The notes under the pieces: model-generated
What the model saw: the letters and a program-made list of their open reading frames with translations, nothing else
Told to the model about the DNA's origin: nothing
Databases searched by the model: none
Source: Patescibacteria group bacterium
GTDB lineage: Bacteria > Patescibacteriota > Minisyncoccia > Phycocordibacterales > UBA9973
Assembly (NCBI GenBank): GCA_028865035.1
Contig: JAGWLB010000001.1
Span: 99,668 to 163,667 of the forward strand
Direction: 5' to 3'
DNA: 64,000 bases
In this document: positions 1 through 64,000 of the stretch, piece after piece
How positions within the stretch are numbered: the first letter of the stretch is position 1
How the letters are laid out: each line of letters begins with the position of its first letter
Made by a program: the position numbers and the translations under genes

Positions 1-1541
1 AATCTATAAAGTACGGAGAGCTTTTTGCAACTTCACATGGTCTTCGCCTTGGAAGATTCGGTCATGAAAAGATTCCATCTGGAATCATTGTTTCCGGGAA
101 AATAGAAAAGGAAGATGAATTAGTTAAATTTCTAAAAGATTTGGCTAAACGTGAACATCTGCGATTTGTGCGTATCTCTTTACCAGAGGAGCAAATGTAT
201 CTTTTTACGATCGAACTTCCCAATGCTGCTGGGTCAGATTTACGTGAGACTATACTTTTCCAGCTCGAAGAGCATATACCACTCAAAGCCTCAGATACAA
301 CTTTCGACTACGATATAATATCTGAAAATCCTAAAACTATTTTTGTAGAAGTTTTAGCTGTATCAAATACCGTCATAAATAGTTATTTGTCTATTTTTAA
401 AAGATCTAATCTTGTACCATTATCTTTCGAACTAGAAGCTCAAGCTATAGCAAGGTCAGTCATACCACGTAATGATAAAAGTGCCTTAATGATTGTCGAT
501 TTTGGAGAAGCTCGCACTGGTGCCTCGATTGCTAATAACGGGCGTGTGTTATTCACAACAACTTTAGATATCGGAGGCAGTGCTCTGACAAATATGATTG
601 CTAAGAATTTCTCATTATCATTTGAAGAAGCTGAGAAGATGAAGCTATCTTATGGTTTAAGTAGCACTTCAAATATTGAAGATATTTTTCCGTCAATACT
701 AAGTGGCATATCAGTTCTTCGTGATGAATTAAATAGACATTATATATATTGGAAAACACACGAGGATGATGGTACGAAGCATGAAAAGCTTGATCGCATT
801 ATTCTTTGTGGTGGTGAAGCAAATCTAACTGGACTTTCAAATTATCTTCAGGCTAGTATGATGATCAAAGTAGAAAATGCAAATGCGTGGGTAAATATTA
901 CCGAGATGACTACATCTATCCCCGATATGTCATTTGAAGAATCTTTCGGATACACCACTGTTTTAGGACTTGCTCTTGCTGACTACATGAAAGATCCACA
1001 GAAAATGATGAATGTATTACCAGATAATGAAAAGAAATGGTTACGTCGTGAATATTGGATGAGGTTTGCAAGTGTATTATTTTACTTCTTAGCACTTTCC
1101 GGAGTTATTGCTACTTTTCTTCTTTTCCCTTTATATTTCTTTTCTGTTTCTAAATTAAATATTGCTACAAGTAAACTTGAAGCATTCAATGCAGCTAATC
1201 CGCAAATTGCAACCCAAGATTTGAATAAATCCATAAATGATATTAATTCAAAGTTAAATTTGTTGTCATCAAAAGAGCCTAGTTCATCAGCAAGCGATAT
1301 TATCTTGAAAGATTTATTATCTAACTTACCTAAAGGAATCACTATATTCCAAATACTTTATAACGAGACTGCAAATGAGAAAGAACTTGAAATCCACGGC
1401 AAAGCAGCTGATCGTGTAACCTTACGTGACTTTAAATCCAGCTTGGATAATAACCCTCATATTGCTAAAACTGATTTGCCAATCTCTAGCTTCCTTGAAA
1501 AGTCGAATATTGATTTTACTATTTCCATAACAATGAAATAA
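1..1541 (+). CDS. pilM: Type IV pilus assembly protein PilM fused to a PilN-like TM/C-terminal domain; 5' end lies outside the window (frame is open to position 1; the ORF track starts at a TTG at 141)
   Basis: Actin-like PilM motifs (GIIVSGKIEKEDELVKFLKDLAKREHLRFVRISLPEEQMYLFTIELP; DFGEARTGASI; LDIGGSALT; ILCGGEANLTGL). A TM segment near residue 330 is followed by a PilN-like domain. Confidence 0.75.
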   Translation, partial: SIKYGELFATSHGLRLGRFGHEKIPSGIIVSGKIEKEDELVKFLKDLAKREHLRFVRISLPEEQMYLFTIELPNAAGSDLRETILFQLEEHIPLKASDTTFDYDIISENPKTIFVEVLAVSNTVINSYLSIFKRSNLVPLSFELEAQAIARSVIPRNDKSALMIVDFGEARTGASIANNGRVLFTTTLDIGGSALTNMIAKNFSLSFEEAEKMKLSYGLSSTSNIEDIFPSILSGISVLRDELNRHYIYWKTHEDDGTKHEKLDRIILCGGEANLTGLSNYLQASMMIKVENANAWVNITEMTTSIPDMSFEESFGYTTVLGLALADYMKDPQKMMNVLPDNEKKWLRREYWMRFASVLFYFLALSGVIATFLLFPLYFFSVSKLNIATSKLEAFNAANPQIATQDLNKSINDINSKLNLLSSKEPSSSASDIILKDLLSNLPKGITIFQILYNETANEKELEIHGKAADRVTLRDFKSSLDNNPHIAKTDLPISSFLEKSNIDFTISITMK

Positions 1542-1542
1542 T

Positions 1543-2106
1543 ATGAATAAAAATCACACAACTTTAACTCTTGTTATATCAGCCATTGTTATGGTTGTAT
1601 CTATTGGTACACTAATCTTCTTCTTTAGAATTATTGAAAATAAAAACAAGCATACTTCAGCAGTTTTAACTACGCTTGCTAATAAAATTGCAGACAAAAA
1701 TGATTCGCAAATCGCTGAAAGCAAAATGAGTGAAATTAATTCTGCTCAAAATTCTATTAATAATTATTTTGTAGATTTAACTAAAATAGATTCCTTCGTG
1801 AACTATCTAGAAGGCCTGGGCTCAAAGAGTGGGGCAGTAGTAAAAGTAGATAGTTTTGAAACTTCAGACAAAGAAAAGAATGTCTTATCTGTAAGACTTT
1901 CCAGTAAAGGTTCTTTTGAAGATATTATTCGCACTATATTACTCCTCGAAAATTCTCCATACAATATACATATAACTAATATTTCACTAGGAGAAGAACA
2001 AATACCACAAGATACGAATACAAACACTAAAACAAATAATAAATCCTCGGTTAATAAGACTCAATGGCAAAATACTATATCATTCACTGTTATAACTTTA
2101 CCCTAA
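1543..2106 (+). CDS. PilO-like type IV pilus assembly protein (N-terminal TM, coiled coil, C-terminal alpha/beta domain)
   Basis: Immediately downstream of pilM/N. N-terminal TM helix and ~180 aa size typical of PilO; no strong motif. Confidence 0.45.
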   Translation: MNKNHTTLTLVISAIVMVVSIGTLIFFFRIIENKNKHTSAVLTTLANKIADKNDSQIAESKMSEINSAQNSINNYFVDLTKIDSFVNYLEGLGSKSGAVVKVDSFETSDKEKNVLSVRLSSKGSFEDIIRTILLLENSPYNIHITNISLGEEQIPQDTNTNTKTNNKSSVNKTQWQNTISFTVITLP

Positions 2107-2110
2107 TATT

Positions 2111-2434
2111 ATGCAAAATATAACTAACAAAATTAAAAATCTTTTTAACAAGAAAAACATCCAAAAGCAAAGTGTGATTAATCCGCATAAACACTGGATC
2201 ATACTGCTTAAAGTTTTCTTTGTGATATTATTTTGTCTTGTACTATTAAGTATTTATCTTTTATATAAAATAAAAAATGATGAAATTTTTCAAGTCACAC
2301 CTACCATTCAAAGGAATAGTACTGTTTTAAAATATAATCTACTCAAAAATGTAACATCTGCTTTCGATCAAAAAGCTCAAAATGAAGAAGATTTATTATC
2401 AAACCCTCCAACATTTAAAGATCCTAGCAAGTAA
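2111..2434 (+). CDS. Small single-TM hypothetical protein
   Basis: 107-aa ORF with one hydrophobic helix, sits in the pilus operon. Confidence 0.35.
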   Translation: MQNITNKIKNLFNKKNIQKQSVINPHKHWIILLKVFFVILFCLVLLSIYLLYKIKNDEIFQVTPTIQRNSTVLKYNLLKNVTSAFDQKAQNEEDLLSNPPTFKDPSK

Positions 2435-2451
2435 GATAATTAAATAATTTT

Positions 2452-2524
2452 GTGCCCCTGGTAGGAATCGAACCTACATCGACGGCTTAGAAGTCCGCAG
2501 TTCTATCCATTGAACTACAAGGGC
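2452..2524 (-). tRNA. tRNA-Arg (anticodon TCT)
   Basis: Reverse complement folds as a cloverleaf: acceptor GCCCTTG/CAGGGGC, D stem GTTC/GAAC, anticodon loop CTTCTAA, T arm GTAGG-TTCGATT-CCTAC. One mismatch at the base of the anticodon stem. Confidence 0.7.
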
Positions 2525-2552
2525 ATATTGTCTACTTGTTCTGTGGTGACGG

Positions 2553-2625
2553 TGCGCGATGCAAGACTCGAACTTGCGACCTTCCCGGTGTAAACGGGTT
2601 GCTCTACCAACTGAGCTAATCGCGC
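2553..2625 (-). tRNA. tRNA-Val (anticodon TAC)
   Basis: Reverse complement GCGCGATTAGCTCAGTTGGTAGAGCAACCCGTTTACACCGGGAAGGTCGCAAGTTCGAGTCTTGCATCGCGCA: acceptor GCGCGAT/ATCGCGC, anticodon loop TTTACAC, T loop TTCGAGT. Confidence 0.85.
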
Positions 2626-2750
2626 ATATTATTTTATACTTAAGCTTAACTCACCATAACTTACCTGGGTTTCATACCTACCAAGACAGCTAACAGCGCA
2701 TAAGTCGAATAATATCATATTTTCGGTATATTTCAATCCCGTGCTAATAT

Positions 2751-3542
2751 ATGCATATGAAAGTCCCTATACTTTTCGAAGATAAGAATATATTAGTGTT
2801 GAATAAACCAGCTGGGCTTGCTGTGCATGCAGATGCTAAAAGTACTGACGAAGAAACAATTTCTGATTTTATAATTGCACACGATAAATCAATTGCTAAA
2901 GTCGGTGAACCAATGATGATAGAGTACAAAGGGGAAAAAGTAAAAATAATACGCCCAGGTATTGTTCATCGTCTAGACAAAGAAACATCAGGAGTATTAC
3001 TAGTAGCAAAGAACCAAAAAACTTTTGAATTGTTAAAAGAGCAATTTCAAAATCATACAATTAAAAAAGTTTACAGAGCTTTTGTTTATGGACCAGTTAC
3101 TGACCCAAAAGCTTCACTTGCCACTGGTAAAAGAGGAATCATAAACGTACCCATTGGTCGTAGTCCAAAAGATATTCGTATGTGGACTGCAGGACGCGGA
3201 GCAAGGCCACCTTTGAGGGAAGCAGTGACAGAATATATTATTCTTAATAAATTCAGCGATATAGTGAATAGTAAATCAACAGTAGAACATCAGTTTACAT
3301 ACATAGAGGCATATCCAAAAACTGGTAGAACTCATCAGATTCGTGTACATATGCGTTATATAAATCACCCCGTTGTTTCAGATCCACTTTATAGAGGGTC
3401 AAAAGATATGGCTCTAGGTATGAAACGACTTGCTCTTCACGCCTTTTCAATAACCTTTCGTTTACCAAATGGAGATACTAAAACAGTTGAAGCTCCATTA
3501 CCTCCCGATTTTAAAAAAGTAATAAAGACATATATACAATAA
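2751..3542 (+). CDS. RluA-family pseudouridine synthase
   Basis: Motifs ILVLNKPAGLAVH and GIVHRLDKETSGVLLVAK (catalytic Asp motif HRLD). Confidence 0.85.
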   Translation: MHMKVPILFEDKNILVLNKPAGLAVHADAKSTDEETISDFIIAHDKSIAKVGEPMMIEYKGEKVKIIRPGIVHRLDKETSGVLLVAKNQKTFELLKEQFQNHTIKKVYRAFVYGPVTDPKASLATGKRGIINVPIGRSPKDIRMWTAGRGARPPLREAVTEYIILNKFSDIVNSKSTVEHQFTYIEAYPKTGRTHQIRVHMRYINHPVVSDPLYRGSKDMALGMKRLALHAFSITFRLPNGDTKTVEAPLPPDFKKVIKTYIQ

Positions 3543-3588
3543 AACCTAATTCTTGCGTAAAATACCCATATGTGATAAAGTAGGCCCT

Positions 3589-4011
3589 ATGACAGCAGCA
3601 GAATTAACAAAGAAAACATTCACTTCAGTTGACCAAGACAGCCGTAAAAATCTTAATTTTAAGGCTGGTGATACTGTTCGTGTCTGGAATAAAATTACAG
3701 AAAAAGGCAAGATTCGTCTTCAGGCATTTGAAGGACTAGTTCTTTCACGAAAACACGGCACTGAGAGTGGAGCAACTTTTACCATACGTAAAGTATCTTC
3801 CGGTGTAGGTGTAGAACGTATTTTCCCACTTTACTCTCCAAATGTAGATAAAATAGAAATTCTCAGGCAATCTAAAACTCGCCGAAGTAAGCTATATTAT
3901 ATCCGTACTAAGGCAGTCAAAGAAGTTAAGAAGCGTCTAAAAAGTGTTACTCTTTCAAAAGAAGAATCAGAAGAAGCATCTTCACAGCCATCAGCTACAA
4001 CCGAAGAATAA
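3589..4011 (+). CDS. rplS: 50S ribosomal protein L19, with an acidic C-terminal tail
   Basis: FKAGDTVRV...KGKIRLQAFEGLVLSRKHG...FTIRKVSSGVGVERIFPLYSPNVDKIEI matches L19. ATG at 3589 chosen over the upstream TTG at 3553. Confidence 0.9.
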   Translation: MTAAELTKKTFTSVDQDSRKNLNFKAGDTVRVWNKITEKGKIRLQAFEGLVLSRKHGTESGATFTIRKVSSGVGVERIFPLYSPNVDKIEILRQSKTRRSKLYYIRTKAVKEVKKRLKSVTLSKEESEEASSQPSATTEE

Positions 4012-4015
4012 AAAA

Positions 4016-4038
4016 TCTCGCAACAGCGAGTTTTTTTA
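4016..4038 (+). terminator. Rho-independent terminator after rplS
   Basis: Stem CTCGC / GCGAG, loop AACA, followed by T7. Confidence 0.7.
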
Positions 4039-4085
4039 TTGAAAAAATACTATAAATCATATATACTCCAAGCGTTGTTACTTAT

Positions 4086-4169
4086 GCCCAGGTGTTGAAA
4101 TTGGTAGACATTTATCCTTGAGGTGGATAAGCCAGCAATGGCGTGGAGGTTCGAGTCCTCTCCTGGGCA
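4086..4169 (+). tRNA. tRNA-Leu (anticodon GAG), long variable arm
   Basis: Acceptor GCCCAGG/CCTGGGC, anticodon stem TATCC/GGATA with loop TTGAGGT, variable hairpin GCCA-GCAA-TGGC, T loop TTCGAGT. Confidence 0.8.
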
Positions 4170-4251
4170 CAAATATAAAAATATGAAAGATATACTGAAC
4201 CTATAGGTATCGAGGTTCTTATATTGTCATCATTTCCTGTATAATATCCAT

Positions 4252-4824
4252 ATGTCATTATTTTTATTGTATGCACTTAATTGGTTTCTTGTAATTATTC
4301 TTTTTATTGTCCTAGTCTTACTTGTTATTTGGATGGTTACTGGCTATCGCGCCAAGGTTCCATTTGTCCCAGTCCCGAATTCTATTTTGAAAGATATATA
4401 TCAGTTAATGAAAGTTCGAGAAGATAGTGTTGTGTATGATCTTGGGTGTGGAGATGGAAGAGTTCTCTTTTATATATCACATTTTGTACCTAAAGCTCGA
4501 TACATAGGTATCGAGAATGTTACATTTCCTCTGATCCTAGCCCACCTAAGAGCTTGGTGGCATCGCAAGATAACAGGAACACAAATAGAAATTCTCAATC
4601 AAGATTTTTTTAAACAAGATTTATCAAATGCAACTCATATTTTTACTTATCTTTATCCTAATGTTATGGATGATTTACTTCCGAAATTGGAAAAAGAACT
4701 TAAACCAGGTACTAAACTTGTATCCGTAACTTTTAAATTTACTTTGAAACAACCTTCACAAGAATTTGATCTAAAAAGATCCAAATACAAGCTCGCACGC
4801 AAAATATATATCTATGAATTTTAA
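4252..4824 (+). CDS. Membrane-anchored class I SAM-dependent methyltransferase
   Basis: N-terminal TM helix; motif I VYDLGCGDGRVL. Confidence 0.6.
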   Translation: MSLFLLYALNWFLVIILFIVLVLLVIWMVTGYRAKVPFVPVPNSILKDIYQLMKVREDSVVYDLGCGDGRVLFYISHFVPKARYIGIENVTFPLILAHLRAWWHRKITGTQIEILNQDFFKQDLSNATHIFTYLYPNVMDDLLPKLEKELKPGTKLVSVTFKFTLKQPSQEFDLKRSKYKLARKIYIYEF

Positions 4825-4850
4825 ACCCAGATGATATAATAAAGTGATAT

Positions 4851-7388
4851 ATGATCACTGAGGATTTGATTGTCTACATACAGACACAGCTTAGAAAAAA
4901 TACTCCTAAAGATATAATTATATCTCGTCTTCTATCTGCTGGGTGGCATAGAGATGATGTAGATGAAGCGTTCGCAAAAATTAACCCACCCACTCCAAGC
5001 GTTGTTCAACAACCTACACAACCAAAATCTTTTTATGTATCTACGTTATCTTCCATAGATAGCTTTTCTAAAAATCCAGATCCATATCGTGAGAAAATCT
5101 CACCGAATGAACCCGAGCCTAAAATTGAAGAAATAAAAGATACAATCAAGGTTGAACCAAAAATTGAATTAAAACCAGAACCAGTATCAGAACCAAAAAC
5201 AGTAACTACAGCTCAACCGGTTGAAAAACAAGAACCAGTTATTTCTAATACTAAACCTAATCCCGAGACAGATAGAGTAAAACCTATCTTTGCAAAAAGC
5301 TTCAGTGAAGCTAATCCAAAAATCCAAGTTGAGCCTATAAAAAATAATACTGAATCTAAAACACAAACAACATCACAAGTACATCCAGAAGTTGAGCCGC
5401 TTATTCCGCCACTATCTAAAAAAGCAGCAGAACCCATCATTACTACGGCATCTATCTTAAATCAAAAAAGTGATGAGACAAAAATAGAGATACGCAATGA
5501 AGAAATAGCACCAGTGTTGCCTAAAAAGGAAGAGATAGAAAATAAAATATGGACACCCATTAAAGTTCCTCCCAAGGTAGAATCTATTATTCCTCCTGAG
5601 CCAAAGAAAGTTTTTGAACCGGTTACTGTTAATACACCCATATCGCCTAATGTCGAACCAGTTATTTATGTAATTCCAGAAAATATAGAAAGAAAAGTTA
5701 CACAACCTATACAACCAAGTGTAATAAATAAAAAAGCGAATATTGAAGTCCGTAACGAAGAGCTTATCCCACCAATTAAACCCAAGACAAGTATCTCCGA
5801 TATCAAAAAGAATATTAAGCCAGTAACTCCTACTTCAGCGGTATTATCTGGACTTAAGATGACTTCCAGTACGAAGGTGCCAGAAAAGCCCACTGTACCT
5901 ACTATTGATAGCTTGGCAAGTAGTGCGATGATATATTCATATAAAAAAACATTACAACAAGCAATTAAAAATAATGAGAAAAAATTTGTTTATAAAAAAC
6001 ATAAATTATTTAAATGGTTACCAGTAATATTAATAATTATTGTTGCTCTAACTACAGCCGTTTTCTTGGTTAGTGGAAATTACATAAAGTTACCTTCATT
6101 TATAAAGAAAGATCCAAAAACTCTGCTTATTAATGCTCCTGTATCTCTTGGTAAATTAAAATATTATAAAATTGAAACAAACGCCACTATTTCTCTACCA
6201 CCGCTTGCAAATATTACTTCTGGCTTGGTTAGTGGACAAGCTGTGGTATCGAACGATAAAGATTATCTATCTCTTTCAGCTAAAGGTGTTGTTAACCACG
6301 AGAATGAATCTATGCCAGTATATGATTACAACGCCATCTTCAGTAGCTCATTGTTTAAGGATAATATTGTAGCAAACCTTAAATATAATAGTCTTATTTC
6401 TCTTGTTACAACTCCTGATTTAAGCCAGTTGCTAGGATCTAATGCACCAAAAGTGACTAATGTCTTAGTACCCAAAGGTCAGTTAGATGCTTTCATTCCT
6501 TTACTTCCTGGCAAGCTTCAAGATATTGCTTCTAAAGTTAATATTGAACAATTATTCTCTATAGGAGTGCCATCGTATGCAAACGATGAGACAAATTCTA
6601 TCTTCAGAGATTTTGTAAATAATAGTACTGTTATTGAAAAAAGCCCAGAAGTCGTGCGCGGAGTATTGTCGTATCATTATGAATTAAATGCAAACAAAAC
6701 AGATACAAATAAATTCATTACACAGTTCATAGATACTTTTACTTTTGGATTATCAGATGCTGAAAAAAATACTTTGAACGAAAGACTGGGCGCTATTTCT
6801 CTCGATTCATTTGAAGTCTGGGTAGGTGAACAAGATAACAGAATACATCAATATGAATTCAAACTCACAACACCATTATCTAGATTGATAGGATTAGACG
6901 ATAAAGGTATTGCCGGTAATCAAGTAAGCTTGGATTTTAAAACTACTTACTATGATTTTGATGTTAAGAATACTATTTCTATACCTACAGATGCAGTGAG
7001 TGTTTCCGATTTTATGAAAAGTATTAGTGATATGAAAATAAAAGATAAAATTTCTTCATTTAAAGTCCTGGCAACAAATTTCCATAATGCTACAGGTAAC
7101 TACGGTAGTCGTAGTAATCCAAATGGTAGCTGTACTAACCCTAATCCTGGCTCTATGTTCTCTCCAGTTGGTAATCCTAGTGGAGCAAGTAATGCTGTAA
7201 GTTATATTTCAAGTTTGATGAATGATATTTTAAACACGACAAATGGTGCTCTGTATTGTTACTCTACTCCGAGCGCTTGGGCCCTTGCTGCACCACTTGC
7301 TGTTGATCCTGCCACTCTATACTGTTCTGATAACACTGGTAAAGATATTATCCTTAATAAGCCACCAACCGGTGCGTCTTGTAAATAA
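4851..7388 (+). CDS. Large bitopic membrane protein: cytoplasmic N-domain, ~330-aa Pro/Glu/Lys-rich degenerate-repeat linker, one TM helix, and a Cys-containing C-terminal extracytoplasmic domain
   Basis: Repeated IE(V/I)RNEE(L/I)xP and PEPK-like units; TM helix LPVILIIIVALTTAVFLV; no recognised catalytic motif. Confidence 0.4.
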   Translation: MITEDLIVYIQTQLRKNTPKDIIISRLLSAGWHRDDVDEAFAKINPPTPSVVQQPTQPKSFYVSTLSSIDSFSKNPDPYREKISPNEPEPKIEEIKDTIKVEPKIELKPEPVSEPKTVTTAQPVEKQEPVISNTKPNPETDRVKPIFAKSFSEANPKIQVEPIKNNTESKTQTTSQVHPEVEPLIPPLSKKAAEPIITTASILNQKSDETKIEIRNEEIAPVLPKKEEIENKIWTPIKVPPKVESIIPPEPKKVFEPVTVNTPISPNVEPVIYVIPENIERKVTQPIQPSVINKKANIEVRNEELIPPIKPKTSISDIKKNIKPVTPTSAVLSGLKMTSSTKVPEKPTVPTIDSLASSAMIYSYKKTLQQAIKNNEKKFVYKKHKLFKWLPVILIIIVALTTAVFLVSGNYIKLPSFIKKDPKTLLINAPVSLGKLKYYKIETNATISLPPLANITSGLVSGQAVVSNDKDYLSLSAKGVVNHENESMPVYDYNAIFSSSLFKDNIVANLKYNSLISLVTTPDLSQLLGSNAPKVTNVLVPKGQLDAFIPLLPGKLQDIASKVNIEQLFSIGVPSYANDETNSIFRDFVNNSTVIEKSPEVVRGVLSYHYELNANKTDTNKFITQFIDTFTFGLSDAEKNTLNERLGAISLDSFEVWVGEQDNRIHQYEFKLTTPLSRLIGLDDKGIAGNQVSLDFKTTYYDFDVKNTISIPTDAVSVSDFMKSISDMKIKDKISSFKVLATNFHNATGNYGSRSNPNGSCTNPNPGSMFSPVGNPSGASNAVSYISSLMNDILNTTNGALYCYSTPSAWALAAPLAVDPATLYCSDNTGKDIILNKPPTGASCK

Positions 7389-7391
7389 AAT

Positions 7392-7814
7392 ATGAAAAAT
7401 ATAATCATTATAGAATCAATAAGTATTCTTGGCTTAATAGGTTTTTTGATTTCTTCGTATATATATAAAAAAAAGAAATCAAAGAAAAAGTTGATATGTC
7501 CTAGACGCTCAAACTGCGATACCGTTATACACTCCGATCACTCAAAGATTATGGGTATCCCTGTTGAAGTCCTAGGAATGACTTATTATTTTATAATCAG
7601 TTGTTCATATAGTCTTTTGTTGTCTCTTAATATTTGGTCTTTCTCTGTGGCTGTAGTACTTCTCGGAGCTACCTTATCCGCTACCTTGTTCTCGATATAT
7701 CTCGTTTCTATTCAAGCATTTGTTGTTAAACATTGGTGCATCTGGTGTTTATCTTCAGCGATTATTTCTATCTCTATAGCTTCATTAGCTTATATTCTTA
7801 CACTCGCATTTTAA
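7392..7814 (+). CDS. Vitamin K epoxide reductase (VKOR) family disulfide-generating membrane protein
   Basis: Loop cysteine pair CPRRSNC followed by SDHSKIMGIPVEVLGMTYY, and the TM active-site CIWC (CxxC) motif. Confidence 0.65.
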   Translation: MKNIIIIESISILGLIGFLISSYIYKKKKSKKKLICPRRSNCDTVIHSDHSKIMGIPVEVLGMTYYFIISCSYSLLLSLNIWSFSVAVVLLGATLSATLFSIYLVSIQAFVVKHWCIWCLSSAIISISIASLAYILTLAF

Positions 7815-7896
7815 ATAACACAGTCTATAACTAGATTTATAGGCTGTTTTCTGGTATAACAGGATAGTCGCTCCAGCCACTTGTGGAGCATATTAT

Positions 7897-7969
7897 GGTG
7901 CCTATAGTGTAATGGTTAGCACTAGAGTTTGTGGAACTCTCAGTCTGGGTTCAAATCCCAGTAGGCACC
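7897..7969 (+). tRNA. tRNA-His (anticodon GTG) with encoded G-1
   Basis: G-1 then acceptor GTGCCTA/TAGGCAC, discriminator C, anticodon stem AGAGT/ACTCT with loop TTGTGGA, T arm CTGGG-TTCAAAT-CCCAG. Confidence 0.85.
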
Positions 7970-7976
7970 CAAGCAA

Positions 7977-8003
7977 CAAATTCCCCTTCGGGGGATTTTT
8001 GTT
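7977..8003 (+). terminator. Rho-independent terminator after tRNA-His
   Basis: AAATTCCCC-TTCG-GGGGATTT hairpin followed by T5. Confidence 0.75.
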
Positions 8004-8004
8004 T

Positions 8005-8138
8005 GGGTGCTTAAACAAGCAAACTGCTTTGCTTATGTCTGGGATTTGAAAACCTTTTCCGTTTGAGCATCGCGAATGGAAAAGGTATACAGATCCTGTA
8101 AGGATCAAAAAGCGTACTCGCGGTCCCGGTAGGCACCC
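8005..8138 (+). repeat. tRNA-His-like terminal duplication: a GGGTGCTTA 5' segment and a TCCCGGTAGGCACCC 3' segment flank ~115 nt of structured, hairpin-rich non-coding sequence
   Basis: 8124-8138 matches the tRNA-His 3' end 7956-7970 at 14 of 15 positions. 8005-8013 matches the tRNA 5' end GGTGCCTA with one mismatch. The two ends can pair (GGGTGCT/GGCACCC). Confidence 0.5.
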
Positions 8139-8197
8139 GTACATTCTGAGTCTTATTTTACAAAGGTTATTTTTGATACCCATAATGGGATTCAAAC

Positions 8198-8206
8198 TGG
8201 TATAAT
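8198..8206 (+). promoter_or_regulatory. Extended -10 promoter (TGGTATAAT) 6 nt upstream of the ATG at 8213, implying a leaderless or near-leaderless transcript
   Basis: TGnTATAAT match at 8198-8206; no room for an SD sequence. Confidence 0.5.
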
Positions 8207-8212
8207 AAAACT

Positions 8213-9973
8213 ATGAACTCTGAAACCAGAAACTGTCAAAACTGCAAGCAAGACTTCACTATTGAGCCAGATGATTTCTCTTTCTATGAGAAAATCAAAG
8301 TTCCTCCACCTACATTTTGCCCAGAGTGTAGATTTGAAAGAAGAGCTGCTTTTCGTAATGAAAATAAACTTTTCCTTGTTAAAGATGCTTTTACCAAAAA
8401 AGATATTTTTTCATTGTATCCACCAGAGGCAAATCGCAAGGTTGTAACCCAAGAAGAATGGCATAGCGACACATGGAGTGCTTTTGATTATGGAAAAGAT
8501 ATTGATTGGTCTCGACCATTTATGACTCAGGTTTTAGAACTTGAAAAAGAAGTCCCAATTTACAATCTTAATGTGCAAAGAATGTTTAATAGTCCATATT
8601 CAGGCAATGCCACAGGCTTAAAAAATTGTTATTTACTCTTCGGATCAAATGACTCAGAGAATTGTTTATATGGTAATGAGGTAGATGCTTCTAGGGATTG
8701 TGTGGATAATTCTCATATTAATAAGTCTGAGCGTTGTTATGATTGTTTTTGGATTCAGAACTGTTATCAATGTTATGGAAGTATAATGTCTGTCGATTGT
8801 AGTAATGTGTGGTTTTCTCGCGATTGCCTTAGCTGTCACGATTGTATTGGCTGTACTAATTTACGTAAATCATCATATTGTATTTTTAATAAACAATATA
8901 CTAAGGAAGAATATACAAAATTAATAAGTGACATGAACCTCAATAGTATTCTTGACTATAAGAATATGTATGAGAAATCTATAAAATTTTGGAAAACTCA
9001 GATAAATAAATACCATCAAGGTTTGAGGAATTTAGATTCAACTGGGTCGTATGTAACGGATTCAAAAAATGTTAAATATGGATATGCAATACGTGGTAGT
9101 GAAAATTTAAAATATTGCCAGCTGATGTTAGTTCCAGACAATAAAGACTGTTATGACTGTTGTATATGGGGTCAACATACTGAATTATCATACGAGACTA
9201 GTATATGCGGTGAAAATTCATATAATCTTAAATTCTGTTTTAATAGTTGGCCTTCATGTCGTGATAGTGAGTACTGTATGAATAATTTTAGCTCTGGAAA
9301 TTGTTTTGGGTGTGTTGGTTTAAAAAGTGCACAATATTGTATTTTGAATAAGCAGTATTCTAAAGAAGAATATACTAGTTTAGTTTCAAAAATAAAAAAA
9401 CATATGGATGAAGTTCCATATATTGATTCACAAGGTTTAATCTATAAATATGGTGAATTTTTCCCAATAGAATTTTCTCCGTTTGGCTATAATAATTCTT
9501 TAGCAATTCAACAATTTTCTATGAATAAAGAAGAAGCTATAAAACATGGATATCCATGGATAGAAAAAGAAAAAAATGAATATGATATATCATTAAAGTA
9601 TTCAGATTTACCACAATCTATTTCTGAAGTAGATAATAGTATTTTGAAAGAAATTATTGAATGTGAAAAATGCCATAAGGCTTATCGTATTATGCCAGAT
9701 GAACTGACTTTTTTAAAAAAAGAAAATATACCTCTTCCGACTAAGTGTGTTGAGTGCCGTTATCAGGAGCGAATATTTCACAGGTTGTCTTTTAGGCTTT
9801 ACAATAGTAGCTGCATGTGTAATGGGGTAAATGATAAAACTAATCAGTACTCCAATACAAGAATGCATACTCATGGAAGTAATGCTTGTCAAGAAATATT
9901 TATGACTGGTTATAACCCTAAGGGTGACGATATAGTTTACTGTGAAAAATGTTATCAACAAGAAGTAGTATAA
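8213..9973 (+). CDS. Cysteine-rich (about 45 Cys) internally duplicated protein with N- and C-terminal CxxC...CxxC zinc-ribbon-like modules; unknown function
   Basis: N-term CQNCKQDF..FCPECRFERR and C-term CEKCHKAY..CVECRYQER are paralogous modules. Two ~170-aa internal repeats each end in CI(F/L)NKQY(T/S)KEEYT. Cys spacing of 9-12 residues is solenoid-like. Confidence 0.5.
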   Translation: MNSETRNCQNCKQDFTIEPDDFSFYEKIKVPPPTFCPECRFERRAAFRNENKLFLVKDAFTKKDIFSLYPPEANRKVVTQEEWHSDTWSAFDYGKDIDWSRPFMTQVLELEKEVPIYNLNVQRMFNSPYSGNATGLKNCYLLFGSNDSENCLYGNEVDASRDCVDNSHINKSERCYDCFWIQNCYQCYGSIMSVDCSNVWFSRDCLSCHDCIGCTNLRKSSYCIFNKQYTKEEYTKLISDMNLNSILDYKNMYEKSIKFWKTQINKYHQGLRNLDSTGSYVTDSKNVKYGYAIRGSENLKYCQLMLVPDNKDCYDCCIWGQHTELSYETSICGENSYNLKFCFNSWPSCRDSEYCMNNFSSGNCFGCVGLKSAQYCILNKQYSKEEYTSLVSKIKKHMDEVPYIDSQGLIYKYGEFFPIEFSPFGYNNSLAIQQFSMNKEEAIKHGYPWIEKEKNEYDISLKYSDLPQSISEVDNSILKEIIECEKCHKAYRIMPDELTFLKKENIPLPTKCVECRYQERIFHRLSFRLYNSSCMCNGVNDKTNQYSNTRMHTHGSNACQEIFMTGYNPKGDDIVYCEKCYQQEVV

Positions 9974-9979
9974 TAAATT

Positions 9980-10468
9980 ATGGAAAAAATCATGACTTCA
10001 GATTTAGTTTTAGAGATTTACAGTTCTTTAGATAATATTGGAATACCTATTTGGATTGATGGTGGTTGGGCAAAGGATGCTCTTATAGGTAGACAAACAA
10101 GAGAACATAGGGATTTAGATATTGCTGTTGAAAGGAAAAACTTAGATAAATTAATTAACTATTTTGAATCTCTAAAATACAAAGAAATTCCTAGATCAGA
10201 AGAAAATAAATGGGATATTGTTTTAGGTGATGACGATAGTGAAATAGATATTCATGCTTTTGAATTTGATGATAATAGCAAGATTATAGACAAACCATAT
10301 TGGGATGCATATTCAGAGGATGCACTCAATGGTATAGGTCATATTAATGGTATTAGAGTACGGTGTGTAAATATTAATCATCTTTTGAAAACTCTCGACG
10401 AGAAGAAACGTGAATTACGTGAAAAAGATAGGCATGATTTGTCTTTACTGCTTAATTTAAAAAAGTGA
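9980..10468 (+). CDS. Small nucleotidyltransferase of the ANT(2'')/AadB-like family
   Basis: IPIWIDGGWAKDALIGRQTREHRDLDI closely parallels the ANT(2'')-Ia motif LPLWIGGGWAIDARLGRVTRKHDDIDL; ~160 aa, like AadB. Confidence 0.6.
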   Translation: MEKIMTSDLVLEIYSSLDNIGIPIWIDGGWAKDALIGRQTREHRDLDIAVERKNLDKLINYFESLKYKEIPRSEENKWDIVLGDDDSEIDIHAFEFDDNSKIIDKPYWDAYSEDALNGIGHINGIRVRCVNINHLLKTLDEKKRELREKDRHDLSLLLNLKK

Positions 10469-10524
10469 TATCTTTATTCTTATTTAATATTTTTTCAACA
10501 TAATAGCCGAAGTTCTTGTAGTAT

Positions 10525-10920
10525 ATGGGTCCTAAAAATGATTTAAATTGGTATAATACCATTATGAATAAACTAACCGATGAAGAAAAGAAAGTTATAA
10601 TCGATAAAGGAACCGAGGCTCCTTTTGTCGGTGAATATGTAAATAATAAAGAGACAGGGGTTTATGTCTGTAAACAATGTGGATCACCTTTATATAATTC
10701 AAAAGATAAATTTGAATCTACTTGTGGTTGGCCAAGCTTTGATGATGAGATTAGTGGCGCTGTGAATAAAAGTCTAGATGCCGATGGAATAAGGACTGAA
10801 ATAACTTGCGCTAAATGTGGTGGACACCTAGGGCACTTGTTCAAAGGAGAACATTATACAGACAAAGATGTTAGACATTGTGTGAACTCTATATCATTAA
10901 AATTTATCCCGGGAAAATAA
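10525..10920 (+). CDS. msrB: Peptide methionine sulfoxide reductase MsrB
   Basis: [10 protein letters not shown]; CxxC pairs CKQCGSPL and [12 protein letters not shown]; RHCVNS catalytic Cys region. Confidence 0.85.
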
Positions 10921-10923
10921 TAT

Positions 10924-11409
10924 ATGATTAAAAAGGCAATATTTGCAGGTGGCTGTTTCTGGGGATTACAAGATTTAATACGTAAAGAACCAGGTGTAGT
11001 CAAAACACAAGTCGGCTACACTGGTGGTGTCGTAGATAATCCTACTTATGAGAATCATACAGGTCACGCCGAGGCTGTAGAGATAGAGTATGACACAGAG
11101 AAAACATCTTATAAGCAACTTCTAAATTTCTTTTTCCAGATTCATAATCCGACAACTTTAAATCAACAGGGGAATGATCGGGGTACTTCATATAGATCAG
11201 CAATATTTTATAGTAATGAAGAAGAAAAAAAAGAAGCCGAAGATTTTATTGATATTGTAAATAAATCTAAAAGATGGAAGGATCCAGTAGTCACAAGCCT
11301 TGAGCGATTTACAAAATTCTGGCCAGCAGAAGACTACCATCAAGATTATCTTCAGAAAAATCCAGGAGGATATACTTGTCACGCCATATGGTTTGATAGT
11401 TATATATAA
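10924..11409 (+). CDS. msrA: Peptide methionine sulfoxide reductase MsrA
   Basis: GCFWG active-site motif near the N-terminus; downstream YHQDYL. Confidence 0.85.
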
Positions 11410-11456
11410 GTTTATTTATAATGTTGATAATTTTCTTGCAAAAATATTAATCCAAG

Positions 11457-11894
11457 ATGTACAATGAATATATGAATAATAAAAATACACATTTTATAAG
11501 AGAATTATCAAAATTCTTTTCTGGGTTAGTCGTAGCTGATATACTAGTAGGTATTTGGGTCGGTTCAGGCCAGGGTTATGGAAGTATCTTCCTGGGTATG
11601 CCTCTAACTCAGCCACTCATAAATATCTGGATTGTTATAGATGTTGCCCTACTACTGCTTCTTCTTCATTATGCTTGGCATATTGATTTACCACCTTCAC
11701 GTATACACAAAGTTTTCTACACCACAGTCGGAGTTCTTCTTGCGATTGTAGCTTTACTACACTTCCTTCGCGTTGCATTTTCTGTGCCTTTGATTATAGG
11801 AGGTATCTCGATGCCTCAATGGCTTAGTGTTATCGGTGCTATTATTACAGGATTCCTTGCTTATGCAAGTTTCCATTTCGCAAACAGAAAGTAG
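11457..11894 (+). CDS. Polytopic membrane protein, unknown function
   Basis: 4 predicted TM helices, no motif. Confidence 0.4.
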   Translation: MYNEYMNNKNTHFIRELSKFFSGLVVADILVGIWVGSGQGYGSIFLGMPLTQPLINIWIVIDVALLLLLLHYAWHIDLPPSRIHKVFYTTVGVLLAIVALLHFLRVAFSVPLIIGGISMPQWLSVIGAIITGFLAYASFHFANRK

Positions 11895-11897
11895 CAT

Positions 11898-13001
11898 ATG
11901 AAATTCCTTAAACTTACAGCTTTATCACTCTTAGGTTTTTTAGCTGTATTTTTCAGCGCATCTGCACACGAAGCATATGTTCTTCCATATAATGATTTCT
12001 GGAGTGGATTGCATAAACCGTTTAGCGGTCACGCTTTTGATGCTCTAAAGAATCCAAATAATATTCGCATAACTATCATAATTGTTTTATCTGTCTGGAT
12101 ACTCTTAGGTTTGAACTTTCTTTTTCTTCGAAGTTCTGCTGGTAGGAAAGCACAGGCTTTTCTTGAAAGATATTCTCACTTTGGTCCACACTTTGTGCGT
12201 ATCACTATAGCTATCGCTTTTCTTTTTTCTGCATTAAGCAATAGTTTCCTAGGGCCTGAATTACATGGAAATTTATTCCCATATCCACATTTACTACAGA
12301 TAGCTCTAATTGCTATCAGTATTATGATTGCAATCGGTTTTATGACAGAGCTCGCAGCTTTAGCTGGCATTATAATATTCATTATGAGTTTTTTTATATT
12401 TGGTCCATATGTATTTACTTACTTGAATTACTTAGGAGAACTCATCGTCTTATTCCTTTTTGGAATGCGTGTCTTTTCTTTAGATAAATATATTTTTGGA
12501 CCTTTGCACCGTTTTAAAAATTTTGAAAAATATGAGACCGTGATCGTACGAATACTATACGGTATAGCCCTTATCTATGCGGCCATTACAGTAAAGCTTC
12601 TTCATCCCGATCTAACAGTAAGTGTCGTAAATGCTTGGCATCTAACAAAGTTCCACTGGCTTTTCCCCTCAGATCCACTCTTGGTTACTTTTGGCGCGGG
12701 AATAGTAGAATCTATAATAGGACTATTTATAATATTTGGTTTTGAGATGCGTTTGACTATACTCATAAGTCTTTTTTATATTACACTTTCGCTTTTATAT
12801 TTCAGAGAATTAGTCTGGCCTCATTTACTTCTATACGGTATATCTATAAGCTTACTCGTCCAGCCAGAAATCTTTACACTTGATCACTTAATTTCTAAAG
12901 AACATCGTAAAACAAAAGCATGGTGGAAAAGGCCATTTTCTCCATATCATCAAGTTGGTAAAAGTAGTGTGTCAATTAAAGATATCAGCACAAATAAATA
13001 G
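11898..13001 (+). CDS. Polytopic membrane protein, possibly DoxX/HTTM-like; unknown function
   Basis: Signal-like N-terminus plus about 8 TM helices; starts 4 nt after the previous gene's stop. Confidence 0.4.
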   Translation: MKFLKLTALSLLGFLAVFFSASAHEAYVLPYNDFWSGLHKPFSGHAFDALKNPNNIRITIIIVLSVWILLGLNFLFLRSSAGRKAQAFLERYSHFGPHFVRITIAIAFLFSALSNSFLGPELHGNLFPYPHLLQIALIAISIMIAIGFMTELAALAGIIIFIMSFFIFGPYVFTYLNYLGELIVLFLFGMRVFSLDKYIFGPLHRFKNFEKYETVIVRILYGIALIYAAITVKLLHPDLTVSVVNAWHLTKFHWLFPSDPLLVTFGAGIVESIIGLFIIFGFEMRLTILISLFYITLSLLYFRELVWPHLLLYGISISLLVQPEIFTLDHLISKEHRKTKAWWKRPFSPYHQVGKSSVSIKDISTNK

Positions 13002-13083
13002 ACAGATAATTTTTGTAAATTTTTTGTAAAGAATTGTCTCGTTTTTGTTGTGTACATATATTCTGTGTGATAGCATATACCAT

Positions 13084-13578
13084 ATGAATAAAAAGATAAT
13101 TATTGGTAGTGTTTTGGGGATTATTATTATAATATTATTTATTAACCATCGTTCTAAAGTAAATACAACACCAACACCTGCTGTTGCAACTACAACTCAA
13201 GCAAGTACTAATCCGCAAGTCGCTTCTTCAAGTGCCTCATCTAGTAGTGTTCCACCCCTTATGCAAAGTACGAATCAATTGTTTTCTAAGTATAAATACA
13301 AAGCTCAATCATATGAACTTTTCCCATTATTAAGTCCAAATGCAAAGAAAGCCCTAGGTGCTTTTACTTACACAAAAACAGATTTGGGTAATGATATGTA
13401 TAAGTTCACTCTCGTAAATAAAGCAGAAGGATACAAAGGTCAAAGTGTGACAGTGAGTGGTGATCAATTTGTATATTTCGTAGAGCCATCTAAGGCTGAT
13501 GATAGTGTTTATGAAGATTCAGTCACGACTGATGATGTATTAATAGCTGTTGATGCGCAAGACTATATTCTAAAATAA
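13084..13578 (+). CDS. Signal-anchored hypothetical protein with a Thr/Ser-rich linker
   Basis: ATG at 13084 (MNKKIIIGSVLG...) preferred over the TTG at 13045. Confidence 0.4.
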   Translation: MNKKIIIGSVLGIIIIILFINHRSKVNTTPTPAVATTTQASTNPQVASSSASSSSVPPLMQSTNQLFSKYKYKAQSYELFPLLSPNAKKALGAFTYTKTDLGNDMYKFTLVNKAEGYKGQSVTVSGDQFVYFVEPSKADDSVYEDSVTTDDVLIAVDAQDYILK

Positions 13579-13585
13579 TAAATTT

Positions 13586-13975
13586 ATGAAGTCTATTTTA
13601 CGTCTTGTAATGAGTCCAGAGAACATACTGAGTTATGCTATCGGTTTTGTTGTTGTCTGGTTTGGATTGCACGAGATGTTTAACCCTCAAGATTGGGTGA
13701 CTTTTGCTCCTCCTTTTTTAGGCGATGGTGCACTTGCCAATAATCTTGTCGTTCTTCACGGTATCATACTTACAAGTTGTGGAATACTTCTTTTTATTAA
13801 TTCTTATAGGCATGTTGTATCAATAATTCTTTCCCTAGTATTTATAGAAATTATTTTAACTCTTGTGACTCAGACTGGGCTCTCTGATATAGCTGTACGC
13901 GATATTGGGTTATTCGGAATGGCTATAAGTTTATTCTTTGTGGTTTTCGAAAGAAGGAAAGTGTTACCTAAATAA
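13586..13975 (+). CDS. Small DoxX-like membrane protein
   Basis: 3-4 TM helices, GLHEMFNPQDW; weak resemblance to DoxX. Confidence 0.35.
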   Translation: MKSILRLVMSPENILSYAIGFVVVWFGLHEMFNPQDWVTFAPPFLGDGALANNLVVLHGIILTSCGILLFINSYRHVVSIILSLVFIEIILTLVTQTGLSDIAVRDIGLFGMAISLFFVVFERRKVLPK

Positions 13976-14006
13976 AAAAATGGAAGAACAAAGTCTTCCA
14001 TTTGGT
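13974..14006. terminator. Bidirectional terminator hairpin between convergent genes
   Basis: AAATGGAAGA-ACAAAG-TCTTCCATTT, a 10-bp stem flanked by an A-run and a T-rich tract. Confidence 0.65.
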
Positions 14007-14020
14007 TAGTTATTTGGTTT

Positions 14021-14542
14021 TTATTTAAGATTAAATTTAATTAACCTTTCAATCTCCTTTACAACATAATGGTTTTCGATAGATTTAAATCTATTATCAC
14101 CAAGAGTGTCTTCAAGTTCATTTAAATCTCTTTCTACACAATTTAATATTAACCATGACAAATATTCGTCCTGGAGTTCGTTTTTCAATCCAGCAGTAGC
14201 TATAACAACCACGTTTGAACGAAGAGCCCCGCCTAAGGATTTCTCACCATCATTGTCGTTATTTAGAAATATTGAACGGCATATATTGTGAGGTGCTTTT
14301 ATAAGCTTTATTGCTTTAGCCTCAGCTTTACGAACTGTTTCAAAACTTTTACCTTTTTTCCCAAAATAGTGAGATCTAACAAAGTCACCATTTATACATA
14401 AAGCTATACCTATTGTTACATCTTGGTATATAAGATTCTTAGCATAATGAGTTTTTTCTTTGTTGATATTATTAATTGCTTTCTGGATTAAATTACCACC
14501 ATTTATTGAATGGAGGATATTATTAATAATTTTAACGTTCAT
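14021..14542 (-). CDS. GlcG/HbpS-like (DUF336) protein with a C-terminal extension
   Basis: GGALRSNVVVIATAGLKNELQDEYLS parallels the GlcG GGxPVVVDGQVVGAVGVSG..QDAQVA region; DVTIGIALCINGDFV parallels SVSIAVADDGGHLL. Confidence 0.45.
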   Translation of the reverse strand: MNVKIINNILHSINGGNLIQKAINNINKEKTHYAKNLIYQDVTIGIALCINGDFVRSHYFGKKGKSFETVRKAEAKAIKLIKAPHNICRSIFLNNDNDGEKSLGGALRSNVVVIATAGLKNELQDEYLSWLILNCVERDLNELEDTLGDNRFKSIENHYVVKEIERLIKFNLK

Positions 14543-14685
14543 TTTCTTAATGGGTTTATTTGTTTTTGAATTTTATTATTTACTGCATTATAATTCATAA
14601 ATATGATTATGTCAAATCAATATACAAAAAAACATATAGTTGATATAATAAATGCACAACTGTTTTTAATTAATTTAAATATAAA

Positions 14686-15084
14686 ATGAAAGGTTTTAAA
14701 CAATTTATTCTTCGAGGTAACATGGTCGATCTAGCCGTTGGTGTGGTCGTCGGGGCTGCTTTTGGGGCTGTGGTGAAATCATTGGTCGAGAATATTATTA
14801 CTCCATTTATAGGAGCAATTGTTAAGGCTCCAGATTTTTCAGCTCTTACTTTTACTATCAATGGCAGTAAATTTAACTATGGAAATTTCTTAAATGCACT
14901 TATATCATTTTTAATAATATCGACTGTGATATATTTCTTTGTGATCCTACCAATAAATACTCTTGTGGCTAGAGCTAAGAAAGAAAATAATATTGATCCA
15001 ACTACAAAGAAATGCAAAGAGTGTATGAGTGATATACCTATTGGTGCTCATAGGTGTCTTTATTGTACATCGGTTGTAGATTAA
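14686..15084 (+). CDS. mscL: Large-conductance mechanosensitive channel MscL with a C-terminal Cys4 zinc-ribbon tail
   Basis: FKQFILRGNMVDLAVGVVVGAAFG...NIITPFIG is the MscL signature; the tail CKECMSDIPIGAHRCLYC replaces the usual C-terminal helix. Confidence 0.85.
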   Translation: MKGFKQFILRGNMVDLAVGVVVGAAFGAVVKSLVENIITPFIGAIVKAPDFSALTFTINGSKFNYGNFLNALISFLIISTVIYFFVILPINTLVARAKKENNIDPTTKKCKECMSDIPIGAHRCLYCTSVVD

Positions 15085-15096
15085 TCTTTTATATTA

Positions 15097-15588
15097 ATGA
15101 AAAAAATTAAGAAAAAAAAAGGACAAGTCTCTAAAATTTCTAAAAATAAAAAACCTAAAATTGTAATGGTTAGCGGAGGTTTTGATCCTATACACATAGG
15201 ACACATACGATATTTTCAGGCCGCCAAGAAACTAGGTGATAAATTAATTGTCGTTCTAAACAATGACAACTGGTTTAAGGTTAAAGGGAAGCATGTATTT
15301 ATGCATGACAAAGAGCGCAAAGAAATAATAGAATCACTTTCCTGTGTTGATAAGGTTGTCATATCTTCTCATCCTAAAAATACAAAAGATATAAGTGTTT
15401 GCAAAGAAATATCGAAAATTAAACCAGACATTTTTGCAAATGGGGGAGACCGTTTCGCACACAATATTCCAGAATTTAAATTGTGTAATGATCTAGATAT
15501 TAAAATGGTTTTTAATGTAGGAAAAGGAGGGAAGATCAGAAGCTCATCAGAATTATTGAAAGCTTATTCTAAGCATATTAAAAAATAA
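15097..15588 (+). CDS. Cytidylyltransferase-fold nucleotidyltransferase, HldE domain II / RfaE-like (heptose-1-phosphate adenylyltransferase-like)
   Basis: SGGFDPIHIGHIRYFQAAKKLGDKLIVVLNND parallels HldE GCFDILHAGHVSYL..LGDRLIVAVNSD. Confidence 0.65.
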   Translation: MKKIKKKKGQVSKISKNKKPKIVMVSGGFDPIHIGHIRYFQAAKKLGDKLIVVLNNDNWFKVKGKHVFMHDKERKEIIESLSCVDKVVISSHPKNTKDISVCKEISKIKPDIFANGGDRFAHNIPEFKLCNDLDIKMVFNVGKGGKIRSSSELLKAYSKHIKK

Positions 15589-15598
15589 TTTATATATT

Positions 15599-16261
15599 AT
15601 GGATATCAAACACATTTATTTCCCAAAGCAAATACTAATACTACTTCTGTTAGCTGTAATCTTAAATATTGGCCGCGTTCTTATATTTCACTCAAATTAC
15701 TTTATCTATCTTATCTGGAATATATTCTTGGCAGTCATACCTTTTATCTTAAGCTCAGTACTTCTTTGGTATGCTAATAACAAAAAGTTAAATAAAACAT
15801 TATTGATTATCGGTGGTGTATTCTGGTTATTATTAATACCAAATGCTCCTTATATTATTACTGACATTATCCACCTAAATCATAACCATATACCATCCTT
15901 GCTTTATGATACATTTTTAGTATTTTCTTCGGCTTGGGTTGGTTTGCTTTTAGGAATGTATTCGATTTCACATATAGAGAAGATTATACATATTAAATAT
16001 AATAATAAGACGACATCATTGATTATTGCCTTTATTATGTTAACTACATCTTTTGGAATGTATTTAGGTAGATTTATGAGATTTAATAGTTGGGATATTT
16101 TCTCAAATACATCGTATTTCTTTACAAATATATTTCGTATTATCCTGAAACCATATAATTATGTCGATGCTTATTTATACACCTTATTATTCTTTGTATT
16201 TATATATGTATCTTATAAAGCATGGAAATACTCTCTAATAGAACAGAAAAGTAACACTTAA
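15599..16261 (+). CDS. Polytopic membrane protein, unknown function
   Basis: 6 predicted TM helices. Confidence 0.4.
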   Translation: MDIKHIYFPKQILILLLLAVILNIGRVLIFHSNYFIYLIWNIFLAVIPFILSSVLLWYANNKKLNKTLLIIGGVFWLLLIPNAPYIITDIIHLNHNHIPSLLYDTFLVFSSAWVGLLLGMYSISHIEKIIHIKYNNKTTSLIIAFIMLTTSFGMYLGRFMRFNSWDIFSNTSYFFTNIFRIILKPYNYVDAYLYTLLFFVFIYVSYKAWKYSLIEQKSNT

Positions 16262-16314
16262 TTCATATTGTTTGTGTTATAATATAATCATTATTAGTTC
16301 TAATATTTTTATAT

Positions 16315-16866
16315 ATGAATCATATTCAATACGAAGAGGCTCCAGTAGCAAAATTTATTTTTGGTAATACAAAAATGTCTTGGCTATGGTTAATCGCTAG
16401 GCTATACGTTGGTTGGGAATGGCTCCAAGCTGGTCTAAGTAAATTCAATGGTCAAGGTTGGATAGGGGACGGTGCTGGTAATGCACTTTCTGGTTTTATT
16501 AAAGGTGCTTTGTCTAAAACTGTCGGCGAACACCCAGATGTTTCTGGTTGGTATGGATCATTTCTTGAAAATGTAGTTCTTCCACACGCTTCTCTATGGT
16601 CTCATTTAGTGACTTACGGCGAAATTCTAGTAGGAGTTGCCCTTATCTTGGGTGTCTTCACGGGTATTGCTGCATTTTTTGGATTATTTATGAATTTAAA
16701 TTTTATGCTAGCTGGGTCACTTAGTGTAAATCCTATTTTATTTACACTTAGCATCGGACTAGTTCTTGCTTGGAAAATCGCCGGTGAAATAGGTATAGAT
16801 AGATACTTACTTCCAGCCCTTGGGACATATTGGCAACCTGGGAAAATATTCCAGCCAAAAGTATAA
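16315..16866 (+). CDS. DoxX-family membrane protein
   Basis: WLIARLYVGWEWLQAGLSKF... with a 4-TM DoxX-like layout. Confidence 0.5.
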   Translation: MNHIQYEEAPVAKFIFGNTKMSWLWLIARLYVGWEWLQAGLSKFNGQGWIGDGAGNALSGFIKGALSKTVGEHPDVSGWYGSFLENVVLPHASLWSHLVTYGEILVGVALILGVFTGIAAFFGLFMNLNFMLAGSLSVNPILFTLSIGLVLAWKIAGEIGIDRYLLPALGTYWQPGKIFQPKV

Positions 16867-16920
16867 TAGCATTTTCCTTGTTAACAATTCGAAAATAATA
16901 TTCTATGTTATAATCTACGC

Positions 16921-17274
16921 ATGGAATATAAAATAGACATCTATCAAGAAGAAAGACCTTGGGGTAATTTTCGAAGATTCACTAATAATACTCCATCCAC
17001 AGTGAAAATAATTACCATAAACCCCGGTGAATCCTTGAGTTTACAGAGCCACAAAGAAAGATCAGAATTCTGGAAAGTGACAGGCGGAGGTGGTGTGTGT
17101 GAAGTAAATGGTGAAAAGCATAATTTTAATATTGGAGATGAAAAGCTAATACCAGTAGGTGCCAAACATAGAATAATAGCAGGAGATAAAGGTATTGAAG
17201 TTCTTGAAATAGCTTTAGGGAATTTCAATGAAGAAGACATTGTTAGATATGAAGATAAATATGGGCGTGTATAA
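16921..17274 (+). CDS. Cupin-domain protein resembling the C-terminal domain of type II mannose-6-phosphate isomerase
   Basis: ERPWGNF...VKIITINPGESLSLQSHKERSEFWKV...IPVGAKHRI...DIVRYEDKYGR. Confidence 0.65.
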   Translation: MEYKIDIYQEERPWGNFRRFTNNTPSTVKIITINPGESLSLQSHKERSEFWKVTGGGGVCEVNGEKHNFNIGDEKLIPVGAKHRIIAGDKGIEVLEIALGNFNEEDIVRYEDKYGRV

Positions 17275-17279
17275 AAATT

Positions 17280-18473
17280 ATGGTTAAAGCAGTCAGAAAA
17301 CAAAAAATAAAAACCAAAACAAAAATTAAATCTAAACCCAAGATTAAGGCTAAGACTAAAGTTAAGGCTAAAGCCAAAACCAAAAAGAAAATAATTAAAA
17401 AAATTATTGTAAAAAGAAAAATAAAAAAAGTTGTCACAAAAAAAAGAAAAATTCTCAAAAAAGAAGAACAACTTACTAAACTAAAAAAACATTCGAATAA
17501 TCCCATTATTAAACCAAGTTATTATCAATGGGAATCTAAAGCTACTTTTAATCCTAGTGCTTTTGAAGCAAACGGTAAAGTTTACATTCTTTATCGTGCT
17601 GTTGGAGATAATGATTTATCTGTCCTAGGTTACGCGTCAAGCTATGATGGCCTCAACATAGAAGATAGGCCAACGTACGCTGTCTATCAAAGAAAAAATG
17701 AAATTGAAAATTTTGGATTATCAATAGATTATATCTCAGGAGGAGGAGGAAATGGTGGCTGTGAAGATCCAAGGTTAACGAGGATAGGTGATACTATATA
17801 TATGCTCTACACAGCTTTCGATGGCTGGAGTTCTGTACGTATAGCACTTACTTCAATAAAGTTAGACGATTTCAAAAAGAAAAAATGGAATTGGGAAAAA
17901 CCAATATTGCTTTCTCCACCAGGAGAAATACAAAAAAGCTGGGTACTCTTTCCAGAAAAGATTAATGGAAAATTTGCAATACTACATAGTATTTCACCTC
18001 AAATATTGATTGATTATATAGATGATTGGAATGATTTCAGAAATAATAAATTTATAGAAAGCATTTCTCATGAAGATAGAGAAAGGAATGTTTTAGAGAC
18101 TGGAATTAGAGGAGTAGGTCCAAGCCCTATAAAAACCAAACTAGGTTGGTTAGTACTGTATCACGCAATAGAGAAAAATGATCCAGGAAGATATAAATTA
18201 TTTGCTTTAGTTTTAGATTATAAAAATCCTAAAAATGTTATCTATCGTTCTGCTTATCCGATACTTGAACCAGAAAAAGCATACGAGAATGAAGGTCTTA
18301 AGTGGGGAGTGATTTATTCTTGTGGCGCGGTTGTTAAAGATGGAACTCTTTTTGTTTATTATGGTGGATCTGATCAATTTGTCTGTGTTGCTTCAATCGA
18401 GCTCGATAAATTATTAGATTCCCTTAAGAGAGAAAAAAAGGTTACACTTAAGAATAATAAAATATTAAAATAA
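17280..18473 (+). CDS. GH130 family glycoside phosphorylase (beta-mannoside phosphorylase-like) with a ~70-aa Lys-rich N-terminal extension
   Basis: NPIIKPSYYQWESKATFNPSAFEANGKVYILYRAVGDNDLSVLGYASSYDGLNIEDR and CEDPRLTRIGDTIYMLYTA are GH130 signatures. The first ~70 residues are KxK repeats. Confidence 0.75.
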   Translation: MVKAVRKQKIKTKTKIKSKPKIKAKTKVKAKAKTKKKIIKKIIVKRKIKKVVTKKRKILKKEEQLTKLKKHSNNPIIKPSYYQWESKATFNPSAFEANGKVYILYRAVGDNDLSVLGYASSYDGLNIEDRPTYAVYQRKNEIENFGLSIDYISGGGGNGGCEDPRLTRIGDTIYMLYTAFDGWSSVRIALTSIKLDDFKKKKWNWEKPILLSPPGEIQKSWVLFPEKINGKFAILHSISPQILIDYIDDWNDFRNNKFIESISHEDRERNVLETGIRGVGPSPIKTKLGWLVLYHAIEKNDPGRYKLFALVLDYKNPKNVIYRSAYPILEPEKAYENEGLKWGVIYSCGAVVKDGTLFVYYGGSDQFVCVASIELDKLLDSLKREKKVTLKNNKILK

Positions 18474-18483
18474 ATATAAACAT

Positions 18484-20424
18484 ATGTACGTAGTTAAAAG
18501 ATCTGTCCATAATCCAATACTTATACCTAATCGTGATCATTACTGGGAAGCGTTTGCGACTTTTAATATGTGTCCAATAAAAATTGGTAAAGTTACTTAC
18601 GGATTATATAGAGCAATTTCAGCTGTAGATCAAATGGCAATTCAGAAACAAATATCTACCATAGGTATAGGTAAGAGTCGTGATGGTATTCATTTTGAAG
18701 ATAGAGAGCCATTTATTGTTCCGGTTGAAGAATGGGAAGCTCATGGATGTGAAGACCCTCGTATTACATACTTCGAAGGAAAATATTACATATTTTATAC
18801 AGCCCTTTCGAGATATCCATTTGGACCAGAAGGAATAAAAGTTGCTGTTGCAGTCTCTAATGATTTAAAGAAAGTAAATGAACGTCATTTTGTGACACCT
18901 TTTAACGCAAAGGCTATGACATTGTTTCCAAAACGCATAAATGGCAAAATAACTGTCATTTTTTCAGCACATACAGATAGTCCTCCAGCTAAAATGTCTA
19001 TTGCTCAAGTAGACCATATGGAACAACTTTGGGATATAGATTTCTGGGAAGAATGGATAAAAAATATAGATGAACACACTATCAGTTTTCGTCGTACACA
19101 ATACGACCATCTAGAAGTTGGAGCACCACCAATACTTACTAAATATGGATGGTTACTTGTATATTCACATATACAAAATTATTTTCCATCACCAGAGAAA
19201 CTTGATCGTATTTTTGGTATTGAAGCGCTTCTGTTAGATAAAAATGATTTAACAAAAGTAATAGGTAGAACGAAAGGACCAATACTAGCACCGAACGAGC
19301 CATACGAGTTGTCTGGGTATGTGAATGATGTAGTATTCCCAACTGGAGCATTAGTGAATAAAGATATACTTACTATTTACTATGGAGCAGCTGATACTAC
19401 AACTTGTACTGCACACGTAAACTTAAATGATTTGATATTCAGTATGTGTCCAGATAAATTTCCAGATTTTCAATTTAAACGCTCAGCAAAAAATCCTATA
19501 ATCTCTCCCAAAAGTGAAAATGATTGGGAATCAAAAGCGACTTTCAATCCAGCCGCAATATATCTCGGAGGCAAAACACACATCTTATACAGAACTCTTT
19601 CTGGTGATAACACTTCATATATAGGTTATGCTTCAAGTAAAGATGGAATTAATTTAATTGAAAGATTAAATTCTCCTATATATGTACCACGCGAGGATTT
19701 TGAAAAGAAAAAAATTTCTGGAGGTAACTCAGGTTGTGAAGATCCAAGAATAACTCAAATAGGGAAAAATCTTTATATCTGTTACACCGCTTACGACAGT
19801 ATCGGCCCACCACACGTTGCTATCTCTTCTATAACAGTTAAAGATTTTTTAGCTCACAAATGGAACTGGACTAAACCAGCACTTGTGACGCCTCCTGCTT
19901 TTGATGATAAAGATACTTGTTTGTTTCCAGAGAAATTAAAAAATGGATACTTTATTCTACATCGTGTGGGGAATGATATTTGTGGTGATTATCTTAAATC
20001 ACTTGATTTTGAGAAGAATATGGTTCACAAATGCATTCGAGTTCTTGCTCCACGCTTAAATTCTTGGGACAGTGCTAAAGTTGGTATCACAGCTCCACCG
20101 ATAAAAACAAAATATGGTTGGTTGTTGCTTTATCATGGAGTATCAAAGAGTCACGGTACCTATCGTGTCGGAGCGGTACTTCTTGATCTGAAAGATCCAG
20201 GTATTATCCTTTCGCAAAGCACGGATCCTATTTTTGAACCGATTGAATCTTACGAGAAGGTTGGTATTGTTAATAATGTTGTATTTCCTTGCGGAATGGT
20301 CCGCAAAGGGGACTTGCTATATATATATTACGGCGGAGGAGATAAGGTTGTAGGTGTTGCTACGATGAAATTTTCAACAATTCTCTCTGCCCTTGTTCAC
20401 GGGAAACGTTTTAATGATAAATAA
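18484..20424 (+). CDS. Tandem-duplicated GH130 glycoside phosphorylase (two complete GH130 domains in one 646-aa protein)
   Basis: Domain 1: HNPILIPNRDHYWEAFATFN...GCEDPRITYFEGKYYIFYTA. Domain 2: KNPIISPKSENDWESKATFNPAAIYLGGKTHILYR...GCEDPRITQIGKNLYICYTA. Confidence 0.75.
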   Translation: MYVVKRSVHNPILIPNRDHYWEAFATFNMCPIKIGKVTYGLYRAISAVDQMAIQKQISTIGIGKSRDGIHFEDREPFIVPVEEWEAHGCEDPRITYFEGKYYIFYTALSRYPFGPEGIKVAVAVSNDLKKVNERHFVTPFNAKAMTLFPKRINGKITVIFSAHTDSPPAKMSIAQVDHMEQLWDIDFWEEWIKNIDEHTISFRRTQYDHLEVGAPPILTKYGWLLVYSHIQNYFPSPEKLDRIFGIEALLLDKNDLTKVIGRTKGPILAPNEPYELSGYVNDVVFPTGALVNKDILTIYYGAADTTTCTAHVNLNDLIFSMCPDKFPDFQFKRSAKNPIISPKSENDWESKATFNPAAIYLGGKTHILYRTLSGDNTSYIGYASSKDGINLIERLNSPIYVPREDFEKKKISGGNSGCEDPRITQIGKNLYICYTAYDSIGPPHVAISSITVKDFLAHKWNWTKPALVTPPAFDDKDTCLFPEKLKNGYFILHRVGNDICGDYLKSLDFEKNMVHKCIRVLAPRLNSWDSAKVGITAPPIKTKYGWLLLYHGVSKSHGTYRVGAVLLDLKDPGIILSQSTDPIFEPIESYEKVGIVNNVVFPCGMVRKGDLLYIYYGGGDKVVGVATMKFSTILSALVHGKRFNDK

Positions 20425-20450
20425 AATATAATACTATGTATTATTAAGTT

Positions 20451-21575
20451 TTAAATAATTTTCAAAACTACTATTTCAGAATGTGTTCCTATTCTCATAG
20501 GGATAAATGTCATACCTGTACCACTAGTTGTGATAGCAACATTTTCTTTTGTATATGTAACTCCGTATGATTGTGATTTGTAAATACTTTTAAGAATAAG
20601 ATTAAATGGGAAAAATTGTCCATCGTGTGTATGCCCAGATGCTATAAGAGATATACCCAGATCAGCTAAAGATATATTATTCTTAGGGTAGTGCAGAAGT
20701 AAAATGGAAGGTATGTTAGTATCATATCCTAAATCTTTAATTCTATTTTTTATTTCTTCTGCGGATTCATTTTGATTAAAAGAAGCACCGATTATTTGAG
20801 TGTCGTTTATTATTTTTATTGAGTTGGTCATATCTACAATATTTTTCGGAAATGCTTTACGGAATGAATCATAGTCTTGGCTATATCGTTCATGATTACC
20901 TTCAACATAAAAGAATCCAAGAGGTGGATTTAATGTTTCAAAATATTTGAAACTTTTTTCGTAATTAAAAATTGGTCCGTCAATAATATCACCGACATGG
21001 AGCACTATGTCAGGATTTTCTTTTTTAATTAATTGAATCATCTTTTTTGAAAATCTAGATCTTTGCATATGCCCTAGATGAGTATCTGATATTAAAACTA
21101 TTTTTTTATCAACCCAATTTTTCTTGAGTGAATTTGACTTAATCTCTTTGTTTATTATTTTTATATTAAAAGCATTCCAAACACCATATACAACTAAAAT
21201 GCTGGCAATAGCAAAAATAGCTACACTTACAGTATTAGTAGATACTTGTATATGTAGGTAATAGTTCATCCATATATAAAGTGTCATCAATAAACTACCT
21301 ATAAATAGATAAATCAAAAGAGAAAACCAAATGGCACTCAATATATACAAGAATGATCCTAATTTTGAAAAGTGCTTAAAGCCAATTAAAGTAGTAATTA
21401 TGAGAAGTAGCGGAAATATAAATAGACAAATAGTAAATATATGAGAAAGTACTACATTTGAATTATATAATGCTTCTCTGAATGAAGAATAAATACTATA
21501 TTCCCAAATAACAACGACCCCTAATATAACTAGTATTATTAATAATATCTTAAAGTTTTTTCTGATAATTTGCAT
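20451..21575 (-). CDS. Membrane-anchored calcineurin-like metallophosphoesterase
   Basis: N-terminal TM helices then ISDTHLGH, GDIIDG, GNHE, GHTHDGQ. Confidence 0.75.
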   Translation of the reverse strand: MQIIRKNFKILLIILVILGVVVIWEYSIYSSFREALYNSNVVLSHIFTICLFIFPLLLIITTLIGFKHFSKLGSFLYILSAIWFSLLIYLFIGSLLMTLYIWMNYYLHIQVSTNTVSVAIFAIASILVVYGVWNAFNIKIINKEIKSNSLKKNWVDKKIVLISDTHLGHMQRSRFSKKMIQLIKKENPDIVLHVGDIIDGPIFNYEKSFKYFETLNPPLGFFYVEGNHERYSQDYDSFRKAFPKNIVDMTNSIKIINDTQIIGASFNQNESAEEIKNRIKDLGYDTNIPSILLLHYPKNNISLADLGISLIASGHTHDGQFFPFNLILKSIYKSQSYGVTYTKENVAITTSGTGMTFIPMRIGTHSEIVVLKII

Positions 21576-21800
21576 ATTTTTATGTACATAAAGGTACTTA
21601 ATTGTTGCAGAACCTGCCTATAGTATACTCTAAAACAACAATAAAAATTATAATTTTTTGTCTATCTCGAAATTATTAAAATCATGTCCTGTTTTACTGC
21701 CTGAAAGCTATTTATAGAACGATTTTTCGCTCGTTGTGTATTTTTAGGGTTGACGTAATTAGCGAGGTAGTACATACTTGTGCTTTTTGTCACTATACAC

Positions 21801-21830
21801 TTGTTATCAAACTTGATATGAGAGTATAAT
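21801..21830 (+). promoter_or_regulatory. Putative sigma-70 promoter for nrdJ (-35 TTGTTA, 18-nt spacer, -10 TATAAT), overlapped by two ACTTGT-containing direct repeats
   Basis: TATAAT at 21825-21830; repeats TACATACTTGTGC and TATACACTTGTTA 21 bp apart. Confidence 0.35.
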
Positions 21831-21878
21831 ATATTCCCAAGGTCATCGGTAACAAATTATCAGTTAAAATTTAATAAT

Positions 21879-24212
21879 ATGCCTTCAAAAAAAAGAGTTG
21901 TAAGTACAAAAAAAGTCGACACTAAAAAAGTTTCCTCGCAAACTACAAAAATTTCTAACAAGAATTATTTTATTAAAAGCATTCAAAAAAGAGATGGTAC
22001 AAATGTTCCTTTTGACATCGAAAAGATAGTTAATGCTATTAATAAAGCAATGCTTGCAGCGAATGAAGGGTCTATCAAAGAAGCAGAAGCTGTCGCTAAG
22101 AAAGTTTTGGCTGAAATTGAATTTTTCGCCAAGAAAAATAAGGATTTTATCCCTACAGTTGAGATTATTCAAGATACTGTAGAGAAGCATTTAATGCTCT
22201 CCGACTATGTTAAGACATCGAAGAACTACATTCTTTTCCGAGAAGAAAGAGCTCGCTTACGTTCTCATGGTGTTTCTGTTCCTGAGCACGTAAAAAAGTT
22301 AACCGATGAAAGTAAAAAATATTTTAGAAACCCACTTTCTGAATTTGTTTATTATCGAACTTACGCCAAATGGATTGAAGAAGAGGGTAGAAGAGAAACT
22401 TGGATAGAGACAGTTGATCGTTATATAAATTTTATGAAAGGGAAGCTTGGAAATACTTTGAAAGATTCTGAATACAAAGAAGTGCGTGAAGCTATCTTAA
22501 AACAAGAAGCAATGCCTTCAATGCGTCTAATGCAATTTGCAGGTGCAGCTGCAGAGAAAACAAATGTCTGCGCTTATAACTGTTCTTTTGTTGCTCCATC
22601 ATCGTTTCAAGATTTTGGCGACATAGTTTATATCTCAATGTGTGGCACAGGAGTTGGTTTCTCTGTTGAAAGTAAGAATATACAATCTCTTCCTCAAATA
22701 AAAATTCAAAATGGTAAAAAAATACCTACTTATGTAGTGCCTGATACCAAAGAAGGCTGGGCAGACGCTTTGGTTTTTGGTATGAAGACTTGGTTTGATG
22801 GCAACGATGTGGATTTTGATTTCTCTCTACTTCGTCCTGCAGGAGCAAGACTTAAAATAATGGGTGGTAAAAGTTCAGGTCCTCAACCACTGATAGATTT
22901 GTTAGGTTTTACTAGAGAGCGTATTTTACGTCGTCAAGGAAGGCACTTAAGGAATATCGATGCTCATGACATTATATGTAAAATAGGTGAATGTGTCGTT
23001 TCGGGTGGTGTTCGCCGAAGCGCCCTTATTTCACTGTCTGATTTAGATGACCAAGATATGCGTGATGCTAAAAACGGCCAATTCTGGCTTAACGAAGGTC
23101 AAAGAATGCTTGCTAATAATTCAGCTGTTTATAATACCAAGCCAACTGAAACTGAATTTTTGAAAGAATGGATTTCTCTTATGGAATCAGGAACTGGAGA
23201 AAGAGGAATCTTTAATCGTGGGTCACTATATAACTCATTGCCAAAGCGACGCTTAGAGGTATCAAAGAATTATATTGGTGAAATGGGTACTAATCCTTGT
23301 GGAGAAATAATTTTACGATCAAGGCAATTCTGTAACCTTTCTGAAGTAGTTGCTCGTACAGATGATACCGAGGAGTCTCTTATGAGAAAAATCCGAGTTG
23401 CAACTATCCTTGGTACTTACCAGTCTACTCTTACAAAATTAGGTTATCTTTCTAAAGCTTGGAAAGATAATTGCGAAGAAGAACGCTTGCTAGGCGTATC
23501 TATTACTGGTCAATGGGATTCAAAAGTTGCTCGCGATCCAGATGTTCTAAAGAGATTAAAGAATGAAACAATTCGTCTTAACAAGATTTACGCCAAGAAG
23601 TTCGGCATAAACGAATCAACTTGTATTACTTGTATTAAACCATCAGGTACTGTTTCTCAAACTGTCGATTGTGCTTCGGGTATGCATCCTCGTCACGCTC
23701 CTTACTATATACGCCGAGTTCGTATCTCAGCCAATGATGCTCTATTTAAAATGCTAAAAGATCAAGGAGTACCATTCCACCCAGAAGTAGGACAGACTCT
23801 TGAGAATGCTACTACCTTTGTTCTCGAGTTTCCTATGAAGTCACCAGAAGGAGCAATTTGTAAAGACGATATATCTGCTATTGAGCAATTAGAACACTGG
23901 AAAATAGTGAAAGTAAATTACACTGAACATAATCCATCAGTAACTGTCTCGGTAGGTGAGAATGAATGGATACAAGTAGCACATTGGTTATATCAAAATT
24001 GGGATATTGTCGGAGGCCTTTCTTTCTTGCCTAGGAATAATCATATCTACCAACTAGCTCCATATGAAACAATCGATGAGAAAAAATACAATGAATTAAT
24101 GAAAAAAATGCCAGATTTTGATTTCTCAAAAATTATTAAATACGAAATCAAAGACGAGACTGAAGTTAAAAGAGAGCTTGCCTGTGTTGCCGGAGTTTGT
24201 GATATAGTTTAA
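21879..24212 (+). CDS. nrdJ: Class II (adenosylcobalamin-dependent) ribonucleotide reductase with an N-terminal ATP-cone
   Basis: ATP-cone (IQKRDGTNVPFDIEKIVNAINKA); NPCGEIILRSRQFCNLSEV active-site region; C-terminal CVAGVCDIV redox cysteines. Confidence 0.8.
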   Translation: MPSKKRVVSTKKVDTKKVSSQTTKISNKNYFIKSIQKRDGTNVPFDIEKIVNAINKAMLAANEGSIKEAEAVAKKVLAEIEFFAKKNKDFIPTVEIIQDTVEKHLMLSDYVKTSKNYILFREERARLRSHGVSVPEHVKKLTDESKKYFRNPLSEFVYYRTYAKWIEEEGRRETWIETVDRYINFMKGKLGNTLKDSEYKEVREAILKQEAMPSMRLMQFAGAAAEKTNVCAYNCSFVAPSSFQDFGDIVYISMCGTGVGFSVESKNIQSLPQIKIQNGKKIPTYVVPDTKEGWADALVFGMKTWFDGNDVDFDFSLLRPAGARLKIMGGKSSGPQPLIDLLGFTRERILRRQGRHLRNIDAHDIICKIGECVVSGGVRRSALISLSDLDDQDMRDAKNGQFWLNEGQRMLANNSAVYNTKPTETEFLKEWISLMESGTGERGIFNRGSLYNSLPKRRLEVSKNYIGEMGTNPCGEIILRSRQFCNLSEVVARTDDTEESLMRKIRVATILGTYQSTLTKLGYLSKAWKDNCEEERLLGVSITGQWDSKVARDPDVLKRLKNETIRLNKIYAKKFGINESTCITCIKPSGTVSQTVDCASGMHPRHAPYYIRRVRISANDALFKMLKDQGVPFHPEVGQTLENATTFVLEFPMKSPEGAICKDDISAIEQLEHWKIVKVNYTEHNPSVTVSVGENEWIQVAHWLYQNWDIVGGLSFLPRNNHIYQLAPYETIDEKKYNELMKKMPDFDFSKIIKYEIKDETEVKRELACVAGVCDIV

Positions 24213-24223
24213 TCTATAAATAT

Positions 24224-24745
24224 ATGAAAAAAAATTGGTTTAAATATACATTTACTTTTATAATGGTTCTTGCTCTGCGATTAATACCGTTTCGTACTCC
24301 AAACGTCGAACCGATAATGGCTGCTCAAATGCCATTCGGTAAGGTTTATGGTAAATTATCCGCTTTCCTATTTGGGGCGCTTAGTATCGTTGTCTATGAT
24401 AGTTTAACTTCAGGTATAGGTATGTGGACAGTAATTACAGCGTTAGCTTATGGATTAGTTGGTTTAGGGGCGGGTGTTTACTTCAAGAACAGAGGGGGTT
24501 GGAAGAGCTATGCTACTTACGCCGTAATTGCTACGATTCTTTATGATGCTGCAACCGGCTTAACTCTAGGTCCATTATTTTTCGGTCAATCATTGAGCGG
24601 TGCTTTAATAGGACAGATTCCATTCACAGCTCTTCACTTGCTTGGCAACGTTTCATTTGCTATTATACTTTCACCAGTAATAGAAACGTGGTCAGCAAAG
24701 AAAAGAGAAGTTGCTGTTCAAGTTTTAAACCCAGTAGTGTTGTAG
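24224..24745 (+). CDS. Small 5-6-TM membrane protein, possibly an ECF-transporter S-component-like substrate-capture protein
   Basis: 173 aa, Gly-rich TM helices; function inferred only from its position between the B12-dependent RNR and the B12-binding-type genes. Confidence 0.25.
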   Translation: MKKNWFKYTFTFIMVLALRLIPFRTPNVEPIMAAQMPFGKVYGKLSAFLFGALSIVVYDSLTSGIGMWTVITALAYGLVGLGAGVYFKNRGGWKSYATYAVIATILYDAATGLTLGPLFFGQSLSGALIGQIPFTALHLLGNVSFAIILSPVIETWSAKKREVAVQVLNPVVL

Positions 24746-24774
24746 TGTTTCTTTAAAATTTAAACCCATTATAT

Positions 24775-24942
24775 TTGGAAGTGAGGTTCTTGATTTATTA
24801 AATCAAAATTCCTCCACTGTGCCGCAACGGTAATGCCTTATGAAAAGGACAAGTCCGATCTTAATATAGTGATGTATCCCGAGCAGGAGATAGATGCTTT
24901 TATGCATTTACTTTAACTTCTGTCTTGGCAGAAGTTTTTTTG
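24775..24942 (+). promoter_or_regulatory. Candidate cobalamin riboswitch: aptamer about 24775-24900 plus an intrinsic terminator expression platform at 24915-24942, upstream of the DUF4430 gene
   Basis: GGAAgtgaGGTTc[hairpin]AAATTCC tccACtGtGCCGCAACGGTAA matches the conserved core GGGAAnnnGGUGnAAnUCC nnnRCnGnCCCGCAACUGUAA. GAAAAGGAC is GGAAAGGUG-like. CAGGAGA is a partial B12 box. A terminator hairpin lies 20 nt before the ATG. Confidence 0.4.
24915..24942 (+). terminator. Intrinsic terminator hairpin (AACTTCTG-TCTTGG-CAGAAGTT plus T7) 170 nt after the previous stop and 20 nt before the next start; likely a riboswitch attenuator
   Basis: 8-bp stem followed by a T-run. Confidence 0.6.
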
Positions 24943-24961
24943 TTATTAATTTTATTTTATT

Positions 24962-25483
24962 ATGAAAAATAGAAAATATATTTATCTTATAGTTTTATCC
25001 TTATGTCTTTTAGCAATAAGCTTATTTTTACATAATAATTCTCATAAAAAAATACAAACTAAGTTAGCTAGTGTACCAAAATCAGAATCTGTATTACCTG
25101 TAAAAACATCATCAAACGAAACACAGAAAATTGTAAATGAAAATATTCCTAAAGTTACATCTGAAACTCAAACCACACAAGCGTTAAAAAATACAGAAGT
25201 TACTCTTAGCGTATTAGGTAATACATATACTACAAATCTAAAGAACGGAGCAACGGTCTATGATGCAATGCTTAGTATTGAAAATACCAAAGATGATAAT
25301 TTCTCATTTGTAGCTAATAATTATTCAGGTCTAGGTTATTTTGTAGATGAGATTGATGGAGTCAAAGGTTCTCCAGGTAAATATTGGATTTATTATGTTA
25401 ATAATAAGAAAGCATCTGTCGGTGTTTCAAAATATATTCTCAAATCAGGAGATGTAATAAATTGGAAACAAGAAGGTATGTAA
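24962..25483 (+). CDS. Signal-anchored DUF4430-type protein (transcobalamin-like beta-domain; predicted cobalamin-binding)
   Basis: C-terminal ~90 aa ATVYDAML...YSGLGYFVDEIDGVKGSPGKYWIYYVNNKKASVGVSKYILKSGDVINW fits the DUF4430 pattern (G.FV..I.G....YWMYYVNG....GA....L.DGD.I.W). Confidence 0.55.
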   Translation: MKNRKYIYLIVLSLCLLAISLFLHNNSHKKIQTKLASVPKSESVLPVKTSSNETQKIVNENIPKVTSETQTTQALKNTEVTLSVLGNTYTTNLKNGATVYDAMLSIENTKDDNFSFVANNYSGLGYFVDEIDGVKGSPGKYWIYYVNNKKASVGVSKYILKSGDVINWKQEGM

Positions 25484-25490
25484 AATAATT

Positions 25491-28196
25491 ATGAAAAAAA
25501 ATACATTTAAAAAATTAATCGTTTTATCCATTTTTAGCTTTATATTACTCGGGCAAAATTTTGTATTTGCTAGCACTACTACTGATACACAACCATCAAC
25601 ACCTGTAGTTACCGACACCACCGCTCCAGTCATCACTCTTGTGGGAAATGCAAATGTTACTATCAACGTCGGTGATACTTATAAAGATGCAGGAGCAACA
25701 GCATTAGACGATACTGATGGAGACATAACATCGTCTATTGTCACAAAAAATAATGTTGATACAACAAAAGCTGGAACTTATACTGTTACTTACGATGTAA
25801 AAGACAAGGCGGGGAATAGTGCTACTACTGTGATTCGTAATGTTAACGTCGTTAATATTCCAACATTAAAAAGTATTGCAATAACTACTCCTGCTACAAA
25901 ACTATCTTTTGTAATTGGTGATCCACTTAATATTGATGGATTGGTAGTGACAGGAACATATGATGACGGTAGTGCTAAGGTTGAAACTATCACAACTAAT
26001 AACATTACTGGTTTTGATAGTTCAAAAATCGCTACCAATCAAGTTTTAACCATTACTATTGGGGGAGAAACAACAACGTATGCAGTGAATATTATTCCAG
26101 CTCCGGTGACTATCAATTTAAAGATTTATGCGGGGAATACTGTGCTATTCGATGGACCTGAGACGGTTACAGCATGCGTAGAATCACCTGCAGTTGATGC
26201 TCCTATTACAGTGAACGGTAAATGTGCCATAGAACAATCCAAATTATCAAATACTTGGACATGGAAATATTCACCAAGTGGATGGTTAGATGAACTCGGT
26301 GGCTATACAACAACTTCTGACTTCTCAAAATACTGGAGCTGGTTTAATAATCTTACACCAGGCACAACTGGTCTTAACCAACACTTACTTTCTACCGGAG
26401 AGGAACTTCTTCTAACTTACAATTCTTACCCACTTCGTATATCAGCCTCAAAAAATTCTGGAGCAATAGGGGATACAGTAGTGTTTACAGCTGAAGAAGA
26501 AAGTACTTTTGATTCAAACTATAATCTGGTTTGGACAAAATCAAAAGGAGTGACTGTTACATTAGGAACTCAATCTTGCGCAACTATCGCTGATGGGACT
26601 TGTTCAATTATTTTAAATACATCTGGTTCACTAAACGCAATCGGGACTAAAGATTTATATGTCCCGACTGACCCTGTTAAAATAGAAGTTTCAAATGCTG
26701 ACACCACCGCTCCAGTCATCACTCTTGTGGGAAATGTAAATGTTACTATCAATGTCGGTGATACTTATAAAGATGCAGGATCAACAGCATTAGACGATAC
26801 TGATGGAGACATAACATCGTCTATTGTCACAAAAAATAATGTTGATACCACAAAAGCTGGAACTTATACTGTTACTTACGATGTGAAAGACAAGGCGGGG
26901 AATAGTGCTAAAGAAGTGGTACGATCTGTAACCACTATAAATCCTGTAATAAGTAGTGGTGGCGGTGGAGTAATCGTTGTATCAAAATCATTCTCTATCC
27001 CAAATGCAATTTCTTTCCTTGCCAAGAATGAAAAGCCAGATGGTTCATTCGGTAACATCCTTTATACTGACTGGGTAGCTTTAGCTGTTGCGACGTCACC
27101 AGAAGGAGCAAGTATTAAATCAAAAGTCTCAGATTTCTTAAAAAATAACCCTCTGACTTCAACTATAGCAACCGATAACGAACGTCATGCTATGGCACTT
27201 ATGTCTCTTGGTATTAATCCATATTCTGGAACAAGCGTAGACTATATTAAGAAAATTACTGATAGTTTTGATGGCACACAGATAGGTGATAGTACTCTGC
27301 TCAATGATGATATTTTTGCTTTAATTGTCCTTTCAAAAGCTGGATACACTAGCAGCGATAGTATTATCTCAAAAGATGTAAATTATTTAATTTCTAAACA
27401 GTCACCAGATGGTTCATGGAGTGATACTGATTTAACTTCAGCTGCTGTTCAAGCATTAAATAATTTTAAAGATATAGACGGAGTGCAGTCTTCTGTCTCA
27501 AATGCTTTAAATTATTTGTCAAAAGCCCAAGGGTCTGATGGTGGGTTTGGGAACTCATTTTCTACTAGCTGGGCGCTGCAAGCTTTTTCTACAAATACTT
27601 CTGCTTATAACTCAGAAATTGTTAAAGCAGACAAATATCTAGCATTACAGCAGCAAAGTGATGGTGGAGTTGATGACGTTACTAATCTTGTGGATAGCCG
27701 TGTTTGGTCTACCTCATATGCCATACCAGCAGCCCTTCATTTGTCATGGAATAATATTTTACAGTCTTTTAGTAAGCCTGTAGTAACATCACAAGTATTC
27801 AGTGGGAATATTTCATCGACTATCAGTAATAACAGTATGCCAATTGTCAGTACATCTATTATACCTGCTAGCGTTAATACACCTTTACCTGTTGCAAATA
27901 ATATTAAAACTGATAGTAATACTCCAATAGCATCTAAAGAAAAAACAAATAATAATAGTGTTATTAAAGTTTCTCCAGAAAAACCGATCATAATATCTAA
28001 AATAACAAAAATTGCAATTAAAAAACCAACCAATCTTATAATTGCAAAACAACCCGTAAAAGATAATAATACAGCCCTTACGGCAAGTGCTGCTAATGCT
28101 TCTTCTTCTGAAAGTTTACCTTATAGAGTTATAAAAAATATTATCTATACTATCGAAGCTCCCTTTATATGGCTTTTCGTACACTTAGGATTTTGA
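25491..28196 (+). CDS. 901-aa surface protein: signal peptide, two DUF5011-like Ig domains, central prenyltransferase/terpene-cyclase-like alpha-alpha toroid repeats, Ser/Thr-rich stalk, C-terminal hydrophobic anchor
   Basis: Ig: DAGATALDDTDGDITSSIVTKNNVDTTKAGTYTVTYDVKDKAGNSA, present twice. Toroid repeats: DGSFGNILYTDWVALAV, DGSWSDTDLTSAAVQAL, DGGFGNSFSTSWALQAF, DGGVDD... Confidence 0.55.
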   Translation: MKKNTFKKLIVLSIFSFILLGQNFVFASTTTDTQPSTPVVTDTTAPVITLVGNANVTINVGDTYKDAGATALDDTDGDITSSIVTKNNVDTTKAGTYTVTYDVKDKAGNSATTVIRNVNVVNIPTLKSIAITTPATKLSFVIGDPLNIDGLVVTGTYDDGSAKVETITTNNITGFDSSKIATNQVLTITIGGETTTYAVNIIPAPVTINLKIYAGNTVLFDGPETVTACVESPAVDAPITVNGKCAIEQSKLSNTWTWKYSPSGWLDELGGYTTTSDFSKYWSWFNNLTPGTTGLNQHLLSTGEELLLTYNSYPLRISASKNSGAIGDTVVFTAEEESTFDSNYNLVWTKSKGVTVTLGTQSCATIADGTCSIILNTSGSLNAIGTKDLYVPTDPVKIEVSNADTTAPVITLVGNVNVTINVGDTYKDAGSTALDDTDGDITSSIVTKNNVDTTKAGTYTVTYDVKDKAGNSAKEVVRSVTTINPVISSGGGGVIVVSKSFSIPNAISFLAKNEKPDGSFGNILYTDWVALAVATSPEGASIKSKVSDFLKNNPLTSTIATDNERHAMALMSLGINPYSGTSVDYIKKITDSFDGTQIGDSTLLNDDIFALIVLSKAGYTSSDSIISKDVNYLISKQSPDGSWSDTDLTSAAVQALNNFKDIDGVQSSVSNALNYLSKAQGSDGGFGNSFSTSWALQAFSTNTSAYNSEIVKADKYLALQQQSDGGVDDVTNLVDSRVWSTSYAIPAALHLSWNNILQSFSKPVVTSQVFSGNISSTISNNSMPIVSTSIIPASVNTPLPVANNIKTDSNTPIASKEKTNNNSVIKVSPEKPIIISKITKIAIKKPTNLIIAKQPVKDNNTALTASAANASSSESLPYRVIKNIIYTIEAPFIWLFVHLGF
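25611..25850 (+). repeat. Intragenic near-identical ~235-bp duplication, copy 1 (encodes DUF5011-like domain 1)
   Basis: About 98% identical to 26700-26935; the differences are C>T, G>T, A>C, A>G. Confidence 0.8.
26700..26935 (+). repeat. Intragenic near-identical ~235-bp duplication, copy 2
   Basis: See copy 1. Confidence 0.8.
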
Positions 28197-28209
28197 TATA
28201 ATATGGGCT

Positions 28210-28773
28210 ATGAAAACAAAATTTATAATCTTTGTAATTGCCGTTATTTTGCTCATTGGTGGTCTAGGTTTTTTAGTCAACAAGAGCCAAGGTCCTGGAA
28301 AGTTAGATGATTTTGCAAAAGCTCTCAAGTCTAACGACGCTGTATTTTATGGCGCTTTTTGGTGTCCACATTGTATGGAACAAAAAACATTATTTAGTAA
28401 TTCAAAAAAATATTTGCCTTATGTTGAATGTTCTAACCCTGATCAATCAATGAATAAAACTTGTACAGATGCAAAAGTTGAAAGTTATCCTACTTGGATG
28501 TTCAAAGATGGCATAACTATTACATCAAAAGATAATCCTACTGTATGTCAGGTAAAACCTGGAGTTGCAGGTGAACCAGCTATATGTGCTCAAGTCTCGT
28601 CGCAGTATTATAAAACGTGGCTTTTCCCAGGATATCAATTCTCTATAAAAAGCCCCACCGATCCAGTGAAAACTGGTGATGTTTGGAAATTTGAAAAAGG
28701 AGCTCAGACTCAAGGGGTGCTACCGCTTGAATTCTTAGCTCAAGAGATAGGTTATACCAATCTACCAAAATAA
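28210..28773 (+). CDS. Membrane-anchored thioredoxin-fold thiol:disulfide oxidoreductase (DsbA/BdbD-like)
   Basis: FYGAFWCPHCMEQK CxxC motif after an N-terminal TM helix. Confidence 0.65.
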   Translation: MKTKFIIFVIAVILLIGGLGFLVNKSQGPGKLDDFAKALKSNDAVFYGAFWCPHCMEQKTLFSNSKKYLPYVECSNPDQSMNKTCTDAKVESYPTWMFKDGITITSKDNPTVCQVKPGVAGEPAICAQVSSQYYKTWLFPGYQFSIKSPTDPVKTGDVWKFEKGAQTQGVLPLEFLAQEIGYTNLPK

Positions 28774-28774
28774 T

Positions 28775-29320
28775 ATGCCCGCATACATTGAAACATTTAA
28801 TCAAATTCTTTCACTAGGAACGATATTTCTACAAATTATTGTTTTGATTATAGTTATAAATTTGATTTTTTTCCGTACCAAAGAAAATCCTATTCTTATC
28901 TCTTTTAAAAAATATACTTTTTACTTAGGTTTCATTATTGCCTTAGGTGGAGTTGCTCTGAGTCTTTTTTATTCGCAAGTGATAGGTTTTCCTCCCTGTG
29001 AGCTTTGTTGGATAGAACGTATATTCATATACCCACAAGCTATCTTGTTTGGTATGGAGCTATACAAGCGCGATCAGACTATGGTGGATTTCAGTATTGC
29101 TCTTGCTATCTTCGGGTCATTTGTATCTTTGTATCATATATATATAGAGCACGGAGGATCTTCTTCTCTTGCTTGCGCTGTCGGTGGTAGCGCTTCAGTA
29201 TCGTGTGCTACTTTATATGTTTATGAATTCACATATGTCACCATACCTGTAATGGCTCTAACAGTTTCTGTATTTATTTTGTCACTACTTATAAATTATA
29301 AATATATATCAAAGAAATAA
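28775..29320 (+). CDS. Disulfide bond formation protein B (DsbB/BdbC family)
   Basis: PPCELCWIERIFIYPQAIL parallels BdbC PCELCWYQRI; 4 TM helices; second Cys pair CAVGGSASVSC. Confidence 0.65.
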   Translation: MPAYIETFNQILSLGTIFLQIIVLIIVINLIFFRTKENPILISFKKYTFYLGFIIALGGVALSLFYSQVIGFPPCELCWIERIFIYPQAILFGMELYKRDQTMVDFSIALAIFGSFVSLYHIYIEHGGSSSLACAVGGSASVSCATLYVYEFTYVTIPVMALTVSVFILSLLINYKYISKK

Positions 29321-29380
29321 TTTTCTTGAAGAAGAATATAATTATTTAACCTAATAACTTGTTATTAACAGGAAGTGATG

Positions 29381-29389
29381 TGATATAAT
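29381..29389 (+). promoter_or_regulatory. Extended -10 promoter (TGaTATAAT) 6 nt upstream of the pilB ATG, implying a leaderless transcript
   Basis: TATAAT at 29384-29389, ATG at 29396. Confidence 0.45.
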
Positions 29390-29395
29390 ATCTTT

Positions 29396-31153
29396 ATGCA
29401 TCTCGATGAGAAAAGTATCATAGATCTATTAAATAGTTCAGGGCTAGTCAGTAAAACTGATGTAGCTATGGCTCAAAAGAAAGCTAAAGAAAAAGGTCAA
29501 TCTATTGGCCTAGTTTTAGTTAGTGAAGGTAAGCTTACAGAAAAAGATTGGAACAGTATGCAAGCCGTTTCACTAGGTATTCCATTTGTTAGCTTGAAGG
29601 GTGAGAAGATTGATCCTAGTGTCCTATCTCTGATACCAGAACCGATTGCTCGTAACAGTAATATAATTGCTTATAAAAAAAGCAAAGCAGGCCTAGAAGT
29701 TGCGATGCTCGACGTAGATAATTTATCGGTTATAGATTTTATAAAGAAAAAAGTTGGGCTTAAGATTTTACCGCGCCTAACAAGCTCAGATTCAATAAAG
29801 GAAGCCTTAACACAATACAAGAAAAGTTTGCAAGCTGACTTTGAAGATATCATCAAAAAAGAAAGCGCTTCGATAAAAACTATTTTAAAAAATGATAACT
29901 CTAGTGAAGAAAAGTCAGAAAAAGAACTTAAAGAATTAGCAGAAGATTTACCAATAGTAAAGATAGTAGATACTCTTATCTCTCATGCCATTTCTCAAGG
30001 AGCATCTGATGTACATATAGAGCCTGAAGAGGATTCACTAATTGTTCGTTATCGCATTGATGGTATTTTGCACGATGCGATGGTTTTACCCAAAGACACT
30101 GCACCAGGAATAGTGGCTCGTATAAAAGTTTTGTCAAATCTAAAATTAGACGAAAAACGTCTCCCTCAAGACGGACGTTTCAAAATTGAAGGAGAAGACG
30201 GTAATGTATCATTTCGTGTTTCGACTCTGCCTACGTATTATGGAGAAAAAACAGTGATACGTATTTTAAGAGAAAACTCTAAAGGTTTTTCCCTAGAGAC
30301 TCTAGGCTTTCACGGTAATGCACTAGAACTTATACATGAAGGTATGAAGCAAAGAAGTGGTATGTTGCTTTGTGCGGGTCCTACGGGTTCGGGTAAAACT
30401 ACAACTTTGTATACAATGCTCGATATTTTAAATACTCCAGAAGTAAATATTTCCACTGTTGAAGACCCTATAGAATATCAAATGGCACGTATAAACCAAA
30501 CACAAACAAAAGCAGAAATAGGTTTAACTTTTGCAAATGGTTTGCGTACACTGCTTCGTCAAGATCCGGATATTATAATGGTAGGGGAGATTCGTGACGG
30601 GGAGACAGCTTCACTTGCAGTCAACGCTAGTCTTACTGGCCACTTAGTACTATCAACCATCCACACGAATTCCGCTGCTGGAGCTATTCCCCGTATGATA
30701 GATATGGGAGTCGAACCATTTTTAATTGTTTCTACAGTTAAAACCATTATTGCTCAGCGCTTAGTTAGAATTCTTGATGATAATAAGGAAAAATATTTCT
30801 TAGACGATGCTGAAAAAAAAGCTCTAGAAAAAGTTGCAAATCTCGATCTTGTTCTTGAAAGATTGAAAAGTGAAAAGATTGTTGATCCAAATGCTACTTG
30901 GAAAACTATACCATTATACAAACCTGTAACAAGTAAAGAATCAGAGAGTGGTTATAAAGGACGGTTAGGTATTCACGAAGTTTTAAAAGTTACACCGACT
31001 CTTAAAGATATGATTCTAAAAGGATCATCAACGGATGAGATTGAAGCCAGAGCAAAAGAAGAGGGTATGATGACAATGCTCGAAGATGGTATTTTCTTTG
31101 CCTGCAAGGGTTTGACTTCGACAGAAGAGGTTCTTCGTGTTGTTTCTGAATAA
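29396..31153 (+). CDS. pilB: Type IV pilus assembly ATPase PilB (GspE family)
   Basis: N-terminal GSPII_E_N-like domain; Walker A LLCAGPTGSGKTTTLY; GspE His box. Confidence 0.85.
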   Translation: MHLDEKSIIDLLNSSGLVSKTDVAMAQKKAKEKGQSIGLVLVSEGKLTEKDWNSMQAVSLGIPFVSLKGEKIDPSVLSLIPEPIARNSNIIAYKKSKAGLEVAMLDVDNLSVIDFIKKKVGLKILPRLTSSDSIKEALTQYKKSLQADFEDIIKKESASIKTILKNDNSSEEKSEKELKELAEDLPIVKIVDTLISHAISQGASDVHIEPEEDSLIVRYRIDGILHDAMVLPKDTAPGIVARIKVLSNLKLDEKRLPQDGRFKIEGEDGNVSFRVSTLPTYYGEKTVIRILRENSKGFSLETLGFHGNALELIHEGMKQRSGMLLCAGPTGSGKTTTLYTMLDILNTPEVNISTVEDPIEYQMARINQTQTKAEIGLTFANGLRTLLRQDPDIIMVGEIRDGETASLAVNASLTGHLVLSTIHTNSAAGAIPRMIDMGVEPFLIVSTVKTIIAQRLVRILDDNKEKYFLDDAEKKALEKVANLDLVLERLKSEKIVDPNATWKTIPLYKPVTSKESESGYKGRLGIHEVLKVTPTLKDMILKGSSTDEIEARAKEEGMMTMLEDGIFFACKGLTSTEEVLRVVSE

Positions 31154-31177
31154 ATTTAGCAAAACATATGATTTTAA

Positions 31178-32392
31178 ATGAAATTTAAATACAAAGTACA
31201 AAAAAATGGTGGCGGGGTTCTTGAAGGTTATAAAGAAGCCCCAGATAAGTTTTCACTAGCTCGTGATCTAAGAGAGCAAGGTGATACTCCTATATATATT
31301 GAGGAATCTGGAACTAAAGAAAAAACCTCCATTTTAAAAATGAATTTTTTTGGAAGGGTTTCACTCTCAGAGAAAATAATATTTACAAACAATTTGAGTG
31401 GAATGCTAACTGCAGGTTTGCCGCTCACAAGAGCATTGTTAGTTCTTCAAAAACAAAACAAAAATCAGACTTTTAATAAAATTCTGAATAGCCTTATAGA
31501 TGATATTAATAGTGGAAATACTCTATCAGATGGTATGAGTAAGTATCCGAAGGTATTCTCTAGTCTTTTTGTTTCTATGGTTCATGCAGGTGAAGAATCA
31601 GGAAGTTTACCAAAATCTTTATCAGAAGTCGGTCTTAATTTAAAGAAGGCATATGATTTGAGTAAAAAGGTTAAAAGTGCATTAATCTACCCAGTAATAA
31701 TTCTCTGCGCAATTATTTTGATTGGTGTTTTAATGATGATCTTCGTTGTCCCTACTCTTACTAAAACATTCAAAGATATGGGAGCTGATTTACCAGCTTC
31801 AACTAAATTCATTATTTGGTTGTCAGATACTGTTAGTAACCATACAATATTATTTTTATTATTCTTACTATCGATTGCTGCCGCTATCATTCTATTTGTA
31901 AAGTTACGGGCAACACAAAAATATCTTGATTATTTGATCTTACGAGTACCTGTTGTAAATAATATATCTAAGGAAGTGAATACCGCCCGCACCGCTCGCA
32001 CGTTATCCTCACTGCTATCATCAGGAGTAGATATGTCTAGAGCTTTGACCATCACAAAAGAAGTTGTGCAAAATATTTATTACAAAAAATTAATTTCACA
32101 AGCCATTACTTCCATAGAAAAAGGTAGCCCTCTGTCTGCTTCCTTTAAAGACAATACACAACTTTATCCTGTTATGATGGGAGAAATGATCGAAGTAGGC
32201 GAAGAAACAGGTAATCTATCTAAAATGTTATTAGATATCGCTAACTTCTATGAATCCGAAGTTGATAATAAAACAAAAGACTTATCGGTTATTATCGAGC
32301 CAGTCTTAATGCTTTTAATAGGCGGAGCCGTCGGATTTTTTGCTGTATCTATGATTTCCCCGATATACTCTGTGATGAGTAATATTAAATAG
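31178..32392 (+). CDS. pilC: Type IV pilus platform protein PilC (GspF family)
   Basis: Two T2SS-F repeats, 3 TM helices, ~400 aa, directly after pilB. Confidence 0.8.
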   Translation: MKFKYKVQKNGGGVLEGYKEAPDKFSLARDLREQGDTPIYIEESGTKEKTSILKMNFFGRVSLSEKIIFTNNLSGMLTAGLPLTRALLVLQKQNKNQTFNKILNSLIDDINSGNTLSDGMSKYPKVFSSLFVSMVHAGEESGSLPKSLSEVGLNLKKAYDLSKKVKSALIYPVIILCAIILIGVLMMIFVVPTLTKTFKDMGADLPASTKFIIWLSDTVSNHTILFLLFLLSIAAAIILFVKLRATQKYLDYLILRVPVVNNISKEVNTARTARTLSSLLSSGVDMSRALTITKEVVQNIYYKKLISQAITSIEKGSPLSASFKDNTQLYPVMMGEMIEVGEETGNLSKMLLDIANFYESEVDNKTKDLSVIIEPVLMLLIGGAVGFFAVSMISPIYSVMSNIK

Positions 32393-32743
32393 TTATATAT
32401 TTTTCCTTTTTTTATAATAAATTGTAAAAATTATTGTAATTAAGAGAAAACCAATTACAAACCATTTTATATAGAAAGATGTTTTATTTTGGGTTTGATT
32501 TGTTGTTTTGTCTACAACGGTTAAAGGTACTTCTTCGCTTTGAGGTTGGCTGACATCTATCGGTAGGTTCGTATTCACACTTGAATTTATATTTCCAGAT
32601 AAATTTGGATGTGCATTCTCTGGTATCGGCTGTGACGACTTACTGTTTGGGAAAATTGCTTTTTTGAGCGCATAGGCAGGAGAAGCATAAATAGAAATTA
32701 TGGCTATTAGTATTACTATTGGAATGTATATTTTATTTTTCAT
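32393..32743 (-). CDS. Small bitopic protein at the distal end of the pilin operon
   Basis: Signal/TM helix at the N-terminus and TM helix at the C-terminus; 116 aa. Confidence 0.35.
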   Translation of the reverse strand: MKNKIYIPIVILIAIISIYASPAYALKKAIFPNSKSSQPIPENAHPNLSGNINSSVNTNLPIDVSQPQSEEVPLTVVDKTTNQTQNKTSFYIKWFVIGFLLITIIFTIYYKKRKNI

Positions 32744-32745
32744 AT

Positions 32746-34146
32746 TTATTTATCACTAGTCCAGCTTAATTGTCTATACCCCATAGAAGAAAGAGGGAAG
32801 CTGGGAGGCGGGGCAAACATAAGATTTATATCATAGGTGTCTGTAGTGGTTGTGTACCCAGAAATATTGTTGTTGTAATTATCTACCCAAGTCCAAGTCC
32901 ATTGCCCAAAAGTCATAATAGATCCATATATGGATATATTATTTTTAATTGGAGGGTTGTTTTTGTAGTAGAAAAATTGTGCACTACCATTTTGAGCAAT
33001 TAAGGCAGCGTCTATTTCTAGGTTAGACGGTGCTCCGTAAGTAACAACAATATCTTTCTGAGATAAAAGCCCTAAAACGTCTGAACCATCTTTCGCTTTA
33101 TATAATATATTATTAGGAATATATATAGTTGGAGCAGTAGATGATGAGTAAGGTAGTTTCGCAGCTGCTAACATCACCCTGCCACTAACAGTGCCTTCTA
33201 CCCATACTTTATCCTCAATATATATTATTCCGTTGCTTGGAATAGGTACGGTGTACTGTAAACTTCTGTTTTTATAATCTATATATTCATTATGAGCTAC
33301 ATCATTAACATCCCATCCAGTAGGAGTTCTGTTTAAGGATGTAACTTTATAAACCGAAACAGTTCCGTCGCTATTAAATACCAAAGAGTAACCATTAGTA
33401 TTTGAAGGGGGCAAATAAATACCACCAGAAAGAGCGAGAGTTTTCATATTTGCAAGATTAGAAGTTAAAGATGAGAAATCAACTGCTGGCACAGGGAATT
33501 GCCAAAAATTCTTAACTGCCTGACTTGCGTTGCCCCAGACTCCATTCTCGGTATGCGGACAGGGATTACCTTGAGAGGTTGGGCAAGTATAAGTTGATTT
33601 TGCCGAACCAATAGGAGCATTACCAGTGCCATCAAAACGAATACCGCCATTTGATTGCATCTGACCATTAATAGTTTCATCGGGACCAATCCAGATAACA
33701 TCATTACTTAAGAATGAATATAAGGCGAGTGATGGTATGCCGTATCTTGCGGTAATTGTTCTTTTCACTGTTGGATTCGCGGTTGTCCAACCCGTTGACT
33801 GTATTGTGACAATAGTTGATCCATTAGTTGGAGGAGTTATAACTAGACTGTATTGACCTATTATTTTTTGACTGTCAAAGTCAGTGTAATCGTGAATATA
33901 CGGACCACTAGTATTTGTGCCGTCTTGATAATCTGTCGGGAAGTGAGCTAGATGCCATTGATAATAATTAATACCTGCTTCAGCGATCTGCAATGCTTGC
34001 TCTCTGTTTACTGTTGATCCTATAACTTTAGTTTCTATAACAGCCCAATTAATTATAGGCATCATTGTAACTGAAAAAATAAAAATAATAAAAAGCAATA
34101 GCAATATTATGTCACCCTTATTCGTTTTTCTATTTTTTAAAATCAT
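32746..34146 (-). CDS. Large pilus-associated protein (PilX/minor-pilin-like N-terminal helix), 466 aa
   Basis: N-terminal hydrophobic helix then a Ser/Thr/Asn-rich beta domain; translationally coupled (TAATG overlap) to the upstream pseudopilin. Confidence 0.4.
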   Translation of the reverse strand: MILKNRKTNKGDIILLLLFIIFIFSVTMMPIINWAVIETKVIGSTVNREQALQIAEAGINYYQWHLAHFPTDYQDGTNTSGPYIHDYTDFDSQKIIGQYSLVITPPTNGSTIVTIQSTGWTTANPTVKRTITARYGIPSLALYSFLSNDVIWIGPDETINGQMQSNGGIRFDGTGNAPIGSAKSTYTCPTSQGNPCPHTENGVWGNASQAVKNFWQFPVPAVDFSSLTSNLANMKTLALSGGIYLPPSNTNGYSLVFNSDGTVSVYKVTSLNRTPTGWDVNDVAHNEYIDYKNRSLQYTVPIPSNGIIYIEDKVWVEGTVSGRVMLAAAKLPYSSSTAPTIYIPNNILYKAKDGSDVLGLLSQKDIVVTYGAPSNLEIDAALIAQNGSAQFFYYKNNPPIKNNISIYGSIMTFGQWTWTWVDNYNNNISGYTTTTDTYDINLMFAPPPSFPLSSMGYRQLSWTSDK

Positions 34147-34781
34147 TAATTTCCTAAATTTGTTTTTAAATTTCTCATAGCAGCACCAGCATTTATAGTA
34201 GTAGTATTAGTCGAGTTTAATGTATCTTGTTTTAATACTATAAGATTAATTTTAACGAATTTTATTTGATTTATGTTAACAGGTTGAGCAAGTGGATTAG
34301 TACTTCCATCATAGTTGCCATCATAGTAATAAAATAATGGATTAGTACCCAAAGATAAACTTGAGAAAATCGGTGTAATTATTTCATTGTTTGTATTATA
34401 TGACAGAGGACTACCTGTTGGGTCTGTAATACCTTTATATAGTATACCATTCGACATATAGTATCGAACTCTTGATACTGTACCATTACCATCAGGTGCT
34501 GTTGAGAAGAATACGATCTGAGTATCATCTGCTTGATTAATAGGATATGCACCGTTTACTCCGTATTCACAGTTACGGATTTCATTTACAAAGTTAGCAG
34601 CAATTCTTCTGGCTTGGTCTGTGTTACTGATACCTTTAGATTGCTGTCTACTATTCGTAAGAATATCTTTAAGCATTAGCGTAGTGCCTAACATAAGAAT
34701 TCCAAAAATAAAGATTGTTACTATTGTCTCAATAAGAGTAAAGCCAGATTTATTATTTTTTATTTTTATAAAATAATTCAT
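34146..34781 (-). CDS. Type IV pilin / pseudopilin with a prepilin-type N-terminal cleavage-methylation domain
   Basis: KSG|FTLIETIVTIFIFGILML class III signal (G-F cleavage site, E at +5). Confidence 0.75.
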   Translation of the reverse strand: MNYFIKIKNNKSGFTLIETIVTIFIFGILMLGTTLMLKDILTNSRQQSKGISNTDQARRIAANFVNEIRNCEYGVNGAYPINQADDTQIVFFSTAPDGNGTVSRVRYYMSNGILYKGITDPTGSPLSYNTNNEIITPIFSSLSLGTNPLFYYYDGNYDGSTNPLAQPVNINQIKFVKINLIVLKQDTLNSTNTTTINAGAAMRNLKTNLGN

Positions 34782-34792
34782 TATATTTTGAT

Positions 34793-36613
34793 TTATTGTG
34801 ATAGTGATACTTCTTTGACGACATATCCATTGATTTGCAAACCGGTAATAGTATTTGTTAAGTATCCGGGCATACTAACTGATAATTGATATGTGTCAGA
34901 AGCTGTAAGCCCTGGGAAAAATACTTGCCCCGGAGTGAAACAGCCAGAAACATAGTTTATGCCTACACTGGTTATTGTCGGGTTTTTTGTCGGGTCATTT
35001 GTTGAAAGATAAGCCTTATACCTTATATATCTATTGTTATTATTAGTAGTACTAATTGTTGTATCAGGAGTTGTGTAATAGGTATTGCTTGTACCATCTG
35101 GTCCGACAAAGTTCCAGGTAGTATTATCATTGTTTGTAGCAATTTGGAATTTTACACTAGTACTAGGATCTTGCGATGTTGGTTGCCAACCAAGTGTGGT
35201 GTAAGAGGTCGTATCACTCCCAGTATCAAAAGTTGAAGATATAAGCCAACCAGAATTAGTAAGAGTATTACCTCCACTATTTGCTAGTCTTATTGCTAAA
35301 GGAATACCTGTTGTACTGACACCTCCATCATCTTGAAAATATTTTGTTGTGTCTGTCCAAGTCGTTTGACCCGATCCACCATTCCAATATAATTGACTCC
35401 AAAGACTACCTCCAGTTATTAGAGTATTGTTATACGAAGGACTTGTGTTCGTTAAGTTAACACTTGCGCCTTCGATAGGATTTCCTGTCGCACCATCTTT
35501 AACAATAGTAAGCAAGCTATTTGTTGTTTTATTTCCTAAGATTAAATTAAACGTCTGAGATGTATTCGGCATAACATTAATCTGTTGTATTGGAGAAGAC
35601 CCGTAAATCATATATGTACTACCAAGTAATGCAGGAATATAATTATCCCATTCAATATTATTTAATTGTATTTTTCCATTTGAGTCAGATGTGTATGAAT
35701 TATTAAATTTAAATACATCTGGTGATGTACCTATTAACTTTGAACCTTCAATGCCAACACCTACTCCTCCAATCGCACCACACGTTTGATTAAGAGTATT
35801 AAAAACAAGATTGCTTGTCTGATCTATCGCAAAGCTGACTTGTGTAACTTGGCCATTAGAAATAGTTGCATCTGGTTTTGTTGGATTAGGGTTGTTTGTT
35901 GTTATTGCATATGTTTGGTCCGTCGAGTAACCATTTTTAGTAACAACTATATGATAACTATTTGAACTATCAGGAAGACCAACTTCGGCCCATGTGCCTA
36001 CGCTATTACTTGTTCGAGTAAGGTTTATTGTAGGGTTAAGTGCATTGTTGGTTATATTTATTGTAGCTCCTGGTACTGGTTGGCCAACTGCATTTATGAC
36101 ACTTATAAATAGAGCACCACCAGAAGTTAGATTTTCAAGACCCGTAGGAACAATATTTGTAGAGAAATTTGTAACAGTATTAGCTGCAACATCTTTTATT
36201 GATAATTTAACTTGTTTGTAATCATTTGGAGCCGGGTCTGTCCCTTGAGCTATAGTCCCATCTGCTGGATCGTCAATATAAGTTACTTCATAATATATTT
36301 GGTATGTTTTTCCATTTGTAACTACAGTAGTCGGATTTGTTAAATCAGGTAAATTCCCATGAGGGTTACCTTGCACAGTACCTATTTGCGAGTACGGAAG
36401 ATTACGTGCTATTTCTAAGTATTGATCTGCTAGGCTAGAGATAGCAGTATTACTCCAGTTAAAAGATGCTTCTTTAGATATAATAAAAAATGTTTGATAG
36501 ACTGCACCTGCTAATATAACAAAAATAGCAATGCCAATAATACTCTCTACTAGAGTAAATCCTGACCGTTTGCTATTTTGATCTCTCCAATATTTTTCGA
36601 TTAGATTAACCAT
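34793..36613 (-). CDS. Giant (606 aa) type IV pilin-like protein with a prepilin-type N-terminal domain
   Basis: RSG|FTLVESIIGIAIFVILAGAV class III signal; Thr/Asn/Gly-rich beta-rich remainder. Confidence 0.7.
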   Translation of the reverse strand: MVNLIEKYWRDQNSKRSGFTLVESIIGIAIFVILAGAVYQTFFIISKEASFNWSNTAISSLADQYLEIARNLPYSQIGTVQGNPHGNLPDLTNPTTVVTNGKTYQIYYEVTYIDDPADGTIAQGTDPAPNDYKQVKLSIKDVAANTVTNFSTNIVPTGLENLTSGGALFISVINAVGQPVPGATINITNNALNPTINLTRTSNSVGTWAEVGLPDSSNSYHIVVTKNGYSTDQTYAITTNNPNPTKPDATISNGQVTQVSFAIDQTSNLVFNTLNQTCGAIGGVGVGIEGSKLIGTSPDVFKFNNSYTSDSNGKIQLNNIEWDNYIPALLGSTYMIYGSSPIQQINVMPNTSQTFNLILGNKTTNSLLTIVKDGATGNPIEGASVNLTNTSPSYNNTLITGGSLWSQLYWNGGSGQTTWTDTTKYFQDDGGVSTTGIPLAIRLANSGGNTLTNSGWLISSTFDTGSDTTSYTTLGWQPTSQDPSTSVKFQIATNNDNTTWNFVGPDGTSNTYYTTPDTTISTTNNNNRYIRYKAYLSTNDPTKNPTITSVGINYVSGCFTPGQVFFPGLTASDTYQLSVSMPGYLTNTITGLQINGYVVKEVSLSQ

Positions 36614-36658
36614 ATAAACTCATATTAATTCTATCATATTTTATGGTATACTTACCAT

Positions 36659-37405
36659 ATGAAAAAGCTCATTATAGGTAACTGGAAAATGAATCCGCAA
36701 TCAAAAAAAGAGGCGGAAATTATTTTTAAAGGTATAGTTTCTACCGCCCAAAAACAAAAAAATGCAGATGTTGTTATCTGTCCACCATATCCATTCTTAT
36801 CAATTTTTCAAAAAACAAAATTTTCAAAAATCAGTATTGGAGCGCAAGATGTATCAGTAGAGCAGAGTGGCCCATACACAGGGGAAGTATCTACTAAAAT
36901 GCTCACTAGTGTCGGTGTTAGTTATGTGATCGTGGGTCATAGCGAACGCAGAGCTATGGGTGATACGAATCAAATTGTTAATAAGAAAATTATTAATGCA
37001 CTAAAAGCAAAAATAATACCAATCCTTTGTATAGGTGAAAGACATAGAGACAGTAGTGGTGAATATCTTAAATTTATTAAACACCAACTTCATGAATGTT
37101 TAGCAAATATTCCTAAGCCACAAGTAAGTAAAATTATTATTGCTTATGAGCCAATATGGGCAATAGGTGAAAAAGCACAGAGGGAAGCTACGCCAGAAGA
37201 ATTTACAGAAATTAAAATTTTCATTAGAAAAATCATATTTGATATTTATAATTCTAAACTAGCGCATAATGTTATGGTACTTTATGGAGGCTCTGTTCAC
37301 CCAGAAAACTCTGCAGAGTTCTTGGTTGATGCTGATGGTTTACTAGTTGGTCGTGATAGTCTTATTCCAAAGAAATTTGATTTAATTATCAAATCCGTTA
37401 AATAA
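36659..37405 (+). CDS. tpiA: Triosephosphate isomerase
   Basis: GNWKMN, VIVGHSERR, CIGE, YEPIWAIG. Confidence 0.9.
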   Translation: MKKLIIGNWKMNPQSKKEAEIIFKGIVSTAQKQKNADVVICPPYPFLSIFQKTKFSKISIGAQDVSVEQSGPYTGEVSTKMLTSVGVSYVIVGHSERRAMGDTNQIVNKKIINALKAKIIPILCIGERHRDSSGEYLKFIKHQLHECLANIPKPQVSKIIIAYEPIWAIGEKAQREATPEEFTEIKIFIRKIIFDIYNSKLAHNVMVLYGGSVHPENSAEFLVDADGLLVGRDSLIPKKFDLIIKSVK

Positions 37406-37408
37406 TAT

Positions 37409-38530
37409 ATGAAATATCTAAAAGACATTGAAAACCTTTCTGGGAAAAAAGTATTAGTGCGTGTTGATTTTAATGTTCCATTGAAAGATGGGAAAGTTCT
37501 TGATGATTTTCGTATTAAAAAAGCTGTTCCGACTATATTGTATCTACACAAGAAAGGCGCCATTGTTATACTTCTTTCTCATATTGGAGAAGATGGCAAA
37601 GAAAGCCTTAGTCCCGTAGTCCCAAAACTTAAAAAGTATGTTCCAAGTGTAAAATTTATTCCAACATCAATCTTTTCAGATGAGACTGAGAAAATAATTA
37701 AAGATTCTAAAAAAGGTGACATCTTATTACTTGAGAATCTTCGTAGTGAAACTGGAGAAAAGAATAATTCTCCATCATTTGCTAGGGCTCTTTCACGTTA
37801 TGGTGATATTTATGTTAATGATGCCTTTTCTGTATCGCACAGACAGCATGCCTCTATCGTAGGTATTACAAAGCATTTGGAAGGATACGCTGGAATACAA
37901 TTTGCCAAAGAGATTGAAAATCTTTCAAGTGCTTTTAATCCAGAGCATCCGTTCCTTTTTATCCTCGGTGGAGCAAAATTCGAAACAAAAATACCATTAA
38001 TCAAGAAATTCCTTCGAGATGCAGATAATGTATTTATAGGAGGCGCTATAGCTAATGATTTCTTTAAAGCCAGAGGCTATGAAGTAGGCACATCTCTCGT
38101 TGGAGATAGTAATTTCCAAATCCAATCTTTAATGAAACACAAGAATTTATTAATTCCTTCGGATGTCGAAACTGCGAAAGGTTCAAAGCATAACTTTGTC
38201 AAAGCAGATGAAGTCTCACCAGATGAAGATATTGTAGATATAGGTCCTAAATCTATAGAAACTCTGAAAAATTTAATCGAAAAATCTAAATTCATTCTTT
38301 GGAATGGTCCACTTGGTAAATATGAGACTGGTTTTGGAGGAGCAACTGAAACAATTTTAAAGATTATTTCTAAAACCAAAGTTAAAAGTATTATAGGTGG
38401 AGGGGATACCGTGGCTCTTATATCGAAATTAAAACTTGAAGATAAGCTTGGTTTTGTCTCGACTGGCGGAGGTGCTACTCTAGACTTCTTGGTAAAAGGT
38501 ACTCTTCCTGGTATTAAAGCATTAAAATAA
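37409..38530 (+). CDS. pgk: Phosphoglycerate kinase
   Basis: VLVRVDFNVP; hinge and C-domain GGGDT motif. Confidence 0.9.
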   Translation: MKYLKDIENLSGKKVLVRVDFNVPLKDGKVLDDFRIKKAVPTILYLHKKGAIVILLSHIGEDGKESLSPVVPKLKKYVPSVKFIPTSIFSDETEKIIKDSKKGDILLLENLRSETGEKNNSPSFARALSRYGDIYVNDAFSVSHRQHASIVGITKHLEGYAGIQFAKEIENLSSAFNPEHPFLFILGGAKFETKIPLIKKFLRDADNVFIGGAIANDFFKARGYEVGTSLVGDSNFQIQSLMKHKNLLIPSDVETAKGSKHNFVKADEVSPDEDIVDIGPKSIETLKNLIEKSKFILWNGPLGKYETGFGGATETILKIISKTKVKSIIGGGDTVALISKLKLEDKLGFVSTGGGATLDFLVKGTLPGIKALK

Positions 38531-38559
38531 AATACCTAGTTTATGTTACAATCTTCTGT

Positions 38560-40233
38560 ATGCCGAATCATACTGAGCTTTTAGAGCTTTTACTTACAAA
38601 TCGTGGAATTAAACCAAAAGATAGAGAGAAATTTTTAAATCCTTTGTACGAAGAACATCTATATGATCCATTCTTAATGAAAGATATGGAGCGTGCCGTC
38701 GTGCGTATTTTTGAAAGTATCGAGGCAAAAGAAAAAATTGTTATCTATAGTGATTACGATTGCGACGGTATACCTGCAGCAGTTATAATGAATGATTTTT
38801 TTACTAAAATAGGTTACAAAAATTTCTCTATATATATTCCTGATAGACACGACGAAGGATATGGACTTCACTCAGATGCTGTAAAACAATTTATTGATGA
38901 TGAAGTAAAACTTTTAATAACTTTTGATTTGGGTATTACTGCAGTTAATGAAGTCGCTCAAGCTCAAGCAGCTGGTGTAGATATTATTATTACAGATCAT
39001 CATTTACCTCAAGAAACTATTCCAAGAGCTTTTGCGGTTATTGATCCGAAGCAGGATGGATGTGAATATCCAGACAAAATGCTTTGTGGTGCCGGACTTG
39101 CCTTCAAACTTGTTCAAGCTATGCTTATAAAATATGGAGAATATTTTAAGATAAGTAATGGTTGGGAAAAATGGCTTCTTGATATGGCTGGGCTCGCAAC
39201 ACTTGCTGACCAAGTGCCACTTGTAGATGAGAATCGCGTTTTTGCTTACTATGGGTTGAAAGTTTTACAAAAAGCTCGAAGGCCAGGGCTCGCTGAGATT
39301 TTCAGAAAAGCTGGTGTTGATGCTAGTAAACTAAACGAAGAAGACATAACTTTCACTCTTGCTCCAAGATTAAATGCAGCATCTAGAATGGGAGATCCAA
39401 TGAGGGCATTTGAAGTCTTAGCAACTACTAATGGCTTAGAAGCACGTACTCTAGCTGATCATTTGGTCAAACTAAACGATGAAAGGAAACAAACAGTAGC
39501 TCGTATAATGAAAGATGTAAAAAAGACTTTATCTAAAAGAGAAGACAAATCAATTATAGTTATTGGTAATCCTAGCTGGAGGGTAGGTATTCTTGGGCTT
39601 GTAGCTTCAAAAATCGCAGAAGAGTATAAACGCTCAGTTTTTGTATGGGGTTCAGAAGGTAGCGACCTGCCTGCGCAGGCAGGTATTATACGTGGTTCGT
39701 GCAGAGGGTGGGGTAATGTGAATCTTGTGGATATTATGAATAGTTTACCAGAGAATAGTCTACTTGCATTCGGTGGACATAAAAGTGCTGGCGGTTTCTC
39801 TGTATCCCATACAGAAATTCATTTCTTAGAAGAAAGATTGTTAACTGTTTTTGATGGTATTAATAATACAAAAGAAGAAAATCCATTAATAAATATTGAT
39901 GCATCGATTAGTATCGATGATTTAACGATAGATAACTATAATGTTATAGAACGTCTTGCTCCTTTTGGAATTGGTAATCCAAAACCAACATTTTTGTTTG
40001 AAGATTTACCCATCACATCTGTTAAAGAATTTGGTAAAGATAAAAATCATTTAGAACTTATGTTTACGAATAAATACGGACGACCAGCGAAGGCTATAGT
40101 ATTTTTTAAGAATCGGCAAAGTTTTGGTAGGTCTATCTCTGCAGGAGAGCGTATTAATTTGACTGCTACATTTGAGAAAAGTACTTTTGGTGGACGAACA
40201 GAGTTACGTTTACGAATTGTTGATATAATATAA
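38560..40233 (+). CDS. recJ: Single-stranded-DNA-specific exonuclease RecJ (DHH/DHHA1)
   Basis: YSDYDCDGI, ITDHH, DHHA1 region GGHKSAGG. Confidence 0.85.
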   Translation: MPNHTELLELLLTNRGIKPKDREKFLNPLYEEHLYDPFLMKDMERAVVRIFESIEAKEKIVIYSDYDCDGIPAAVIMNDFFTKIGYKNFSIYIPDRHDEGYGLHSDAVKQFIDDEVKLLITFDLGITAVNEVAQAQAAGVDIIITDHHLPQETIPRAFAVIDPKQDGCEYPDKMLCGAGLAFKLVQAMLIKYGEYFKISNGWEKWLLDMAGLATLADQVPLVDENRVFAYYGLKVLQKARRPGLAEIFRKAGVDASKLNEEDITFTLAPRLNAASRMGDPMRAFEVLATTNGLEARTLADHLVKLNDERKQTVARIMKDVKKTLSKREDKSIIVIGNPSWRVGILGLVASKIAEEYKRSVFVWGSEGSDLPAQAGIIRGSCRGWGNVNLVDIMNSLPENSLLAFGGHKSAGGFSVSHTEIHFLEERLLTVFDGINNTKEENPLINIDASISIDDLTIDNYNVIERLAPFGIGNPKPTFLFEDLPITSVKEFGKDKNHLELMFTNKYGRPAKAIVFFKNRQSFGRSISAGERINLTATFEKSTFGGRTELRLRIVDII

Positions 40234-40238
40234 ACATT

Positions 40239-40703
40239 ATGCAAAAGACAATTGAAATATATACGGATGGCTCATCTCTTGGTAACCCTGGTCCAGGCGG
40301 GTGGGGAATAGTTGTAATAAATGACTCTGATTCTTTAGAAATTGGTGGAAGTGAAAAGAACACAACTAATAATCGTATGGAGCTAGTAGCTGTCATTGAA
40401 TCATTAAAGTACGTAATTAAAAAACATCCAAAGGAAAATGTTGTTATATATGCTGACTCTTCTTATGTCTTAGGCGGAATCACGACGTGGATTCATAATT
40501 GGGAGAAGAATGGCTGGCGGACAGCCAATAAAAAACCGGTCTTAAACCAAGATTTATGGCAAGAATTAATTGCTCTTGTTCGAGAATTCAAAGGGACGCT
40601 TTCATGGCAGAAAGTTAAAGGCCACGCTGGACATATTCATAATGAACGTGCAGATCAGATAGCGACAGAATATTCATCATTACAAAAAAACCATATTTTC
40701 TAA
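40239..40703 (+). CDS. rnhA: Ribonuclease HI
   Basis: IYTDGSSLGNPGPGGWG...NNRMEL...YADSSYV; 6 nt after the recJ stop. Confidence 0.85.
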   Translation: MQKTIEIYTDGSSLGNPGPGGWGIVVINDSDSLEIGGSEKNTTNNRMELVAVIESLKYVIKKHPKENVVIYADSSYVLGGITTWIHNWEKNGWRTANKKPVLNQDLWQELIALVREFKGTLSWQKVKGHAGHIHNERADQIATEYSSLQKNHIF

Positions 40704-40746
40704 AATAGTAATAAAGATCATTGTTAGCTAGAAGTAATTCTTAAAA

Positions 40747-41571
40747 TTACTTATTTAAAACAACGGGTAGATCTGTCTCAAAATCTATGTAGATACTATA
40801 AGCAGTGTTCTCAATCCCATACCAGCATAAATCCGTTTTTGTTATTTCTGGCATGGTTTCCATACCAACTCTTGATTTAAAATTATTTTTTAAATCACTG
40901 TAATATTTATCTGTAAGATTGCGTTGCAGTAGTATTAAGGACTCACTCGAACACACTGTTCTAACTGAAACATTTACAGGTTCTGTTTTTGAAGGATCAA
41001 CAGTTATTGCTACTGATTTGTTTATATAGTTTTCAGGGTTATTTAATAATCCTATATCTTTTGCATTTAAAACTTTTAGTACAAAATATCCATTCTTATT
41101 TAGTATAAGTATGCGATCTCCTTGAACATCTTTTATTACAACATTAGTACCTATATAATATTCAAAGTCTTGTGTTTTAATATTATTAAACTCTTGAGTA
41201 TTAATTTCTTGTCTATCTTTTTTATTTAATACATCTTTTATGTGTACTAAATTACCGAGTTTTTCAGTAAGAGATATTGCGGGGAAAATAGTAATGTATA
41301 GTAATCCAAAGATACCTAAAATGATTGAAAAGATTGTCCATTTCCTATCTTCAAATCTAAGGCCAATTGATCTAATTAAACTAAGGAGACCCAAAAAGAA
41401 ATATATGGGTATGGCAATTATATATATAAATCCTTCCCTATGGCCTTGATCATATCCTTTCCATGCAAAGTAAATAGTGGTGCATGCTATTATAATAACT
41501 AGTATTTTATCAACAAGCTTCATTCTTTTCTCCTGAACATTATATTGTTGTTCCATAGTAGTATCATACAA
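40747..41571 (-). CDS. Hypothetical membrane-anchored protein (3 N-terminal TM helices plus a soluble domain)
   Basis: No recognised motif. Confidence 0.4.
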   Translation of the reverse strand: MYDTTMEQQYNVQEKRMKLVDKILVIIIACTTIYFAWKGYDQGHREGFIYIIAIPIYFFLGLLSLIRSIGLRFEDRKWTIFSIILGIFGLLYITIFPAISLTEKLGNLVHIKDVLNKKDRQEINTQEFNNIKTQDFEYYIGTNVVIKDVQGDRILILNKNGYFVLKVLNAKDIGLLNNPENYINKSVAITVDPSKTEPVNVSVRTVCSSESLILLQRNLTDKYYSDLKNNFKSRVGMETMPEITKTDLCWYGIENTAYSIYIDFETDLPVVLNK

Positions 41572-41669
41572 TAAATATAATTAGTTGCAATTTACTAGCT
41601 TGTAATACAGACAGACATTCCATTTTTAAAATACATACAATCTTAAAAAGTTGTTATACTTACAAAAGA

Positions 41670-42962
41670 ATGAGTAAAAAGGAAATTAGTATAATAATTT
41701 TATTGATAATTATTGCACTCGTGAGATTTTTCTTTTTCTTACCGAAAGCTCCACCTTACGCAAGTGCAGTAGGGAAAAATATAATTTTTGAGGGCATAGT
41801 TGTTGATCCTCCAGATGTGCGTTTGAATAATCAGAGGCTTACAGTTGAACCCAAAAATCAAAAAGCGAATGTTTTAGTTGTAGTTCCCCGAACAGAAGAA
41901 GTGTCGTATGGAGATAAAATACAAGTCAGTGGAATATTAGAAACGCCAGAAAATTTCACCACCTCCACCGGTAAAGAATTTAATTATATGAGATATCTAG
42001 CAAATCAAGATATCTACTTTACTGTAAAAAATGCACAGATTAAAATAATATCTCATAATAATGGAAACAAGCTGAAAGCTATATTATTTAAGTTACGGGA
42101 TTTGTTCACAAATAATATTAATAATGTTATAGACCCCCCAGAAAGTGATCTGGCTTTAGGGTTAGTCATAGGTGCTCGCGGAGGTTTTGATTCTGGTATA
42201 AAGAATGAATTTATCAGCACAGGTACGATTCATATTGTTGCATTGTCTGGATATAACGTGACTGTTGTCGCAGAAGGTGTTATGAAAGTTTTCGGTTTGA
42301 TTCTTGCCCAGACATTTTCAATTATTTTTGGGATACTAATTATTTTTTTGTTTATTATAATGGCCGGCTCTTCTTCTACAGCAATCAGGGCGGGGGTTAT
42401 GGCTACTATTGCACTATTTGCTCGTATGACTGGTCGTACATATTCTGCTGGTAGAGCTCTTGTGATCGCAGGGTTGATAATGGTTGCATACGATCCTCGT
42501 GTACTCTCCGATATATCTTTTCAGTTATCTTTTATAGCAACCTTTGGTGTATTATTCTTAACACCGAAAGTTATGATTTGGGTTAGATTTTTACCACTGC
42601 GTTTTGGTTTGCGTGAGCTTGTGGCCACAACTCTCGGAGCCACTATCGCTGTGCTTCCTATTCTTCTTTATGTTACCGGAGTTCTTTCTATCGTGTCACT
42701 GCCAGCAAATATTTTAATTTTACCTTTTATACCGCTAACAATGTTAATGATTTTTATTACTGGTGTGATTGGATTTATCTCCCCAACATTCTCTTTACCA
42801 TTTGCTTATCTATCACATTTATTACTTGCATATATTTTATCGGTTATTCACTTCTTTGCTTCACTATCATTTGCTAGTGTAACTATTACATCATTCCCAT
42901 TAATTATCACTATTATCATATATATCACTATGGTCTGGTGGTTATTACGCAAAAAAGAATAA
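41670..42962 (+). CDS. comEC: ComEC/Rec2 N-terminal part: DUF4131 OB-fold plus the competence membrane-channel domain
   Basis: OB region GKNIIFEGIVVD...; IHIVALSGYNVTVV competence-domain motif; polytopic. Confidence 0.7.
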   Translation: MSKKEISIIILLIIIALVRFFFFLPKAPPYASAVGKNIIFEGIVVDPPDVRLNNQRLTVEPKNQKANVLVVVPRTEEVSYGDKIQVSGILETPENFTTSTGKEFNYMRYLANQDIYFTVKNAQIKIISHNNGNKLKAILFKLRDLFTNNINNVIDPPESDLALGLVIGARGGFDSGIKNEFISTGTIHIVALSGYNVTVVAEGVMKVFGLILAQTFSIIFGILIIFLFIIMAGSSSTAIRAGVMATIALFARMTGRTYSAGRALVIAGLIMVAYDPRVLSDISFQLSFIATFGVLFLTPKVMIWVRFLPLRFGLRELVATTLGATIAVLPILLYVTGVLSIVSLPANILILPFIPLTMLMIFITGVIGFISPTFSLPFAYLSHLLLAYILSVIHFFASLSFASVTITSFPLIITIIIYITMVWWLLRKKE

Positions 42963-42965
42963 AAA

Positions 42966-43000
42966 TAATCCTAGATATATATCTAGGATTATTTTTATTT
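42966..43000. terminator. Bidirectional terminator: perfect 14-bp palindrome AATAATCCTAGATAT/ATATCTAGGATTATT
   Basis: Between convergent comEC and sodA; flanked by A and T runs. Confidence 0.65.
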
Positions 43001-43011
43001 AATCTTAATAA

Positions 43012-43611
43012 TTATTGAGCTTTTTTAAAATTATCTTCTATAACTTCCCAGTTCAGATTCGCAAAGAATGCTTCAATATATTTTTTCTTTTCACTTGTTG
43101 AATAATCATATACAAATGCATGTTCCCACATATCTAAAGCCAATATCATTTCACATCCATTTAATTGACCTAAATGTTGTTCATCTACCCAAGAGGTAAG
43201 AAGCATATTGTCTTTTCTGTCGTACCAAAGTACGGCCCATCCGATACCACGAGTCGCAGCCAAAGTTTTAAAATTAGAAAGAAAATCATCGAAAGAACCA
43301 AAAGTTTTCTCTATGGCAGATTTTAAATCTCCGTCCGAAATAGGAGTTGCTTTTCCTTCTAGCGAAGAGAAATAAATCTCATGGTTTCGCATACCGTTAT
43401 ATTCAAAAGAGAAACGACGACCAAGCTCACTTACGACATACGGTGCAAAAATATCTTCTTTTTCATAACCTCGATATTCAGGTATTTTTTCTAAAATAGA
43501 ATTTGCGTTTTTCACATAGCCTGCATATAGCTTCAAATGTTCCTCAATGTTTTTTGCGCTAATACCAGCTAATTCTGGAATGTTAAATGTTTTAGGTGTA
43601 AATTTATCCAT
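43012..43611 (-). CDS. sodA: Fe/Mn superoxide dismutase
   Basis: HHxKHH-type N-domain; ALDMWEHAFVYDY metal-ligand motif. Confidence 0.85.
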   Translation of the reverse strand: MDKFTPKTFNIPELAGISAKNIEEHLKLYAGYVKNANSILEKIPEYRGYEKEDIFAPYVVSELGRRFSFEYNGMRNHEIYFSSLEGKATPISDGDLKSAIEKTFGSFDDFLSNFKTLAATRGIGWAVLWYDRKDNMLLTSWVDEQHLGQLNGCEMILALDMWEHAFVYDYSTSEKKKYIEAFFANLNWEVIEDNFKKAQ

Positions 43612-43650
43612 ATTATTTTATTGCTTAAATGCTAATATGTATATTATAGC

Positions 43651-44520
43651 ATGAAAAATTTTCGTAGATATTTACCCTATATTTTATTTATATTTCTGAT
43701 AATTTTTCTGTCACTTATCTGGTATGTTGTATATCTAAAAGATACTCACAGTAATATATTAAAAGTTGCCTATTTAGATGTTGGTCAAGGAGATGCTATC
43801 TACATAGAAGCACCTAATGGTAGGCAGATGCTTATCGATGGTGGTCCTGGAGCGTCTGTCTTGTCGAGCCTAGGACAAGTTATGCCTTTTGCTGATCGAT
43901 CTATCGACTTAGTTCTCGCTACTCATACCGACGCTGATCATATCGGAGGTTTTCCTTTTGTTCTAGATAAGTACAAAGTAGGGCATATTATCGAGAATGG
44001 TGCTTCATCAGATACTCGGACATTTAGAGATCTTGAGAGTAGAGTAAATAAATATAAAATTGATAAAATTATTGCTACTAGAGGTACTCGCATAATACTA
44101 GATAAAAATCTAAATATTTATTTTGATATTTTATTTCCAGACAGAGATATTTCTAATTTTGAATCAAACGATGGATCCATAGTAGGACGATTAGTTTATG
44201 GTAATGAATCTTTTATGTTTACAGGTGATGCTACAAAATACACTGAACATCTAATTATGACAAATGAAAATTCTTCTACTCTTCACTCGCAAGTTTTAAA
44301 GCTTGGTCATCATGGTTCACGATATTCATCTAGTGAGCTTTGGCTTCTAAGTGTTCACCCAGATGTAGCTATTATTTCTGCTGGCCTCAACAATCGCTAC
44401 GGTCACCCTCATCAGGAAGTTCTTGATTTACTAAAGAAGCTTTCTATCCCATACTTAACGACTTATCAAAAAGGAACAATCATTTTTAAAACTGATGGAG
44501 TAACTTTGACCCATAACTAA
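43651..44520 (+). CDS. ComEC-type metallo-beta-lactamase-fold nuclease domain protein with an N-terminal TM anchor (the separated C-terminal part of ComEC)
   Basis: VAYLDVGQGDAIYIEAPNGRQMLIDGGPG; HTDADHIGG; GHHGS. Confidence 0.7.
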   Translation: MKNFRRYLPYILFIFLIIFLSLIWYVVYLKDTHSNILKVAYLDVGQGDAIYIEAPNGRQMLIDGGPGASVLSSLGQVMPFADRSIDLVLATHTDADHIGGFPFVLDKYKVGHIIENGASSDTRTFRDLESRVNKYKIDKIIATRGTRIILDKNLNIYFDILFPDRDISNFESNDGSIVGRLVYGNESFMFTGDATKYTEHLIMTNENSSTLHSQVLKLGHHGSRYSSSELWLLSVHPDVAIISAGLNNRYGHPHQEVLDLLKKLSIPYLTTYQKGTIIFKTDGVTLTHN

Positions 44521-44557
44521 TTGGAACGCTCCATTTAAAAATAGATTTGAAAGCGAA

Positions 44558-44625
44558 ATCAGAAAAAGCAATTTGAAATGGTCTGGTGACTTACCCCGAG
44601 GACCTTTCAAATTGCTTTTTCTGAT
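44558..44625. terminator. Bidirectional terminator: perfect 21-nt inverted repeat ATCAGAAAAAGCAATTTGAAA ... TTTCAAATTGCTTTTTCTGAT
   Basis: Between the convergent MBL gene and rpmB. Confidence 0.6.
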
Positions 44626-44633
44626 GAAGCTTG

Positions 44634-44879
44634 TTATTTAATTATTCCAGCTTTCTTTAGTACTGCGTACGCACCGTTTTTGTTAATAGTTTTTATGGCA
44701 GTAGTAGATAGCGTAAGAGGGAAGTACTTTTTAAGCTCTGGTACGTATATACGTTTCTTTTGAAGGTTGGGATATTTACGAACCATACCAGTAGGGTTGA
44801 ATTTGGTAGCACGAACAACGTTGGAGTAGCCTCCAGCCATCTTTGAACCTTTTTTAGTTATTGCACAAACTTTTGCCAT
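44634..44879 (-). CDS. rpmB: 50S ribosomal protein L28
   Basis: MAKVCAITKKGSKMAGGYSNVVRATKFNPTGMVRKYPNLQKKRIYV parallels L28 MSRVCQVTGKRP..GNN.SHA.N.TKRRF.PNL; internal ATG chosen over the longer ORF. Confidence 0.8.
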   Translation of the reverse strand: MAKVCAITKKGSKMAGGYSNVVRATKFNPTGMVRKYPNLQKKRIYVPELKKYFPLTLSTTAIKTINKNGAYAVLKKAGIIK

Positions 44880-44906
44880 AGATGGGATTATGCTATCATA
44901 TAAAAC

Positions 44907-45557
44907 ATGCCTATGCAAGCTGTCGATGGAATATTCTATGTAATTATACTTATAATGTCGGTAATCATCCATGAATTTGCTCATGGTTATGTAGCGTATC
45001 TTTTAGGTGATGACACTGCTCGTCTTGAAGGAAGACTTACTCTAAACCCTCTAAAACATCTAGATCCATTCGGTTCAGTTGTTTTACCTTTACTTCTAAT
45101 ATTGATGCAAGCAGGTTTTGTTGTCGGATGGGCTCGCCCTGTGCCTTACAATCCGAATAATCTTAGAAATAGGAAAAGAGGAACTCTGATGGTTGCTTTT
45201 GCGGGTATTCTCGCCAATATTTTTATTGCTATTTTATTTGGTTTATTTATTAGGTTTGCGCCGTATTTTGGTTTGCCACCATACACTTCTAATCCATTAT
45301 TAATGGATCCTTTTTATAAAATAGCTAGTATTATTGTTCTCCTTAATCTTGTTTTGGCTTTGTTTAATCTTATCCCCATTCCACCATTAGATGGATCAAA
45401 AATATTATTCTCATTTATGCCGTATAAATTCCGTAAAATTGAAAATTTTTTAGAACGATGGGGAATGTTTATTTTACTTTTCTTCATTATCTTTCTTTGG
45501 AGTCAGGTTTCACCGATTATTTACGGAGCTTTCTCTTTAATTACAGGTATACATTAA
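44907..45557 (+). CDS. Site-2 protease family (M50) membrane metalloprotease
   Basis: HEFAHG HExxH in a TM helix; downstream NLIPIPPLDGSK. Confidence 0.75.
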   Translation: MPMQAVDGIFYVIILIMSVIIHEFAHGYVAYLLGDDTARLEGRLTLNPLKHLDPFGSVVLPLLLILMQAGFVVGWARPVPYNPNNLRNRKRGTLMVAFAGILANIFIAILFGLFIRFAPYFGLPPYTSNPLLMDPFYKIASIIVLLNLVLALFNLIPIPPLDGSKILFSFMPYKFRKIENFLERWGMFILLFFIIFLWSQVSPIIYGAFSLITGIH

Positions 45558-45616
45558 TAACTTATATTTAATTCACTAGTTTTTACTCCTAATTTTATAT
45601 ATAATACACATATAAA

Positions 45617-48600
45617 ATGAGTGAAAAAAAATATTTCTTCAGATTTTTCAAATTATCTCACCTGGTAATAGTATCAGTGTTGTTGCTCGTATTATCTGTC
45701 GGTATTTACACTAAAGCTTATGCCATTGCCTCACCATATAATCCAGGAGATACCTTAGATCCTGCTTGTGCACCAGGGGATGTAAACTGTATTGTGCAGA
45801 TAGTTCCTTCACCGTGGACTACTGTTGCTGGTGGTATTAGTTACACTGGAGGAAACGTAAATATTAATTCTGGTTCTGCCTATCAATATGGTGGAGTAAA
45901 TGTTATCACTGCACAGACAAGTAAAAATAATTATTTCTTTGGTAATGCTGGAAATTTGACTGGAACTGGCATTAAAAATACGGCTGTGGGGGCTGGGGCA
46001 CTTTCGTCAACTACGACAAGTGCATGGAATACTGCAGTGGGGTATGACGCTCTACAGCTCAATACAACAGGGAACAGTGATGTCGCTTTCGGATACTGCG
46101 CTCTTTTAAATAATACGACTGGTTATTTCAACGCCGCGCTGGGAACATGTGCACTTCTTCACAATACAACTGGGTACGATAATACTGCTACTGGTTTTGA
46201 TTCGCTTTATTACAATACCACTGGTTATGCTAATACTTCTACTGGCTCAGTAGCTCTTTATGGTAATACTACTGGTAATAATAATGTGGCTATGGGATAT
46301 TACTCTCTTTTTAAAAATACTACCGGGTCAAATAACACAGCCATAGGAATGCAATCTCTTTATGACCTAAATATTATTGCTAATGATGGTTCTGGTAACA
46401 ACACTGCTATCGGTTACAATACCGGTCGTGGTATCACAACCGGTATCAACAACACCATCATCGGTGCCAATGTCACTGGTCTTGCGACAGGACTTTCAAA
46501 CAATATCATCATCGCCGATGGAGCAGGGAATCAGAGAATTAATATTGATAACACAGGATTATTAAAACTCGGTACTTATGGTGTAGGTACTCACACTGGT
46601 ACCGCAGCTTATACATTACAGGTTGATGCAAGCGGTAATGTGATTGAAGGACCTGCAGTTTTTTCTCCGTGGACTACTGTTGCTGGTGGTATTAGTTACA
46701 CCGGAGGAAACGTAAATATTAATTCTGGTTCTGCGTATCAATATGGCGGGGTAAATGTTATTACTGCTCAGACAGCTAGTAATAATTATTTCTTTGGTAA
46801 TGCCGGGAATTTGACGGGGACGGGTGTTAAGAATACAGCAGTAGGAGGTAGTGCTTTGATTGCTACCACTACTGGAGGTTATAATACTGCTCTAGGAGAG
46901 GAAGCTTTAAAAGTTAATGATGCTGGTGCACAAAACACTGCAGTAGGTACTTATTCTTTAACCGCTAATACTTCTGGTTCATATAATACTGGACTTGGAG
47001 TAACTACTTTATCTAGAAATACGACAGGAAAGGATAATTTAGCTGTTGGGCACAGCGCCCAGTATTACAATACTACTGGTAATTATAATACTGCTATTGG
47101 TATGTATGCTTTGCATAACAATACTACAGGTTCATATAATACTGCTATTGGTATGCAAGCCCTATATGATATTAATAGCATTACGGCCAATGATTCCGGC
47201 AACAACACCGCTCTCGGTTACAACACCGGTCGTGGTATCACTACTGGTATCAACAACACTATCATCGGTGCCAATGTCACTGGTCTTGCGCCAGGACTTT
47301 CAAACAACATCATTATTGCCGATGGAGCAGGGAATCAGAGAATTAATATTGATAACACAGGATTATTAAAACTTGGTACTTATGGTGTTGGTACTCATAC
47401 TGGTACTGCAGCTAAAACCCTCCAAGTAGATGCAAGTGGAAATGTGATAGAGGGAGCTTCACTTATTGGTTCTACTTCAACAGGCACAGGCACTGAAACA
47501 TGGCTCGGTACAAGTGCTGCGGGGTTGGGAACGGCGTCGACAGATCATACAGTTTTTATTGGTGTTGATACAGGAACAAATTCAACTTTTGGAAATCATT
47601 CAAATTTTATAGGATCAAGTGCTGGTTATAATGCAACAAATGCCACTAATTCTAATTTCGTAGGATTCAATGCTGGTGGTTATGCTACTAATGCTAACCA
47701 ATCAACTTTTTTTGGCGAAAATGCCGGAAGTTCTGCTTCTAATGCCGCATATTCTATTTTTATTGGAATGAATTCTGGTAAAAATGACACTGTTAATAAC
47801 ACTGCTACATTTGACAATACAACCACTTTTGCTAACACATCTATACTACTAGGTTACAACACTTCCACCGGTGGTTTCTCCAACTCTATAGCTATTGGTG
47901 CTTATGCCACTAACACTGCCACTAATCAATTTATGATTGGTTCAGCAAATCGTCCAATAGATAGTACCCGTATCAACGGTACCGGAGGTACACAATGTAC
48001 TATCACTACAGGTACAGGTATAGCTTGTACATCCGATGAAAGATTAAAAACAAACATTGTCGATCTATCAGATGATACACTCGCTAAACTTGCTGGAGTT
48101 CGTACTGTAACTTTCAACTGGTTAGCTACTCCTAATGTTAACCCCCAAATAGGTTTCATCGCTCAAAACCTAGAACCAATCTTCCCAGAACTAGTAGCTA
48201 CAGATTCAAATGGATACAAGTCAGTCTACTACTCTCACATAACCCCAATTCTTGTTAAAGCCATCCAAGAGATGAATCTAAAAGTTGATAAGTTATCATC
48301 ATTAGATATTTCGCAATCCAATTCACTCGGTTCACTTATTACAAGCTTCTTAGGTTCTGTTGGTAATGGTATAAAAGATTTGTATGCGAGTGTAGTGCAT
48401 ACCAACAAACTTTGTATTAATAAATCTGATGGTAATGAAGTTTGTCTTACTGGAGATCAATTACAACAATTAATGGTCAACCAAAGTTCTCCTCAGAATT
48501 TCTCTACAGTAATATACGTACCTACTACACCTACTACCACCACTACTGCACCTACAACACCTACAGATACTAAGAATACCGATACAACTTCTACTCCTAC

Positions 48601-48946
48601 TCCTACAAATACAAGTAGTACCACTTCAACCACTCCAACCACCACCACAACAACTTCTACTTCTTCAACCACATCAACCTCAGACACAACTACACCATCT
48701 ACCAATACCACCACCACAACACCTACAGATATTAAGAATACCGATACAACTCCTACTCCTACAAATACAAGTAGTACCACTTCAACTACACCTACCACCA
48801 CAACAACTTCTACTTCTTCAACCACACCAACTCCTACCACTACTACACCCGCACCTACAACACCTACAACAACAGCAACATCAACCCCAACTCCTAGCAC
48901 TACACCCACACCTACAACAACAGATACCCCAACACCGGTAAATTAA
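45617..48946 (+). CDS. 1109-aa trimeric-fibre-like surface protein: signal/anchor, YadA-head-like 16-residue NTA(V/I)G...NTTG repeats (two ~280-aa copies), peptidase-S74 intramolecular chaperone domain, Thr/Pro-rich repeat tail
   Basis: S74-like SDERLKTNIVDLSDDTLAKLAGVRTVTFNW...PQIGFIAQNLEPIFPELV...YKSVYYSHITPILVKAIQE; duplicated PWTTVAGGISYTGGNVNINSGSAYQYGGVNVITAQT. Confidence 0.65.
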   Translation: MSEKKYFFRFFKLSHLVIVSVLLLVLSVGIYTKAYAIASPYNPGDTLDPACAPGDVNCIVQIVPSPWTTVAGGISYTGGNVNINSGSAYQYGGVNVITAQTSKNNYFFGNAGNLTGTGIKNTAVGAGALSSTTTSAWNTAVGYDALQLNTTGNSDVAFGYCALLNNTTGYFNAALGTCALLHNTTGYDNTATGFDSLYYNTTGYANTSTGSVALYGNTTGNNNVAMGYYSLFKNTTGSNNTAIGMQSLYDLNIIANDGSGNNTAIGYNTGRGITTGINNTIIGANVTGLATGLSNNIIIADGAGNQRINIDNTGLLKLGTYGVGTHTGTAAYTLQVDASGNVIEGPAVFSPWTTVAGGISYTGGNVNINSGSAYQYGGVNVITAQTASNNYFFGNAGNLTGTGVKNTAVGGSALIATTTGGYNTALGEEALKVNDAGAQNTAVGTYSLTANTSGSYNTGLGVTTLSRNTTGKDNLAVGHSAQYYNTTGNYNTAIGMYALHNNTTGSYNTAIGMQALYDINSITANDSGNNTALGYNTGRGITTGINNTIIGANVTGLAPGLSNNIIIADGAGNQRINIDNTGLLKLGTYGVGTHTGTAAKTLQVDASGNVIEGASLIGSTSTGTGTETWLGTSAAGLGTASTDHTVFIGVDTGTNSTFGNHSNFIGSSAGYNATNATNSNFVGFNAGGYATNANQSTFFGENAGSSASNAAYSIFIGMNSGKNDTVNNTATFDNTTTFANTSILLGYNTSTGGFSNSIAIGAYATNTATNQFMIGSANRPIDSTRINGTGGTQCTITTGTGIACTSDERLKTNIVDLSDDTLAKLAGVRTVTFNWLATPNVNPQIGFIAQNLEPIFPELVATDSNGYKSVYYSHITPILVKAIQEMNLKVDKLSSLDISQSNSLGSLITSFLGSVGNGIKDLYASVVHTNKLCINKSDGNEVCLTGDQLQQLMVNQSSPQNFSTVIYVPTTPTTTTTAPTTPTDTKNTDTTSTPTPTNTSSTTSTTPTTTTTTSTSSTTSTSDTTTPSTNTTTTTPTDIKNTDTTPTPTNTSSTTSTTPTTTTTSTSSTTPTPTTTTPAPTTPTTTATSTPTPSTTPTPTTTDTPTPVN
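45806..46650 (+). repeat. Intragenic ~0.8-kb duplication, copy 1 (about 90% identity to copy 2)
   Basis: Shared blocks such as CCGTGGACTACTGTTGCTGGTGGTATTAGTTACAC...; offset about 855 bp. Confidence 0.75.
46661..47455 (+). repeat. Intragenic ~0.8-kb duplication, copy 2
   Basis: See copy 1. Confidence 0.75.
48500..48940 (+). repeat. Tandem Thr/Pro-rich coding repeats (PTTPTDTKNTDTT(S)TPTPTNTSSTTSTTPTTTTT units) forming the C-terminal tail of the fibre protein
   Basis: A ~150-bp unit repeated with variation; it also creates a spurious poly-Val ORF on the minus strand. Confidence 0.7.
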
Positions 48947-48955
48947 TTTATCTAA

Positions 48956-51900
48956 ATGAAAATTACAATTAAAAGATTTATAAAATATATCTTATTAATA
49001 ATATTATTTAGTATAGCTTTCCAAGCTAATGCTTCTATTATTAATGGAAGTATCAGTACTTCACATTACACGGCTCAAGTTTGCGAGACAGCTTCGTGTG
49101 CTGTGTCTACTACATCTCCAGTAAATTTTGGTAATTTCTCAACTACTCCAGCGTCTGATGTTGTCGTAACAGATACTGCACTGAAAGGATATATTTGGGG
49201 AGAATCATTTGGCTGGGCTGTACTTAACTGTATCAACACTGCAAGTGGGTGCACCTCTACGAACAATAATTTTAAAGTTGCCAACGATAGCAACGGACAT
49301 CTCTCTGGTTATGCTTGGGGACAGAATGCTGGATGGATTAACTTTGGACCTTTTGTAAACAGTACAACTTCCCCTGTAGTTATAAATAGTTCTGGACAGT
49401 TTAACGGTTATGCTTGGAGTCAGAATTATGGTTGGATAAAATTCGATTGTTCTAATCCAAGTTATTGTGTTCAGACTGATTGGCGTCCACAAAATACTAG
49501 ACCTCAGTGTAGTGATGGTATAGATAATGATAACGATGGCCTCATTGATAGTGCTGACCCTGGTTGTCATACGGATCTTAATGCAAACAACTCTAGTTCA
49601 TATGATCCGACTCTCAACAGTGAATATAATCGAACAGGTGGTGGAGGTTTTCCAAGTGGCGGCGGTAATGATATGTGTCCCAATATTGCTGGAGTACAAT
49701 CTACTGTTCCTGATGGTAAAATCTTAGATGCATCAGGACAGTGTGTAGATAATATATGTCCCAACACTGTAAACTATAACTCTGTACCACTATCTTCTTC
49801 TGGGCCGTTTACTGTAAATGTAAAAAATACAACGAAAATCGGTTTTGCTATTAAAGTATTTGATACGATAAATCCTGCTCATACAGAAGGGGATATTGCT
49901 ACAGAAAATGCCTTAAATAAAAATTCAAGTGATCAGGTTGTTGTTTACGATACTTCATTGAACAAATATGTTTTAGGTTTTGAAGATGTTGTCGGTGGAG
50001 ATTACGATTATAATGATCTTGTCGTTGGTGTTGGTTTATCTTGCGATCCTCTCTCGGGTAACACTTGCCCTAACCCTTCTTCTCTTTCAGATACAACTTC
50101 AGAAATTATAAATCACGCGCCGTCAGGTGAACTAGACCTCCAAACAATTTTAAATAATGCAGGATATAACATAAATACAATACTTGATCAGAAGCAATAT
50201 CAAGTATGGGACATTCCACAAAATACTACTGTTACCGTCAGCACAAAATTCATAAATAAATTTGCTGGCAATAGTTTTGTCTTTGGTTATTATACGAATG
50301 GCTCACTAGCAAATTTTGTTCCAATATTTAAAACTGCGAATATAGCAGGGTCTACTACAGTTCCTACTATGTGTACTCCTAATCCTAGTGATTATTGTCC
50401 AAATATTAATGGAGTACAGACTTCGCTTCCACCTGGTATGGCTTTAAACACCACAGGTCAATGTGTATATATAGTACCAGATGTATGTTCAAACATTCCT
50501 GGATCACAGCTTACAGTACCAGATGGTTATGGTTATAACTCTTTAGGTCAGTGTGTTCCTGTGGCGGCGATAGATCAATGTCCAAATATTGTAGGAAATC
50601 AGATGACAGTTCCAAGTGGTATGTCATTAAATACACAAGGGCAATGTGTCTCTTTATCTGTACCTGATGCGTGTCCGAATATACCAGGGTCTCAGTCTTC
50701 TATCCCAACAGGGGATATGTATGATTCATCTGGTAATTGTGTACCTCATACTACTATTGATCTATGCTCAAATATTGCAGGAAATCAGACAACGATTCCA
50801 AGTGGTATGGTTGTGAATACTGGAGGACAGTGTGTGCCACCAGCAGTACCCGACGCCTGTCCAAATATTGATGGAACACAGTTAAGAATACCTAGTGATA
50901 TGACTTATGATACACAAGGTAATTGCGTACCATTAATGAAGATAGATGCTTGTCCAAATATTGCTGGAACACAAACTACTTTACCTAAAGGAATGTCTTA
51001 TGACTCTCAAGGTAATTGTGTTGCTAGTCTTTGTCTTACAAATCCGAAACTTTGTGCTCCTCCAGCTGATGCTTGTTCTGTTGATCCAGCTTCGTGTGTT
51101 TCTCCGGCTAGTTTCTGTACTACTCACCCCGAGCTATGTGTTCCACCACCTACTTGCAAAGGATTGCAATGCCTTTCTCCTGGTTATATAAAAAGCATAA
51201 TTAATAATCTGACTATGCTTACTCCTATTCCTTTTGCTAAAAGAGCTAGTTCTATTATGATTACTGCTGGTATTATTTCAGGTATAGCTCTGAGTTTAGT
51301 TACATCTGTATTTACAACGCCAACTTCATTATCCGATATTTTTAATCTCCCTGTCCGTCTTTGGAGTTTGTTATTATCAGCACTTGGATTTAAAAAACGC
51401 AGAAGACCTTGGGGAACTGTATATGATAGTGTCACCAAAGAACCTCTTGATCCAGCATATGTTGCACTTTTAGATTTACAAGGTAAGGAAGTAGCTACTT
51501 CTATAACGGATATTGATGGTAGATATGGATTCTTAGCCCCAGCTGGTCAGTACAGAATGGTAGCTCACAAGACTAATTATTTATTCCCATCAGATAAGAT
51601 GAAAGATAAAAGCAGTGATGAGTTATATGAAGATTTGTATTTTGGAGATATTATTAACGTGAATGAAGACGAAGGAGTAATTATCAAAAATATTCCTATG
51701 GATGCAATTAATTTTGACTGGAATGAATTTGCAAAACAAGACCAAAGATTAATGAAGTTCTACTCAAGGCGCGACATCTGGATTGTTCGTATTTCAAGCG
51801 CTCTTTTCTATTTTGGACTTTTGCTTACCATCATTGCAGTTGTAGGATTACCAAATGTTTACAATATAGCGACTCTAGTTGCTTATATGGTATTGCTGGT

Positions 51901-52186
51901 GTTTAAGAATGTAACCATCAGTCCTAGTTCCCTTGGTACTGTAGTTTTCAGTGAGAACGGTAATCCTGTGTCATTTGCTATTATGAGAATATTCAGAGCA
52001 GATGATAATTATGAAGTTGCACATAAGATTGTAAATAAAACTGGTAAGTACTACTGTATTGTGCCAAATGGAACATATTATGTTGAAATTGAAAAGAAAA
52101 ATCTAGATGCTACTTATAGCCTAATCTATACATCTGGTCCTATTATTGTTAAAAAGGGTCATATAAATAATAAGTTTAAAGTATAA
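48956..52186 (+). CDS. 1076-aa surface protein: signal peptide, Ca-binding-like DGIDNDNDGLID motif, DUF4114-like segment, nine ~40-aa CPNI(A/P)G(x)Q..P.G...GQCV repeats, Cys-rich stalk, TM segments, and a C-terminal carboxypeptidase-regulatory-like beta domain
   Basis: VVVYDTSLNKYVLGFEDVVGGDYDYNDLVVGV (DUF4114-like); repeats visible 49676-51000; GRYGFLAPAGQYRMVAHKTNYLFP. Confidence 0.5.
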   Translation: MKITIKRFIKYILLIILFSIAFQANASIINGSISTSHYTAQVCETASCAVSTTSPVNFGNFSTTPASDVVVTDTALKGYIWGESFGWAVLNCINTASGCTSTNNNFKVANDSNGHLSGYAWGQNAGWINFGPFVNSTTSPVVINSSGQFNGYAWSQNYGWIKFDCSNPSYCVQTDWRPQNTRPQCSDGIDNDNDGLIDSADPGCHTDLNANNSSSYDPTLNSEYNRTGGGGFPSGGGNDMCPNIAGVQSTVPDGKILDASGQCVDNICPNTVNYNSVPLSSSGPFTVNVKNTTKIGFAIKVFDTINPAHTEGDIATENALNKNSSDQVVVYDTSLNKYVLGFEDVVGGDYDYNDLVVGVGLSCDPLSGNTCPNPSSLSDTTSEIINHAPSGELDLQTILNNAGYNINTILDQKQYQVWDIPQNTTVTVSTKFINKFAGNSFVFGYYTNGSLANFVPIFKTANIAGSTTVPTMCTPNPSDYCPNINGVQTSLPPGMALNTTGQCVYIVPDVCSNIPGSQLTVPDGYGYNSLGQCVPVAAIDQCPNIVGNQMTVPSGMSLNTQGQCVSLSVPDACPNIPGSQSSIPTGDMYDSSGNCVPHTTIDLCSNIAGNQTTIPSGMVVNTGGQCVPPAVPDACPNIDGTQLRIPSDMTYDTQGNCVPLMKIDACPNIAGTQTTLPKGMSYDSQGNCVASLCLTNPKLCAPPADACSVDPASCVSPASFCTTHPELCVPPPTCKGLQCLSPGYIKSIINNLTMLTPIPFAKRASSIMITAGIISGIALSLVTSVFTTPTSLSDIFNLPVRLWSLLLSALGFKKRRRPWGTVYDSVTKEPLDPAYVALLDLQGKEVATSITDIDGRYGFLAPAGQYRMVAHKTNYLFPSDKMKDKSSDELYEDLYFGDIINVNEDEGVIIKNIPMDAINFDWNEFAKQDQRLMKFYSRRDIWIVRISSALFYFGLLLTIIAVVGLPNVYNIATLVAYMVLLVFKNVTISPSSLGTVVFSENGNPVSFAIMRIFRADDNYEVAHKIVNKTGKYYCIVPNGTYYVEIEKKNLDATYSLIYTSGPIIVKKGHINNKFKV

Positions 52187-52294
52187 ATCTATAATTTATA
52201 GATTTATACAAGACAGCTTGCATTTTTACTTACCTTATAGTAAAGTGTTGTGACTAGTCCAAGAGCGACTATTTTTGTTTTATTCAGTTATATT

Positions 52295-52720
52295 ATGCCT
52301 ACAATCAATCAACTAGTTCGAAAGAACCGAAAAATAACGAAAAGAAAATCCAAAGCGGTAGCTTTGGCTCGTGGTTTTAATTCAATTAAGAACAAACCAG
52401 TTTTTTACCCTGCACCATTTAAGCGTGGCGTGTGTACTAAAGTTTCTACTACTACTCCTAAAAAGCCTAACTCAGCTCTTCGTAAGATTGCTCGTGTGAG
52501 ACTCACAAATGGTATGGAAGTTACTGCCTACATACCAGGTGAAGGGCATAACCTACAAGAACACTCAGTGGTTATGATTCGTGGTGGACGTGTGAAAGAC
52601 TTAATCGGTGTACGTTATCACATAGTTCGTGGAAGACTTGATGCTACTGGAGTTGATAAGCGTAGAGTATCAAGAAGTCTATACGGTACGAAAACTCCTA
52701 AAGAAAGTACAAAGAAATAA
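52295..52720 (+). CDS. rpsL: 30S ribosomal protein S12
   Basis: [10 protein letters not shown]...[16 protein letters not shown]...; internal ATG at 52295 chosen. Confidence 0.9.
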
Positions 52721-52747
52721 TTAAGAATTAACTAATACAAATTACGA

Positions 52748-53218
52748 ATGAGACGAAAAATAAAAAATAGAAATATAGTAGAAGCTGATATTATGTATAA
52801 TTCGCAAAAGTTAGCGAAGTTTATAAATAATATTATGATTCACGGAAAGAAAGAGACTGCACGAAAAGCTGTCTATATGGCCTTTGATATTATCAAAGAA
52901 AAGACTGGTAACCCAAATCCTCTTGAAGTTTTCGATACTGCTATCAAGAATGCAAGTCCTATGGTTGAAGTTCGTTCACGTCGTATTGGTGGTGCAAACT
53001 ATCAGGTTCCACGTGAAGTTCGCCCAGAGCGACGTACTGCACTTGCTATGCGTTGGATCATCCTCGCTGCTCGTGGTAAGAAAGGCGCACCTATTCACCA
53101 GAAGCTTGCCGAAGAACTTATCCTTGCTTCAAAGAATGAAGGTAGTGCTATTAAAAAGCGTGAAGATACTCACAAAATGGCAGAATCCAACAAAGCTTTC
53201 GCTCACTTCGCTTGGTAA
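52748..53218 (+). CDS. rpsG: 30S ribosomal protein S7
   Basis: KFINNIMIHGKKETARKAVY...MVEVRSRRIGGANYQVP. Confidence 0.9.
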   Translation: MRRKIKNRNIVEADIMYNSQKLAKFINNIMIHGKKETARKAVYMAFDIIKEKTGNPNPLEVFDTAIKNASPMVEVRSRRIGGANYQVPREVRPERRTALAMRWIILAARGKKGAPIHQKLAEELILASKNEGSAIKKREDTHKMAESNKAFAHFAW

Positions 53219-53238
53219 TACAATTTATATACGCTCAC

Positions 53239-53270
53239 AAAACTCACCCAAAGGGGTGAGTTTTGTTTTG
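53239..53270 (+). terminator. Rho-independent terminator directly after rpsG; a second weak hairpin plus T7 sits at about 53290-53307
   Basis: CTCACCC-AAAG-GGGTGAG followed by TTTTGTTTT. Confidence 0.7.
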
Positions 53271-53380
53271 GGACCCAAAAGATGTACTGCTCCTGTAAGG
53301 AGTTTTTTTGTTGACAAAATATCAAAAAAGAGTAGTTTAAAAGTAAATAAACCTAATTTCAAAAATTTAAAATTATAGCA

Positions 53381-53989
53381 ATGAAGAAAGTAACACTTAT
53401 TTTTCCTGCCACTATAGGTTTGAAAAAAGAAAAAATACTTAAAAATCAGGTAAAGGATTTTTGTGTAAAAAATATTTATGATTTTGAAGTTGTTAAAGAC
53501 AATTCAAATTCGATAAAACAAACGCAAATGAAAATCGAACATGATCCGCAGCTTTTGGCTATTGCTCAAAGTATAACAAGTGGATTATCTGCAATGCAGC
53601 TCAAAGATCTCGGGGATTTATCTGAGACAATTGTAGGTGAAAAGAAAATTAGACAATATATTATGGGCAATAGGAAAACAAATCAGCACTCATATTTTGT
53701 TGATGATACACGTCAAATTGGAGACATAGGTAATGTGAACAATTGGGCGAGAAAGAAAACCGTTGACCCGGATAATGTTACAAGAAATACTTCTGGTTTC
53801 GTTATTTTAACTGAGGGGGTGCACTTAAATCAAAATTTCAGTTGTTTAAATCCAGAAAAGTCAGAAAGAGAAAGGATTTACTTAGTAAAAGACAGCCCTA
53901 AACCTTATCGTAAATTTGATGGGAATTACAATAGACATTGTAGTAAATGTCCGTTTACTGAAGGATGTGTTGTGTGTACTTTACCTTAA
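53381..53989 (+). CDS. Orphan 202-aa hypothetical protein with a C-terminal CxxC-x5-CxxC knuckle, inserted between rpsG and fusA
   Basis: No recognisable family; own putative promoter (TTGACA at about 53300) and flanking terminators. Confidence 0.45.
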   Translation: MKKVTLIFPATIGLKKEKILKNQVKDFCVKNIYDFEVVKDNSNSIKQTQMKIEHDPQLLAIAQSITSGLSAMQLKDLGDLSETIVGEKKIRQYIMGNRKTNQHSYFVDDTRQIGDIGNVNNWARKKTVDPDNVTRNTSGFVILTEGVHLNQNFSCLNPEKSERERIYLVKDSPKPYRKFDGNYNRHCSKCPFTEGCVVCTLP

Positions 53990-54012
53990 TGTTAATGTTT
54001 CATTCTAATGTT

Positions 54013-54043
54013 AAAGCCGTCGTAATAAGACGGCTTTTTTTAT
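54013..54043 (+). terminator. Rho-independent terminator after the orphan gene
   Basis: AAGCCGTC-GTAATAA-GACGGCTT followed by T7. Confidence 0.75.
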
Positions 54044-54124
54044 TTGCAAATTTAGCATATATATTGTATATTCTAGGGACATAGACATCCGTGTCTTTTT
54101 ATTTTTATCAAGTAATTTATATAT

Positions 54125-56266
54125 ATGGAAAGAGATTATCCTTTAGAGAAAGTTAGAAATTTTGGAATTATTGCCCACATTGATGCAGGTAAGACTACAA
54201 CTACCGAGCGTGTTCTTTACTATACTGGTGTGTCACACAAGATAGGTGAAGTTCACGATGGTGAGACTACGACAGACTGGATGGAGCAAGAAAAAGAGCG
54301 TGGCATCACTATTACTTCAGCTGCAGTAACTTGTTTCTGGACACCTACATATGCTCTCGCAGATAAAAATAAAAAAAATCGTTTTAATATTATTGACACC
54401 CCTGGTCACATCGACTTTACGGTAGAAGTAAAAAGATCACTTCGTGTTCTTGATGGCGCTGTGGTTGTATTTGATGGTGTTGCTGGTGTAGAACCACAAT
54501 CAGAGACGAACTGGCGCTATGCCGATGAAGCTCAAGTTCCTCGTATATGTTTTATCAACAAACTTGATCGTACAGGTGCTTCTTTTGAGCATTCATATAA
54601 AACTATTCTTGACCGTTTAAATAAAAATGCTGTTCGTATGCAGATACCTATTGGGTTGGAAGAGAACCACGAAGGAGTTATCGATCTGCTTCGTATGAAA
54701 GCTTACTATTTTGAAGGTACTATGGGTAACTTAGTCGTTGAAAAAGACATACCTGAGAATCTATTAGCTGATGCAGAAAAGTATCATGCTGAGCTTATTG
54801 AGAAAATCGTTGAACAAGATGATCAAGTGATGAGTGATTACTTAGAAGGTAAGACTCCAGACTTAGATACACTAAAGAAGCTAATGCGTAAAGCTGTTAT
54901 TGCGAATAAGCTTTTCCCGGTTTTTGCTGGTAGTGCTCTGAAGAACAAAGGTGTACAGCTTGTACTTGATGCAGTTGTTGATTATCTTCCAAGTCCTCTC
55001 GATATTCCTGCTATTCAAGGTATAAATCCTGATACAGATGAAGTTATGGAGCGTCATGCATCTGACAGCGAACCATTCTCTGCATTAGCATTTAAAGTTG
55101 CTACCGATCCATTCGTTGGCCAAATAATATTCTTCCGTGTGTACTCTGGTACTGTTTCTGCTGGAAGTTATGTTTACAACCCTCGTACTCGTAACAAAGA
55201 ACGCATTGGACGTATTTTAAGAATGCATGCCAACGAACGTGAAGAAGTGAAGAAAGTTTATGCTGGAGAAATAGCTGCCGCAGTAGGTCTAAAAGATACT
55301 GTAACTTCAGATACTCTTTGTGATGAAGAGCATCCTATTGAGTTGTATCGTATTGTTTTCCCTGAACCAGTTATCTCTCTTCGCATCGAACCAAAAACAA
55401 AAGCTGATCAAGAAAAAATGGGTATGGCACTTTCTCGTCTTGTGCAAGAAGATCCTACTTTTCGTGTTACTACTGACCCAGAAACAAATGAGACAATCAT
55501 CGCAGGAATGGGCGAACTACATCTTGAAATCATTGTTGATCGTCTAAAGCGTGAGTTTGCTGTAGAAGCAAATGTCGGTAATCCACAAGTTGCTTATCGT
55601 GAGACTATTACTGGTACATCAAGTGTTGAAGGTAAATACATCAAACAGTCAGGAGGTAGAGGTAACTATGGTCACGTTAAGATCAAAGTTAAACCTATGG
55701 ATCTGTCTGTGAAAGAAGAAGATCTTCCAAAGAATACCAAACGCGAAAAAGGTTTTGAATTTATCAATACTATTAAAGGTGGAGCTATTCCTCAGGAGTA
55801 TATTCCAGCTTGTGAAAAAGGATTTAAAGAAGGTCTCGACAGGGGAGTATTAGCTGGATTCAAGCTTGTGAATGTATCGGTTGAGTTATGGGATGGTTCA
55901 TTCCACGATGTGGACTCAAATGAAATGGCTTTCAAGATAGCGTCTTCTATGGCAGTTCAGGATGCTTGTAAAATAGCAAAGCCAGTTATCTTAGAGCCAA
56001 TGATGAATGTTGAAGTTGTTACTCCAGACAAATTTATGGGTGATGTCACTGGTAGTCTTTCATCAAAGCGTGGTCTTATAGAAGGTATGGAAGATCGCGG
56101 TATGAATCAAGTAGTTAAAGCCATCGTTCCTTTATCTGAAATGTTCGGGTATATGACCACTCTCCGTTCTATGACTGAGGGCCGAGCTGGTTTCACAATG
56201 GAATTCTTGCGTTACGATATTGTTCCACAGAACGTCGCTACTGCTATCATTGAATCTCGCAAATAA
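54125..56266 (+). CDS. fusA: Elongation factor G
   Basis: [32 protein letters not shown]; ~713 aa. Confidence 0.95.
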
Positions 56267-56281
56267 CATTATAAATAAAAT

Positions 56282-56313
56282 AACCTCAGACTTAGTCTGA
56301 GGTTATTTTATTT
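56282..56313 (+). terminator. Rho-independent terminator after fusA
   Basis: AACCTCAGAC-TTA-GTCTGAGGTT followed by ATTTTATTT. Confidence 0.75.
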
Positions 56314-56334
56314 ATATATAATTTAATATACAAT

Positions 56335-58212
56335 ATGTATATGTTATCAAAATTACAAAAAATATTTCACAAATGGACACCGATTATTGTTGGTCTGACT
56401 ATTTTTTGTTCTATTTTCTTATATTTTTATCACCAGATCATTATTATGAACAAGCTTCTGTTTGTTGTACTTGTCGTTTTTTCTATTCCTATATGGATAG
56501 ATATCATTGTAAATATTATAAAGCGTAAGTTCGGCATTGATCTTATCGCCGGTCTTGCTCTTGCTTGTTCTGCTTTACTCGGTCAGTATATTCCTGGAGT
56601 AATTGTTCTTCTGATGCTCTCAGGGGGAGAAGCTCTAGAGACATATGCAATGCTTCGTGCTCGTAAATCTTTATCTTCACTACTATCTTTAATACCATCC
56701 AAAGCACACGTTAAAAAAGATGGCGGTATAGTCGAAGTTGAAAGTCGTGAAGTAACTACAGGGACTGTTATCTTAGTTAAAGCAGGTGAAGTAATACCTG
56801 TCGATGGGGTAGTTGAAGGTGGAGAATCTTTTGTAGATGAATCTATTATGACAGGTGAATCTATGCCAGTGAAGAAAAGTAAAGGATCAAATGTTCTAGC
56901 TGGTACTGTAAATACAGACGCGATTTTAGAAATCAGGACAGTTAAAGCTCTTTCTGATAGTAGACTTGAAGGTATCATTAAAATGGTTCGGCAAGCAGAA
57001 GAGAATAAAGCTCCCTTTGTACGTTTAGCTGACAGATACAGTGTGTACTTTACGATTTCCACTCTTGTCATCGCTTTTCTTGCTTGGCTTATATCTGGTG
57101 ATGTTGTGCGCCTGCTAGCCGTTCTTGTGGTTGCTACACCTTGCCCCTTAATACTTGCTACACCGATTGCTTTTATGTCGGGTATGAGCTCGGCTTCGCG
57201 TCGAGGTATTATTGTAAAGAATGGCGGAGCCCTCGAAACGTTAGACAGAGCACGAACTTTTGTTTTCGATAAGACTGGAACCGTGACTCTAGGTACTCCC
57301 AATATCCATACTGTTCATAGTTTCTCATCTTTATCAGATAAAGATGTTATGCGATTATCAGCATCTGTCGACCAGCCATCAGTTCATATCTTAGCTCGTG
57401 CTTTGGTTGAACATATCCAGAAAGACGACAAAGTCCATCTTTCATACCCTGAAAAATTTAAAGAAACATTTGGAGATGGAGTCAGTGGTGAGATAGATGG
57501 AGTAAAATATTTATTTGGCAAGTTGTCTTTCTTGAGAAACTTAGGAGTGAAAATACCTGATGAAGTTTTAAAGAATTATGAAGAAGAAAGAACTGAAGGT
57601 ATAATCCCTGTTTATTTAGCAAAAGACACCGAGCTACTTGGAGCCGTATTTTTCCGTGATGAAGTTCGTAAGGATGCAAAAACACTTTTCACTGGTTTGA
57701 AAAAAAGTGGAGCTAAACGTATTGTTTTGCTATCTGGCGACAAAGAGTTCGTTGCGAAATCTATTGCTGATTCTTTAAACATTAGTGAATACAAAGCTGA
57801 ATGTTTACCAGACGAGAAATTAGACTTCATAAAAAACATTCAAACTAAAGATAAAGAAATAGTAGCGATGGTCGGCGACGGTGTGAATGATTCACCAGCA
57901 ATTGCTCAAGCTGATGTCGGTATTGCTTTAGGTACACACGGGGCTACAGCTGCGAGTGATAGTGCAGATATTGTTATTATTTCTGGCTCCGTAGGACTTG
58001 TTCACGATGCTTATCTGATAGCAAAGCGTTCGCTTGGAGTTGCTCGTGAAGGTATATTTATAGGTATTGGATTATCTTCTGTGTTTATGATTATTGCCCT
58101 TTTCGGTTACCTGGCTCCATTCCTAGGAGCTTTAATACAAGAAGGTATAGATGTTGCTGTTATTCTATATGCTTTACGTGCAGGTATCCCTGTGAAAATA
58201 GATAATAATTAG
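56335..58212 (+). CDS. P1B-type heavy-metal-translocating P-type ATPase with a PCP TM6 motif (P1B-5-like) and no N-terminal metal-binding domain
   Basis: ATPCPLILATP in the TM; DKTGTVT phosphorylation site; MVGDGVNDSPA. Confidence 0.75.
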   Translation: MYMLSKLQKIFHKWTPIIVGLTIFCSIFLYFYHQIIIMNKLLFVVLVVFSIPIWIDIIVNIIKRKFGIDLIAGLALACSALLGQYIPGVIVLLMLSGGEALETYAMLRARKSLSSLLSLIPSKAHVKKDGGIVEVESREVTTGTVILVKAGEVIPVDGVVEGGESFVDESIMTGESMPVKKSKGSNVLAGTVNTDAILEIRTVKALSDSRLEGIIKMVRQAEENKAPFVRLADRYSVYFTISTLVIAFLAWLISGDVVRLLAVLVVATPCPLILATPIAFMSGMSSASRRGIIVKNGGALETLDRARTFVFDKTGTVTLGTPNIHTVHSFSSLSDKDVMRLSASVDQPSVHILARALVEHIQKDDKVHLSYPEKFKETFGDGVSGEIDGVKYLFGKLSFLRNLGVKIPDEVLKNYEEERTEGIIPVYLAKDTELLGAVFFRDEVRKDAKTLFTGLKKSGAKRIVLLSGDKEFVAKSIADSLNISEYKAECLPDEKLDFIKNIQTKDKEIVAMVGDGVNDSPAIAQADVGIALGTHGATAASDSADIVIISGSVGLVHDAYLIAKRSLGVAREGIFIGIGLSSVFMIIALFGYLAPFLGALIQEGIDVAVILYALRAGIPVKIDNN

Positions 58213-58235
58213 ATATTCTCTAATCCTCAGAAAAA

Positions 58236-58244
58236 TGCTATAAT
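58236..58244 (+). promoter_or_regulatory. Extended -10 promoter (TGcTATAAT) for the FKBP gene
   Basis: 28 nt upstream of the ATG at 58273. Confidence 0.4.
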
Positions 58245-58272
58245 ACAAGGTATATTAGTTAACTTTTTAAAT

Positions 58273-58854
58273 ATGCAAAACGAAAAAGGAAATATAAGTG
58301 TTATAGTTTCTTTAGTTATTGTTGTGGCTTTCGTGGGTTTCATTATTTTTATGCTTTTAAACAATAAGCTAAATGTTACTCCTACTGATAATACAACAAT
58401 AAATAAGACAACACAGCAAGACAATATTAATACTAACCAGACTGATACCACTCAGTCAAAACCAATTGAAAAACCTATGGATACAAATAAAAGATTATTA
58501 CAAAACTTTACCCCAGTTTCAAAAGTAGATTCCCTACAGAAAACTGATTTAGTAGTTGGTACCGGTGCTGAAGTTAAGCCAGGAGACACAGTAAGTGTCC
58601 AATACACAGGAGCCGTGGCTGCGACTGGAGAGATATTCCAAAGTTCAAAAGATTTTGGTACAGCCCCTGTTACATTCCCACTATCAGGAGTTATTAAAGG
58701 TTGGACCGATGGTATTCCAGGTATGAAAGTTGGTGGTACACGTAGACTTTTAATCCCAGCAGCTGAAGCTTACGGAGCTACACCACCACCAGGCTCAGGT
58801 ATACCTGCTAATGCAGATCTAGTCTTTGATGTTGAGTTAGTCGGAATAAAATAA
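58273..58854 (+). CDS. Membrane-anchored FKBP-type peptidyl-prolyl cis-trans isomerase
   Basis: C-terminal FKBP domain DLVVGTGAEVKPGDTVSVQYTG...GVIKGWTDGIPGMKVGGTRRLLIP...LVFDVELV. Confidence 0.8.
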   Translation: MQNEKGNISVIVSLVIVVAFVGFIIFMLLNNKLNVTPTDNTTINKTTQQDNINTNQTDTTQSKPIEKPMDTNKRLLQNFTPVSKVDSLQKTDLVVGTGAEVKPGDTVSVQYTGAVAATGEIFQSSKDFGTAPVTFPLSGVIKGWTDGIPGMKVGGTRRLLIPAAEAYGATPPPGSGIPANADLVFDVELVGIK

Positions 58855-58863
58855 ATAAAATTT

Positions 58864-60366
58864 ATGGACAAGAAAAAATTACCATACCTAAAGAGAATAT
58901 TTAAAAAAAAGCGTACTTGGATTATTCTCGGTATTGTAGTAATTCTTCTTTCTTATTTCATTTTTAGACCTAAAGACAATTCTAAGAATATTGTTAGTGA
59001 TTTTGTTAAGTACGCCAATCTTAGCCAGACCGTATTAGCGACAGGCCAAGTAACCTCTGATACAGATTTAAATTTATCTTTTAATTCGAGTGGAATTGTT
59101 AGAACGTTGAATGTATCTGTTGGGGACAAAGTTTACGCTGGACAAGTATTAGCTACCATAGATCAAGGGGCTCAACTTGCTGCTCTTACTCAGGCTCGTG
59201 GCGCATTGGCTGCTGCTCAAGCCCGACTTCAGAAAACTCTAGACGGTGCTTCAAATGAAGACATAAGACTTGCTCAAGTTAACCTCGACCAAACAAAATT
59301 AACTCAAGATATTTTAGTTAAAAATGCTTACAAGAATTTATTAAACTCTACTCCTCAGGCAGTTCCTGAAGGTGGAGTCAGTGACTACACTGCTCCTACT
59401 ATAAGTGGTACATATAATGGTGATCAAGAAGGTACTATTAAGGTAAATGTCTATGCCACTGGTAGTGGCTCTAGTTTTTCCGTCTCGGGTCTTGCTTCTG
59501 GATCTGGTGTAGTGACAACTACAACCCCACAACCTTTAGGGAATTCAGGTTTATACATTAAGTTTCCATCATTAACCAACAACAATGTTTCAAGTTGGGT
59601 TATTATTTTGCCCAACAAACAAGCACCTGACTATTTGGTGAATAAAAATGCTTACGAGACAGCCCTTTCACAAGCGCAGTTATCTATAAGCCAACTTCAA
59701 GCAACTCTCGATCTAAAGAAAGCTCAAGCTAGACAGCCTGATATTGATTTAGCAAAAGCAGATATTGTTACAGCCGAAGGTCAAGTTCAAGCGGCTCAAG
59801 CTAAATACGATGACACTATTATAAGAGCACCTGTAAGTGGCACTATCACAAGTGTTGATATCAAGCTCGGAGAGTTAGCTACTGCTTTGAATGAAGCTAT
59901 TGTTCTTCAAGATGTATCGAATATGTATCTCGAGACGAATATTAATGAAGCAAATATTGCTAGTGTAAAAGTAGGAATGCCTGTAGATGTGAATTTCGAT
60001 GCATTCGGAACTGATAAAAACTTTAAGGGGACAGTAGTGAAGATTGACCCATCATCGACTCTCATATCAGGAGTTGTAAATTATAAATTAGATGCAAGTA
60101 TTGAGAAAATACCAGGTTTGAAACCCGGTATGACAGCTAATATGACTATCAAGGTTCAAAGTAAAGATCATGTCTTAGTCGTACCTTCTCGAGCAATTCT
60201 GACTGATAAGAATAACAAAGAGACTGTTCGTCTGATAACAAATACAAAAACAAAAGCATACAAAGAAGTTCCTGTTACTACTGGTCTTGTTGGTGATGGT
60301 GGTATGGTTGAAGTAACTAGTGGTTTATCTGATGGTGAGGAGATTGTTGTTCTTGTGAAATCATAA
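58864..60366 (+). CDS. HlyD/MacA-family periplasmic adaptor (membrane fusion protein)
   Basis: N-terminal TM helix; biotinyl-lipoyl-like VSVGDKVYAGQVLATID...IRAPVSGTIT; coiled-coil segment. Confidence 0.7.
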   Translation: MDKKKLPYLKRIFKKKRTWIILGIVVILLSYFIFRPKDNSKNIVSDFVKYANLSQTVLATGQVTSDTDLNLSFNSSGIVRTLNVSVGDKVYAGQVLATIDQGAQLAALTQARGALAAAQARLQKTLDGASNEDIRLAQVNLDQTKLTQDILVKNAYKNLLNSTPQAVPEGGVSDYTAPTISGTYNGDQEGTIKVNVYATGSGSSFSVSGLASGSGVVTTTTPQPLGNSGLYIKFPSLTNNNVSSWVIILPNKQAPDYLVNKNAYETALSQAQLSISQLQATLDLKKAQARQPDIDLAKADIVTAEGQVQAAQAKYDDTIIRAPVSGTITSVDIKLGELATALNEAIVLQDVSNMYLETNINEANIASVKVGMPVDVNFDAFGTDKNFKGTVVKIDPSSTLISGVVNYKLDASIEKIPGLKPGMTANMTIKVQSKDHVLVVPSRAILTDKNNKETVRLITNTKTKAYKEVPVTTGLVGDGGMVEVTSGLSDGEEIVVLVKS

Positions 60367-60368
60367 TT

Positions 60369-61082
60369 ATGTTAATAGATCTCAAAGATATTGTTAAAGA
60401 CTACGACAATGGTGGTATCATCACTCACGTTTTGAAAGGTGTTAATTTGTCGATTGATGAAGGTGAGTTTGTGGCTATTATGGGTCCCTCTGGATCTGGT
60501 AAATCCACTCTTATGCACACCATAGGATTTCTTGATAGGCCAACCAGCGGAGAATATTTCTTTGATGGACAAAATACAAAAGATTTCGACGACGACGACT
60601 TGGCTCATATTCGGAATGAACGTATCGGATTTGTTTTTCAATCGTTCAATCTTTTACCCAGAACAACTGTTATAGATAATGTTATGTTGCCACTTCTTTA
60701 TAGCAATATTAAAACAGGGCATAGACATAAAGCCAAAGTTGCCCTAGAAGCGGTAGGGCTTGGCGACCGTATAGATTTTATGAGTAATCAGATATCTGGT
60801 GGACAGAAGCAACGTGTCGCTATTGCTCGCGCACTTGTCTGTAATCCGAAAGTTTTATTTGCTGATGAGCCGACTGGTAACCTTGATTCAAAAAGTGGTT
60901 CGACTGTTATGAGTATTCTAGAACAACTAAACAAAGAAGGTCGCACTGTTATACTCGTGACTCACGATATGAATGTAGCCCTTCACGCTCATAGGATAGT
61001 GACTATCAAAGATGGAGAAATAATTTCTGATAAGAAAGTAGACGCCAAAGACCGTATCCATTCAAAAATAATTTCGGATTAG
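60369..61082 (+). CDS. ABC transporter ATP-binding protein (MacB/LolD-type)
   Basis: Walker [10 protein letters not shown]; signature [15 protein letters not shown]; Walker [12 protein letters not shown]. Confidence 0.9.
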
Positions 61083-61084
61083 CT

Positions 61085-62350
61085 ATGAATAGTTTCTTTT
61101 TAAATATTGAAAGAACAATTAAAAACCTTCTCTCCAGGAAAGGCAGGTCATTCTTAACAGTTCTAGGAATTGTTATTGGAGTCTCTGGTGTAATTATTAT
61201 TATTTCTTTAGGGGCTGGTGCTCAGACACTTGTCTTAGGGCAGATCACTAAGCTTGGTTCAAATATTGTCGGAGTCCTTCCAGGTAAAAGTAACGAGAAA
61301 GGTCCACCCGCAGCAGTCTTTGGTGTTCAAGTGAAGACTCTTGTGCTTGCTGATGCTAATGCGATTAAAGATAAGAATAAAGTACCTCACGCGACGGCAG
61401 TAGCTTCTTTTGTTAGAGGGAATGTCACTGTTATCTCTGGTCGTCAGAGTGTCGACACGAGTTTTACTGCTACCGATGGTAGTTATCCTCAAGTCCAAAA
61501 TGTAGAAATGGATCACGGTTCATTTTTTACAAATGAAGAAAGCCAAGCCGGAGCAAATGTTATAGTTTTAGGTTATGATGTTTACCAAGCATTATTTCCA
61601 AATGGGGGAGATATGGGTGCGATAGTGAAGTTGAAGTCACCGAACAACGATATTGGCAGTATTCCATTTAGAGTTATCGGAGTTCAGAAGAAGTTGGGTA
61701 CTGTCGCATTCCAGAATCAAGATGATCAAGTTTTCATACCGTTCTCGATAGGTCAGCGTCAATTACTTGGAATAAATTATATCCAGTTCATCCGTATCAA
61801 AGTTGATAACGCCGATAATTTACCATCAACGATGGAAGATATTAAGAATGTTCTTCGTTCACAGCATCGTATTACTGATCCGAATAATGACGATTTCTCT
61901 GTTCGCGATTTGGCTGATGCGATAAAAATTCTGACAAGTATTACCGATGCCTTGCGTATGTTCTTGGGTCTTATGGCTGGTATCTCACTTGTTGTCGGAG
62001 GTATTGGTATTATGAATATTATGCTTGTGACTGTCTCTGAAAGAACACGGGAGATAGGTCTACGTAAATCCATAGGTGCTACTAGTAAGCAGATCAGGAA
62101 TCAATTCTTGCTTGAAGCTGTTGTCCTAACTTTCGCCGGTGGCATCATCGGTATCGTTGTCGGAGTACTTATCTCTTATATCCTTGCTTTAGGTGTGAGG
62201 TATTTTGGTTATGATTGGTCGTTCATTATCTCACCATTGTCCATTATTCTAGCTGTTCTTTTTTCTGTTATTACTGGAGTTATCTTTGGATTATATCCAG
62301 CCTTAAAGGCCGCCAAGTTAGACCCTATTGTTGCACTACGTTATGAATAA
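61085..62350 (+). CDS. ABC transporter permease, FtsX/MacB family
   Basis: MacB_PCD-like periplasmic domain plus a C-terminal FtsX 3-TM bundle. Confidence 0.75.
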   Translation: MNSFFLNIERTIKNLLSRKGRSFLTVLGIVIGVSGVIIIISLGAGAQTLVLGQITKLGSNIVGVLPGKSNEKGPPAAVFGVQVKTLVLADANAIKDKNKVPHATAVASFVRGNVTVISGRQSVDTSFTATDGSYPQVQNVEMDHGSFFTNEESQAGANVIVLGYDVYQALFPNGGDMGAIVKLKSPNNDIGSIPFRVIGVQKKLGTVAFQNQDDQVFIPFSIGQRQLLGINYIQFIRIKVDNADNLPSTMEDIKNVLRSQHRITDPNNDDFSVRDLADAIKILTSITDALRMFLGLMAGISLVVGGIGIMNIMLVTVSERTREIGLRKSIGATSKQIRNQFLLEAVVLTFAGGIIGIVVGVLISYILALGVRYFGYDWSFIISPLSIILAVLFSVITGVIFGLYPALKAAKLDPIVALRYE

Positions 62351-63602
62351 ATATTTTCAACAAGCCCTAAAAGGTATAAAAGCAAGTCCATCAAGAACTT
62401 TTCTGACGACTCTTGGTATTATGATCGGTATTGGTACTGTCATCCTTGTTCTCTCAGCCGGAGAAGGTTTTAAAAGTTATATCAATGCTCAGATTGATGC
62501 TTTCGGTTCGAACACAGTTATTATCGAGACCTCTGTTCCTCCATCTACCAAAGATCGTTCGAGTGGTCAGTCTTCTAGCACAGCAAATAGTTCTGCGGTG
62601 AATGCGGTACCTATTACGACTCTTAAGAACAGAGACGTAGAAGACATCAAGCAGTTACCAAATGTAAAGAATGCATACGGCGCATCGATTGGTCAGCAGA
62701 TTGCGACTTATGGTAATGTCTCCAAGAATATTTTTGTTTTTGGTGCTGATGCTTCACGTTTTGATATTGATAAAGGTGTCATTGCCAGAGGCCGACCGTA
62801 CACAACAGAAGAAGATAAATCATTATCTCAAGTAGCAGTACTTGGTCACGATATCGCTATAGATTTGTTCGGTGATTCAGATCCTTTAGGTAAATTTGTT
62901 CGCATAGGTAATTATAATTTTGAAGTTATCGGTGTGTATGAGCGACGTGGAAGTTTTGGTTTCTCGAACGATGATGAGCAGATTTTTATACCTATTAGTA
63001 CTCTCCAAAAGAAAATACTAGGTACAGATTATTTATTATACTCAGTAGTAGAGTTAGTCGATAATAACAAAGCAGATACTACTGCACTAGATATATCAGA
63101 TATCTTGCGACGCAATCATTACATTACAAATCCAGCGCAAGACGATTTTAAGGTTTCTACTCAAGCTGAAAGCTTAGCTACTTTTAATACTATTCTGCAA
63201 GCTATAACATACTTACTGATAGCCATCGCTTGCATCTCTCTTGTTGTTGGTGGGGTAGGAGTGATGAATATTATGTACGTTGTTGTCACTGAGCGTATCG
63301 GCGAGATAGGTTTGAAGAAAGCTCTAGGTGCTCGACATAAAGATATTTTATATGAATTTCTTATCGAAGCCATTCTTCTTACTCTCATCGGTGGTGTTAT
63401 CGGTATCATCGGGGGGATATTCTTATCTTTTATAGTTTCTAAGATTGCTCAGAGTTTCGGCCTCACTTGGAAGTTAATAGTTCCTATCTCTAGTATTATT
63501 ATTTCTGTTTCTGTTTCGATGATTATTGGCGTTGTTTTTGGAGTTTTCCCAGCGCGTAATGCTGCAAAGTTAAACCCGATCGAAGCTCTAAATAAGGAAT
63601 AA
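62343..63602 (+). CDS. Second FtsX/MacB-family ABC permease; start overlaps the previous stop (ATGAATAA)
   Basis: Same architecture as the preceding permease. Confidence 0.75.
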   Translation: MNKYFQQALKGIKASPSRTFLTTLGIMIGIGTVILVLSAGEGFKSYINAQIDAFGSNTVIIETSVPPSTKDRSSGQSSSTANSSAVNAVPITTLKNRDVEDIKQLPNVKNAYGASIGQQIATYGNVSKNIFVFGADASRFDIDKGVIARGRPYTTEEDKSLSQVAVLGHDIAIDLFGDSDPLGKFVRIGNYNFEVIGVYERRGSFGFSNDDEQIFIPISTLQKKILGTDYLLYSVVELVDNNKADTTALDISDILRRNHYITNPAQDDFKVSTQAESLATFNTILQAITYLLIAIACISLVVGGVGVMNIMYVVVTERIGEIGLKKALGARHKDILYEFLIEAILLTLIGGVIGIIGGIFLSFIVSKIAQSFGLTWKLIVPISSIIISVSVSMIIGVVFGVFPARNAAKLNPIEALNKE

Positions 63603-63658
63603 AAAATACCCTCACTATTTATATAGCAAGGGTAATCTGCTTTTTGCTTTCCAACTTT

Positions 63659-64000
63659 TCAATTATAAATTCGAGCACTTTTGTCAATTTGCTCAATCTT
63701 GTCTCGGTGAAACAGATTAGGGTTACTCGATACCCATTCCCTCACTGATGCATGGTGCTGGAAATCATATGTATCCACGAGTGGTCGTTCTGTTACTTTA
63801 CTATTCTGTTCTCTTAATTTGTAGTTAAAAAAACCATAATGGAATGCGCTAAAGATATCCGTACAGCGAATATTAGCATTTCCAAGTTTGTAAAGAGACT
63901 CAACCATCCGGTTACCGGTATTAACAACATCCATTATGAGTGCCACTTGTTCGTGTTCCCTTAAGTGGATATTTTTGTATCCACCATGAATTTCTGGCAG
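63659..64000 (-). CDS. Phosphoribosyltransferase-domain protein, C-terminal part (the frame is open to the window edge, so the 5' end is outside)
   Basis: PRPP-binding-like VALIMDVVNTGNRMVESL motif; the GTG at 63946 is internal. Confidence 0.35.
   Translation of the reverse strand: MPEIHGGYKNIHLREHEQVALIMDVVNTGNRMVESLYKLGNANIRCTDIFSAFHYGFFNYKLREQNSKVTERPLVDTYDFQHHASVREWVSSNPNLFHRDKIEQIDKSARIYN

Follow-up and report, generated by a model that had tools for sequence, protein, structure and literature searches.

We found that positions 7971-8138 of the window (the whole 64-kb stretch of Patescibacteria DNA analysed here), comprising a leader hairpin, L1, and an element at 8005-8138, are with high confidence an intact copy of an undescribed family of Patescibacteria (Paceibacteria-type) cassettes. 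We have the same high confidence in the plan of the family, in which a cassette sits directly 3' of tRNA base C74, on the same strand, and is made up of the L1 hairpin, a 5' arm, the core common to the family, and a 3' arm. Genomes of Patescibacteria (CPR) are tiny and, to our knowledge, hardly any of their non-coding RNAs or mobile elements have been characterised; a literature search returned no description of such an element. The specificity segments of this folded module are literal copies of the target tRNA, rewritten for at least four tRNAs. That the arms copy the tail of the partner tRNA suggests insertion or regulation guided by base pairing.

The locus and the predicted fold of the cassette

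The tRNA-His(GTG) gene spans 7898-7970, with G-1 at 7897 (ARAGORN), and is matched by the Rfam tRNA model RF00005 at 63.8 bits. A terminator scan placed the L1 hairpin proper at 7978-7998, followed by a T-run, in agreement with the intact tRNA and terminator described in the initial annotation. The promoter of this transcription unit (Table 1) is the likely source of any read-through RNA across the cassette; its motif also precedes tRNA-His at L085, L091, L097, L099, and L109 (L numbers are our handles for related loci), and its 9-mer CTGGTATAA is found again upstream of the next gene. The final segment of the tRNA, X(proximal), comprises the T-loop, the T-stem 3' strand, the acceptor 3' strand, C73, and C74, and is copied into the cassette arms. 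Together with L1 and 8005-8013 it forms a predicted 24-bp hairpin. A G+C-rich hairpin followed by a U-run, as in an intrinsic terminator, is found in L1 only, while 8005-8138 has no such ending.

Table 1. Features of the tRNA-His locus and its cassette (window positions)
Feature	Position	Strand	Basis or remark
Extended -10 promoter element cTGGTATAAc of the tRNA-His transcription unit	7851..7860	+	Sequence
tRNA-His(GUG), encoded G-1, last base C74	7897..7970	+	ARAGORN, Rfam RF00005
X(proximal), final 21 nt of tRNA-His	7950..7970	+	Reverse complement of cassette 5' arm fits at 20/21
L1, palindromic terminator-like hairpin and U-tract	7971..8004	+	Terminator scan, inverted repeat, fold
P1 5' strand (X'a), GGGTGCTTA	8005..8013	+	Reverse complement of tRNA positions 66-74, one G.U
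P2 hairpin, loop CUGC	8015..8036	+	MFE; branches exactly at the acceptor/T-stem junction
X'b, P3 5' strand CUGGGAUU and T-loop complement	8039..8050	+	Perfect reverse complement of 7950-7961
P4, long hairpin of variable length, conserved CCUU/AAGG base	8052..8086	+	Fold, covariation
Junction (GG)UAUAC(A), then P5 GAUCCU-GUA-AGGAUC (GUA triloop)	8087..8106	+	Motif census, covariation
A5 linker and P6 (GCG-UACU-CGC)	8107..8121	+	Fold; P6 optional, in 'long-form' copies
P3 3' strand and P1 3' strand	8122..8138	+	Cassette terminates at C74

The element itself is approximately 134-135 nt long. The RNA fold of 8005-8139 has a predicted energy of -56.7 kcal/mol (z = -6.68 relative to shuffles), compared with -43.3 kcal/mol (z = -3.84) for the opposite strand. 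We conclude with high confidence that a single strand of the cassette, in the sense of the tRNA, folds into a tRNA-shaped structure of six helices. The hairpins named in the initial annotation are real and the stretch enclosing them is structured, although it measures 110 nt rather than the ~115 nt given there.

Both ends of the element derive from the tRNA tail. X(distal), at 8124-8138, is a direct copy of tRNA positions 60-74 with 14 of 15 bases identical, as had been noted earlier for the tRNA 3' 15-mer. The sequence TCCCRGTAGGCACCC occurs in the 64 kb only twice, at 7956-7970 and 8124-8138, where 0.04 occurrences are expected; lying just 153 nt apart, the two repeats do not serve as the limits of an island, a role once proposed for them. 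The beginning of the element at 8005 had been taken for a copy of the tRNA 5' end. Its tRNA-like match stands, but the better match is to the reverse complement of the tail, C73 and C74 included; GGGTGCYTA at 8005-8013, counted with its reverse complement at both tRNA-type 3' ends, gives three matches against 0.40 expected. Further in, CTGGGATTTGAA (8039-8050) is a 12-nt inverted match to the T-loop and T-stem 3' strand without a mismatch.

The element was not identified as any known RNA. Within the window, ARAGORN and RF00005 reported only 7898-7970, with nothing at 8005-8138 even at E <= 10, and the tRNA model was likewise silent on the cassettes in L084, L091, L092, and L097. A tRNA gene or pseudogene was rejected, as no cloverleaf is detectable, P2 is the one arm found where a tRNA has its D and anticodon arms, and the T-loop is replaced by a multi-helix junction. 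In both gathering and E-value modes, Rfam 15 covariance models matched tRNAs alone, with no relevant match at E <= 10 in the window region or at E <= 1 or 0.1 in four homologous loci, and no tmRNA was found in the window or the scanned loci (ARAGORN, Rfam). We therefore discarded tmRNA, SRP RNA, RNase P RNA, 6S RNA, riboswitches, and known ribozymes, which had no model match and the wrong size and topology. A riboswitch or 5' leader of the downstream gene was also discarded because downstream genes change between loci.

Several RNAs are processed together with tRNAs, including phage T4 stable RNAs C/D, mascRNA, the tRNA-like domain of tmRNA, and the bacterial Y RNA YrlA. The cassette resembles them in its coaxial acceptor/T-type helix and its location in a tRNA transcription unit, and it would probably be processed by tRNA enzymes; it differs in lacking a T-loop or free discriminator and in having arms that literally copy, and change with, the neighbouring tRNA. 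The Rfam mascRNA, tmRNA, and tRNA models did not match it. The earlier suggestion of a tRNA-like non-coding RNA thus holds for topology and fails for recognition by tRNA models. A trans-acting small RNA of this kind, made in one transcript with the tRNA, excised by RNase P at 8005 and trimmed after 8138, might mimic the cognate tRNA through its acceptor/T-stem minihelix and so engage a synthetase, toxin, or other tRNA-binding factor. We consider this quite unlikely. P1 stacks on P3 without a linker and the single arm P2 emerges at the acceptor/T junction, in keeping with a tRNA, but the stack is 15-17 bp rather than 12 and has no elbow, and since P1 pairs N73 and C74 no free discriminator or CCA end is left. 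The strongly conserved fold and the position within tRNA transcription units, once between two tRNAs of an operon, would suit such an RNA, and phage T4 tRNA clusters do include stable RNAs with tRNA-like ends. However, the arms copy Arg and Val tRNAs as well, despite the identity of ArgRS and ValRS substrates not residing mainly in the acceptor stem, and many distal arms are decayed while the 5' arm is still perfect to the flanking tRNA (L097-Arg, L109-Arg).

Conservation of the fold among related copies

Through a metagenome scan and synteny sampling, we identified over 20 related copies, which lie on 15 Patescibacteria contigs. The metagenome scan returned 11 homologues with identical loops and different stems; its pattern fixed the outer arms, so this His-linked sample is biased. 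In alignment A2, 96.6% of cells are paired, compared with 30-44% in slid controls, and 18 of 39 pairs have changed on both sides. Alignment A6, which was fitted to the structure model and whose pairing figures are therefore somewhat inflated, has 94.1% of cells paired, where slid controls reach about 40%, and both partners have changed in 32 of its 39 pairs, among them 7 of 9 in P1 and 6 of 8 in P3; in P2 all nine pairs have changed on both sides, with 98.8% of cells paired. The observed covariation values were reached by none of 500 shuffles. Compensatory changes and conserved unpaired nucleotides, the generic marks of a conserved structured single strand, are thus both present. When element and host phylogenies were compared, element identity (75-87%) showed no clear correlation with the identity of the host methyltransferase (54-80%).

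The inner core, consisting of P4, the GUAC junction, the P5 hairpin with its GUA triloop, and the optional P6, is common to all tRNA contexts. Its unpaired nucleotides (the GUAC junction, the GUA triloop, and the A-run) are invariant across four tRNA contexts and among hosts whose proteins are 55-60% identical. The junction and P5 are the best-conserved section of the family, and the pair closing the P5 triloop is U:A, C:G, or U.G among copies. Pairing of the P2 loop with the GUAC junction in a pseudoknot was rejected by inspection, as variants of the loop and junction are uncorrelated, and a CsrA- or HutP-type protein site in P5 was rejected because the GGA and UAG motifs are not kept across copies.

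Watson-Crick pairs make up nearly all of the stems (403 of 440 cells), and in many copies both strands fold about equally well. Read on the plus strand, G.U outnumber A.C pairs 22 to 4. An RNA from the minus strand, which folds slightly less well, was rejected on these grounds, but only weakly because the stems are mostly Watson-Crick.

A conserved fold with compensatory changes leads us to reject a disrupted second tRNA-His gene and a decayed integration scar, two options of the initial annotation, whose proposed comparison with related genomes thereby turned against the scar. We regard either origin, including a scar left by a larger island, as extremely improbable. In their favour, the 3' 15-mer directly repeats the tRNA 3' end, and in L081, L082, and L109 genes do lie between tRNA-His and a module made of a tRNA remnant plus a cassette. 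However, an architecture of ~125-150 nt has been kept on all 15 contigs, P2, P4, and P5 have no homology to tRNA, and no integrase was found among the flanking ORFs scanned; genuine decayed tRNA-His remnants adjoin some cassettes and look quite unlike them.

Partner tRNAs, pairing, and occupied sites

Cassettes partner with tRNA-His, tRNA-Arg(UCU), tRNA-Val(UAC), and tRNA-Ser(UGA), and all 16 tRNA-adjacent cassettes lie directly downstream, in the sense orientation. The 5' arm is the reverse complement of partner tRNA positions 54-74, interrupted by P2, and the 3' arm is the direct copy. In 11 of 15 copies there is at most one mismatch between the 5' arm and the reverse-complemented final 21 nt of the tRNA, lineage-specific T-stem and T-loop variants included; X'b covaries with these variants across genomes, and the nine X'a positions of Arg and Ser cassettes complement their own tRNAs. 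The reverse complement of the tRNA 3' 9-mer was found downstream only at the 13 cassette-bearing tRNAs and at none of 40 other tRNAs. Since P1 pairs N73 and C74, complementarity reaches the boundary itself. The tRNA-Val/tRNA-Arg spacer of L109 is filled by a cassette that reaches right up to the 5' end of tRNA-Arg.

The inverted copy, X', can pair with either of two partners. Whole-transcript MFE structures pair it with the tRNA 3' end in 12 of 12 loci folded. Hairpins built from the tRNA end, L1, and X'a span 21-28 bp and are almost purely Watson-Crick in most loci, where hairpins containing L1 have 0-1 G.U pairs. Stem perfection declines from L1 to tRNA:X' and then to X':distal X.

This gradient, the near absence of non-Watson-Crick pairs, and the nearly equal folding of both strands in many copies would all suit a functionless by-product of palindrome dynamics. 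In this view, template switching (quasi-palindrome correction) would enlarge the terminator hairpins behind tRNA genes and copy the tRNA end, first inverted and then direct, and the mutational process itself would keep stems perfect. We judge this very unlikely, as it explains neither the shared core, with invariant unpaired nucleotides across four tRNA contexts, nor the constant position of P2, nor why the inverted copy is missing from all 40 tRNAs that lack the core.

The same pairing alternatives raise a regulatory reading, in which the cassette is a cis-acting RNA switch on the upstream tRNA, acting in read-through transcripts. X' paired with the 3' half of the tRNA would leave the tRNA misfolded, while X' paired with the distal copy, as P1/P3, would free it; the P4-P5-P6 junction would be the protein or small-ligand sensor that chooses between them, and the module would have spread over tRNA genes with re-tuned arms, like T-boxes among aminoacyl-tRNA synthetase genes. 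We rate a switch, the main rival to the reading favoured below, as unlikely. In its favour, every locus has three segments whose pairings exclude one another, and the complement extends into the T-loop; this part stays unpaired when the cassette folds on its own, which fits selection for pairing with the tRNA. Invariant junction nucleotides amid covarying helices are an aptamer-like pattern, the orientation is always sense, G.U pairs exceed A.C, and terminators follow the cassette in L084, L088, L092, L109-E3, and L114. The position of L1 tells against it: a canonical terminator precedes the cassette almost everywhere, so that most transcripts would lack the cassette. A hairpin of the L1 type is kept at every cassette, even behind dead tRNA remnants, with varying sequence. 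Furthermore, the distribution is patchy, decay or truncation affects many copies, the cassette is absent from close syntenic relatives, intact copies lie 1.3-1.4 kb from a functional tRNA-His (L081b, L109-E3), and there is no obvious ground for a signal common to His, Arg(UCU), Val(UAC), and Ser(UGA).

Comparison of orthologous sites points to insertion. Such sites occur filled or empty, and tRNA-His is followed by an empty site in the syntenic relatives L099, L103, L105, and L109. In all intact copies the far end directly repeats the tRNA 3' segment, and in two comparisons this distal copy is followed by the native terminator and by DNA homologous to that found after the empty tRNA. Reading from the tRNA end, one passes L1, the inverted copy, the core, and the direct copy before reaching the native downstream DNA. 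L089, L091, and L097 have older, truncated copies stacked further downstream, and core subtypes form a mosaic over tRNA types and genomes. All strong matches to the core model adjoin a tRNA or tRNA remnant, and a core-only covariance model returned no strong copy in ~0.5 Mb of related DNA with few tRNA genes. A dispersed repeat of the MITE or REPIN type was rejected, as strong copies are confined to tRNA sites and the terminal repeats vary with the tRNA.

Relation to known mobile systems and neighbouring genes

We tentatively favour, at somewhat below an even chance, the view that the cassette is a small, non-autonomous insertion element whose recognition of tRNA 3' ends depends on base pairing, a mechanism we infer from these arrangements. 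The cassette would land precisely after the 3' end of the tRNA gene. X' would act as an internal guide, pairing with the flanking tRNA end to mark the left boundary or with the cassette's right end to mark the right one; having both options, one pairing would define both boundaries. The folded single strand would rebuild the duplex form of the target, and an enzyme would be supplied in trans. L1 would be a substitute terminator for the tRNA, so that the host gene remains functional, and the cassette, being inside the tRNA transcription unit, would be transcribed at least sometimes.

Three known kinds of element share parts of this arrangement. Integrases inserting into tRNA genes (P4-type integrases, genomic islands) leave attL/attR sites that duplicate the segment from the T-loop to the 3' end. 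As in such islands, a direct repeat of the T-loop/T-stem-to-3'-end segment bounds the cassette DNA, the tRNA is intact, the distal repeat gives way to native DNA, some orthologous sites are occupied and others empty, and remnants lie in stacks. Unlike them, the insert is ~150-190 nt with neither integrase nor cargo, an extra inverted copy of the target is present, and the fold rather than the sequence is conserved. The att-type reading of the initial annotation therefore survives in its direct repeat, with native DNA behind it and filled and empty sites, and does not extend to an integrase or an island; the far-end repeat expected of att sites is present, while a recombinase gene or variable cargo between the repeats is not, and the fold of the insert is conserved.

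CTX-phage attP(+), used by XerCD, and integron attC are recombination sites that work as folded single strands. The cassette is like them in that a stem rebuilds the duplex target, structure is kept over sequence, one strand is specific, and the integrated order is S - loop - S' (inverted) - body - S, hairpin included. It is unlike them in its target, a tRNA 3' end instead of dif or attI, in its body of ~100 nt in place of a phage genome or gene cassette, and in having no recognisable recombinase gene nearby. IS200/IS605 elements and their miniature derivatives (PATEs) use a Y1 (HUH) TnpA, subterminal hairpins, and a guide and target of 4-5 nt each. Here the likenesses would be insertion directly 3' of a fixed target, in one orientation and with no conventional target duplication, a left cleavage site in the flank and a right one at the element end, both read by pairing beside hairpins, and a precise loss that would give back the empty site. 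In contrast, guide and target of the cassette pair over 9-21 nt, the sequence of the left hairpin L1 is not conserved, and no TnpA/TnpB gene lies nearby.

A further parallel comes from Thermoproteales archaea, where related introns in different tRNA genes have been attributed to 'tRNA intron transposition'. These too are related short inserts in several tRNA species, with the T-loop region included, and the whole-locus MFE at the cassette is formally a tRNA with a ~200-nt T-loop insert. The cassette hosts differ in being bacterial, we identified no bulge-helix-bulge motif, and the insert comes after a complete tRNA and a terminator, so splicing is not needed.

Several observations weigh against insertion. 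His-linked copies stand in conserved synteny and could reflect old vertical inheritance, and empty sites could arise by deletion between the direct repeats. We saw neither a free or circular form of the cassette nor filled and empty alleles within one population. The rewriting of the arms on a move to a new tRNA is unexplained by any demonstrated mechanism, and covariation with conserved unpaired nucleotides equally fits an RNA useful to the host. No transposase or integrase was found in or beside any copy (Pfam scan of ~30 flanking ORFs), no recombinase gene appears in existing annotations around L097, L109, and L114, and no TnpA gene lies within the 10-14 kb windows read around copies. A core-motif scan of IMG/VR viral contigs gave two chance matches, unconfirmed by the covariance model, and blastn with the cassette found no copy in the phage and plasmid collections scanned.

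It is possible, though rather unlikely, that the cassettes are base-pairing-programmed elements of a new class, with a conserved folded core bearing exchangeable arms that recognise the final ~21 nt of a tRNA gene, either for long-guide single-strand insertion or as a 3' RNA switch. In the insertion form, the guide would be far longer than that of IS200/IS605 and the element mobilised in trans, maybe through a dumbbell-shaped circular intermediate of ~180 nt; in the switch form, an RNA located 3' would gate the folding of the tRNA transcribed just upstream. Either form, if true, would have no described precedent in bacteria. A mobile cassette would choose its insertion site by 9-21 nt of pairing with no adjacent enzyme gene, and would bear on the evolution of guided recombination systems and on programmable insertion, while a switch would be the first regulator to control, from the 3' side, how a tRNA folds. 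A practical outcome is that the cassette accounts for assembly breaks at tRNA-His and that the covariance model enables annotation of loci now left blank or misread as integration scars.

The genes downstream had been viewed as cargo-like and the Cys-rich ORF among them (586 aa) as an orphan. Our data support neither view. This ORF has at least 7,991 homologues, and among 79 loci of the gene on scanned genome contigs tRNA-His was present at one and the element at none, so gene and element are unlinked. The ORF at 9980-10468 is an ANT(2'')-type nucleotidyltransferase (PF10706, E = 3e-22), as previously called. For the upstream VKOR protein, an exact-sequence look-up returned no record. Elsewhere in the window, an isolated core fragment lies after rpsG, which we count among the signs of insertion. 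Downstream of the element, TGGTATAAT occurs at 8198-8206, 6 nt upstream of the ATG at 8213.

A conserved, structured cassette beside tRNA genes

The initial annotation of this window, which comes from a Patescibacteria genome, described a tRNA-His followed by a tRNA-His-like terminal duplication with a structured spacer, and our data confirm that description. The 15-mer TCCCRGTAGGCACCC occurs in the window only at 7956-7970 and 8124-8138 (expected 0.04), and the RNA fold of 8005-8139 reaches -56.7 kcal/mol (z = -6.7), compared to -43.3 kcal/mol on the opposite strand. Furthermore, 8005-8013 (GGGTGCTTA) is complementary to both of these 3' ends, and 8039-8050 is the perfect 12-nt reverse complement of 7950-7961 (T-loop and T-stem 3' strand), a match absent from the initial annotation. 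Neither ARAGORN nor Rfam gave a match for 8005-8138, even at E <= 10.

A metagenome scan keyed solely to the two outer arms returned 13 loci. We found that 11 matches have the whole internal architecture in common while their stem sequences differ; the remaining matches, on three loci (one sequence on two contigs and one other), are chance-like. The shared fold opens with a 9-bp P1, followed by hairpin P2 (9 bp, CUGC loop) and helix P3 (6-8 bp). Past the junction UUUGAARA comes hairpin P4, variable in length, with a CCUU/AAGG base; past the junction (G)GURUAC come hairpin P5 with its GUA triloop, an A-run and an optional P6, after which the strand returns through P3 and P1. A trans-acting tRNA mimic is unlikely given that P1 pairs N73 and C74 and the T-loop is missing.

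In a MAFFT alignment 96.6% of cells were paired, versus 30-44% with slid partners, and both-side changes occurred in 18 pairs; none of 500 shuffles reached the observed values. When 19 copies were aligned to a covariance model, 94.1% of cells were paired and 32 of 39 pairs showed both-side changes (P1, 7 of 9; P3, 6 of 8), figures favoured by fitting the alignment to the model itself. The window copy is an intact member of this family (139.6 bits, fifth of the 19). The cassette is a conserved, structured unit flanking tRNA genes. The initial interpretation was partly right: its decayed-scar reading, which it held to be refuted by a conserved fold with compensatory changes, falls on its own terms, and a scar or broken tRNA is now extremely improbable. 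No Rfam model matched the family and literature searches found no description of it; the family is undescribed.

Cassette arms copy the adjacent tRNA's 3' end

Copies at His, Arg and Ser tRNAs share one plan. The element opens with 9 nt that are complementary, in inverted order, to tRNA positions 66-74; the 12 nt 3' of P2 stand in the same relation to the T-stem 3' strand and T-loop; and the closing 15-21 nt repeat the tRNA 3' end directly, up to C74. The 5' arm has 0-1 mismatch to the last 21 nt of the tRNA in 11 of 15 copies and tracks lineage variants of the T-stem (CUGGG, CAGGG, CCGGG) and T-loop (UUCAAAU, UUCGAAU); the T-loop complement does so although the element's own fold leaves it unpaired. 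Only the 13 core-bearing tRNAs, and 0 of 40 others, have their 3' 9-mer in reverse complement within 110 nt downstream. P2, P4, the GUAC junction, P5 and P6 are common to the tRNA contexts, with two core subtypes in a mosaic distribution, and the arm segments are essentially all that sets the Ser-linked copy apart from the His-linked ones. Neutral palindrome growth would leave this shared core inexplicable, and we consider it very unlikely.

We also asked where copies reside (L-numbers are metagenome or relative loci). The element lies directly 3' of tRNA-His, on the same strand, in 8 of 11 metagenome matches, and follows a decayed tRNA-His remnant in the other three (L081b, L082, L088); because the scan that yielded this His-linked set fixed the outer arms, the set's frequencies and the invariance of P1 within it carry little meaning. 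No such constraint lay behind the Arg, Val and Ser copies or copy E3 of L109. Relatives were also sampled by way of a conserved upstream methyltransferase, a route that does not depend on the element. Among these, L097 has copies 3' of tRNA-His, tRNA-Arg(UCU) and (decayed) tRNA-Val(UAC); L109 has copies 3' of tRNA-Arg and between tRNA-Val and tRNA-Arg, with two more at 1.4 and 2.4 kb 3' of tRNA-His; a copy lies 3' of tRNA-Ser(UGA) in L114; and the Arg-linked copy in L103 is decayed. No cassette is present in L099, L105, L107, L108 and L113 of this sample. All 16 tRNA-adjacent copies are downstream of the tRNA on its strand. A search of approximately 0.5 Mb of related DNA with few tRNA genes by a core-only model turned up no strong copy, nor was a copy found in IMG/VR (core-motif scan) or in phage and plasmid collections (blastn).

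The tRNA and element are parted by L1, a palindromic terminator-like hairpin whose sequence varies by locus. At most loci the tRNA 3' end, L1 and first arm form a 21-28 bp, almost purely Watson-Crick hairpin. The minimum free energy structure of the whole tRNA-L1-element transcript was a swapped fold at 12 of 12 loci, pairing the tRNA 3' 21 nt with the inverted copy and the tRNA 5' strand with the distal copy; it lies 12-23 kcal/mol below the summed separate parts in a calculation that ignores tRNA tertiary structure and folding order. Evidence for strand is modest: there are 22 G.U versus 4 A.C, and in 11 of 12 copies the plus strand folds at least as well as its complement. One L109 copy fills the tRNA-Val/tRNA-Arg spacer, abuts the tRNA-Arg 5' end and is probably within an operon transcript. 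A three-segment RNA switch that controls how the upstream tRNA folds would account for the T-loop complement and the conserved junction; we regard it as rather improbable since the terminator ahead of the cassette, the patchy distribution and the intact copies far from the tRNA are left unaccounted for.

Insertion signature and remnants

Orthologous sites are either filled or empty: syntenic relatives have tRNA-His sites with a terminator directly 3' of the tRNA. In L109, 20 nt are identical between the tRNA-His 3' end and the end of E3, and the next ~55 nt, terminator included, are homologous; DNA 3' of the Arg-linked copy in L097 is likewise homologous to DNA directly 3' of tRNA-Arg in L044. 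These homologies define the unit as L1, inverted copy, core and direct copy. The unit sits right after C74, with native downstream DNA following the direct copy. Intact copies in L089, L091 and L097 have truncated ones 3' of them. No enzyme gene is adjacent to the cassette, and neither integrase nor transposase was found among ~30 flanking ORFs and the annotated neighbourhoods.

We rate the cassette as kin to a tRNA-gene-targeted insertion or a tRNA-like structured element. Of the readings considered we favour, tentatively, that it may be a small insertion cassette, non-autonomous, in which an internal arm pairs with the end of the flanking tRNA as well as with the cassette's right end. The arm would recognize both by base pairing, the folded single strand would recreate a duplex target, and L1 would supply a terminator, so that the tRNA might stay functional. 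Base-pairing recognition of both ends would follow the logic of IS200/IS605, and the refolded target that of CTX attP(+) and integron attC, likenesses that do not establish membership. Such hairpin integration yields the integrated order S-L-S'-body-S, which is the order of the cassette. It is less likely than not, yet a real possibility, that base-pair-programmed arms make the cassette something categorically new.

Upstream of copies that adjoin no live tRNA lie the decayed remains of a -10 box, leader and tRNA-His (..AAUAAU-AGUGUUACAAGG..GUCGAAG..UAUAGGACCC; ~75% conserved across three genomes), with ordinary genes between this module and the real tRNA-His. In the window, rpsG (S7, ending ...KAFAHFAW*) is followed by a terminator hairpin, CACAAAACUCACCC-AAAG-GGGUGAGUUUUG, and then by GGGACCCAAAAGAUGUAC-UGCUCC-UGUAA-GGAG-U7 (also written GAUGUAC-UGCUCC-UGUAA-GGAG-U7), an isolated copy of the cassette's junction and P5 that lies away from tRNA genes. 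Also conserved and rich in hairpins is a second region, without an Rfam match, directly 3' of tRNA-Arg(UCU) in L044 and, in L097, 3' of the Arg-linked cassette; the tip of its first hairpin, CAGGCAAACUGCUUUGCCUG, resembles P2.

Neighbouring genes

Cassette-bearing tRNAs are mostly members of a conserved tRNA-Arg(UCU)-to-tRNA-His cluster. L113, without a cassette, carries a diversity-generating retroelement in this cluster. Three assemblies made independently for a close relative (L093, whose contig ends at 9139; L094; L095) stop at or inside tRNA-His, consistent with assembly trouble from a long palindrome or repeated copies.

Features of the window and of related loci (window coordinates unless a locus is named)
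Feature	Position	Strand	Remarks
Conserved neighbourhood	2452-7970; also L085, L089, L097, L099, L103, L107-L109, L113, L114		tRNA-Arg(UCU)/tRNA-Val(UAC), RluA-like gene, L19, tRNA-Leu(GAG), (MsrA), 190-aa SAM methyltransferase, low-complexity protein (640-930 aa), (VKOR), tRNA-His
tRNA-His(GUG)	7898-7970; G-1 at 7897		ARAGORN, Rfam
Terminator-like hairpin and T-run	7978-7998		3' of tRNA-His
586-aa Cys-rich protein	8213-9973	+	very large, highly conserved Paceibacteria family
162-aa ORF	9980-10468	+	aminoglycoside-2''-adenylyltransferase family, PF10706, E = 3e-22
Isolated cassette fragment (junction + P5)	~53,270-53,310, within 53237-53310	+	24.5 bits, core-only model
Cassettes with decayed tRNA-His remnant	L081 8770-8867; L082 8236-8345; L109 11290-11404	L082: -
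Second hairpin-rich region	L044 898-1025; L097 849-1000
Diversity-generating retroelement	L113 3349-4761		bAvd and reverse transcriptase, between RluA-like gene and L19

The Cys-rich protein, identical to KGI58_00600 ('Patescibacteria group bacterium') at NCBI, had been taken for an orphan; instead, at least 7,991 homologues share 40-69% identity with it. Its relatives are from Paceibacteria/Nomurabacteria-type MAGs, its family has many invariant Cys residues and two paralogues in some genomes, and it contains no Pfam domain. Linkage of this gene to the cassette was found in 0 of 79 loci. Given TGGTATAAT at 8198-8206 and the ATG at 8213, its mRNA is probably leaderless. The extended -10 motif CTGGTATAA precedes both tRNA-His (7851-7859) and this gene (8197-8205), and also stands ahead of tRNA-His in several relatives. 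The initial call of an ANT(2'')-type nucleotidyltransferase is borne out for the 162-aa ORF, and MsrB- and MsrA-like ORFs come next after it.

Follow-up and report, generated by a model that had tools for sequence, protein, structure and literature searches.

A lysine-tailed GH130 enzyme and a tandem GH130 protein in a conserved gene cluster of Patescibacteria

Introduction

Within a 64,000-nucleotide stretch of Patescibacteria DNA (the window), three neighbouring genes encode a PMI-type cupin, a GH130 protein with a lysine-rich N-terminus and a protein made of two GH130 domains. The hosts are tiny and uncultured. The locus raises two questions: whether the lysine-rich tail belongs to the enzyme and what it might do there, and whether the three GH130 domains, read as mannoside phosphorylases in an initial annotation, share one chemistry. 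Judged by sequence comparison, the cluster probably goes beyond simple sugar degradation.

The Locus and Its Conservation

The three ORFs lie on the plus strand at 16921-17274 (cupin), 17280-18473 (tailed GH130) and 18484-20424 (tandem GH130), and make up the 3' end of an operon-like run of genes on one strand, with the following features.

15097-15588, plus: small nucleotidyltransferase, 163 aa, with an HxGH motif and a short basic N-terminus (PF01467, E 3e-14)
15599-16261, plus: DUF1361 integral membrane protein, 220 aa (PF07099, E 5e-37)
16315-16866, plus: DoxX-family membrane protein, 183 aa (PF07681, E 1e-10)
16921-17274, plus: stand-alone PMI-type cupin, 117 aa (PF01050, E 4.9e-18, above the gathering score)
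17280-17477, plus: polycationic N-terminal tail, residues 1-66, predicted disordered, net charge +30
17478-18473, plus: "K-type" GH130 catalytic domain, residues 67-397 (PF04041, E 7e-44)
18484-19458, plus: D1, N-terminal GH130 domain of the tandem protein (PDB 9fj8, E 1.3e-36)
19459-20424, plus: D2, C-terminal GH130 domain of the tandem protein (PDB 9fj8, E 6.9e-60)
16944-17506, minus: two antisense Phe-rich ORFs (16944-17471 and 17243-17506), overlapping the cupin gene and the tail coding region

ORF coordinates and the PF01050 and PF04041 matches bear out the families and the three-gene operon arrangement of the initial annotation; the functional unit is larger and starts at the nucleotidyltransferase gene at 15097, the first of the cluster. 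The top NCBIfam match of this nucleotidyltransferase is rfaE_dom_II (D-glycero-beta-D-manno-heptose 1-phosphate adenylyltransferase; E 9.5e-23, under the cut-off), and its top PDB match is 3glv. The cupin corresponds to the C-terminal PMI part of GMP/PMI. PF04041 spans residues 68-383 of the 397-aa tailed protein and covers the 646-aa tandem protein in two stretches, and each half alone matches solved GH130 structures. The Phe-rich ORFs are present on the minus strand as the mirror image of the tail that had been described; we reject them as genes, as they are the antisense of an AAA-rich coding strand (TTT complements AAA). The membrane proteins DUF1361 and DoxX inside the operon were counted as a membrane clue.

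The cluster is common to hundreds of Patescibacteria of the Paceibacteria/Nomurabacteria type. Among genomes standing for 185,579 species 221 relatives were found; species-locus counts refer to the best 80 of these and gene-neighbour counts to the 61 loci with room. In the best 80 loci the recurrent order is CTP>HAD>CUPIN>K>D1+D2, where CTP is the nucleotidyltransferase, and the cluster can be written as nucleotidyltransferase, (DUF1361), (HAD-IIB/PMM-like), PMI cupin, lysine-tailed GH130, tandem GH130. The nucleotidyltransferase lies 5' of the tailed GH130 in 38/61 species loci, in some as its immediate neighbour, and the cupin immediately 5' in 27/61. DUF1361 is matched in position in locus L004 and in 11/61 species loci. 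DoxX has a single match across the 80 related loci, with a HAD gene in its place in 22/61, and is probably a lineage-specific insertion at a site that holds a HAD-IIB/PMM-like gene in most relatives.

More than 120 protein clusters carry the D1+D2 fusion as a fixed feature. The K-type domain has fusion partners of its own: P0310 joins it to a nucleotidyltransferase, P0344 to a PMM-like HAD and P0281 to an SDR epimerase/GDP-mannose-dehydratase-like domain, and P0241 is a triple fusion of K, D1 and D2. These domain-fusion proteins are singletons at 90% clustering, and some could be adjacent genes merged. We count the K-type fusions as ties to the metabolism of nucleotide sugars and Man1P.

The Lysine Tail Is Translated and Conserved in Composition

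Residues 1-73 of the 397-aa protein contain 32 Lys and 3 Arg and just 2 Asp/Glu, which agrees with the K-rich N-terminus of about 70 residues that had been noted (66 residues carry +30). It had been suggested that the true start might be non-canonical, and homologues that start downstream and lack the K-rich region would have spoken against the tail. In such a case gene callers would have taken an A-rich leader for lysine codons. The gene at 17280 lacks a recognisable Shine-Dalgarno sequence and its tail contains several in-frame ATT/ATA codons, as such a leader might. However, the Shine-Dalgarno sequence is missing from every gene of the region, and the ATG sits 5 nt past the cupin stop. Beyond codon 1 there is no in-frame ATG, GTG or TTG in the tail at 17280, and in five of six genomes the tail holds no canonical internal start. 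Its frame has 0 stops vs 4 and 9 in the two other frames, and across the six genomes the tail region shows 0 in-frame stops against 3-13 in each other frame. The tail is kept in 119 of the 120 closest homologues (net charge at least +10 in all 119) and in 77 of the 80 species loci (at least +8 in those 77); a downstream start or a missing K-rich region is thus not what homologues show. Frame, start and conservation data thus already contradict the leader, which we consider highly improbable.

What is kept in the homologues is the composition and not the sequence. That the tail is unusual, as the initial annotation held, is confirmed by a charge scan of 149 ORFs from the window and five related loci, in which a 30-residue stretch with a net charge of at least +13 occurs only in the six orthologues of the tailed GH130. 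The lysine tail is translated and specific to the tailed GH130, and its composition is maintained in more than 100 lineages.

Three GH130 Domains With Different Active Sites

Residues were mapped in 119+119+119 orthologues against four characterised enzymes, with residue roles taken from published work (PMC4264767, PMC4599007, PMC12814180, PMC10913872). PF04041 is assigned to each domain and all three keep the catalytic Asp, together with the beta-1,2 determinants (the Glu beside the catalytic Asp, and Lys142). Their nearest relatives are the beta-1,2-mannoside phosphorylases Teth514_1788/1789 and not beta-1,4 or N-glycan enzymes, although at 177-244 bits they stay below the NCBIfam equivalog cut-off of 450 bits. 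The three domains belong, by their sequences, to the beta-1,2 branch, with sugar-binding residues and catalytic acid kept; beta-1,2-mannosides are indicated in place of the beta-1,4-mannobiose or N-glycan cores first proposed as substrates.

The domains differ at the phosphate site, whose full canonical set of residues is recognisable only in D2. The D2 signature (Glu419-Asp420, Lys476, His493-Arg494, Lys532, His551, Tyr560-Arg561, Asp620; HR.KV.H.YRG) is identical to Teth514_1789 at the phosphate-site positions, and D2 would be a phosphorylase that converts beta-1,2-mannoside and Pi to alpha-Man1P.

D1 retains the catalytic Glu90-Asp91, Asn28, Arg43, Lys143 and Asp304, while its phosphate site is gone (Phe160-Ser161, Glu211, Ser228, Phe244-Gly245, Glu247): Phe-Ser replaces His-Arg, Glu replaces Arg/Lys, Ser replaces His and Phe-Gly replaces Tyr-Arg. 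The eight listed replacement residues are each found in 119/119 orthologues, and Glu194 and Phe221 (Teth514_1788 numbering) in 8/8 distant representatives. Near position 194 the alignment admits two gap placements, with Glu or His opposite Arg; neither puts a basic Arg/Lys there. Thus, of the "two complete GH130 domains" in the initial annotation, the fold and the catalytic Asp hold for both, but D1 lacks every phosphate-site residue, and the tandem joins two unlike modules rather than a duplicated phosphorylase. D1 and D2 are 33% identical to each other with different active sites, and the predicted tandem is rigid (pLDDT 94, pTM 0.91); they might form a fixed pseudo-heterodimer.

D1 is under constraint equal to that of D2 (mean identity 74.4% in both) and is therefore not the decaying pseudo-domain that had been considered. 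We suppose that it works without phosphate, most likely as a hydrolase or trimming enzyme, on analogy with GH130 mannosidases that carry carboxylates in place of basic residues. Alternatively, D1 might be catalytically silent and serve as a carbohydrate-binding or scaffold partner that stabilises or regulates D2. All four phosphate-site positions are lost, D1 scores below every characterised family, many distant relatives carry a degenerate GH130-like N-domain beside an active one, and GH130 enzymes are active in oligomeric form, with subunit interfaces that mould the active site (PMC12814180). Yet the Glu-Asp pair, Asn/Asp of the -1 subsite, Arg and Lys at +1 and the new Glu residues are invariant in the 119 orthologues and mostly kept in distant representatives, a constraint on the active site that exceeds the need of a scaffold, and we regard a silent D1 as unlikely. 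Hydrolase activity in D1, if any, would be an independent invention, as the domain scores 177 bits against the phosphorylase model vs 89 bits against that of the BT3780 mannosidase.

The K-type domain (top PDB sequence matches 9fj8 and 7fip; Foldseek TM 0.78-0.80) keeps Asn91, Arg106, Glu162-Asp163, Lys219 and Asp365 and has a Gly-rich insertion before the catalytic Asp. Its phosphate site is remodelled, with His236-Ser237 for His-Arg and an Arg shifted by one position (Arg277), so that Ser occupies the place of the key phosphate-binding Arg (Arg160). The label "cytoplasmic-type phosphorylase" is unsafe for an enzyme that lacks this Arg. In the published work on residue roles, R202A lowers phosphorylase activity 16-fold (PMC12814180), and Arg to His abolishes it (PMC10913872). 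In 80 of 136 K-type representatives the loss of Arg160 is accompanied by an invariant new Arg, one residue beyond position 194; this covarying Arg195 could rebuild the phosphate site, and the K-type enzyme may remain a phosphorylase.

Possible Role of the Tail

The conserved tail spans 30-130 residues; in the composition analysis tail length ranged from 19 to 118 residues, with 42% Lys and 2.5% acidic residues (net +0.43 per residue). Ile, Val and Leu make up 26% of the tail at regular spacing, and hydrophobicity repeats about every 4 residues (z about 10 vs shuffles), with its maximum at 80-90 degrees vs 100 degrees for a standard amphipathic helix. AF2 yields a pLDDT of 37-52 and neither helix nor other secondary structure. 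The missing helix and the angle of the periodicity count against the proposed reading. The tail may be described as a disordered polycation with evenly interspersed Ile/Val/Leu that would tether the enzyme electrostatically to an anionic surface.

This surface is probably the inner (cytoplasmic) face of the membrane, since similar homologues (five representatives and P0104) carry a transmembrane helix and a basic linker at the exact position of the tail. All of the transmembrane-anchored homologues fall into the non-Arg160 subclass, four with the x160/R195 signature and one without Arg195. Most of the distant K-type relatives have a degenerate GH130-like N-domain of about 270 residues instead of an anchor, and N-terminal modules at this position thus need not share one role. 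Sequence comparison favours the membrane face, an option absent from the initial list of nucleic acid, polyphosphate or an anionic polymer, each of which is a possible partner. Alternatively, the tail might bind a soluble or nucleoid polyanion (DNA, rRNA/ribosomes, polyphosphate), and the enzyme would gather at the nucleoid or within a condensate. Predicted disorder, high Lys content, variable length and unconserved sequence are typical of a non-specific polyanion binder, histone-H1-like lysine tails offer a bacterial precedent, and a gene for a ribosome hibernation factor is frequently found 3' of the operon in related loci. H1-like tails, however, are built from Ala/Pro/Lys and not from regular Ile/Val/Leu, the homologues swap in a transmembrane anchor and not a nucleic-acid-binding domain, and the 149 ORFs contain no second protein with such a tail. 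To our knowledge, mannoside metabolism has no link to nucleic acids either. Binding to a polyanion of this kind is doubtful in our view, and the membrane face remains the preferred reading.

A Proposed Pathway

We propose that the cluster handles beta-1,2-linked mannosides in the cytoplasm, with D2 as a phosphorylase, D1 acting free of phosphate and the K-type enzyme as a tethered transferase, a scheme that is about evenly poised between right and wrong. The K-type enzyme would be a poor phosphorylase and more likely a mannose transferase, whose donor might be a nucleotide sugar from the adjacent nucleotidyltransferase, or Man1P with altered geometry. Against the former, the nearest family of the nucleotidyltransferase uses beta-heptose 1-phosphate and not the alpha-Man1P that GH130 enzymes release. 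The HAD/PMM-like enzyme and the cupin PMI would connect Man1P via Man6P to Fru6P.

The same genes might also make up a purely catabolic operon, in which all three GH130 domains degrade imported or host-derived beta-mannosides to Man1P or mannose for entry into glycolysis through PMM and PMI, and the nucleotidyltransferase only salvages Man1P into nucleotide sugar. Among characterised enzymes the nearest are phosphorylases whose genes belong to a GDP-mannose salvage cluster (PMC4264767), Man1P salvage has been proposed for Thermoanaerobacter, PMM-like and PMI genes lie within the cluster, the Arg195 covariation may give the K-type enzyme back its phosphate binding, and GH130 enzymes show weak transferase activity whose physiological relevance is in doubt (PMC12814180). 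But in the related loci examined the cluster has no conserved transporter, secreted glycosidase or solute-binding protein, simple degradation would not call for three diverged active sites, two of which lack the canonical phosphate site, and a conserved tether or anchor has no obvious use in a soluble catabolic enzyme. Pure catabolism is therefore somewhat unlikely, though a slightly stronger contender than either the silent D1 or the polyanion-bound tail.

Comparison With Known Systems

Teth514_1788/1789 of Thermoanaerobacter sp. X-514 (GH130_6; PDB 9FJ8, 7FIP) give the top sequence and fold match to each of the three domains, at 33-42% identity and TM values up to 0.89. These beta-1,2-oligomannan and beta-1,2-mannobiose phosphorylases are paralogues encoded side by side and next to mannose-nucleotide genes (PMC4264767), and the catalytic Asp, the Glu/Lys beta-1,2 determinants and the adjacency of paralogues recur here. 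However, the Thermoanaerobacter enzymes are single-domain, tail-free and both phosphorylases, whereas here one enzyme is tailed and lacks Arg160 and a D1 without phosphate site is fused to D2.

The Leishmania mannosyltransferase/phosphorylases MTP1-7 (GT108) together make and recycle a cytosolic beta-1,2-mannan (the mannogen cycle), and within this set of paralogues GDP-Man-dependent transferases and phosphorylases are told apart by the residue at the His-Arg position (PMC10913872). They share the five-bladed propeller and the catalytic logic with the cluster enzymes (weak fold matches 6Q50, 6Q4X). At only 13-14% identity the cluster enzymes are not GT108 members, and the switch position of the tailed enzyme holds Ser instead of His. 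We infer transferase activity of the K-type enzyme by analogy, and know of no mannan in Patescibacteria.

In the GH130_3 beta-1,2-mannosidases BT3780 and BACOVA_03624, carboxylates in place of basic phosphate-binding residues turn a phosphorylase into a hydrolase that keeps the catalytic acid and the -1 subsite (PMC4599007). D1 resembles them in an invariant Glu at 194 and mostly Glu at 224, likened to Glu227/Glu268 of BT3780 by pattern and not residue by residue; unlike BT3780, it is phylogenetically closer to phosphorylases and has Ser, not Glu, at the Arg160 position.

Uhgb_MS and other dual, beta-1,2-active GH130 enzymes (GH130_4/_6/_13) can use GDP-mannose as donor, with Arg202/Arg242 tuning the balance (PMC12814180), which supports a K-type enzyme that might work from a nucleotide sugar. 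Their transferase activity is weak and its physiological role is doubted by the authors, and they keep the Arg and lack a tail.

Modular GH130-GH130 proteins are rare and uncharacterised in CAZy, numbering four among 1592 sequences in 2018 (PMC7660257), and the structure matches include no tandem GH130 in the PDB. Both modules of the CAZy proteins fall into one sequence cluster, in contrast to the unlike halves described here.

As for the tail, polybasic or amphipathic membrane tethers of peripheral glycosyltransferases such as Mycoplasma MG517 (PMC6506492) and H1-like lysine tails of bacterial proteins likewise use a cationic, partly hydrophobic end to place a soluble catalytic domain on an anionic surface, as we propose for the K-type enzyme. 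Tethers of the MG517 type are short, with about 15-30 residues, and as a rule form a helix, whereas the tail described here is 30-130 residues long, about 42% Lys, predicted to be disordered and attached to a GH-fold enzyme.

A conserved gene cluster around the GH130 enzymes

The GH130 genes of the window, a low-GC (about 34%) piece of a Patescibacteria metagenome-assembled genome, belong to a same-strand run at 14686-20424 in which all genes are on the + strand and separated by gaps of 5-54 nt. The members considered here are:

15097-15588, + strand: nucleotidyltransferase (CTP; 150-173 aa across the loci compared), PF01467 superfamily with an HxGH motif
16921-17274, + strand: PMI-type cupin, 117 aa
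17280-18473, + strand: lysine-tailed GH130 enzyme, 397 aa (K-type)
18484-20424, + strand: tandem GH130 protein, 646 aa, with N-terminal half D1 and C-terminal half D2

The last three had been described in the initial annotation as a mannoside operon, and the ORF listing of the window returns all of them with these coordinates. The cupin, a putative isomerase, matches the type II phosphomannose isomerase cupin family PF01050 (65.9 bits, E 4.9e-18) above the gathering score of 23.6. The 397-aa protein carries a PF04041 domain at residues 68-383 (E 7e-44) and the tandem protein matches the same profile in two stretches (E 8e-94), both above the gathering score, in agreement with the proposed single and double GH130 architectures. 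AlphaFold2 models fit GH130 structures, which have a five-bladed beta-propeller fold, with TM scores of 0.78-0.89. No signal peptide was found in any of the GH130 domains. The tailed and tandem proteins are identical (100%) to the NCBI entries KGI58_00670 and KGI58_00675.

The gene arrangement of the presumed operon holds, yet the unit is larger and begins upstream with CTP. A species-level scan (one genome per species, 185,579 species) yielded 221 relatives. Among the best 80 loci the dominant order is CTP>[DUF1361]>HAD>CUPIN>K>D1+D2 and truncations thereof, where HAD is a HAD-IIB protein with a match of the eukaryotic PMM type. The window has no HAD gene and a DoxX membrane protein occupies its place. 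The tandem gene follows the tailed gene in 53 of the 66 species loci with room for it, and the tandem protein recurs at 71-83% identity in at least 120 protein clusters. Nothing beyond superfamily membership is established for CTP, whose best family, TIGR02199 (HldC/RfaE domain II, heptose-1-phosphate adenylyltransferase), scores 80.6 bits and stays below its cut-off of 181.5. No consistent membrane-related gene was found 3' of the tandem gene (approximate counts: ABC 5, DedA-like 1, hibernation factor 10). We conclude that this conserved Patescibacteria cluster is predicted to serve cytoplasmic beta-1,2-mannoside metabolism.

Three differentiated GH130 active sites

The closest characterised relatives of all three GH130 domains by sequence, NCBIfam and fold are the Thermoanaerobacter sp. 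X-514 beta-1,2-mannoside phosphorylases Teth514_1788 (9FJ8) and Teth514_1789 (7FIP). The domains share 32-42% identity with each other and 33-42% with the Teth enzymes. NF052550 (GH130_6) is the best NCBIfam model for each (D1 177, D2 244, tailed enzyme 203 bits), although none reaches the equivalog cut-off of 450. For residue mapping, 119 orthologues of each domain were aligned with partial sequences of four characterised enzymes, reconstructed from HMMER alignments; positions follow Teth514_1788, and the roles of the site residues are documented (PMC4264767, PMC4599007, PMC12814180, PMC10913872).

Asn28, Arg43, Glu91, the catalytic Asp92, Arg94, Lys142 and Asp281 are kept in all three families. 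Asn28, Asp92 and Asp281, which form the proton donor and the -1 subsite, are present in 119/119 sequences per domain, save for one D1 orthologue of 119 with Asn at position 92. Glu91, beside the catalytic Asp, and Lys142 (Lys199 in BT3780), the contact to O2 of the +1 mannose, are invariant across the three families and are determinants of beta-1,2 specificity (PMC4599007, PMC12814180). Hence, the beta-1,4-mannosides or N-glycan cores suggested earlier as substrates are not the best fit; these two residues and the nearest relatives indicate beta-1,2 linkages instead.

The domains differ at the phosphate site:

Residues at and around the phosphate site in the three GH130 domain families (Teth514_1788 numbering).
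His159-Arg160: D2, H-R; tailed enzyme, H-S (position 160: S in 108, G in 8, N in 2 of 119); D1, F-S
Arg/Lys194: D2, K; tailed enzyme, hydrophobic, with an invariant Arg at 195; D1, E
His213: D2, H; tailed enzyme, H; D1, S
Tyr221-Arg222: D2, Y-R; tailed enzyme, Y-K/R; D1, F-G
Position 224: D2, G; tailed enzyme, G in most orthologues (F in the window protein); D1, E

The complete site (H-R, K, H, Y) is found in all 119 D2 orthologues and equals that of Teth514_1789 at these positions; D2 is a bona fide phosphorylase candidate. In the same alignments the complete site is absent from the tailed enzyme and from D1. Each of the D1 replacements occurs in 119/119 orthologues. Arg160 corresponds to Arg202 of Uhgb_MS, in which R202A cuts phosphorylase activity 16-fold (PMC12814180). 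This position also matters in the GT108 relatives, where it is held by Arg or His and a change from Arg to His abolishes phosphorylase activity (PMC10913872). Phosphate binding as in characterised GH130 phosphorylases is impossible for D1 and the tailed enzyme.

D1 would act without phosphate, most simply as a hydrolase, since it was by just such basic-to-acidic replacement that GH130 mannosidases came about (PMC4599007). In GH130_3 beta-1,2-mannosidases such as BT3780, a pair of Glu residues takes the place of the basic phosphate-binding residues; D1 has Glu at 194 (invariant) and 224, but Ser at 160. Given 177 bits to NF052550 versus 89 bits to the BT3780 model NF058598 (cut-off 550), such a hydrolase would have arisen independently of the known mannosidases. 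The initial annotation had considered that one tandem half might be a pseudo-domain: both halves keep the catalytic Asp, while D1 lacks the phosphate site. Mean identity among orthologues is 74.4% for D1 and likewise 74.4% for D2, and Glu194 and Phe221 of D1 persist in 8/8 distant representatives; D1 is therefore a constrained, distinct type of active site and not a decaying copy. The tandem protein is modelled as one rigid body (pLDDT 94, pTM 0.91), and no solved structure spans both halves (query-normalised TM at most 0.42). In the 2018 CAZy data, GH130-GH130 proteins numbered four among 1592 sequences, all uncharacterised (PMC7660257).

The tailed enzyme would favour transfer, with a nucleotide sugar from the neighbouring nucleotidyltransferase as donor. 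GDP-mannose is usable by beta-1,2-active GH130 enzymes (PMC12814180). These proteins are not GT108 members: the fold match to that family is distant, at 13-14% identity, and the switch residue of the tailed enzyme is Ser, not the transferase-type His. Directly before the catalytic C-E-D-P-R the tailed enzyme carries a family-specific Gly-rich insertion, Y-x-S-G-G-G-W-x-G-G (residues 141-160, window 17700-17760), which is nearly invariant in 90 homologues, modelled at pLDDT 37-42 and absent from D1, D2 and the Teth enzymes. This insertion might contact the donor phosphate(s) in place of the lost Arg.

A conserved lysine-rich extension

In the 397-aa protein, the first 73 residues include 32 Lys and 3 Arg against 2 acidic side chains, and the tail proper (residues 1-66) has a net charge of +30. 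The Phe-rich frames on the minus strand are the antisense image of the AAA-rich stretch encoding it, as had been noted. The suspicion that the true start is non-canonical and lies downstream does not hold. The ATG lies 5 nt past the cupin stop, and in the window no in-frame ATG, GTG or TTG follows between codon 1 and the catalytic domain; an internal canonical start is absent in five of six genomes (the window and five related ones). The tail frame is free of stops in all six, versus 3-13 stops in each other frame. Moreover, an N-terminal extension that is 29-128 residues long, holds 11-52 Lys and is nearly devoid of acidic residues is present in 119 of the 120 best homologues, which are 56-75% identical and bear labels such as Nomurabacteria and Paceibacterota. 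No Shine-Dalgarno-like sequence precedes the eight gene starts examined at 14686-21879, where upstream regions are simply A/T-rich; since the signal is missing from every gene of the region, its absence at the tailed gene is uninformative, and the pattern suggests SD-independent initiation in the source organism. Promoter and terminator scans of the region gave no consensus sites above shuffles.

Among the best 80 loci, 77 encode a tail (median length 62 residues, median net charge +22); of the other three, contig ends truncate two, and the third has another kind of N-domain. The tails are mutually unalignable, and composition is the conserved property: pooled tails consist of 42% K, 26% I+V+L, 19% T+S+A+P and 2.5% D+E. 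Lys and hydrophobic residues are interspersed evenly, the period being about 4 residues, and the hydrophobicity spectrum peaks at 80-90 degrees (z about 10 versus shuffles of the same tails). AlphaFold2, run with a 90-sequence alignment, assigns residues 1-66 a pLDDT of 37-52 and no secondary structure, compared with > 90 for the propeller. The tail alone retrieved no match from Pfam or from a set of 5.8 billion proteins.

Genome-wide lysine bias is ruled out, as a 30-residue net charge of at least +13 occurs only in the six orthologues among 149 ORFs from the window and five related loci. DNA tandem repeats in the tail are limited to weak, short-period arrays, and the tail is not a recent microsatellite expansion. 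Neutralisation by an acidic partner is not supported, given that the tandem protein has a mean net charge of -3, close to neutrality. The tail is a real, selected, disordered polycation.

Separately, short and moderately basic N-termini with 12 K+R in the first 40 residues were seen in CTP (window 15097-15180) and in a class II ribonucleotide reductase (21879-21970); the basic N-terminus of CTP orthologues ranges from 0 to about 25 residues.

Distant relatives and the membrane

When 1.84 billion cluster representatives were searched in full by HMMER, with the catalytic domain of the K-type enzyme as query, 401 proteins reached E <= 1e-30. Among the best 150, most carry a weakly GH130-like N-terminal domain of roughly 270 residues and about ten have basic tails. 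The 270-residue domain occurs in about 104 of 136 K-type representatives (P0245-P0381), in other lineages, and scores 13-37 bits with GH130 profiles; a simple scan of it for sequence patterns revealed no catalytic motif of the CEDPR type. Together with the K-type domain it constitutes a second, apparently degenerate, kind of tandem GH130.

Two signatures covary within the K-type clade: 80 representatives combine non-Arg160 with Arg195, and 54 combine Arg160 with Lys194. Every tailed representative has the non-Arg160/Arg195 signature. We regard a purely catabolic operon as less likely than not, though quite conceivable; a phosphate site may have been restored in the tailed enzyme by the covarying Arg195.

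Five of the best 150 proteins (plus P0104) start with a hydrophobic helix followed by a basic linker, which by the positive-inside rule puts the catalytic domain at the membrane, on the cytoplasmic side. Four of the five TM-anchored representatives have the non-Arg160/Arg195 signature and the fifth also lacks Arg160; a PMM-like HAD gene follows the TM-anchored genes. Because a TM anchor replaces the tail in these homologues, hydrophobic residues are interspersed in the tail and the operon encodes membrane proteins, the tail may tether the enzyme to the cytoplasmic membrane face, a reading that we hold tentatively and at slightly less than even confidence. Nucleic acid or polyphosphate as the partner of the polycation appears rather improbable, and the remaining probability is shared between different roles and the lack of any specific partner.

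P0241 joins K, D1 and D2 in a triple fusion that lacks a tail. Single K-type fusions join the domain to a nucleotidyltransferase (P0310), a PMM-like HAD (P0344) and an SDR epimerase/GDP-mannose-dehydratase-like domain (P0281). As singletons at 90% clustering, the fusions are supporting evidence only. In P0269 (627 aa) an MshEN-type domain is fused to a D1/D2-type GH130 pair. The MshEN-type domain is a c-di-GMP-binding fold in other proteins, and this fusion hints at second-messenger control of some relatives.

Other features of the window

A 586-aa protein (8213-9973, + strand) begins with a double CxxC zinc-ribbon CQNCKQDFTIEPDDFSFYEKIKVPPPTFCPECR and matches neither Pfam nor NCBIfam. In two related-genome loci (L003, 2767-6363; L006, 969-4541), a pair of its paralogues, of 586 and 588 aa, immediately precedes CTP. 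A type IV pilus-like gene set at 29396-36613 comprises ATPase-sized and platform-sized ORFs on the + strand and several minus-strand ORFs with a GFTLIE prepilin motif. The strong negative GC skew at 48-49 kb (-0.47) stems from the Thr/Pro/Ser-rich C-terminal tract of a 1109-aa protein (45617-48946, + strand), especially 48500-48946. Before this tract the protein has a segment like the self-cleaving chaperone domain of tail-spike/endosialidase proteins, and a second large ORF (1076 aa) follows.

Significance and comparison with known systems

Since every component falls into a known family, nothing here is categorically new. The literature searchable contained no description of a fixed polylysine tail on a GH130 enzyme, and a widespread D1-D2 fusion of unlike active sites and a six-gene mannose cluster in Patescibacteria are apparently undescribed there. 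Only one mention of GH130 in this radiation was found, a count of two genes given in passing for a Microgenomates genome (PMC7143001). GH130 is a model for one fold switching between hydrolase, phosphorylase and transferase chemistry, and the operon brings three differentiated sites together, two of which are fused. As the conserved swaps fall on positions implicated by mutagenesis, they make GH130 function-prediction rules directly testable. Hundreds of Patescibacteria species, all with very small genomes, have the cluster as a fixed feature, so it is probably important to them; it could indicate a beta-1,2-mannoside reserve or a component of the envelope that has gone unrecognised. A long, conserved polylysine tail on a single metabolic enzyme is furthermore an unusual, experimentally tractable case of a bacterial disordered region whose composition is conserved.

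One scheme, speculative and on balance doubtful, would unite these elements in a mannogen-like cycle of Paceibacteria built entirely on the GH130 fold, with a membrane-tethered, polylysine-tailed 'synthase' and a D1-D2 pair for trimming and recycling. The tailed enzyme, lacking the phosphate-binding Arg, would polymerise beta-1,2-mannose on a soluble or lipid-linked acceptor from a nucleotide-sugar donor made by the operon's own nucleotidyltransferase. The hydrolase-like/phosphorylase pair D1-D2 would trim the polymer and recycle it to Man1P. If true, the cycle would provide a carbohydrate reserve or a surface mannan for reduced, host-dependent cells, and the tail would represent a way, not recognised before, of targeting an enzyme of glycoside-hydrolase fold to the membrane. 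Should this reading hold, the cluster would encode in bacteria what the mannogen cycle is in Leishmania.

Follow-up and report, generated by a model that had tools for sequence, protein, structure and literature searches.

Positions 24764-24942 on the + strand of the 64-kb stretch of Patescibacteria DNA analysed here (the window) in all likelihood hold a corrinoid (vitamin B12 family) riboswitch. Its architecture is compact and Cbl-II-like, and it would repress the downstream DUF4430 operon through transcription termination. The candidate is very probably an ordinary member of a known riboswitch class, and its terminator platform is likewise of a known type. Homology, secondary structure, covariation, switching complementarity and gene association of the element were computed directly; what we infer is that a ligand binds, which form of corrinoid it is, where the promoter lies, and in which direction and how strongly this leader regulates in vivo. 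A first-pass annotation, made from the letters of the sequence, had proposed a cobalamin riboswitch with a terminator-type expression platform. The riboswitch is borne out by covariance-model matches, by syntenic relatives above Rfam thresholds and by covariation, and the platform by terminator/antiterminator complementarity throughout the family.

Identification of the aptamer

At gathering thresholds, a search of the 64-kb window with Rfam returns three tRNAs only. With permissive filters, the leader is matched by the AdoCbl family RF01482 (clan CL00101) at 24752-24902, over model positions 1-149 of 149. The score of 43.4 bits lies below the gathering score of 50, which is an operational cut-off and not a biological feature. 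The E-value is 5.5e-7 in a search of the 301-nt leader and 1.2e-4 when the whole window is searched against 4227 Rfam families, and the match is the sole one to the cobalamin clan within the window. The alignment departs from RF01482 in a 23-nt stretch that faces the 6-nt P4 loop of the model and in a much shortened 3' hairpin. The first-pass annotation had made its claim depend on an Rfam match above gathering and on a core able to pair: the leader lacks the former, and P3-P6 form. An unconstrained MFE fold of 24746-24965 (z = -2.3) independently recovered the closing helix, P4 with its extension, P5, P6 and the terminator. The model alignments, the MFE fold and the columns of alignments A1-A3 place the following parts in the leader.

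24764-24890 (+): aptamer with the P13/L13 regulatory hairpin, the full extent of the match to subfamily model R1
24767-24774 (+): 5' strand of the closing helix (P3), CAUUAUAU, pairing with 24864-24871; from covariance-model alignments and the MFE fold
24775-24780 (+): J3/4, UUGGAA; invariant columns in alignments A1, A2 and A3
G24781 and 24783-24786, with 24811-24815 (+): P4 stem; 99.6% of cells paired, four of five pairs compensatory
24787-24810 (+): L4 T-loop, with flanks GGU...AUUCC
24790-24806 (+): inserted hairpin UUGAUUU-AUU-AAAUCAA, 17 nt, between L4 T-loop positions 3 and 4
24818-24826 (+): P5/L5, UGUGCCGCA; U24820, G24821, C24822 and C24823 of L5 are the proposed kissing bases
24828-24857 (+): P6, with base CGG/CCG (24828-24830 with 24855-24857) and distal hairpin (24834-24839 with 24845-24851), without P7-P11
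24851-24862 (+): B12 box, AAGUCCGAUCUU, from the RF01482 model alignment
24851-24863 (+): B12 box with J6/3, AAGUCCGAUCUUA, aligned to the RF01482 consensus AAGUCAGGUCUUU
24864-24871 (+): 3' strand of the closing helix (P3), AUAUAGUG; from covariance-model alignments, the MFE fold and covariation

The four-way junction P3-P6 is accompanied by its conserved core nucleotides, namely GGAA in J3/4, GCCGCNAC around P5, and AGUCCG in the B12 box, which is invariant or nearly so across the family in alignments A1-A3. The core GGAA...GGU / AUUCC...ACUGUGCCGCAACGGUAA is found in the leader, where the flanks of L4 are kept as GGU-UC...A-AUUCC and the 17-nt hairpin interrupts the T-loop. The GGAA of J3/4 and the L4 flanks GGU...AUUCC were set by the metagenome search pattern, and both are also invariant in the 13 protein-recruited sequences of A1. 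P6 lengths in the family are mostly 14-31 nt.

The strings quoted by the first-pass annotation lie where it had placed them: GGAAGTGAGGTTC at 24777-24789, the palindromic hairpin TTGATTT-ATT-AAATCAA at 24790-24806, AAATTCC-TCC-ACTGTGCCGCAACGGTAA at 24806-24833, GAAAAGGAC at 24842-24850, CAGGAGA at 24884-24890, and the terminator hairpin AACTTCTGT-CTTG-GCAGAAGTT at 24915-24936 with its T run to 24942. Several of its assignments have to be revised. The aptamer begins at 24764-24767, about 10 nt upstream of the proposed start at 24775, which had missed the 5' strand of the closing helix (24767-24774). GAAAAGGAC, taken for a conserved element, covers no more than the 3' half of the distal P6 hairpin and its variable loop. 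CAGGAGA, read as a partial B12 box, is actually the 3' part of L13/P13 and antiterminator strand; it belongs to the invariant block yCCCGAGCAGGA(G), which makes up the P13/L13 regulatory hairpin. The true B12 box, AAGUCCGAUCUU, occupies 24851-24862.

Relatives and conserved gene order

Homologs of the DUF4430 protein were found in 18 genome loci (L001-L018), nearly all from metagenome-assembled genomes of Patescibacteria/CPR. Sixteen of these loci had enough upstream DNA to be judged, and 13 of the 16 carry a cobalamin-clan match directly upstream of the DUF4430 gene. Nine of the 13 matches are above gathering, six to RF01482 (51.9-69.0 bits) and three to RF00174 (34.3-40.0 bits). At least 120 further loci came from metagenome contigs, which were scanned with a degenerate pattern of the core. 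Among the matches listed, 103 oriented loci have >500 nt downstream, and in 93 of them the element is followed by a DUF4430 homolog on its own strand. In the same listed matches, homologs of the 901-aa surface protein are found downstream in 52 loci, of the thioredoxin-like protein in 20 and of DsbB in 16, and the S-component-like gene and the ribonucleotide reductase (RNR) lie upstream in 39 and 26 loci, respectively. An exact-protein look-up returned no contig on record that encodes the exact DUF4430 protein of the window.

Covariance model and covariation

Subfamily model R1 comprises 108 positions and 28 pairs and was built from 27 canonical-length relatives, with the window excluded. It finds a single match in the window, at 24764-24890, with 99.3 bits and an E-value of about 2e-23 over model positions 1-108 of 108. 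The sole irregularity of this alignment is a 22-nt insertion in L4.

The MAFFT alignment of all 99 members (A2) scrambled P3 and P6 and was replaced by a seed and covariance-model realignment. In the R1-fitted realignment (A4; 95 matches from 100 sources), 92.5% of pairs are standard, compared with 72.2% in shuffles (0 of 500 reach the observed value) and 38-53% with partners slid; 23 of the 28 pairs are changed on both sides, and the covariation score is 0.51 versus 0.16. A4 is fitted to the model, and hence the count was repeated on a structure-blind MAFFT seed alignment (A3). Here, 90.0% of pairs are formed, versus 81.8% in shuffles and 42-51% in slid controls, and 18 of 29 pairs are changed on both sides, versus 10.3 in shuffles; none of 500 shuffles attains the observed values. 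As the sequences are phylogenetically related, these shuffle statistics are inflated and are not probabilities.

The signal is nevertheless consistent in P3, P4, distal P6 and P13. Within the family, all nine pairs of the closing helix P3 are changed on both sides, all five pairs of distal P6 covary, and a U-A pair of P5 is replaced by A-U in six sequences of the family alignment. The predicted helices of the aptamer are backed by compensatory changes among homologs.

Regulatory hairpin and terminator platform

Downstream of the aptamer core, the leader contains the parts of a switch between two alternative structures.

24877-24879 with 24886-24888 (+): P13, UCC/GGA, 3 bp; regulatory hairpin
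24880-24885 (+): L13 loop, CGAGCA, resembling the RF01482 L13 consensus UCGAGGcA
24879-24889 (+): antiterminator 5' strand, CCGAGCAGGAG, overlapping L13 and the 3' side of P13 and pairing with 24917-24928
24915-24936 (+): intrinsic terminator, stem AACUUCUGU/GCAGAAGUU with nine pairs and loop CUUG, and U tract to 24942
24917-24928 (+): antiterminator 3' strand, consisting of the 5' arm and loop of the terminator

All three stem pairs of P13 covary (UCC/GGA, CUC/AAG-type, UUC/GAA). The loop CGAGCA was required by the motif filter for members of A2 and A3, and is also present in 12 of 12 protein-recruited leaders. It is complementary to L5 through U24820·A24885, G24821·C24884, C24822·G24883 and C24823·G24881, with A24882 bulged, and this L5-L13 helix is 96.4% paired across the family alignment. 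The usual UGUGCC with CGAGCA is exchanged for UGGGCC with CGAGCC in L016 and for UGCCCC with CGAGGG in L062; the compensatory changes in the kissing loop are confined to these two variant sequences. An L5-L13 interaction is established for cobalamin riboswitches (PMC10327014, PMC7367189).

A sequence scan describes the terminator stem as nine pairs, including three G-C, with a loop of four followed by TTTTTGTT. As annotated in the first pass, 20 nt separate its end from the ATG at 24962, and it begins 170 nt downstream of the preceding stop codon (24743-24745). In a consensus scan of 24200-25500, the only terminator-like site is that at 24915-24942, compared with a mean of 0.5 in shuffles. An intrinsic terminator follows the P13 block in 12 of 12 genome-derived leaders and, among the matches listed, in 94 of 109 non-redundant members. 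Terminator sequences differ between members, and the P13 block is nevertheless complementary to the 5' arm and loop of the terminator in each. The mean duplex energy is -9.9 kcal/mol, whereas shuffled arms give -5.4 and the 3' arms -4.4 (n = 94; Wilcoxon p about 1e-14). Among the matches listed, about 11 family members have their main ATG directly after P13, and in these the AGGA of P13 is probably the ribosome-binding site, that is, a translational version of the switch.

When the nascent transcript has reached 24928, its MFE structure (-17.8 kcal/mol) is the antiterminator, whose duplex has -10.2 kcal/mol in the window. In the full transcript, the terminator state with P13 enforced (-18.0 kcal/mol) and the antiterminator state (-19.1 kcal/mol) are nearly isoenergetic, within about 1 kcal/mol of each other.

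These features suggest an OFF switch, in which ligand would promote the kissing loop, a stable P13 and the terminator. In the bound state, L5 (UGCC, 24820-24823) would kiss L13 (CGAGCA, 24880-24885) and hold the 3-bp P13 closed, so that the terminator at 24915-24942 could form and RNA polymerase would stop 20 nt before the ATG. When the ligand is absent, P13 would open and CCGAGCAGGAG (24879-24889) would pair with the 5' arm and loop of the terminator (24917-24928); CCCGAGCAGGAG, paired with the 5' arm, would then form the antiterminator and permit read-through. We infer this mechanism from a logic of complementarity that matches the metE corrinoid riboswitch of Priestia megaterium, in which the interplay of P13, antiterminator and terminator was demonstrated by mutagenesis (PMC10327014).

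A hairpin insertion in the L4 T-loop

The L4 T-loop of cobalamin riboswitches is highly conserved and directs global folding (PMC6158498). Relative to models RF01482 and R1, the L4 insertion of the window amounts to 22-23 nt, and its hairpin is weak (-2.9 kcal/mol). Insertions of 13-30 nt in L4 occur in 13 of 129 pattern matches among those listed, the others having 3 nt. The 12 distinct insertions listed are unrelated in sequence; nearly all can form a hairpin, three of them weakly, and nine keep the layout GGU-N1N2-[hairpin]-N3-AUUCC. Three of the 12 carriers listed are classical GC-rich cobalamin riboswitches. The L4 hairpin looks like a lineage-specific, tolerated peripheral extension, as argued by insertions at the same site that bear unrelated hairpins and keep the T-loop flanks.

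The insertion also bears on the Rfam score. The gathering score is reached by 14 of 19 members without an L4 insertion (50.5-69 bits) versus none of nine with one. Of the latter, the window (43.4 bits), L015 (47.1), L066 (40.9) and L037 (37.9) remain below it, L074 scores 29.8 bits against RF01689, and four have no match at E <= 0.01. The sub-threshold RF01482 score of the window can probably be attributed to the 17-nt hairpin that sits inside the L4 T-loop, and in some insertion-bearing members the insertion may not be the sole cause of the low score. Two of the insertion-bearing members without an Rfam match, L031 and L042, also have unusually long P6 regions.

A bolder proposal, which we consider unlikely, gives the peripheral L4 hairpin a function of its own instead of the role of a neutral passenger. 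Separately, it takes the operon, with its DUF4430 protein and its 900-aa surface protein containing an alpha/alpha-toroid region, for a system of B12 capture that is split, resembles transcobalamin and would be typical of Patescibacteria. Among the matches listed, L4 insertions occur in about 10% of the subfamily and in some classical cobalamin riboswitches, with the T-loop flanks nearly always kept. A functional L4 hairpin could alter folding kinetics or corrinoid selectivity, and the carriers would then form a structural sub-variant that is systematically missed at current Rfam thresholds. A literature search, with coverage that left out the 2003 B12-element paper and the T-loop review, found no account of L4 insertions or of cobalamin riboswitches in CPR/Patescibacteria; for the insertion, we claim neither precedent nor novelty.

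Promoter and gene neighbourhood

The riboswitch is preceded by a putative promoter element and followed by four closely spaced genes.

24754-24759 (+): -10-like hexamer TAAAAT, a putative promoter element by position and family recurrence
24962-25483 (+): DUF4430 protein (Pfam PF14478, E = 4.7e-14)
25491-28196 (+): 901-aa surface protein with Ig-like domains and an alpha/alpha-toroid region (SQHop_cyclase_C)
28210-28773 (+): thioredoxin-like protein
28775-29320 (+): DsbB-like protein

Among the matches listed, 56 of 103 members have a TAN[ACT]AT hexamer 20-26 nt before GGAA, compared with 6-13 in control offset windows; the hexamer takes the forms TAAAAT, TACAAT, TAGAAT and TATAAT. This would put the transcription start near 24765-24767, at the base of the aptamer. 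The four ORFs are separated by gaps of 7, 13 and 1 nt, and 24962-29320 is a probable regulated operon whose genes would be co-transcribed. The 901-aa surface protein has a weak, sub-threshold match to Cobalamin_bind in Pfam. Upstream of the leader are an RTPR-like AdoCbl-dependent ribonucleotide reductase with an ATP-cone (TIGR02505, 286 bits, below the cut-off of 340) and an ECF S-component-like protein with a weak match to PF07155. The placement before a DUF4430 gene in a B12-related neighbourhood, as the first-pass annotation had it, is supported by PF14478, the upstream RTPR-like reductase and synteny.

Repression of a B12-capture operon by B12 is a classic feedback arrangement, and the DUF4430 operon is presumed to be such a capture system. 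Transcobalamins carry a domain of the DUF4430 type at their C-terminus (PMC4350170), and in L. rhamnosus rtpR has a DUF4430 gene as its neighbour (PMC9963975). Sequence searches of solved structures with the DUF4430 protein and the C-terminal 398 aa of the surface protein brought up weak, unrelated matches and squalene-hopene cyclase repeats, none of them informative. BtuH of Bacteroides was considered as a comparison for DUF4430 and dropped; BtuH-type binders are DUF4465 according to the literature.

Comparison with known cobalamin riboswitches

Within the clan, RF01482 provides the best match, better than RF01689, the family of env8. The element of the window shares with RF01482 the closing helix, GGAA in J3/4, P4, P5, a short P6 with internal loop, the B12 box and the 3' hairpin, whose loop CGAGCA resembles UCGAGGcA of the model. 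The model is without the 17-nt L4 hairpin, and its P13 has about 12 paired positions, compared with 3 bp in the window. Close syntenic relatives score 50.5-69 bits against RF01482, above threshold, whereas the window stays below it at 43.4 bits.

The P. megaterium metE corrinoid riboswitch follows the same logic, as L5-L13 kissing stabilises P13 and leads to the terminator. It differs in a longer P13 with an internal loop, and its regulation was established by mutagenesis, whereas that of the window is deduced from complementarity and conservation (PMC10327014). L5 reads UGCCG in the window, versus a UCCCG-type consensus in the literature (PMC10327014).

The Cbl-IIa riboswitch env8 (RF01689; PDB 4FRN/4FRG) has the same compact architecture, short P6 and L5-L13 kissing; its L4 T-loop docks L6 (PMC6158498, PMC7367189). 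In env8, the start codon lies right after P13, as in about 11 family members among the matches listed, whereas the window has a terminator platform. Furthermore, env8 contains P1, a J1/3 T-loop and P3, in place of which the window has a continuous closing helix.

With Cbl-I (RF00174, for example E. coli btuB), the element has in common its four-way-junction core, the B12 box and the principle of a kissing loop, and three relatives (L009, L010 and L013) are best matched by RF00174, above threshold. Cbl-I riboswitches have a P2 arm (L2A-P2-L2B) and a long P6 extension (P7-P11) (PMC7367189), whereas the MFE fold and R1 alignment of the window contain neither a P2 arm nor a P7-P11 extension, P6 being a single 30-nt hairpin. 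Nothing was found between the -10-like box and the closing helix of the leader. As it is without P2 arm and long P6 extension, the aptamer is not filed as Cbl-I; its compact architecture is Cbl-II-like in the terms of the literature (PMC7367189).

Alternative explanations

Control could be dual or translational, with GGAG (24886-24889) serving as Shine-Dalgarno sequence for a 23-codon leader ORF at 24894-24965 and DUF4430 being translated by coupling. The ORF does exist, and its stop overlaps the DUF4430 start as ATGA; L113 also has a short ORF with an ATGA overlap, and in L065 an ORF overlaps the main start by 14 nt. In the same direction point the roughly 11 members, among the matches listed, in which the main ATG comes right after AGGA of P13, a probable ribosome-binding site. 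uORF-coupled B12 riboswitches have reportedly been found in M. tuberculosis, and we counted this in favour as well. Yet among the matches listed, only 3 of about 90 terminator-type members have an ORF that reaches the main start, GGAG is paired in the P13 state and the antiterminator state alike, and the peptide lacks conservation. When the sequence in between was shuffled in a fixed frame, 27% of the shuffles remained open as far as ATGA. We regard translational coupling at this leader as improbable; from the few relatives, the open shuffles and the paired GGAG, the ORF at 24894-24965 was judged to be probably a chance occurrence and was rejected as a coupled uORF.

The weak hairpin (-2.9 kcal/mol) within a conserved folding module, together with a score below the Rfam threshold, might also indicate a decayed aptamer, in which the L4 insertion has disabled folding and left a constitutive terminator or attenuator before the operon. 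Against this, no conserved core position is lost and no helix broken (99.3 bits), and the antiterminator complementarity is retained. Insertions also recur at exactly the same position in 12 distinct sequences among the matches listed, with the flanks N1N2 and N3 kept in nine of the 12 and three classical GC-rich cobalamin riboswitches included. Decay of the aptamer is very improbable on these grounds. Hardly credible is a chance resemblance, in which hairpin and T run simply end transcription of the upstream RNR and S-component genes, with a leader that senses nothing. The region is AT-rich, and the terminator could also stop read-through from upstream, but it lies 170 nt past the upstream stop with a -10-like box between. 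Independent model R1 gives an E-value of about 2e-23 in addition to covariation, and the position upstream of DUF4430 is kept in 93 of 103 loci among the matches listed. A ligand-responsive, terminator-type riboswitch is the reading that we retain.

Implications

The understanding of how cobalamin riboswitches act is unchanged by this finding. Cobalamin riboswitches with an L4 hairpin fall below Rfam gathering scores (0 of 9 tested pass), which constitutes a reproducible annotation blind spot, and B12 regulons are therefore under-called. Corrinoid sensing is tied here to a conserved set of genes for a DUF4430 protein, a large surface protein with Ig-like and alpha-toroid regions, a thioredoxin-like and a DsbB-like protein. 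This set adjoins an AdoCbl-dependent ribonucleotide reductase and an ECF S-component-like gene, and its tie to corrinoid sensing provides a functional handle on otherwise unannotated genes. As a whole, the arrangement suggests that Patescibacteria with this locus scavenge B12 under feedback control.

Two apparent expression platforms in one aptamer subfamily

The DUF4430 start codon in eight related loci (L023, L049, L096, L103, L104, L129, L136 and L137) lies 0-7 nt after CCCGAGCAGGA(A/G), so that the 3' strand of the regulatory hairpin P13 would double as a Shine-Dalgarno sequence. A single aptamer subfamily thus appears to support both translational and transcriptional platforms. A translational platform is also present in a Microgenomates genome, where an AdoCbl-II-like element (L016, 2786-3000; RF01689, 34.3 vs 36.5 bits) precedes a DUF4430 homolog. 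This element is flanked by two tRNA genes.

The aptamer itself varies among its relatives. An additional hairpin separates the closing helix from the true P13 block in L008 (2840-2871), L011 (2820-2860) and L013 (2895-2930), accounting for their lower Rfam scores, and the distal P6 hairpin is entirely absent from L112, L113, L033 and L101. In three classical GC-rich cobalamin riboswitches (L039, L100 and L124), a hairpin is inserted into the L4 T-loop exactly where the window riboswitch has its own. From these sequences, we infer that the insertion site is general to the cobalamin riboswitch class, beyond the Patescibacteria-associated subfamily.

Sequences flanking the aptamer

A -10-like hexamer is located at constant spacing 5' of the aptamer in 56 of the 103 members counted, with the window copy at 24754-24759. 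The variants among these 56 include TAAAAT (30), TACAAT (16), TAGAAT (4) and TATAAT (3). Neither a clear -35 box nor an extended -10 was seen with the hexamer in the window and family loci.

On the 3' side, a 23-codon ORF (MLLCIYFNFCLGRSFFVINFILL, 24894-24965) starts 4 nt past the P13 GGAG, spans the terminator and overlaps the DUF4430 start codon as ATGA. This leader ORF is probably due to chance, as only L113 and L065 among the family loci have a similar one and the frame is still open in 27% of shuffles.

Genomic context and other RNA matches

The following features were identified in the window:
2453-2625 (-) and 7898-7969 (+): three tRNA genes (RF00005, 63.8-69.2 bits)
56246-56325 and 42891-42997: weak matches to Rfam families, below threshold (psRNA14, 33.5; BSnc120, 26.2; Thr_leader, 27.4 bits)
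within 21879-24745, directly 5' of the riboswitch: RTPR-like AdoCbl-dependent ribonucleotide reductase with N-terminal ATP-cone
within 21879-24745, directly 5' of the riboswitch: ECF S-component-like membrane protein, 173 aa
from 28210, same apparent operon as DUF4430: thioredoxin-like protein, then DsbB
29396-31153, 3' of DsbB: T2SSE ATPase (type IV pilus / type II secretion)
31178-32392, after the ATPase: T2SSF platform protein (type IV pilus / type II secretion)

The psRNA14, BSnc120 and Thr_leader matches, all far under their gathering scores, are most likely chance. Because the Rfam search of the window found no cobalamin-clan RNA 5' of the reductase and S-component-like genes, neither the B12-dependent enzyme nor the putative transporter component seems to be under riboswitch control, unlike the DUF4430 operon. 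In related loci, thioredoxin-like and DsbB homologs follow the riboswitch in 20 and 16 cases, respectively.

The small DUF4430 protein has the domain type of the C-terminal domain of transcobalamin. The adjoining 901-aa protein (gene pair, 24962-28196) comprises Ig-like domains and an alpha/alpha-toroid region, which matches Cobalamin_bind weakly and below the threshold (23.2 vs 25 bits). The pair occurs together 3' of the riboswitch in 52 loci. Jointly, the two proteins could constitute a split transcobalamin-like B12 binder.
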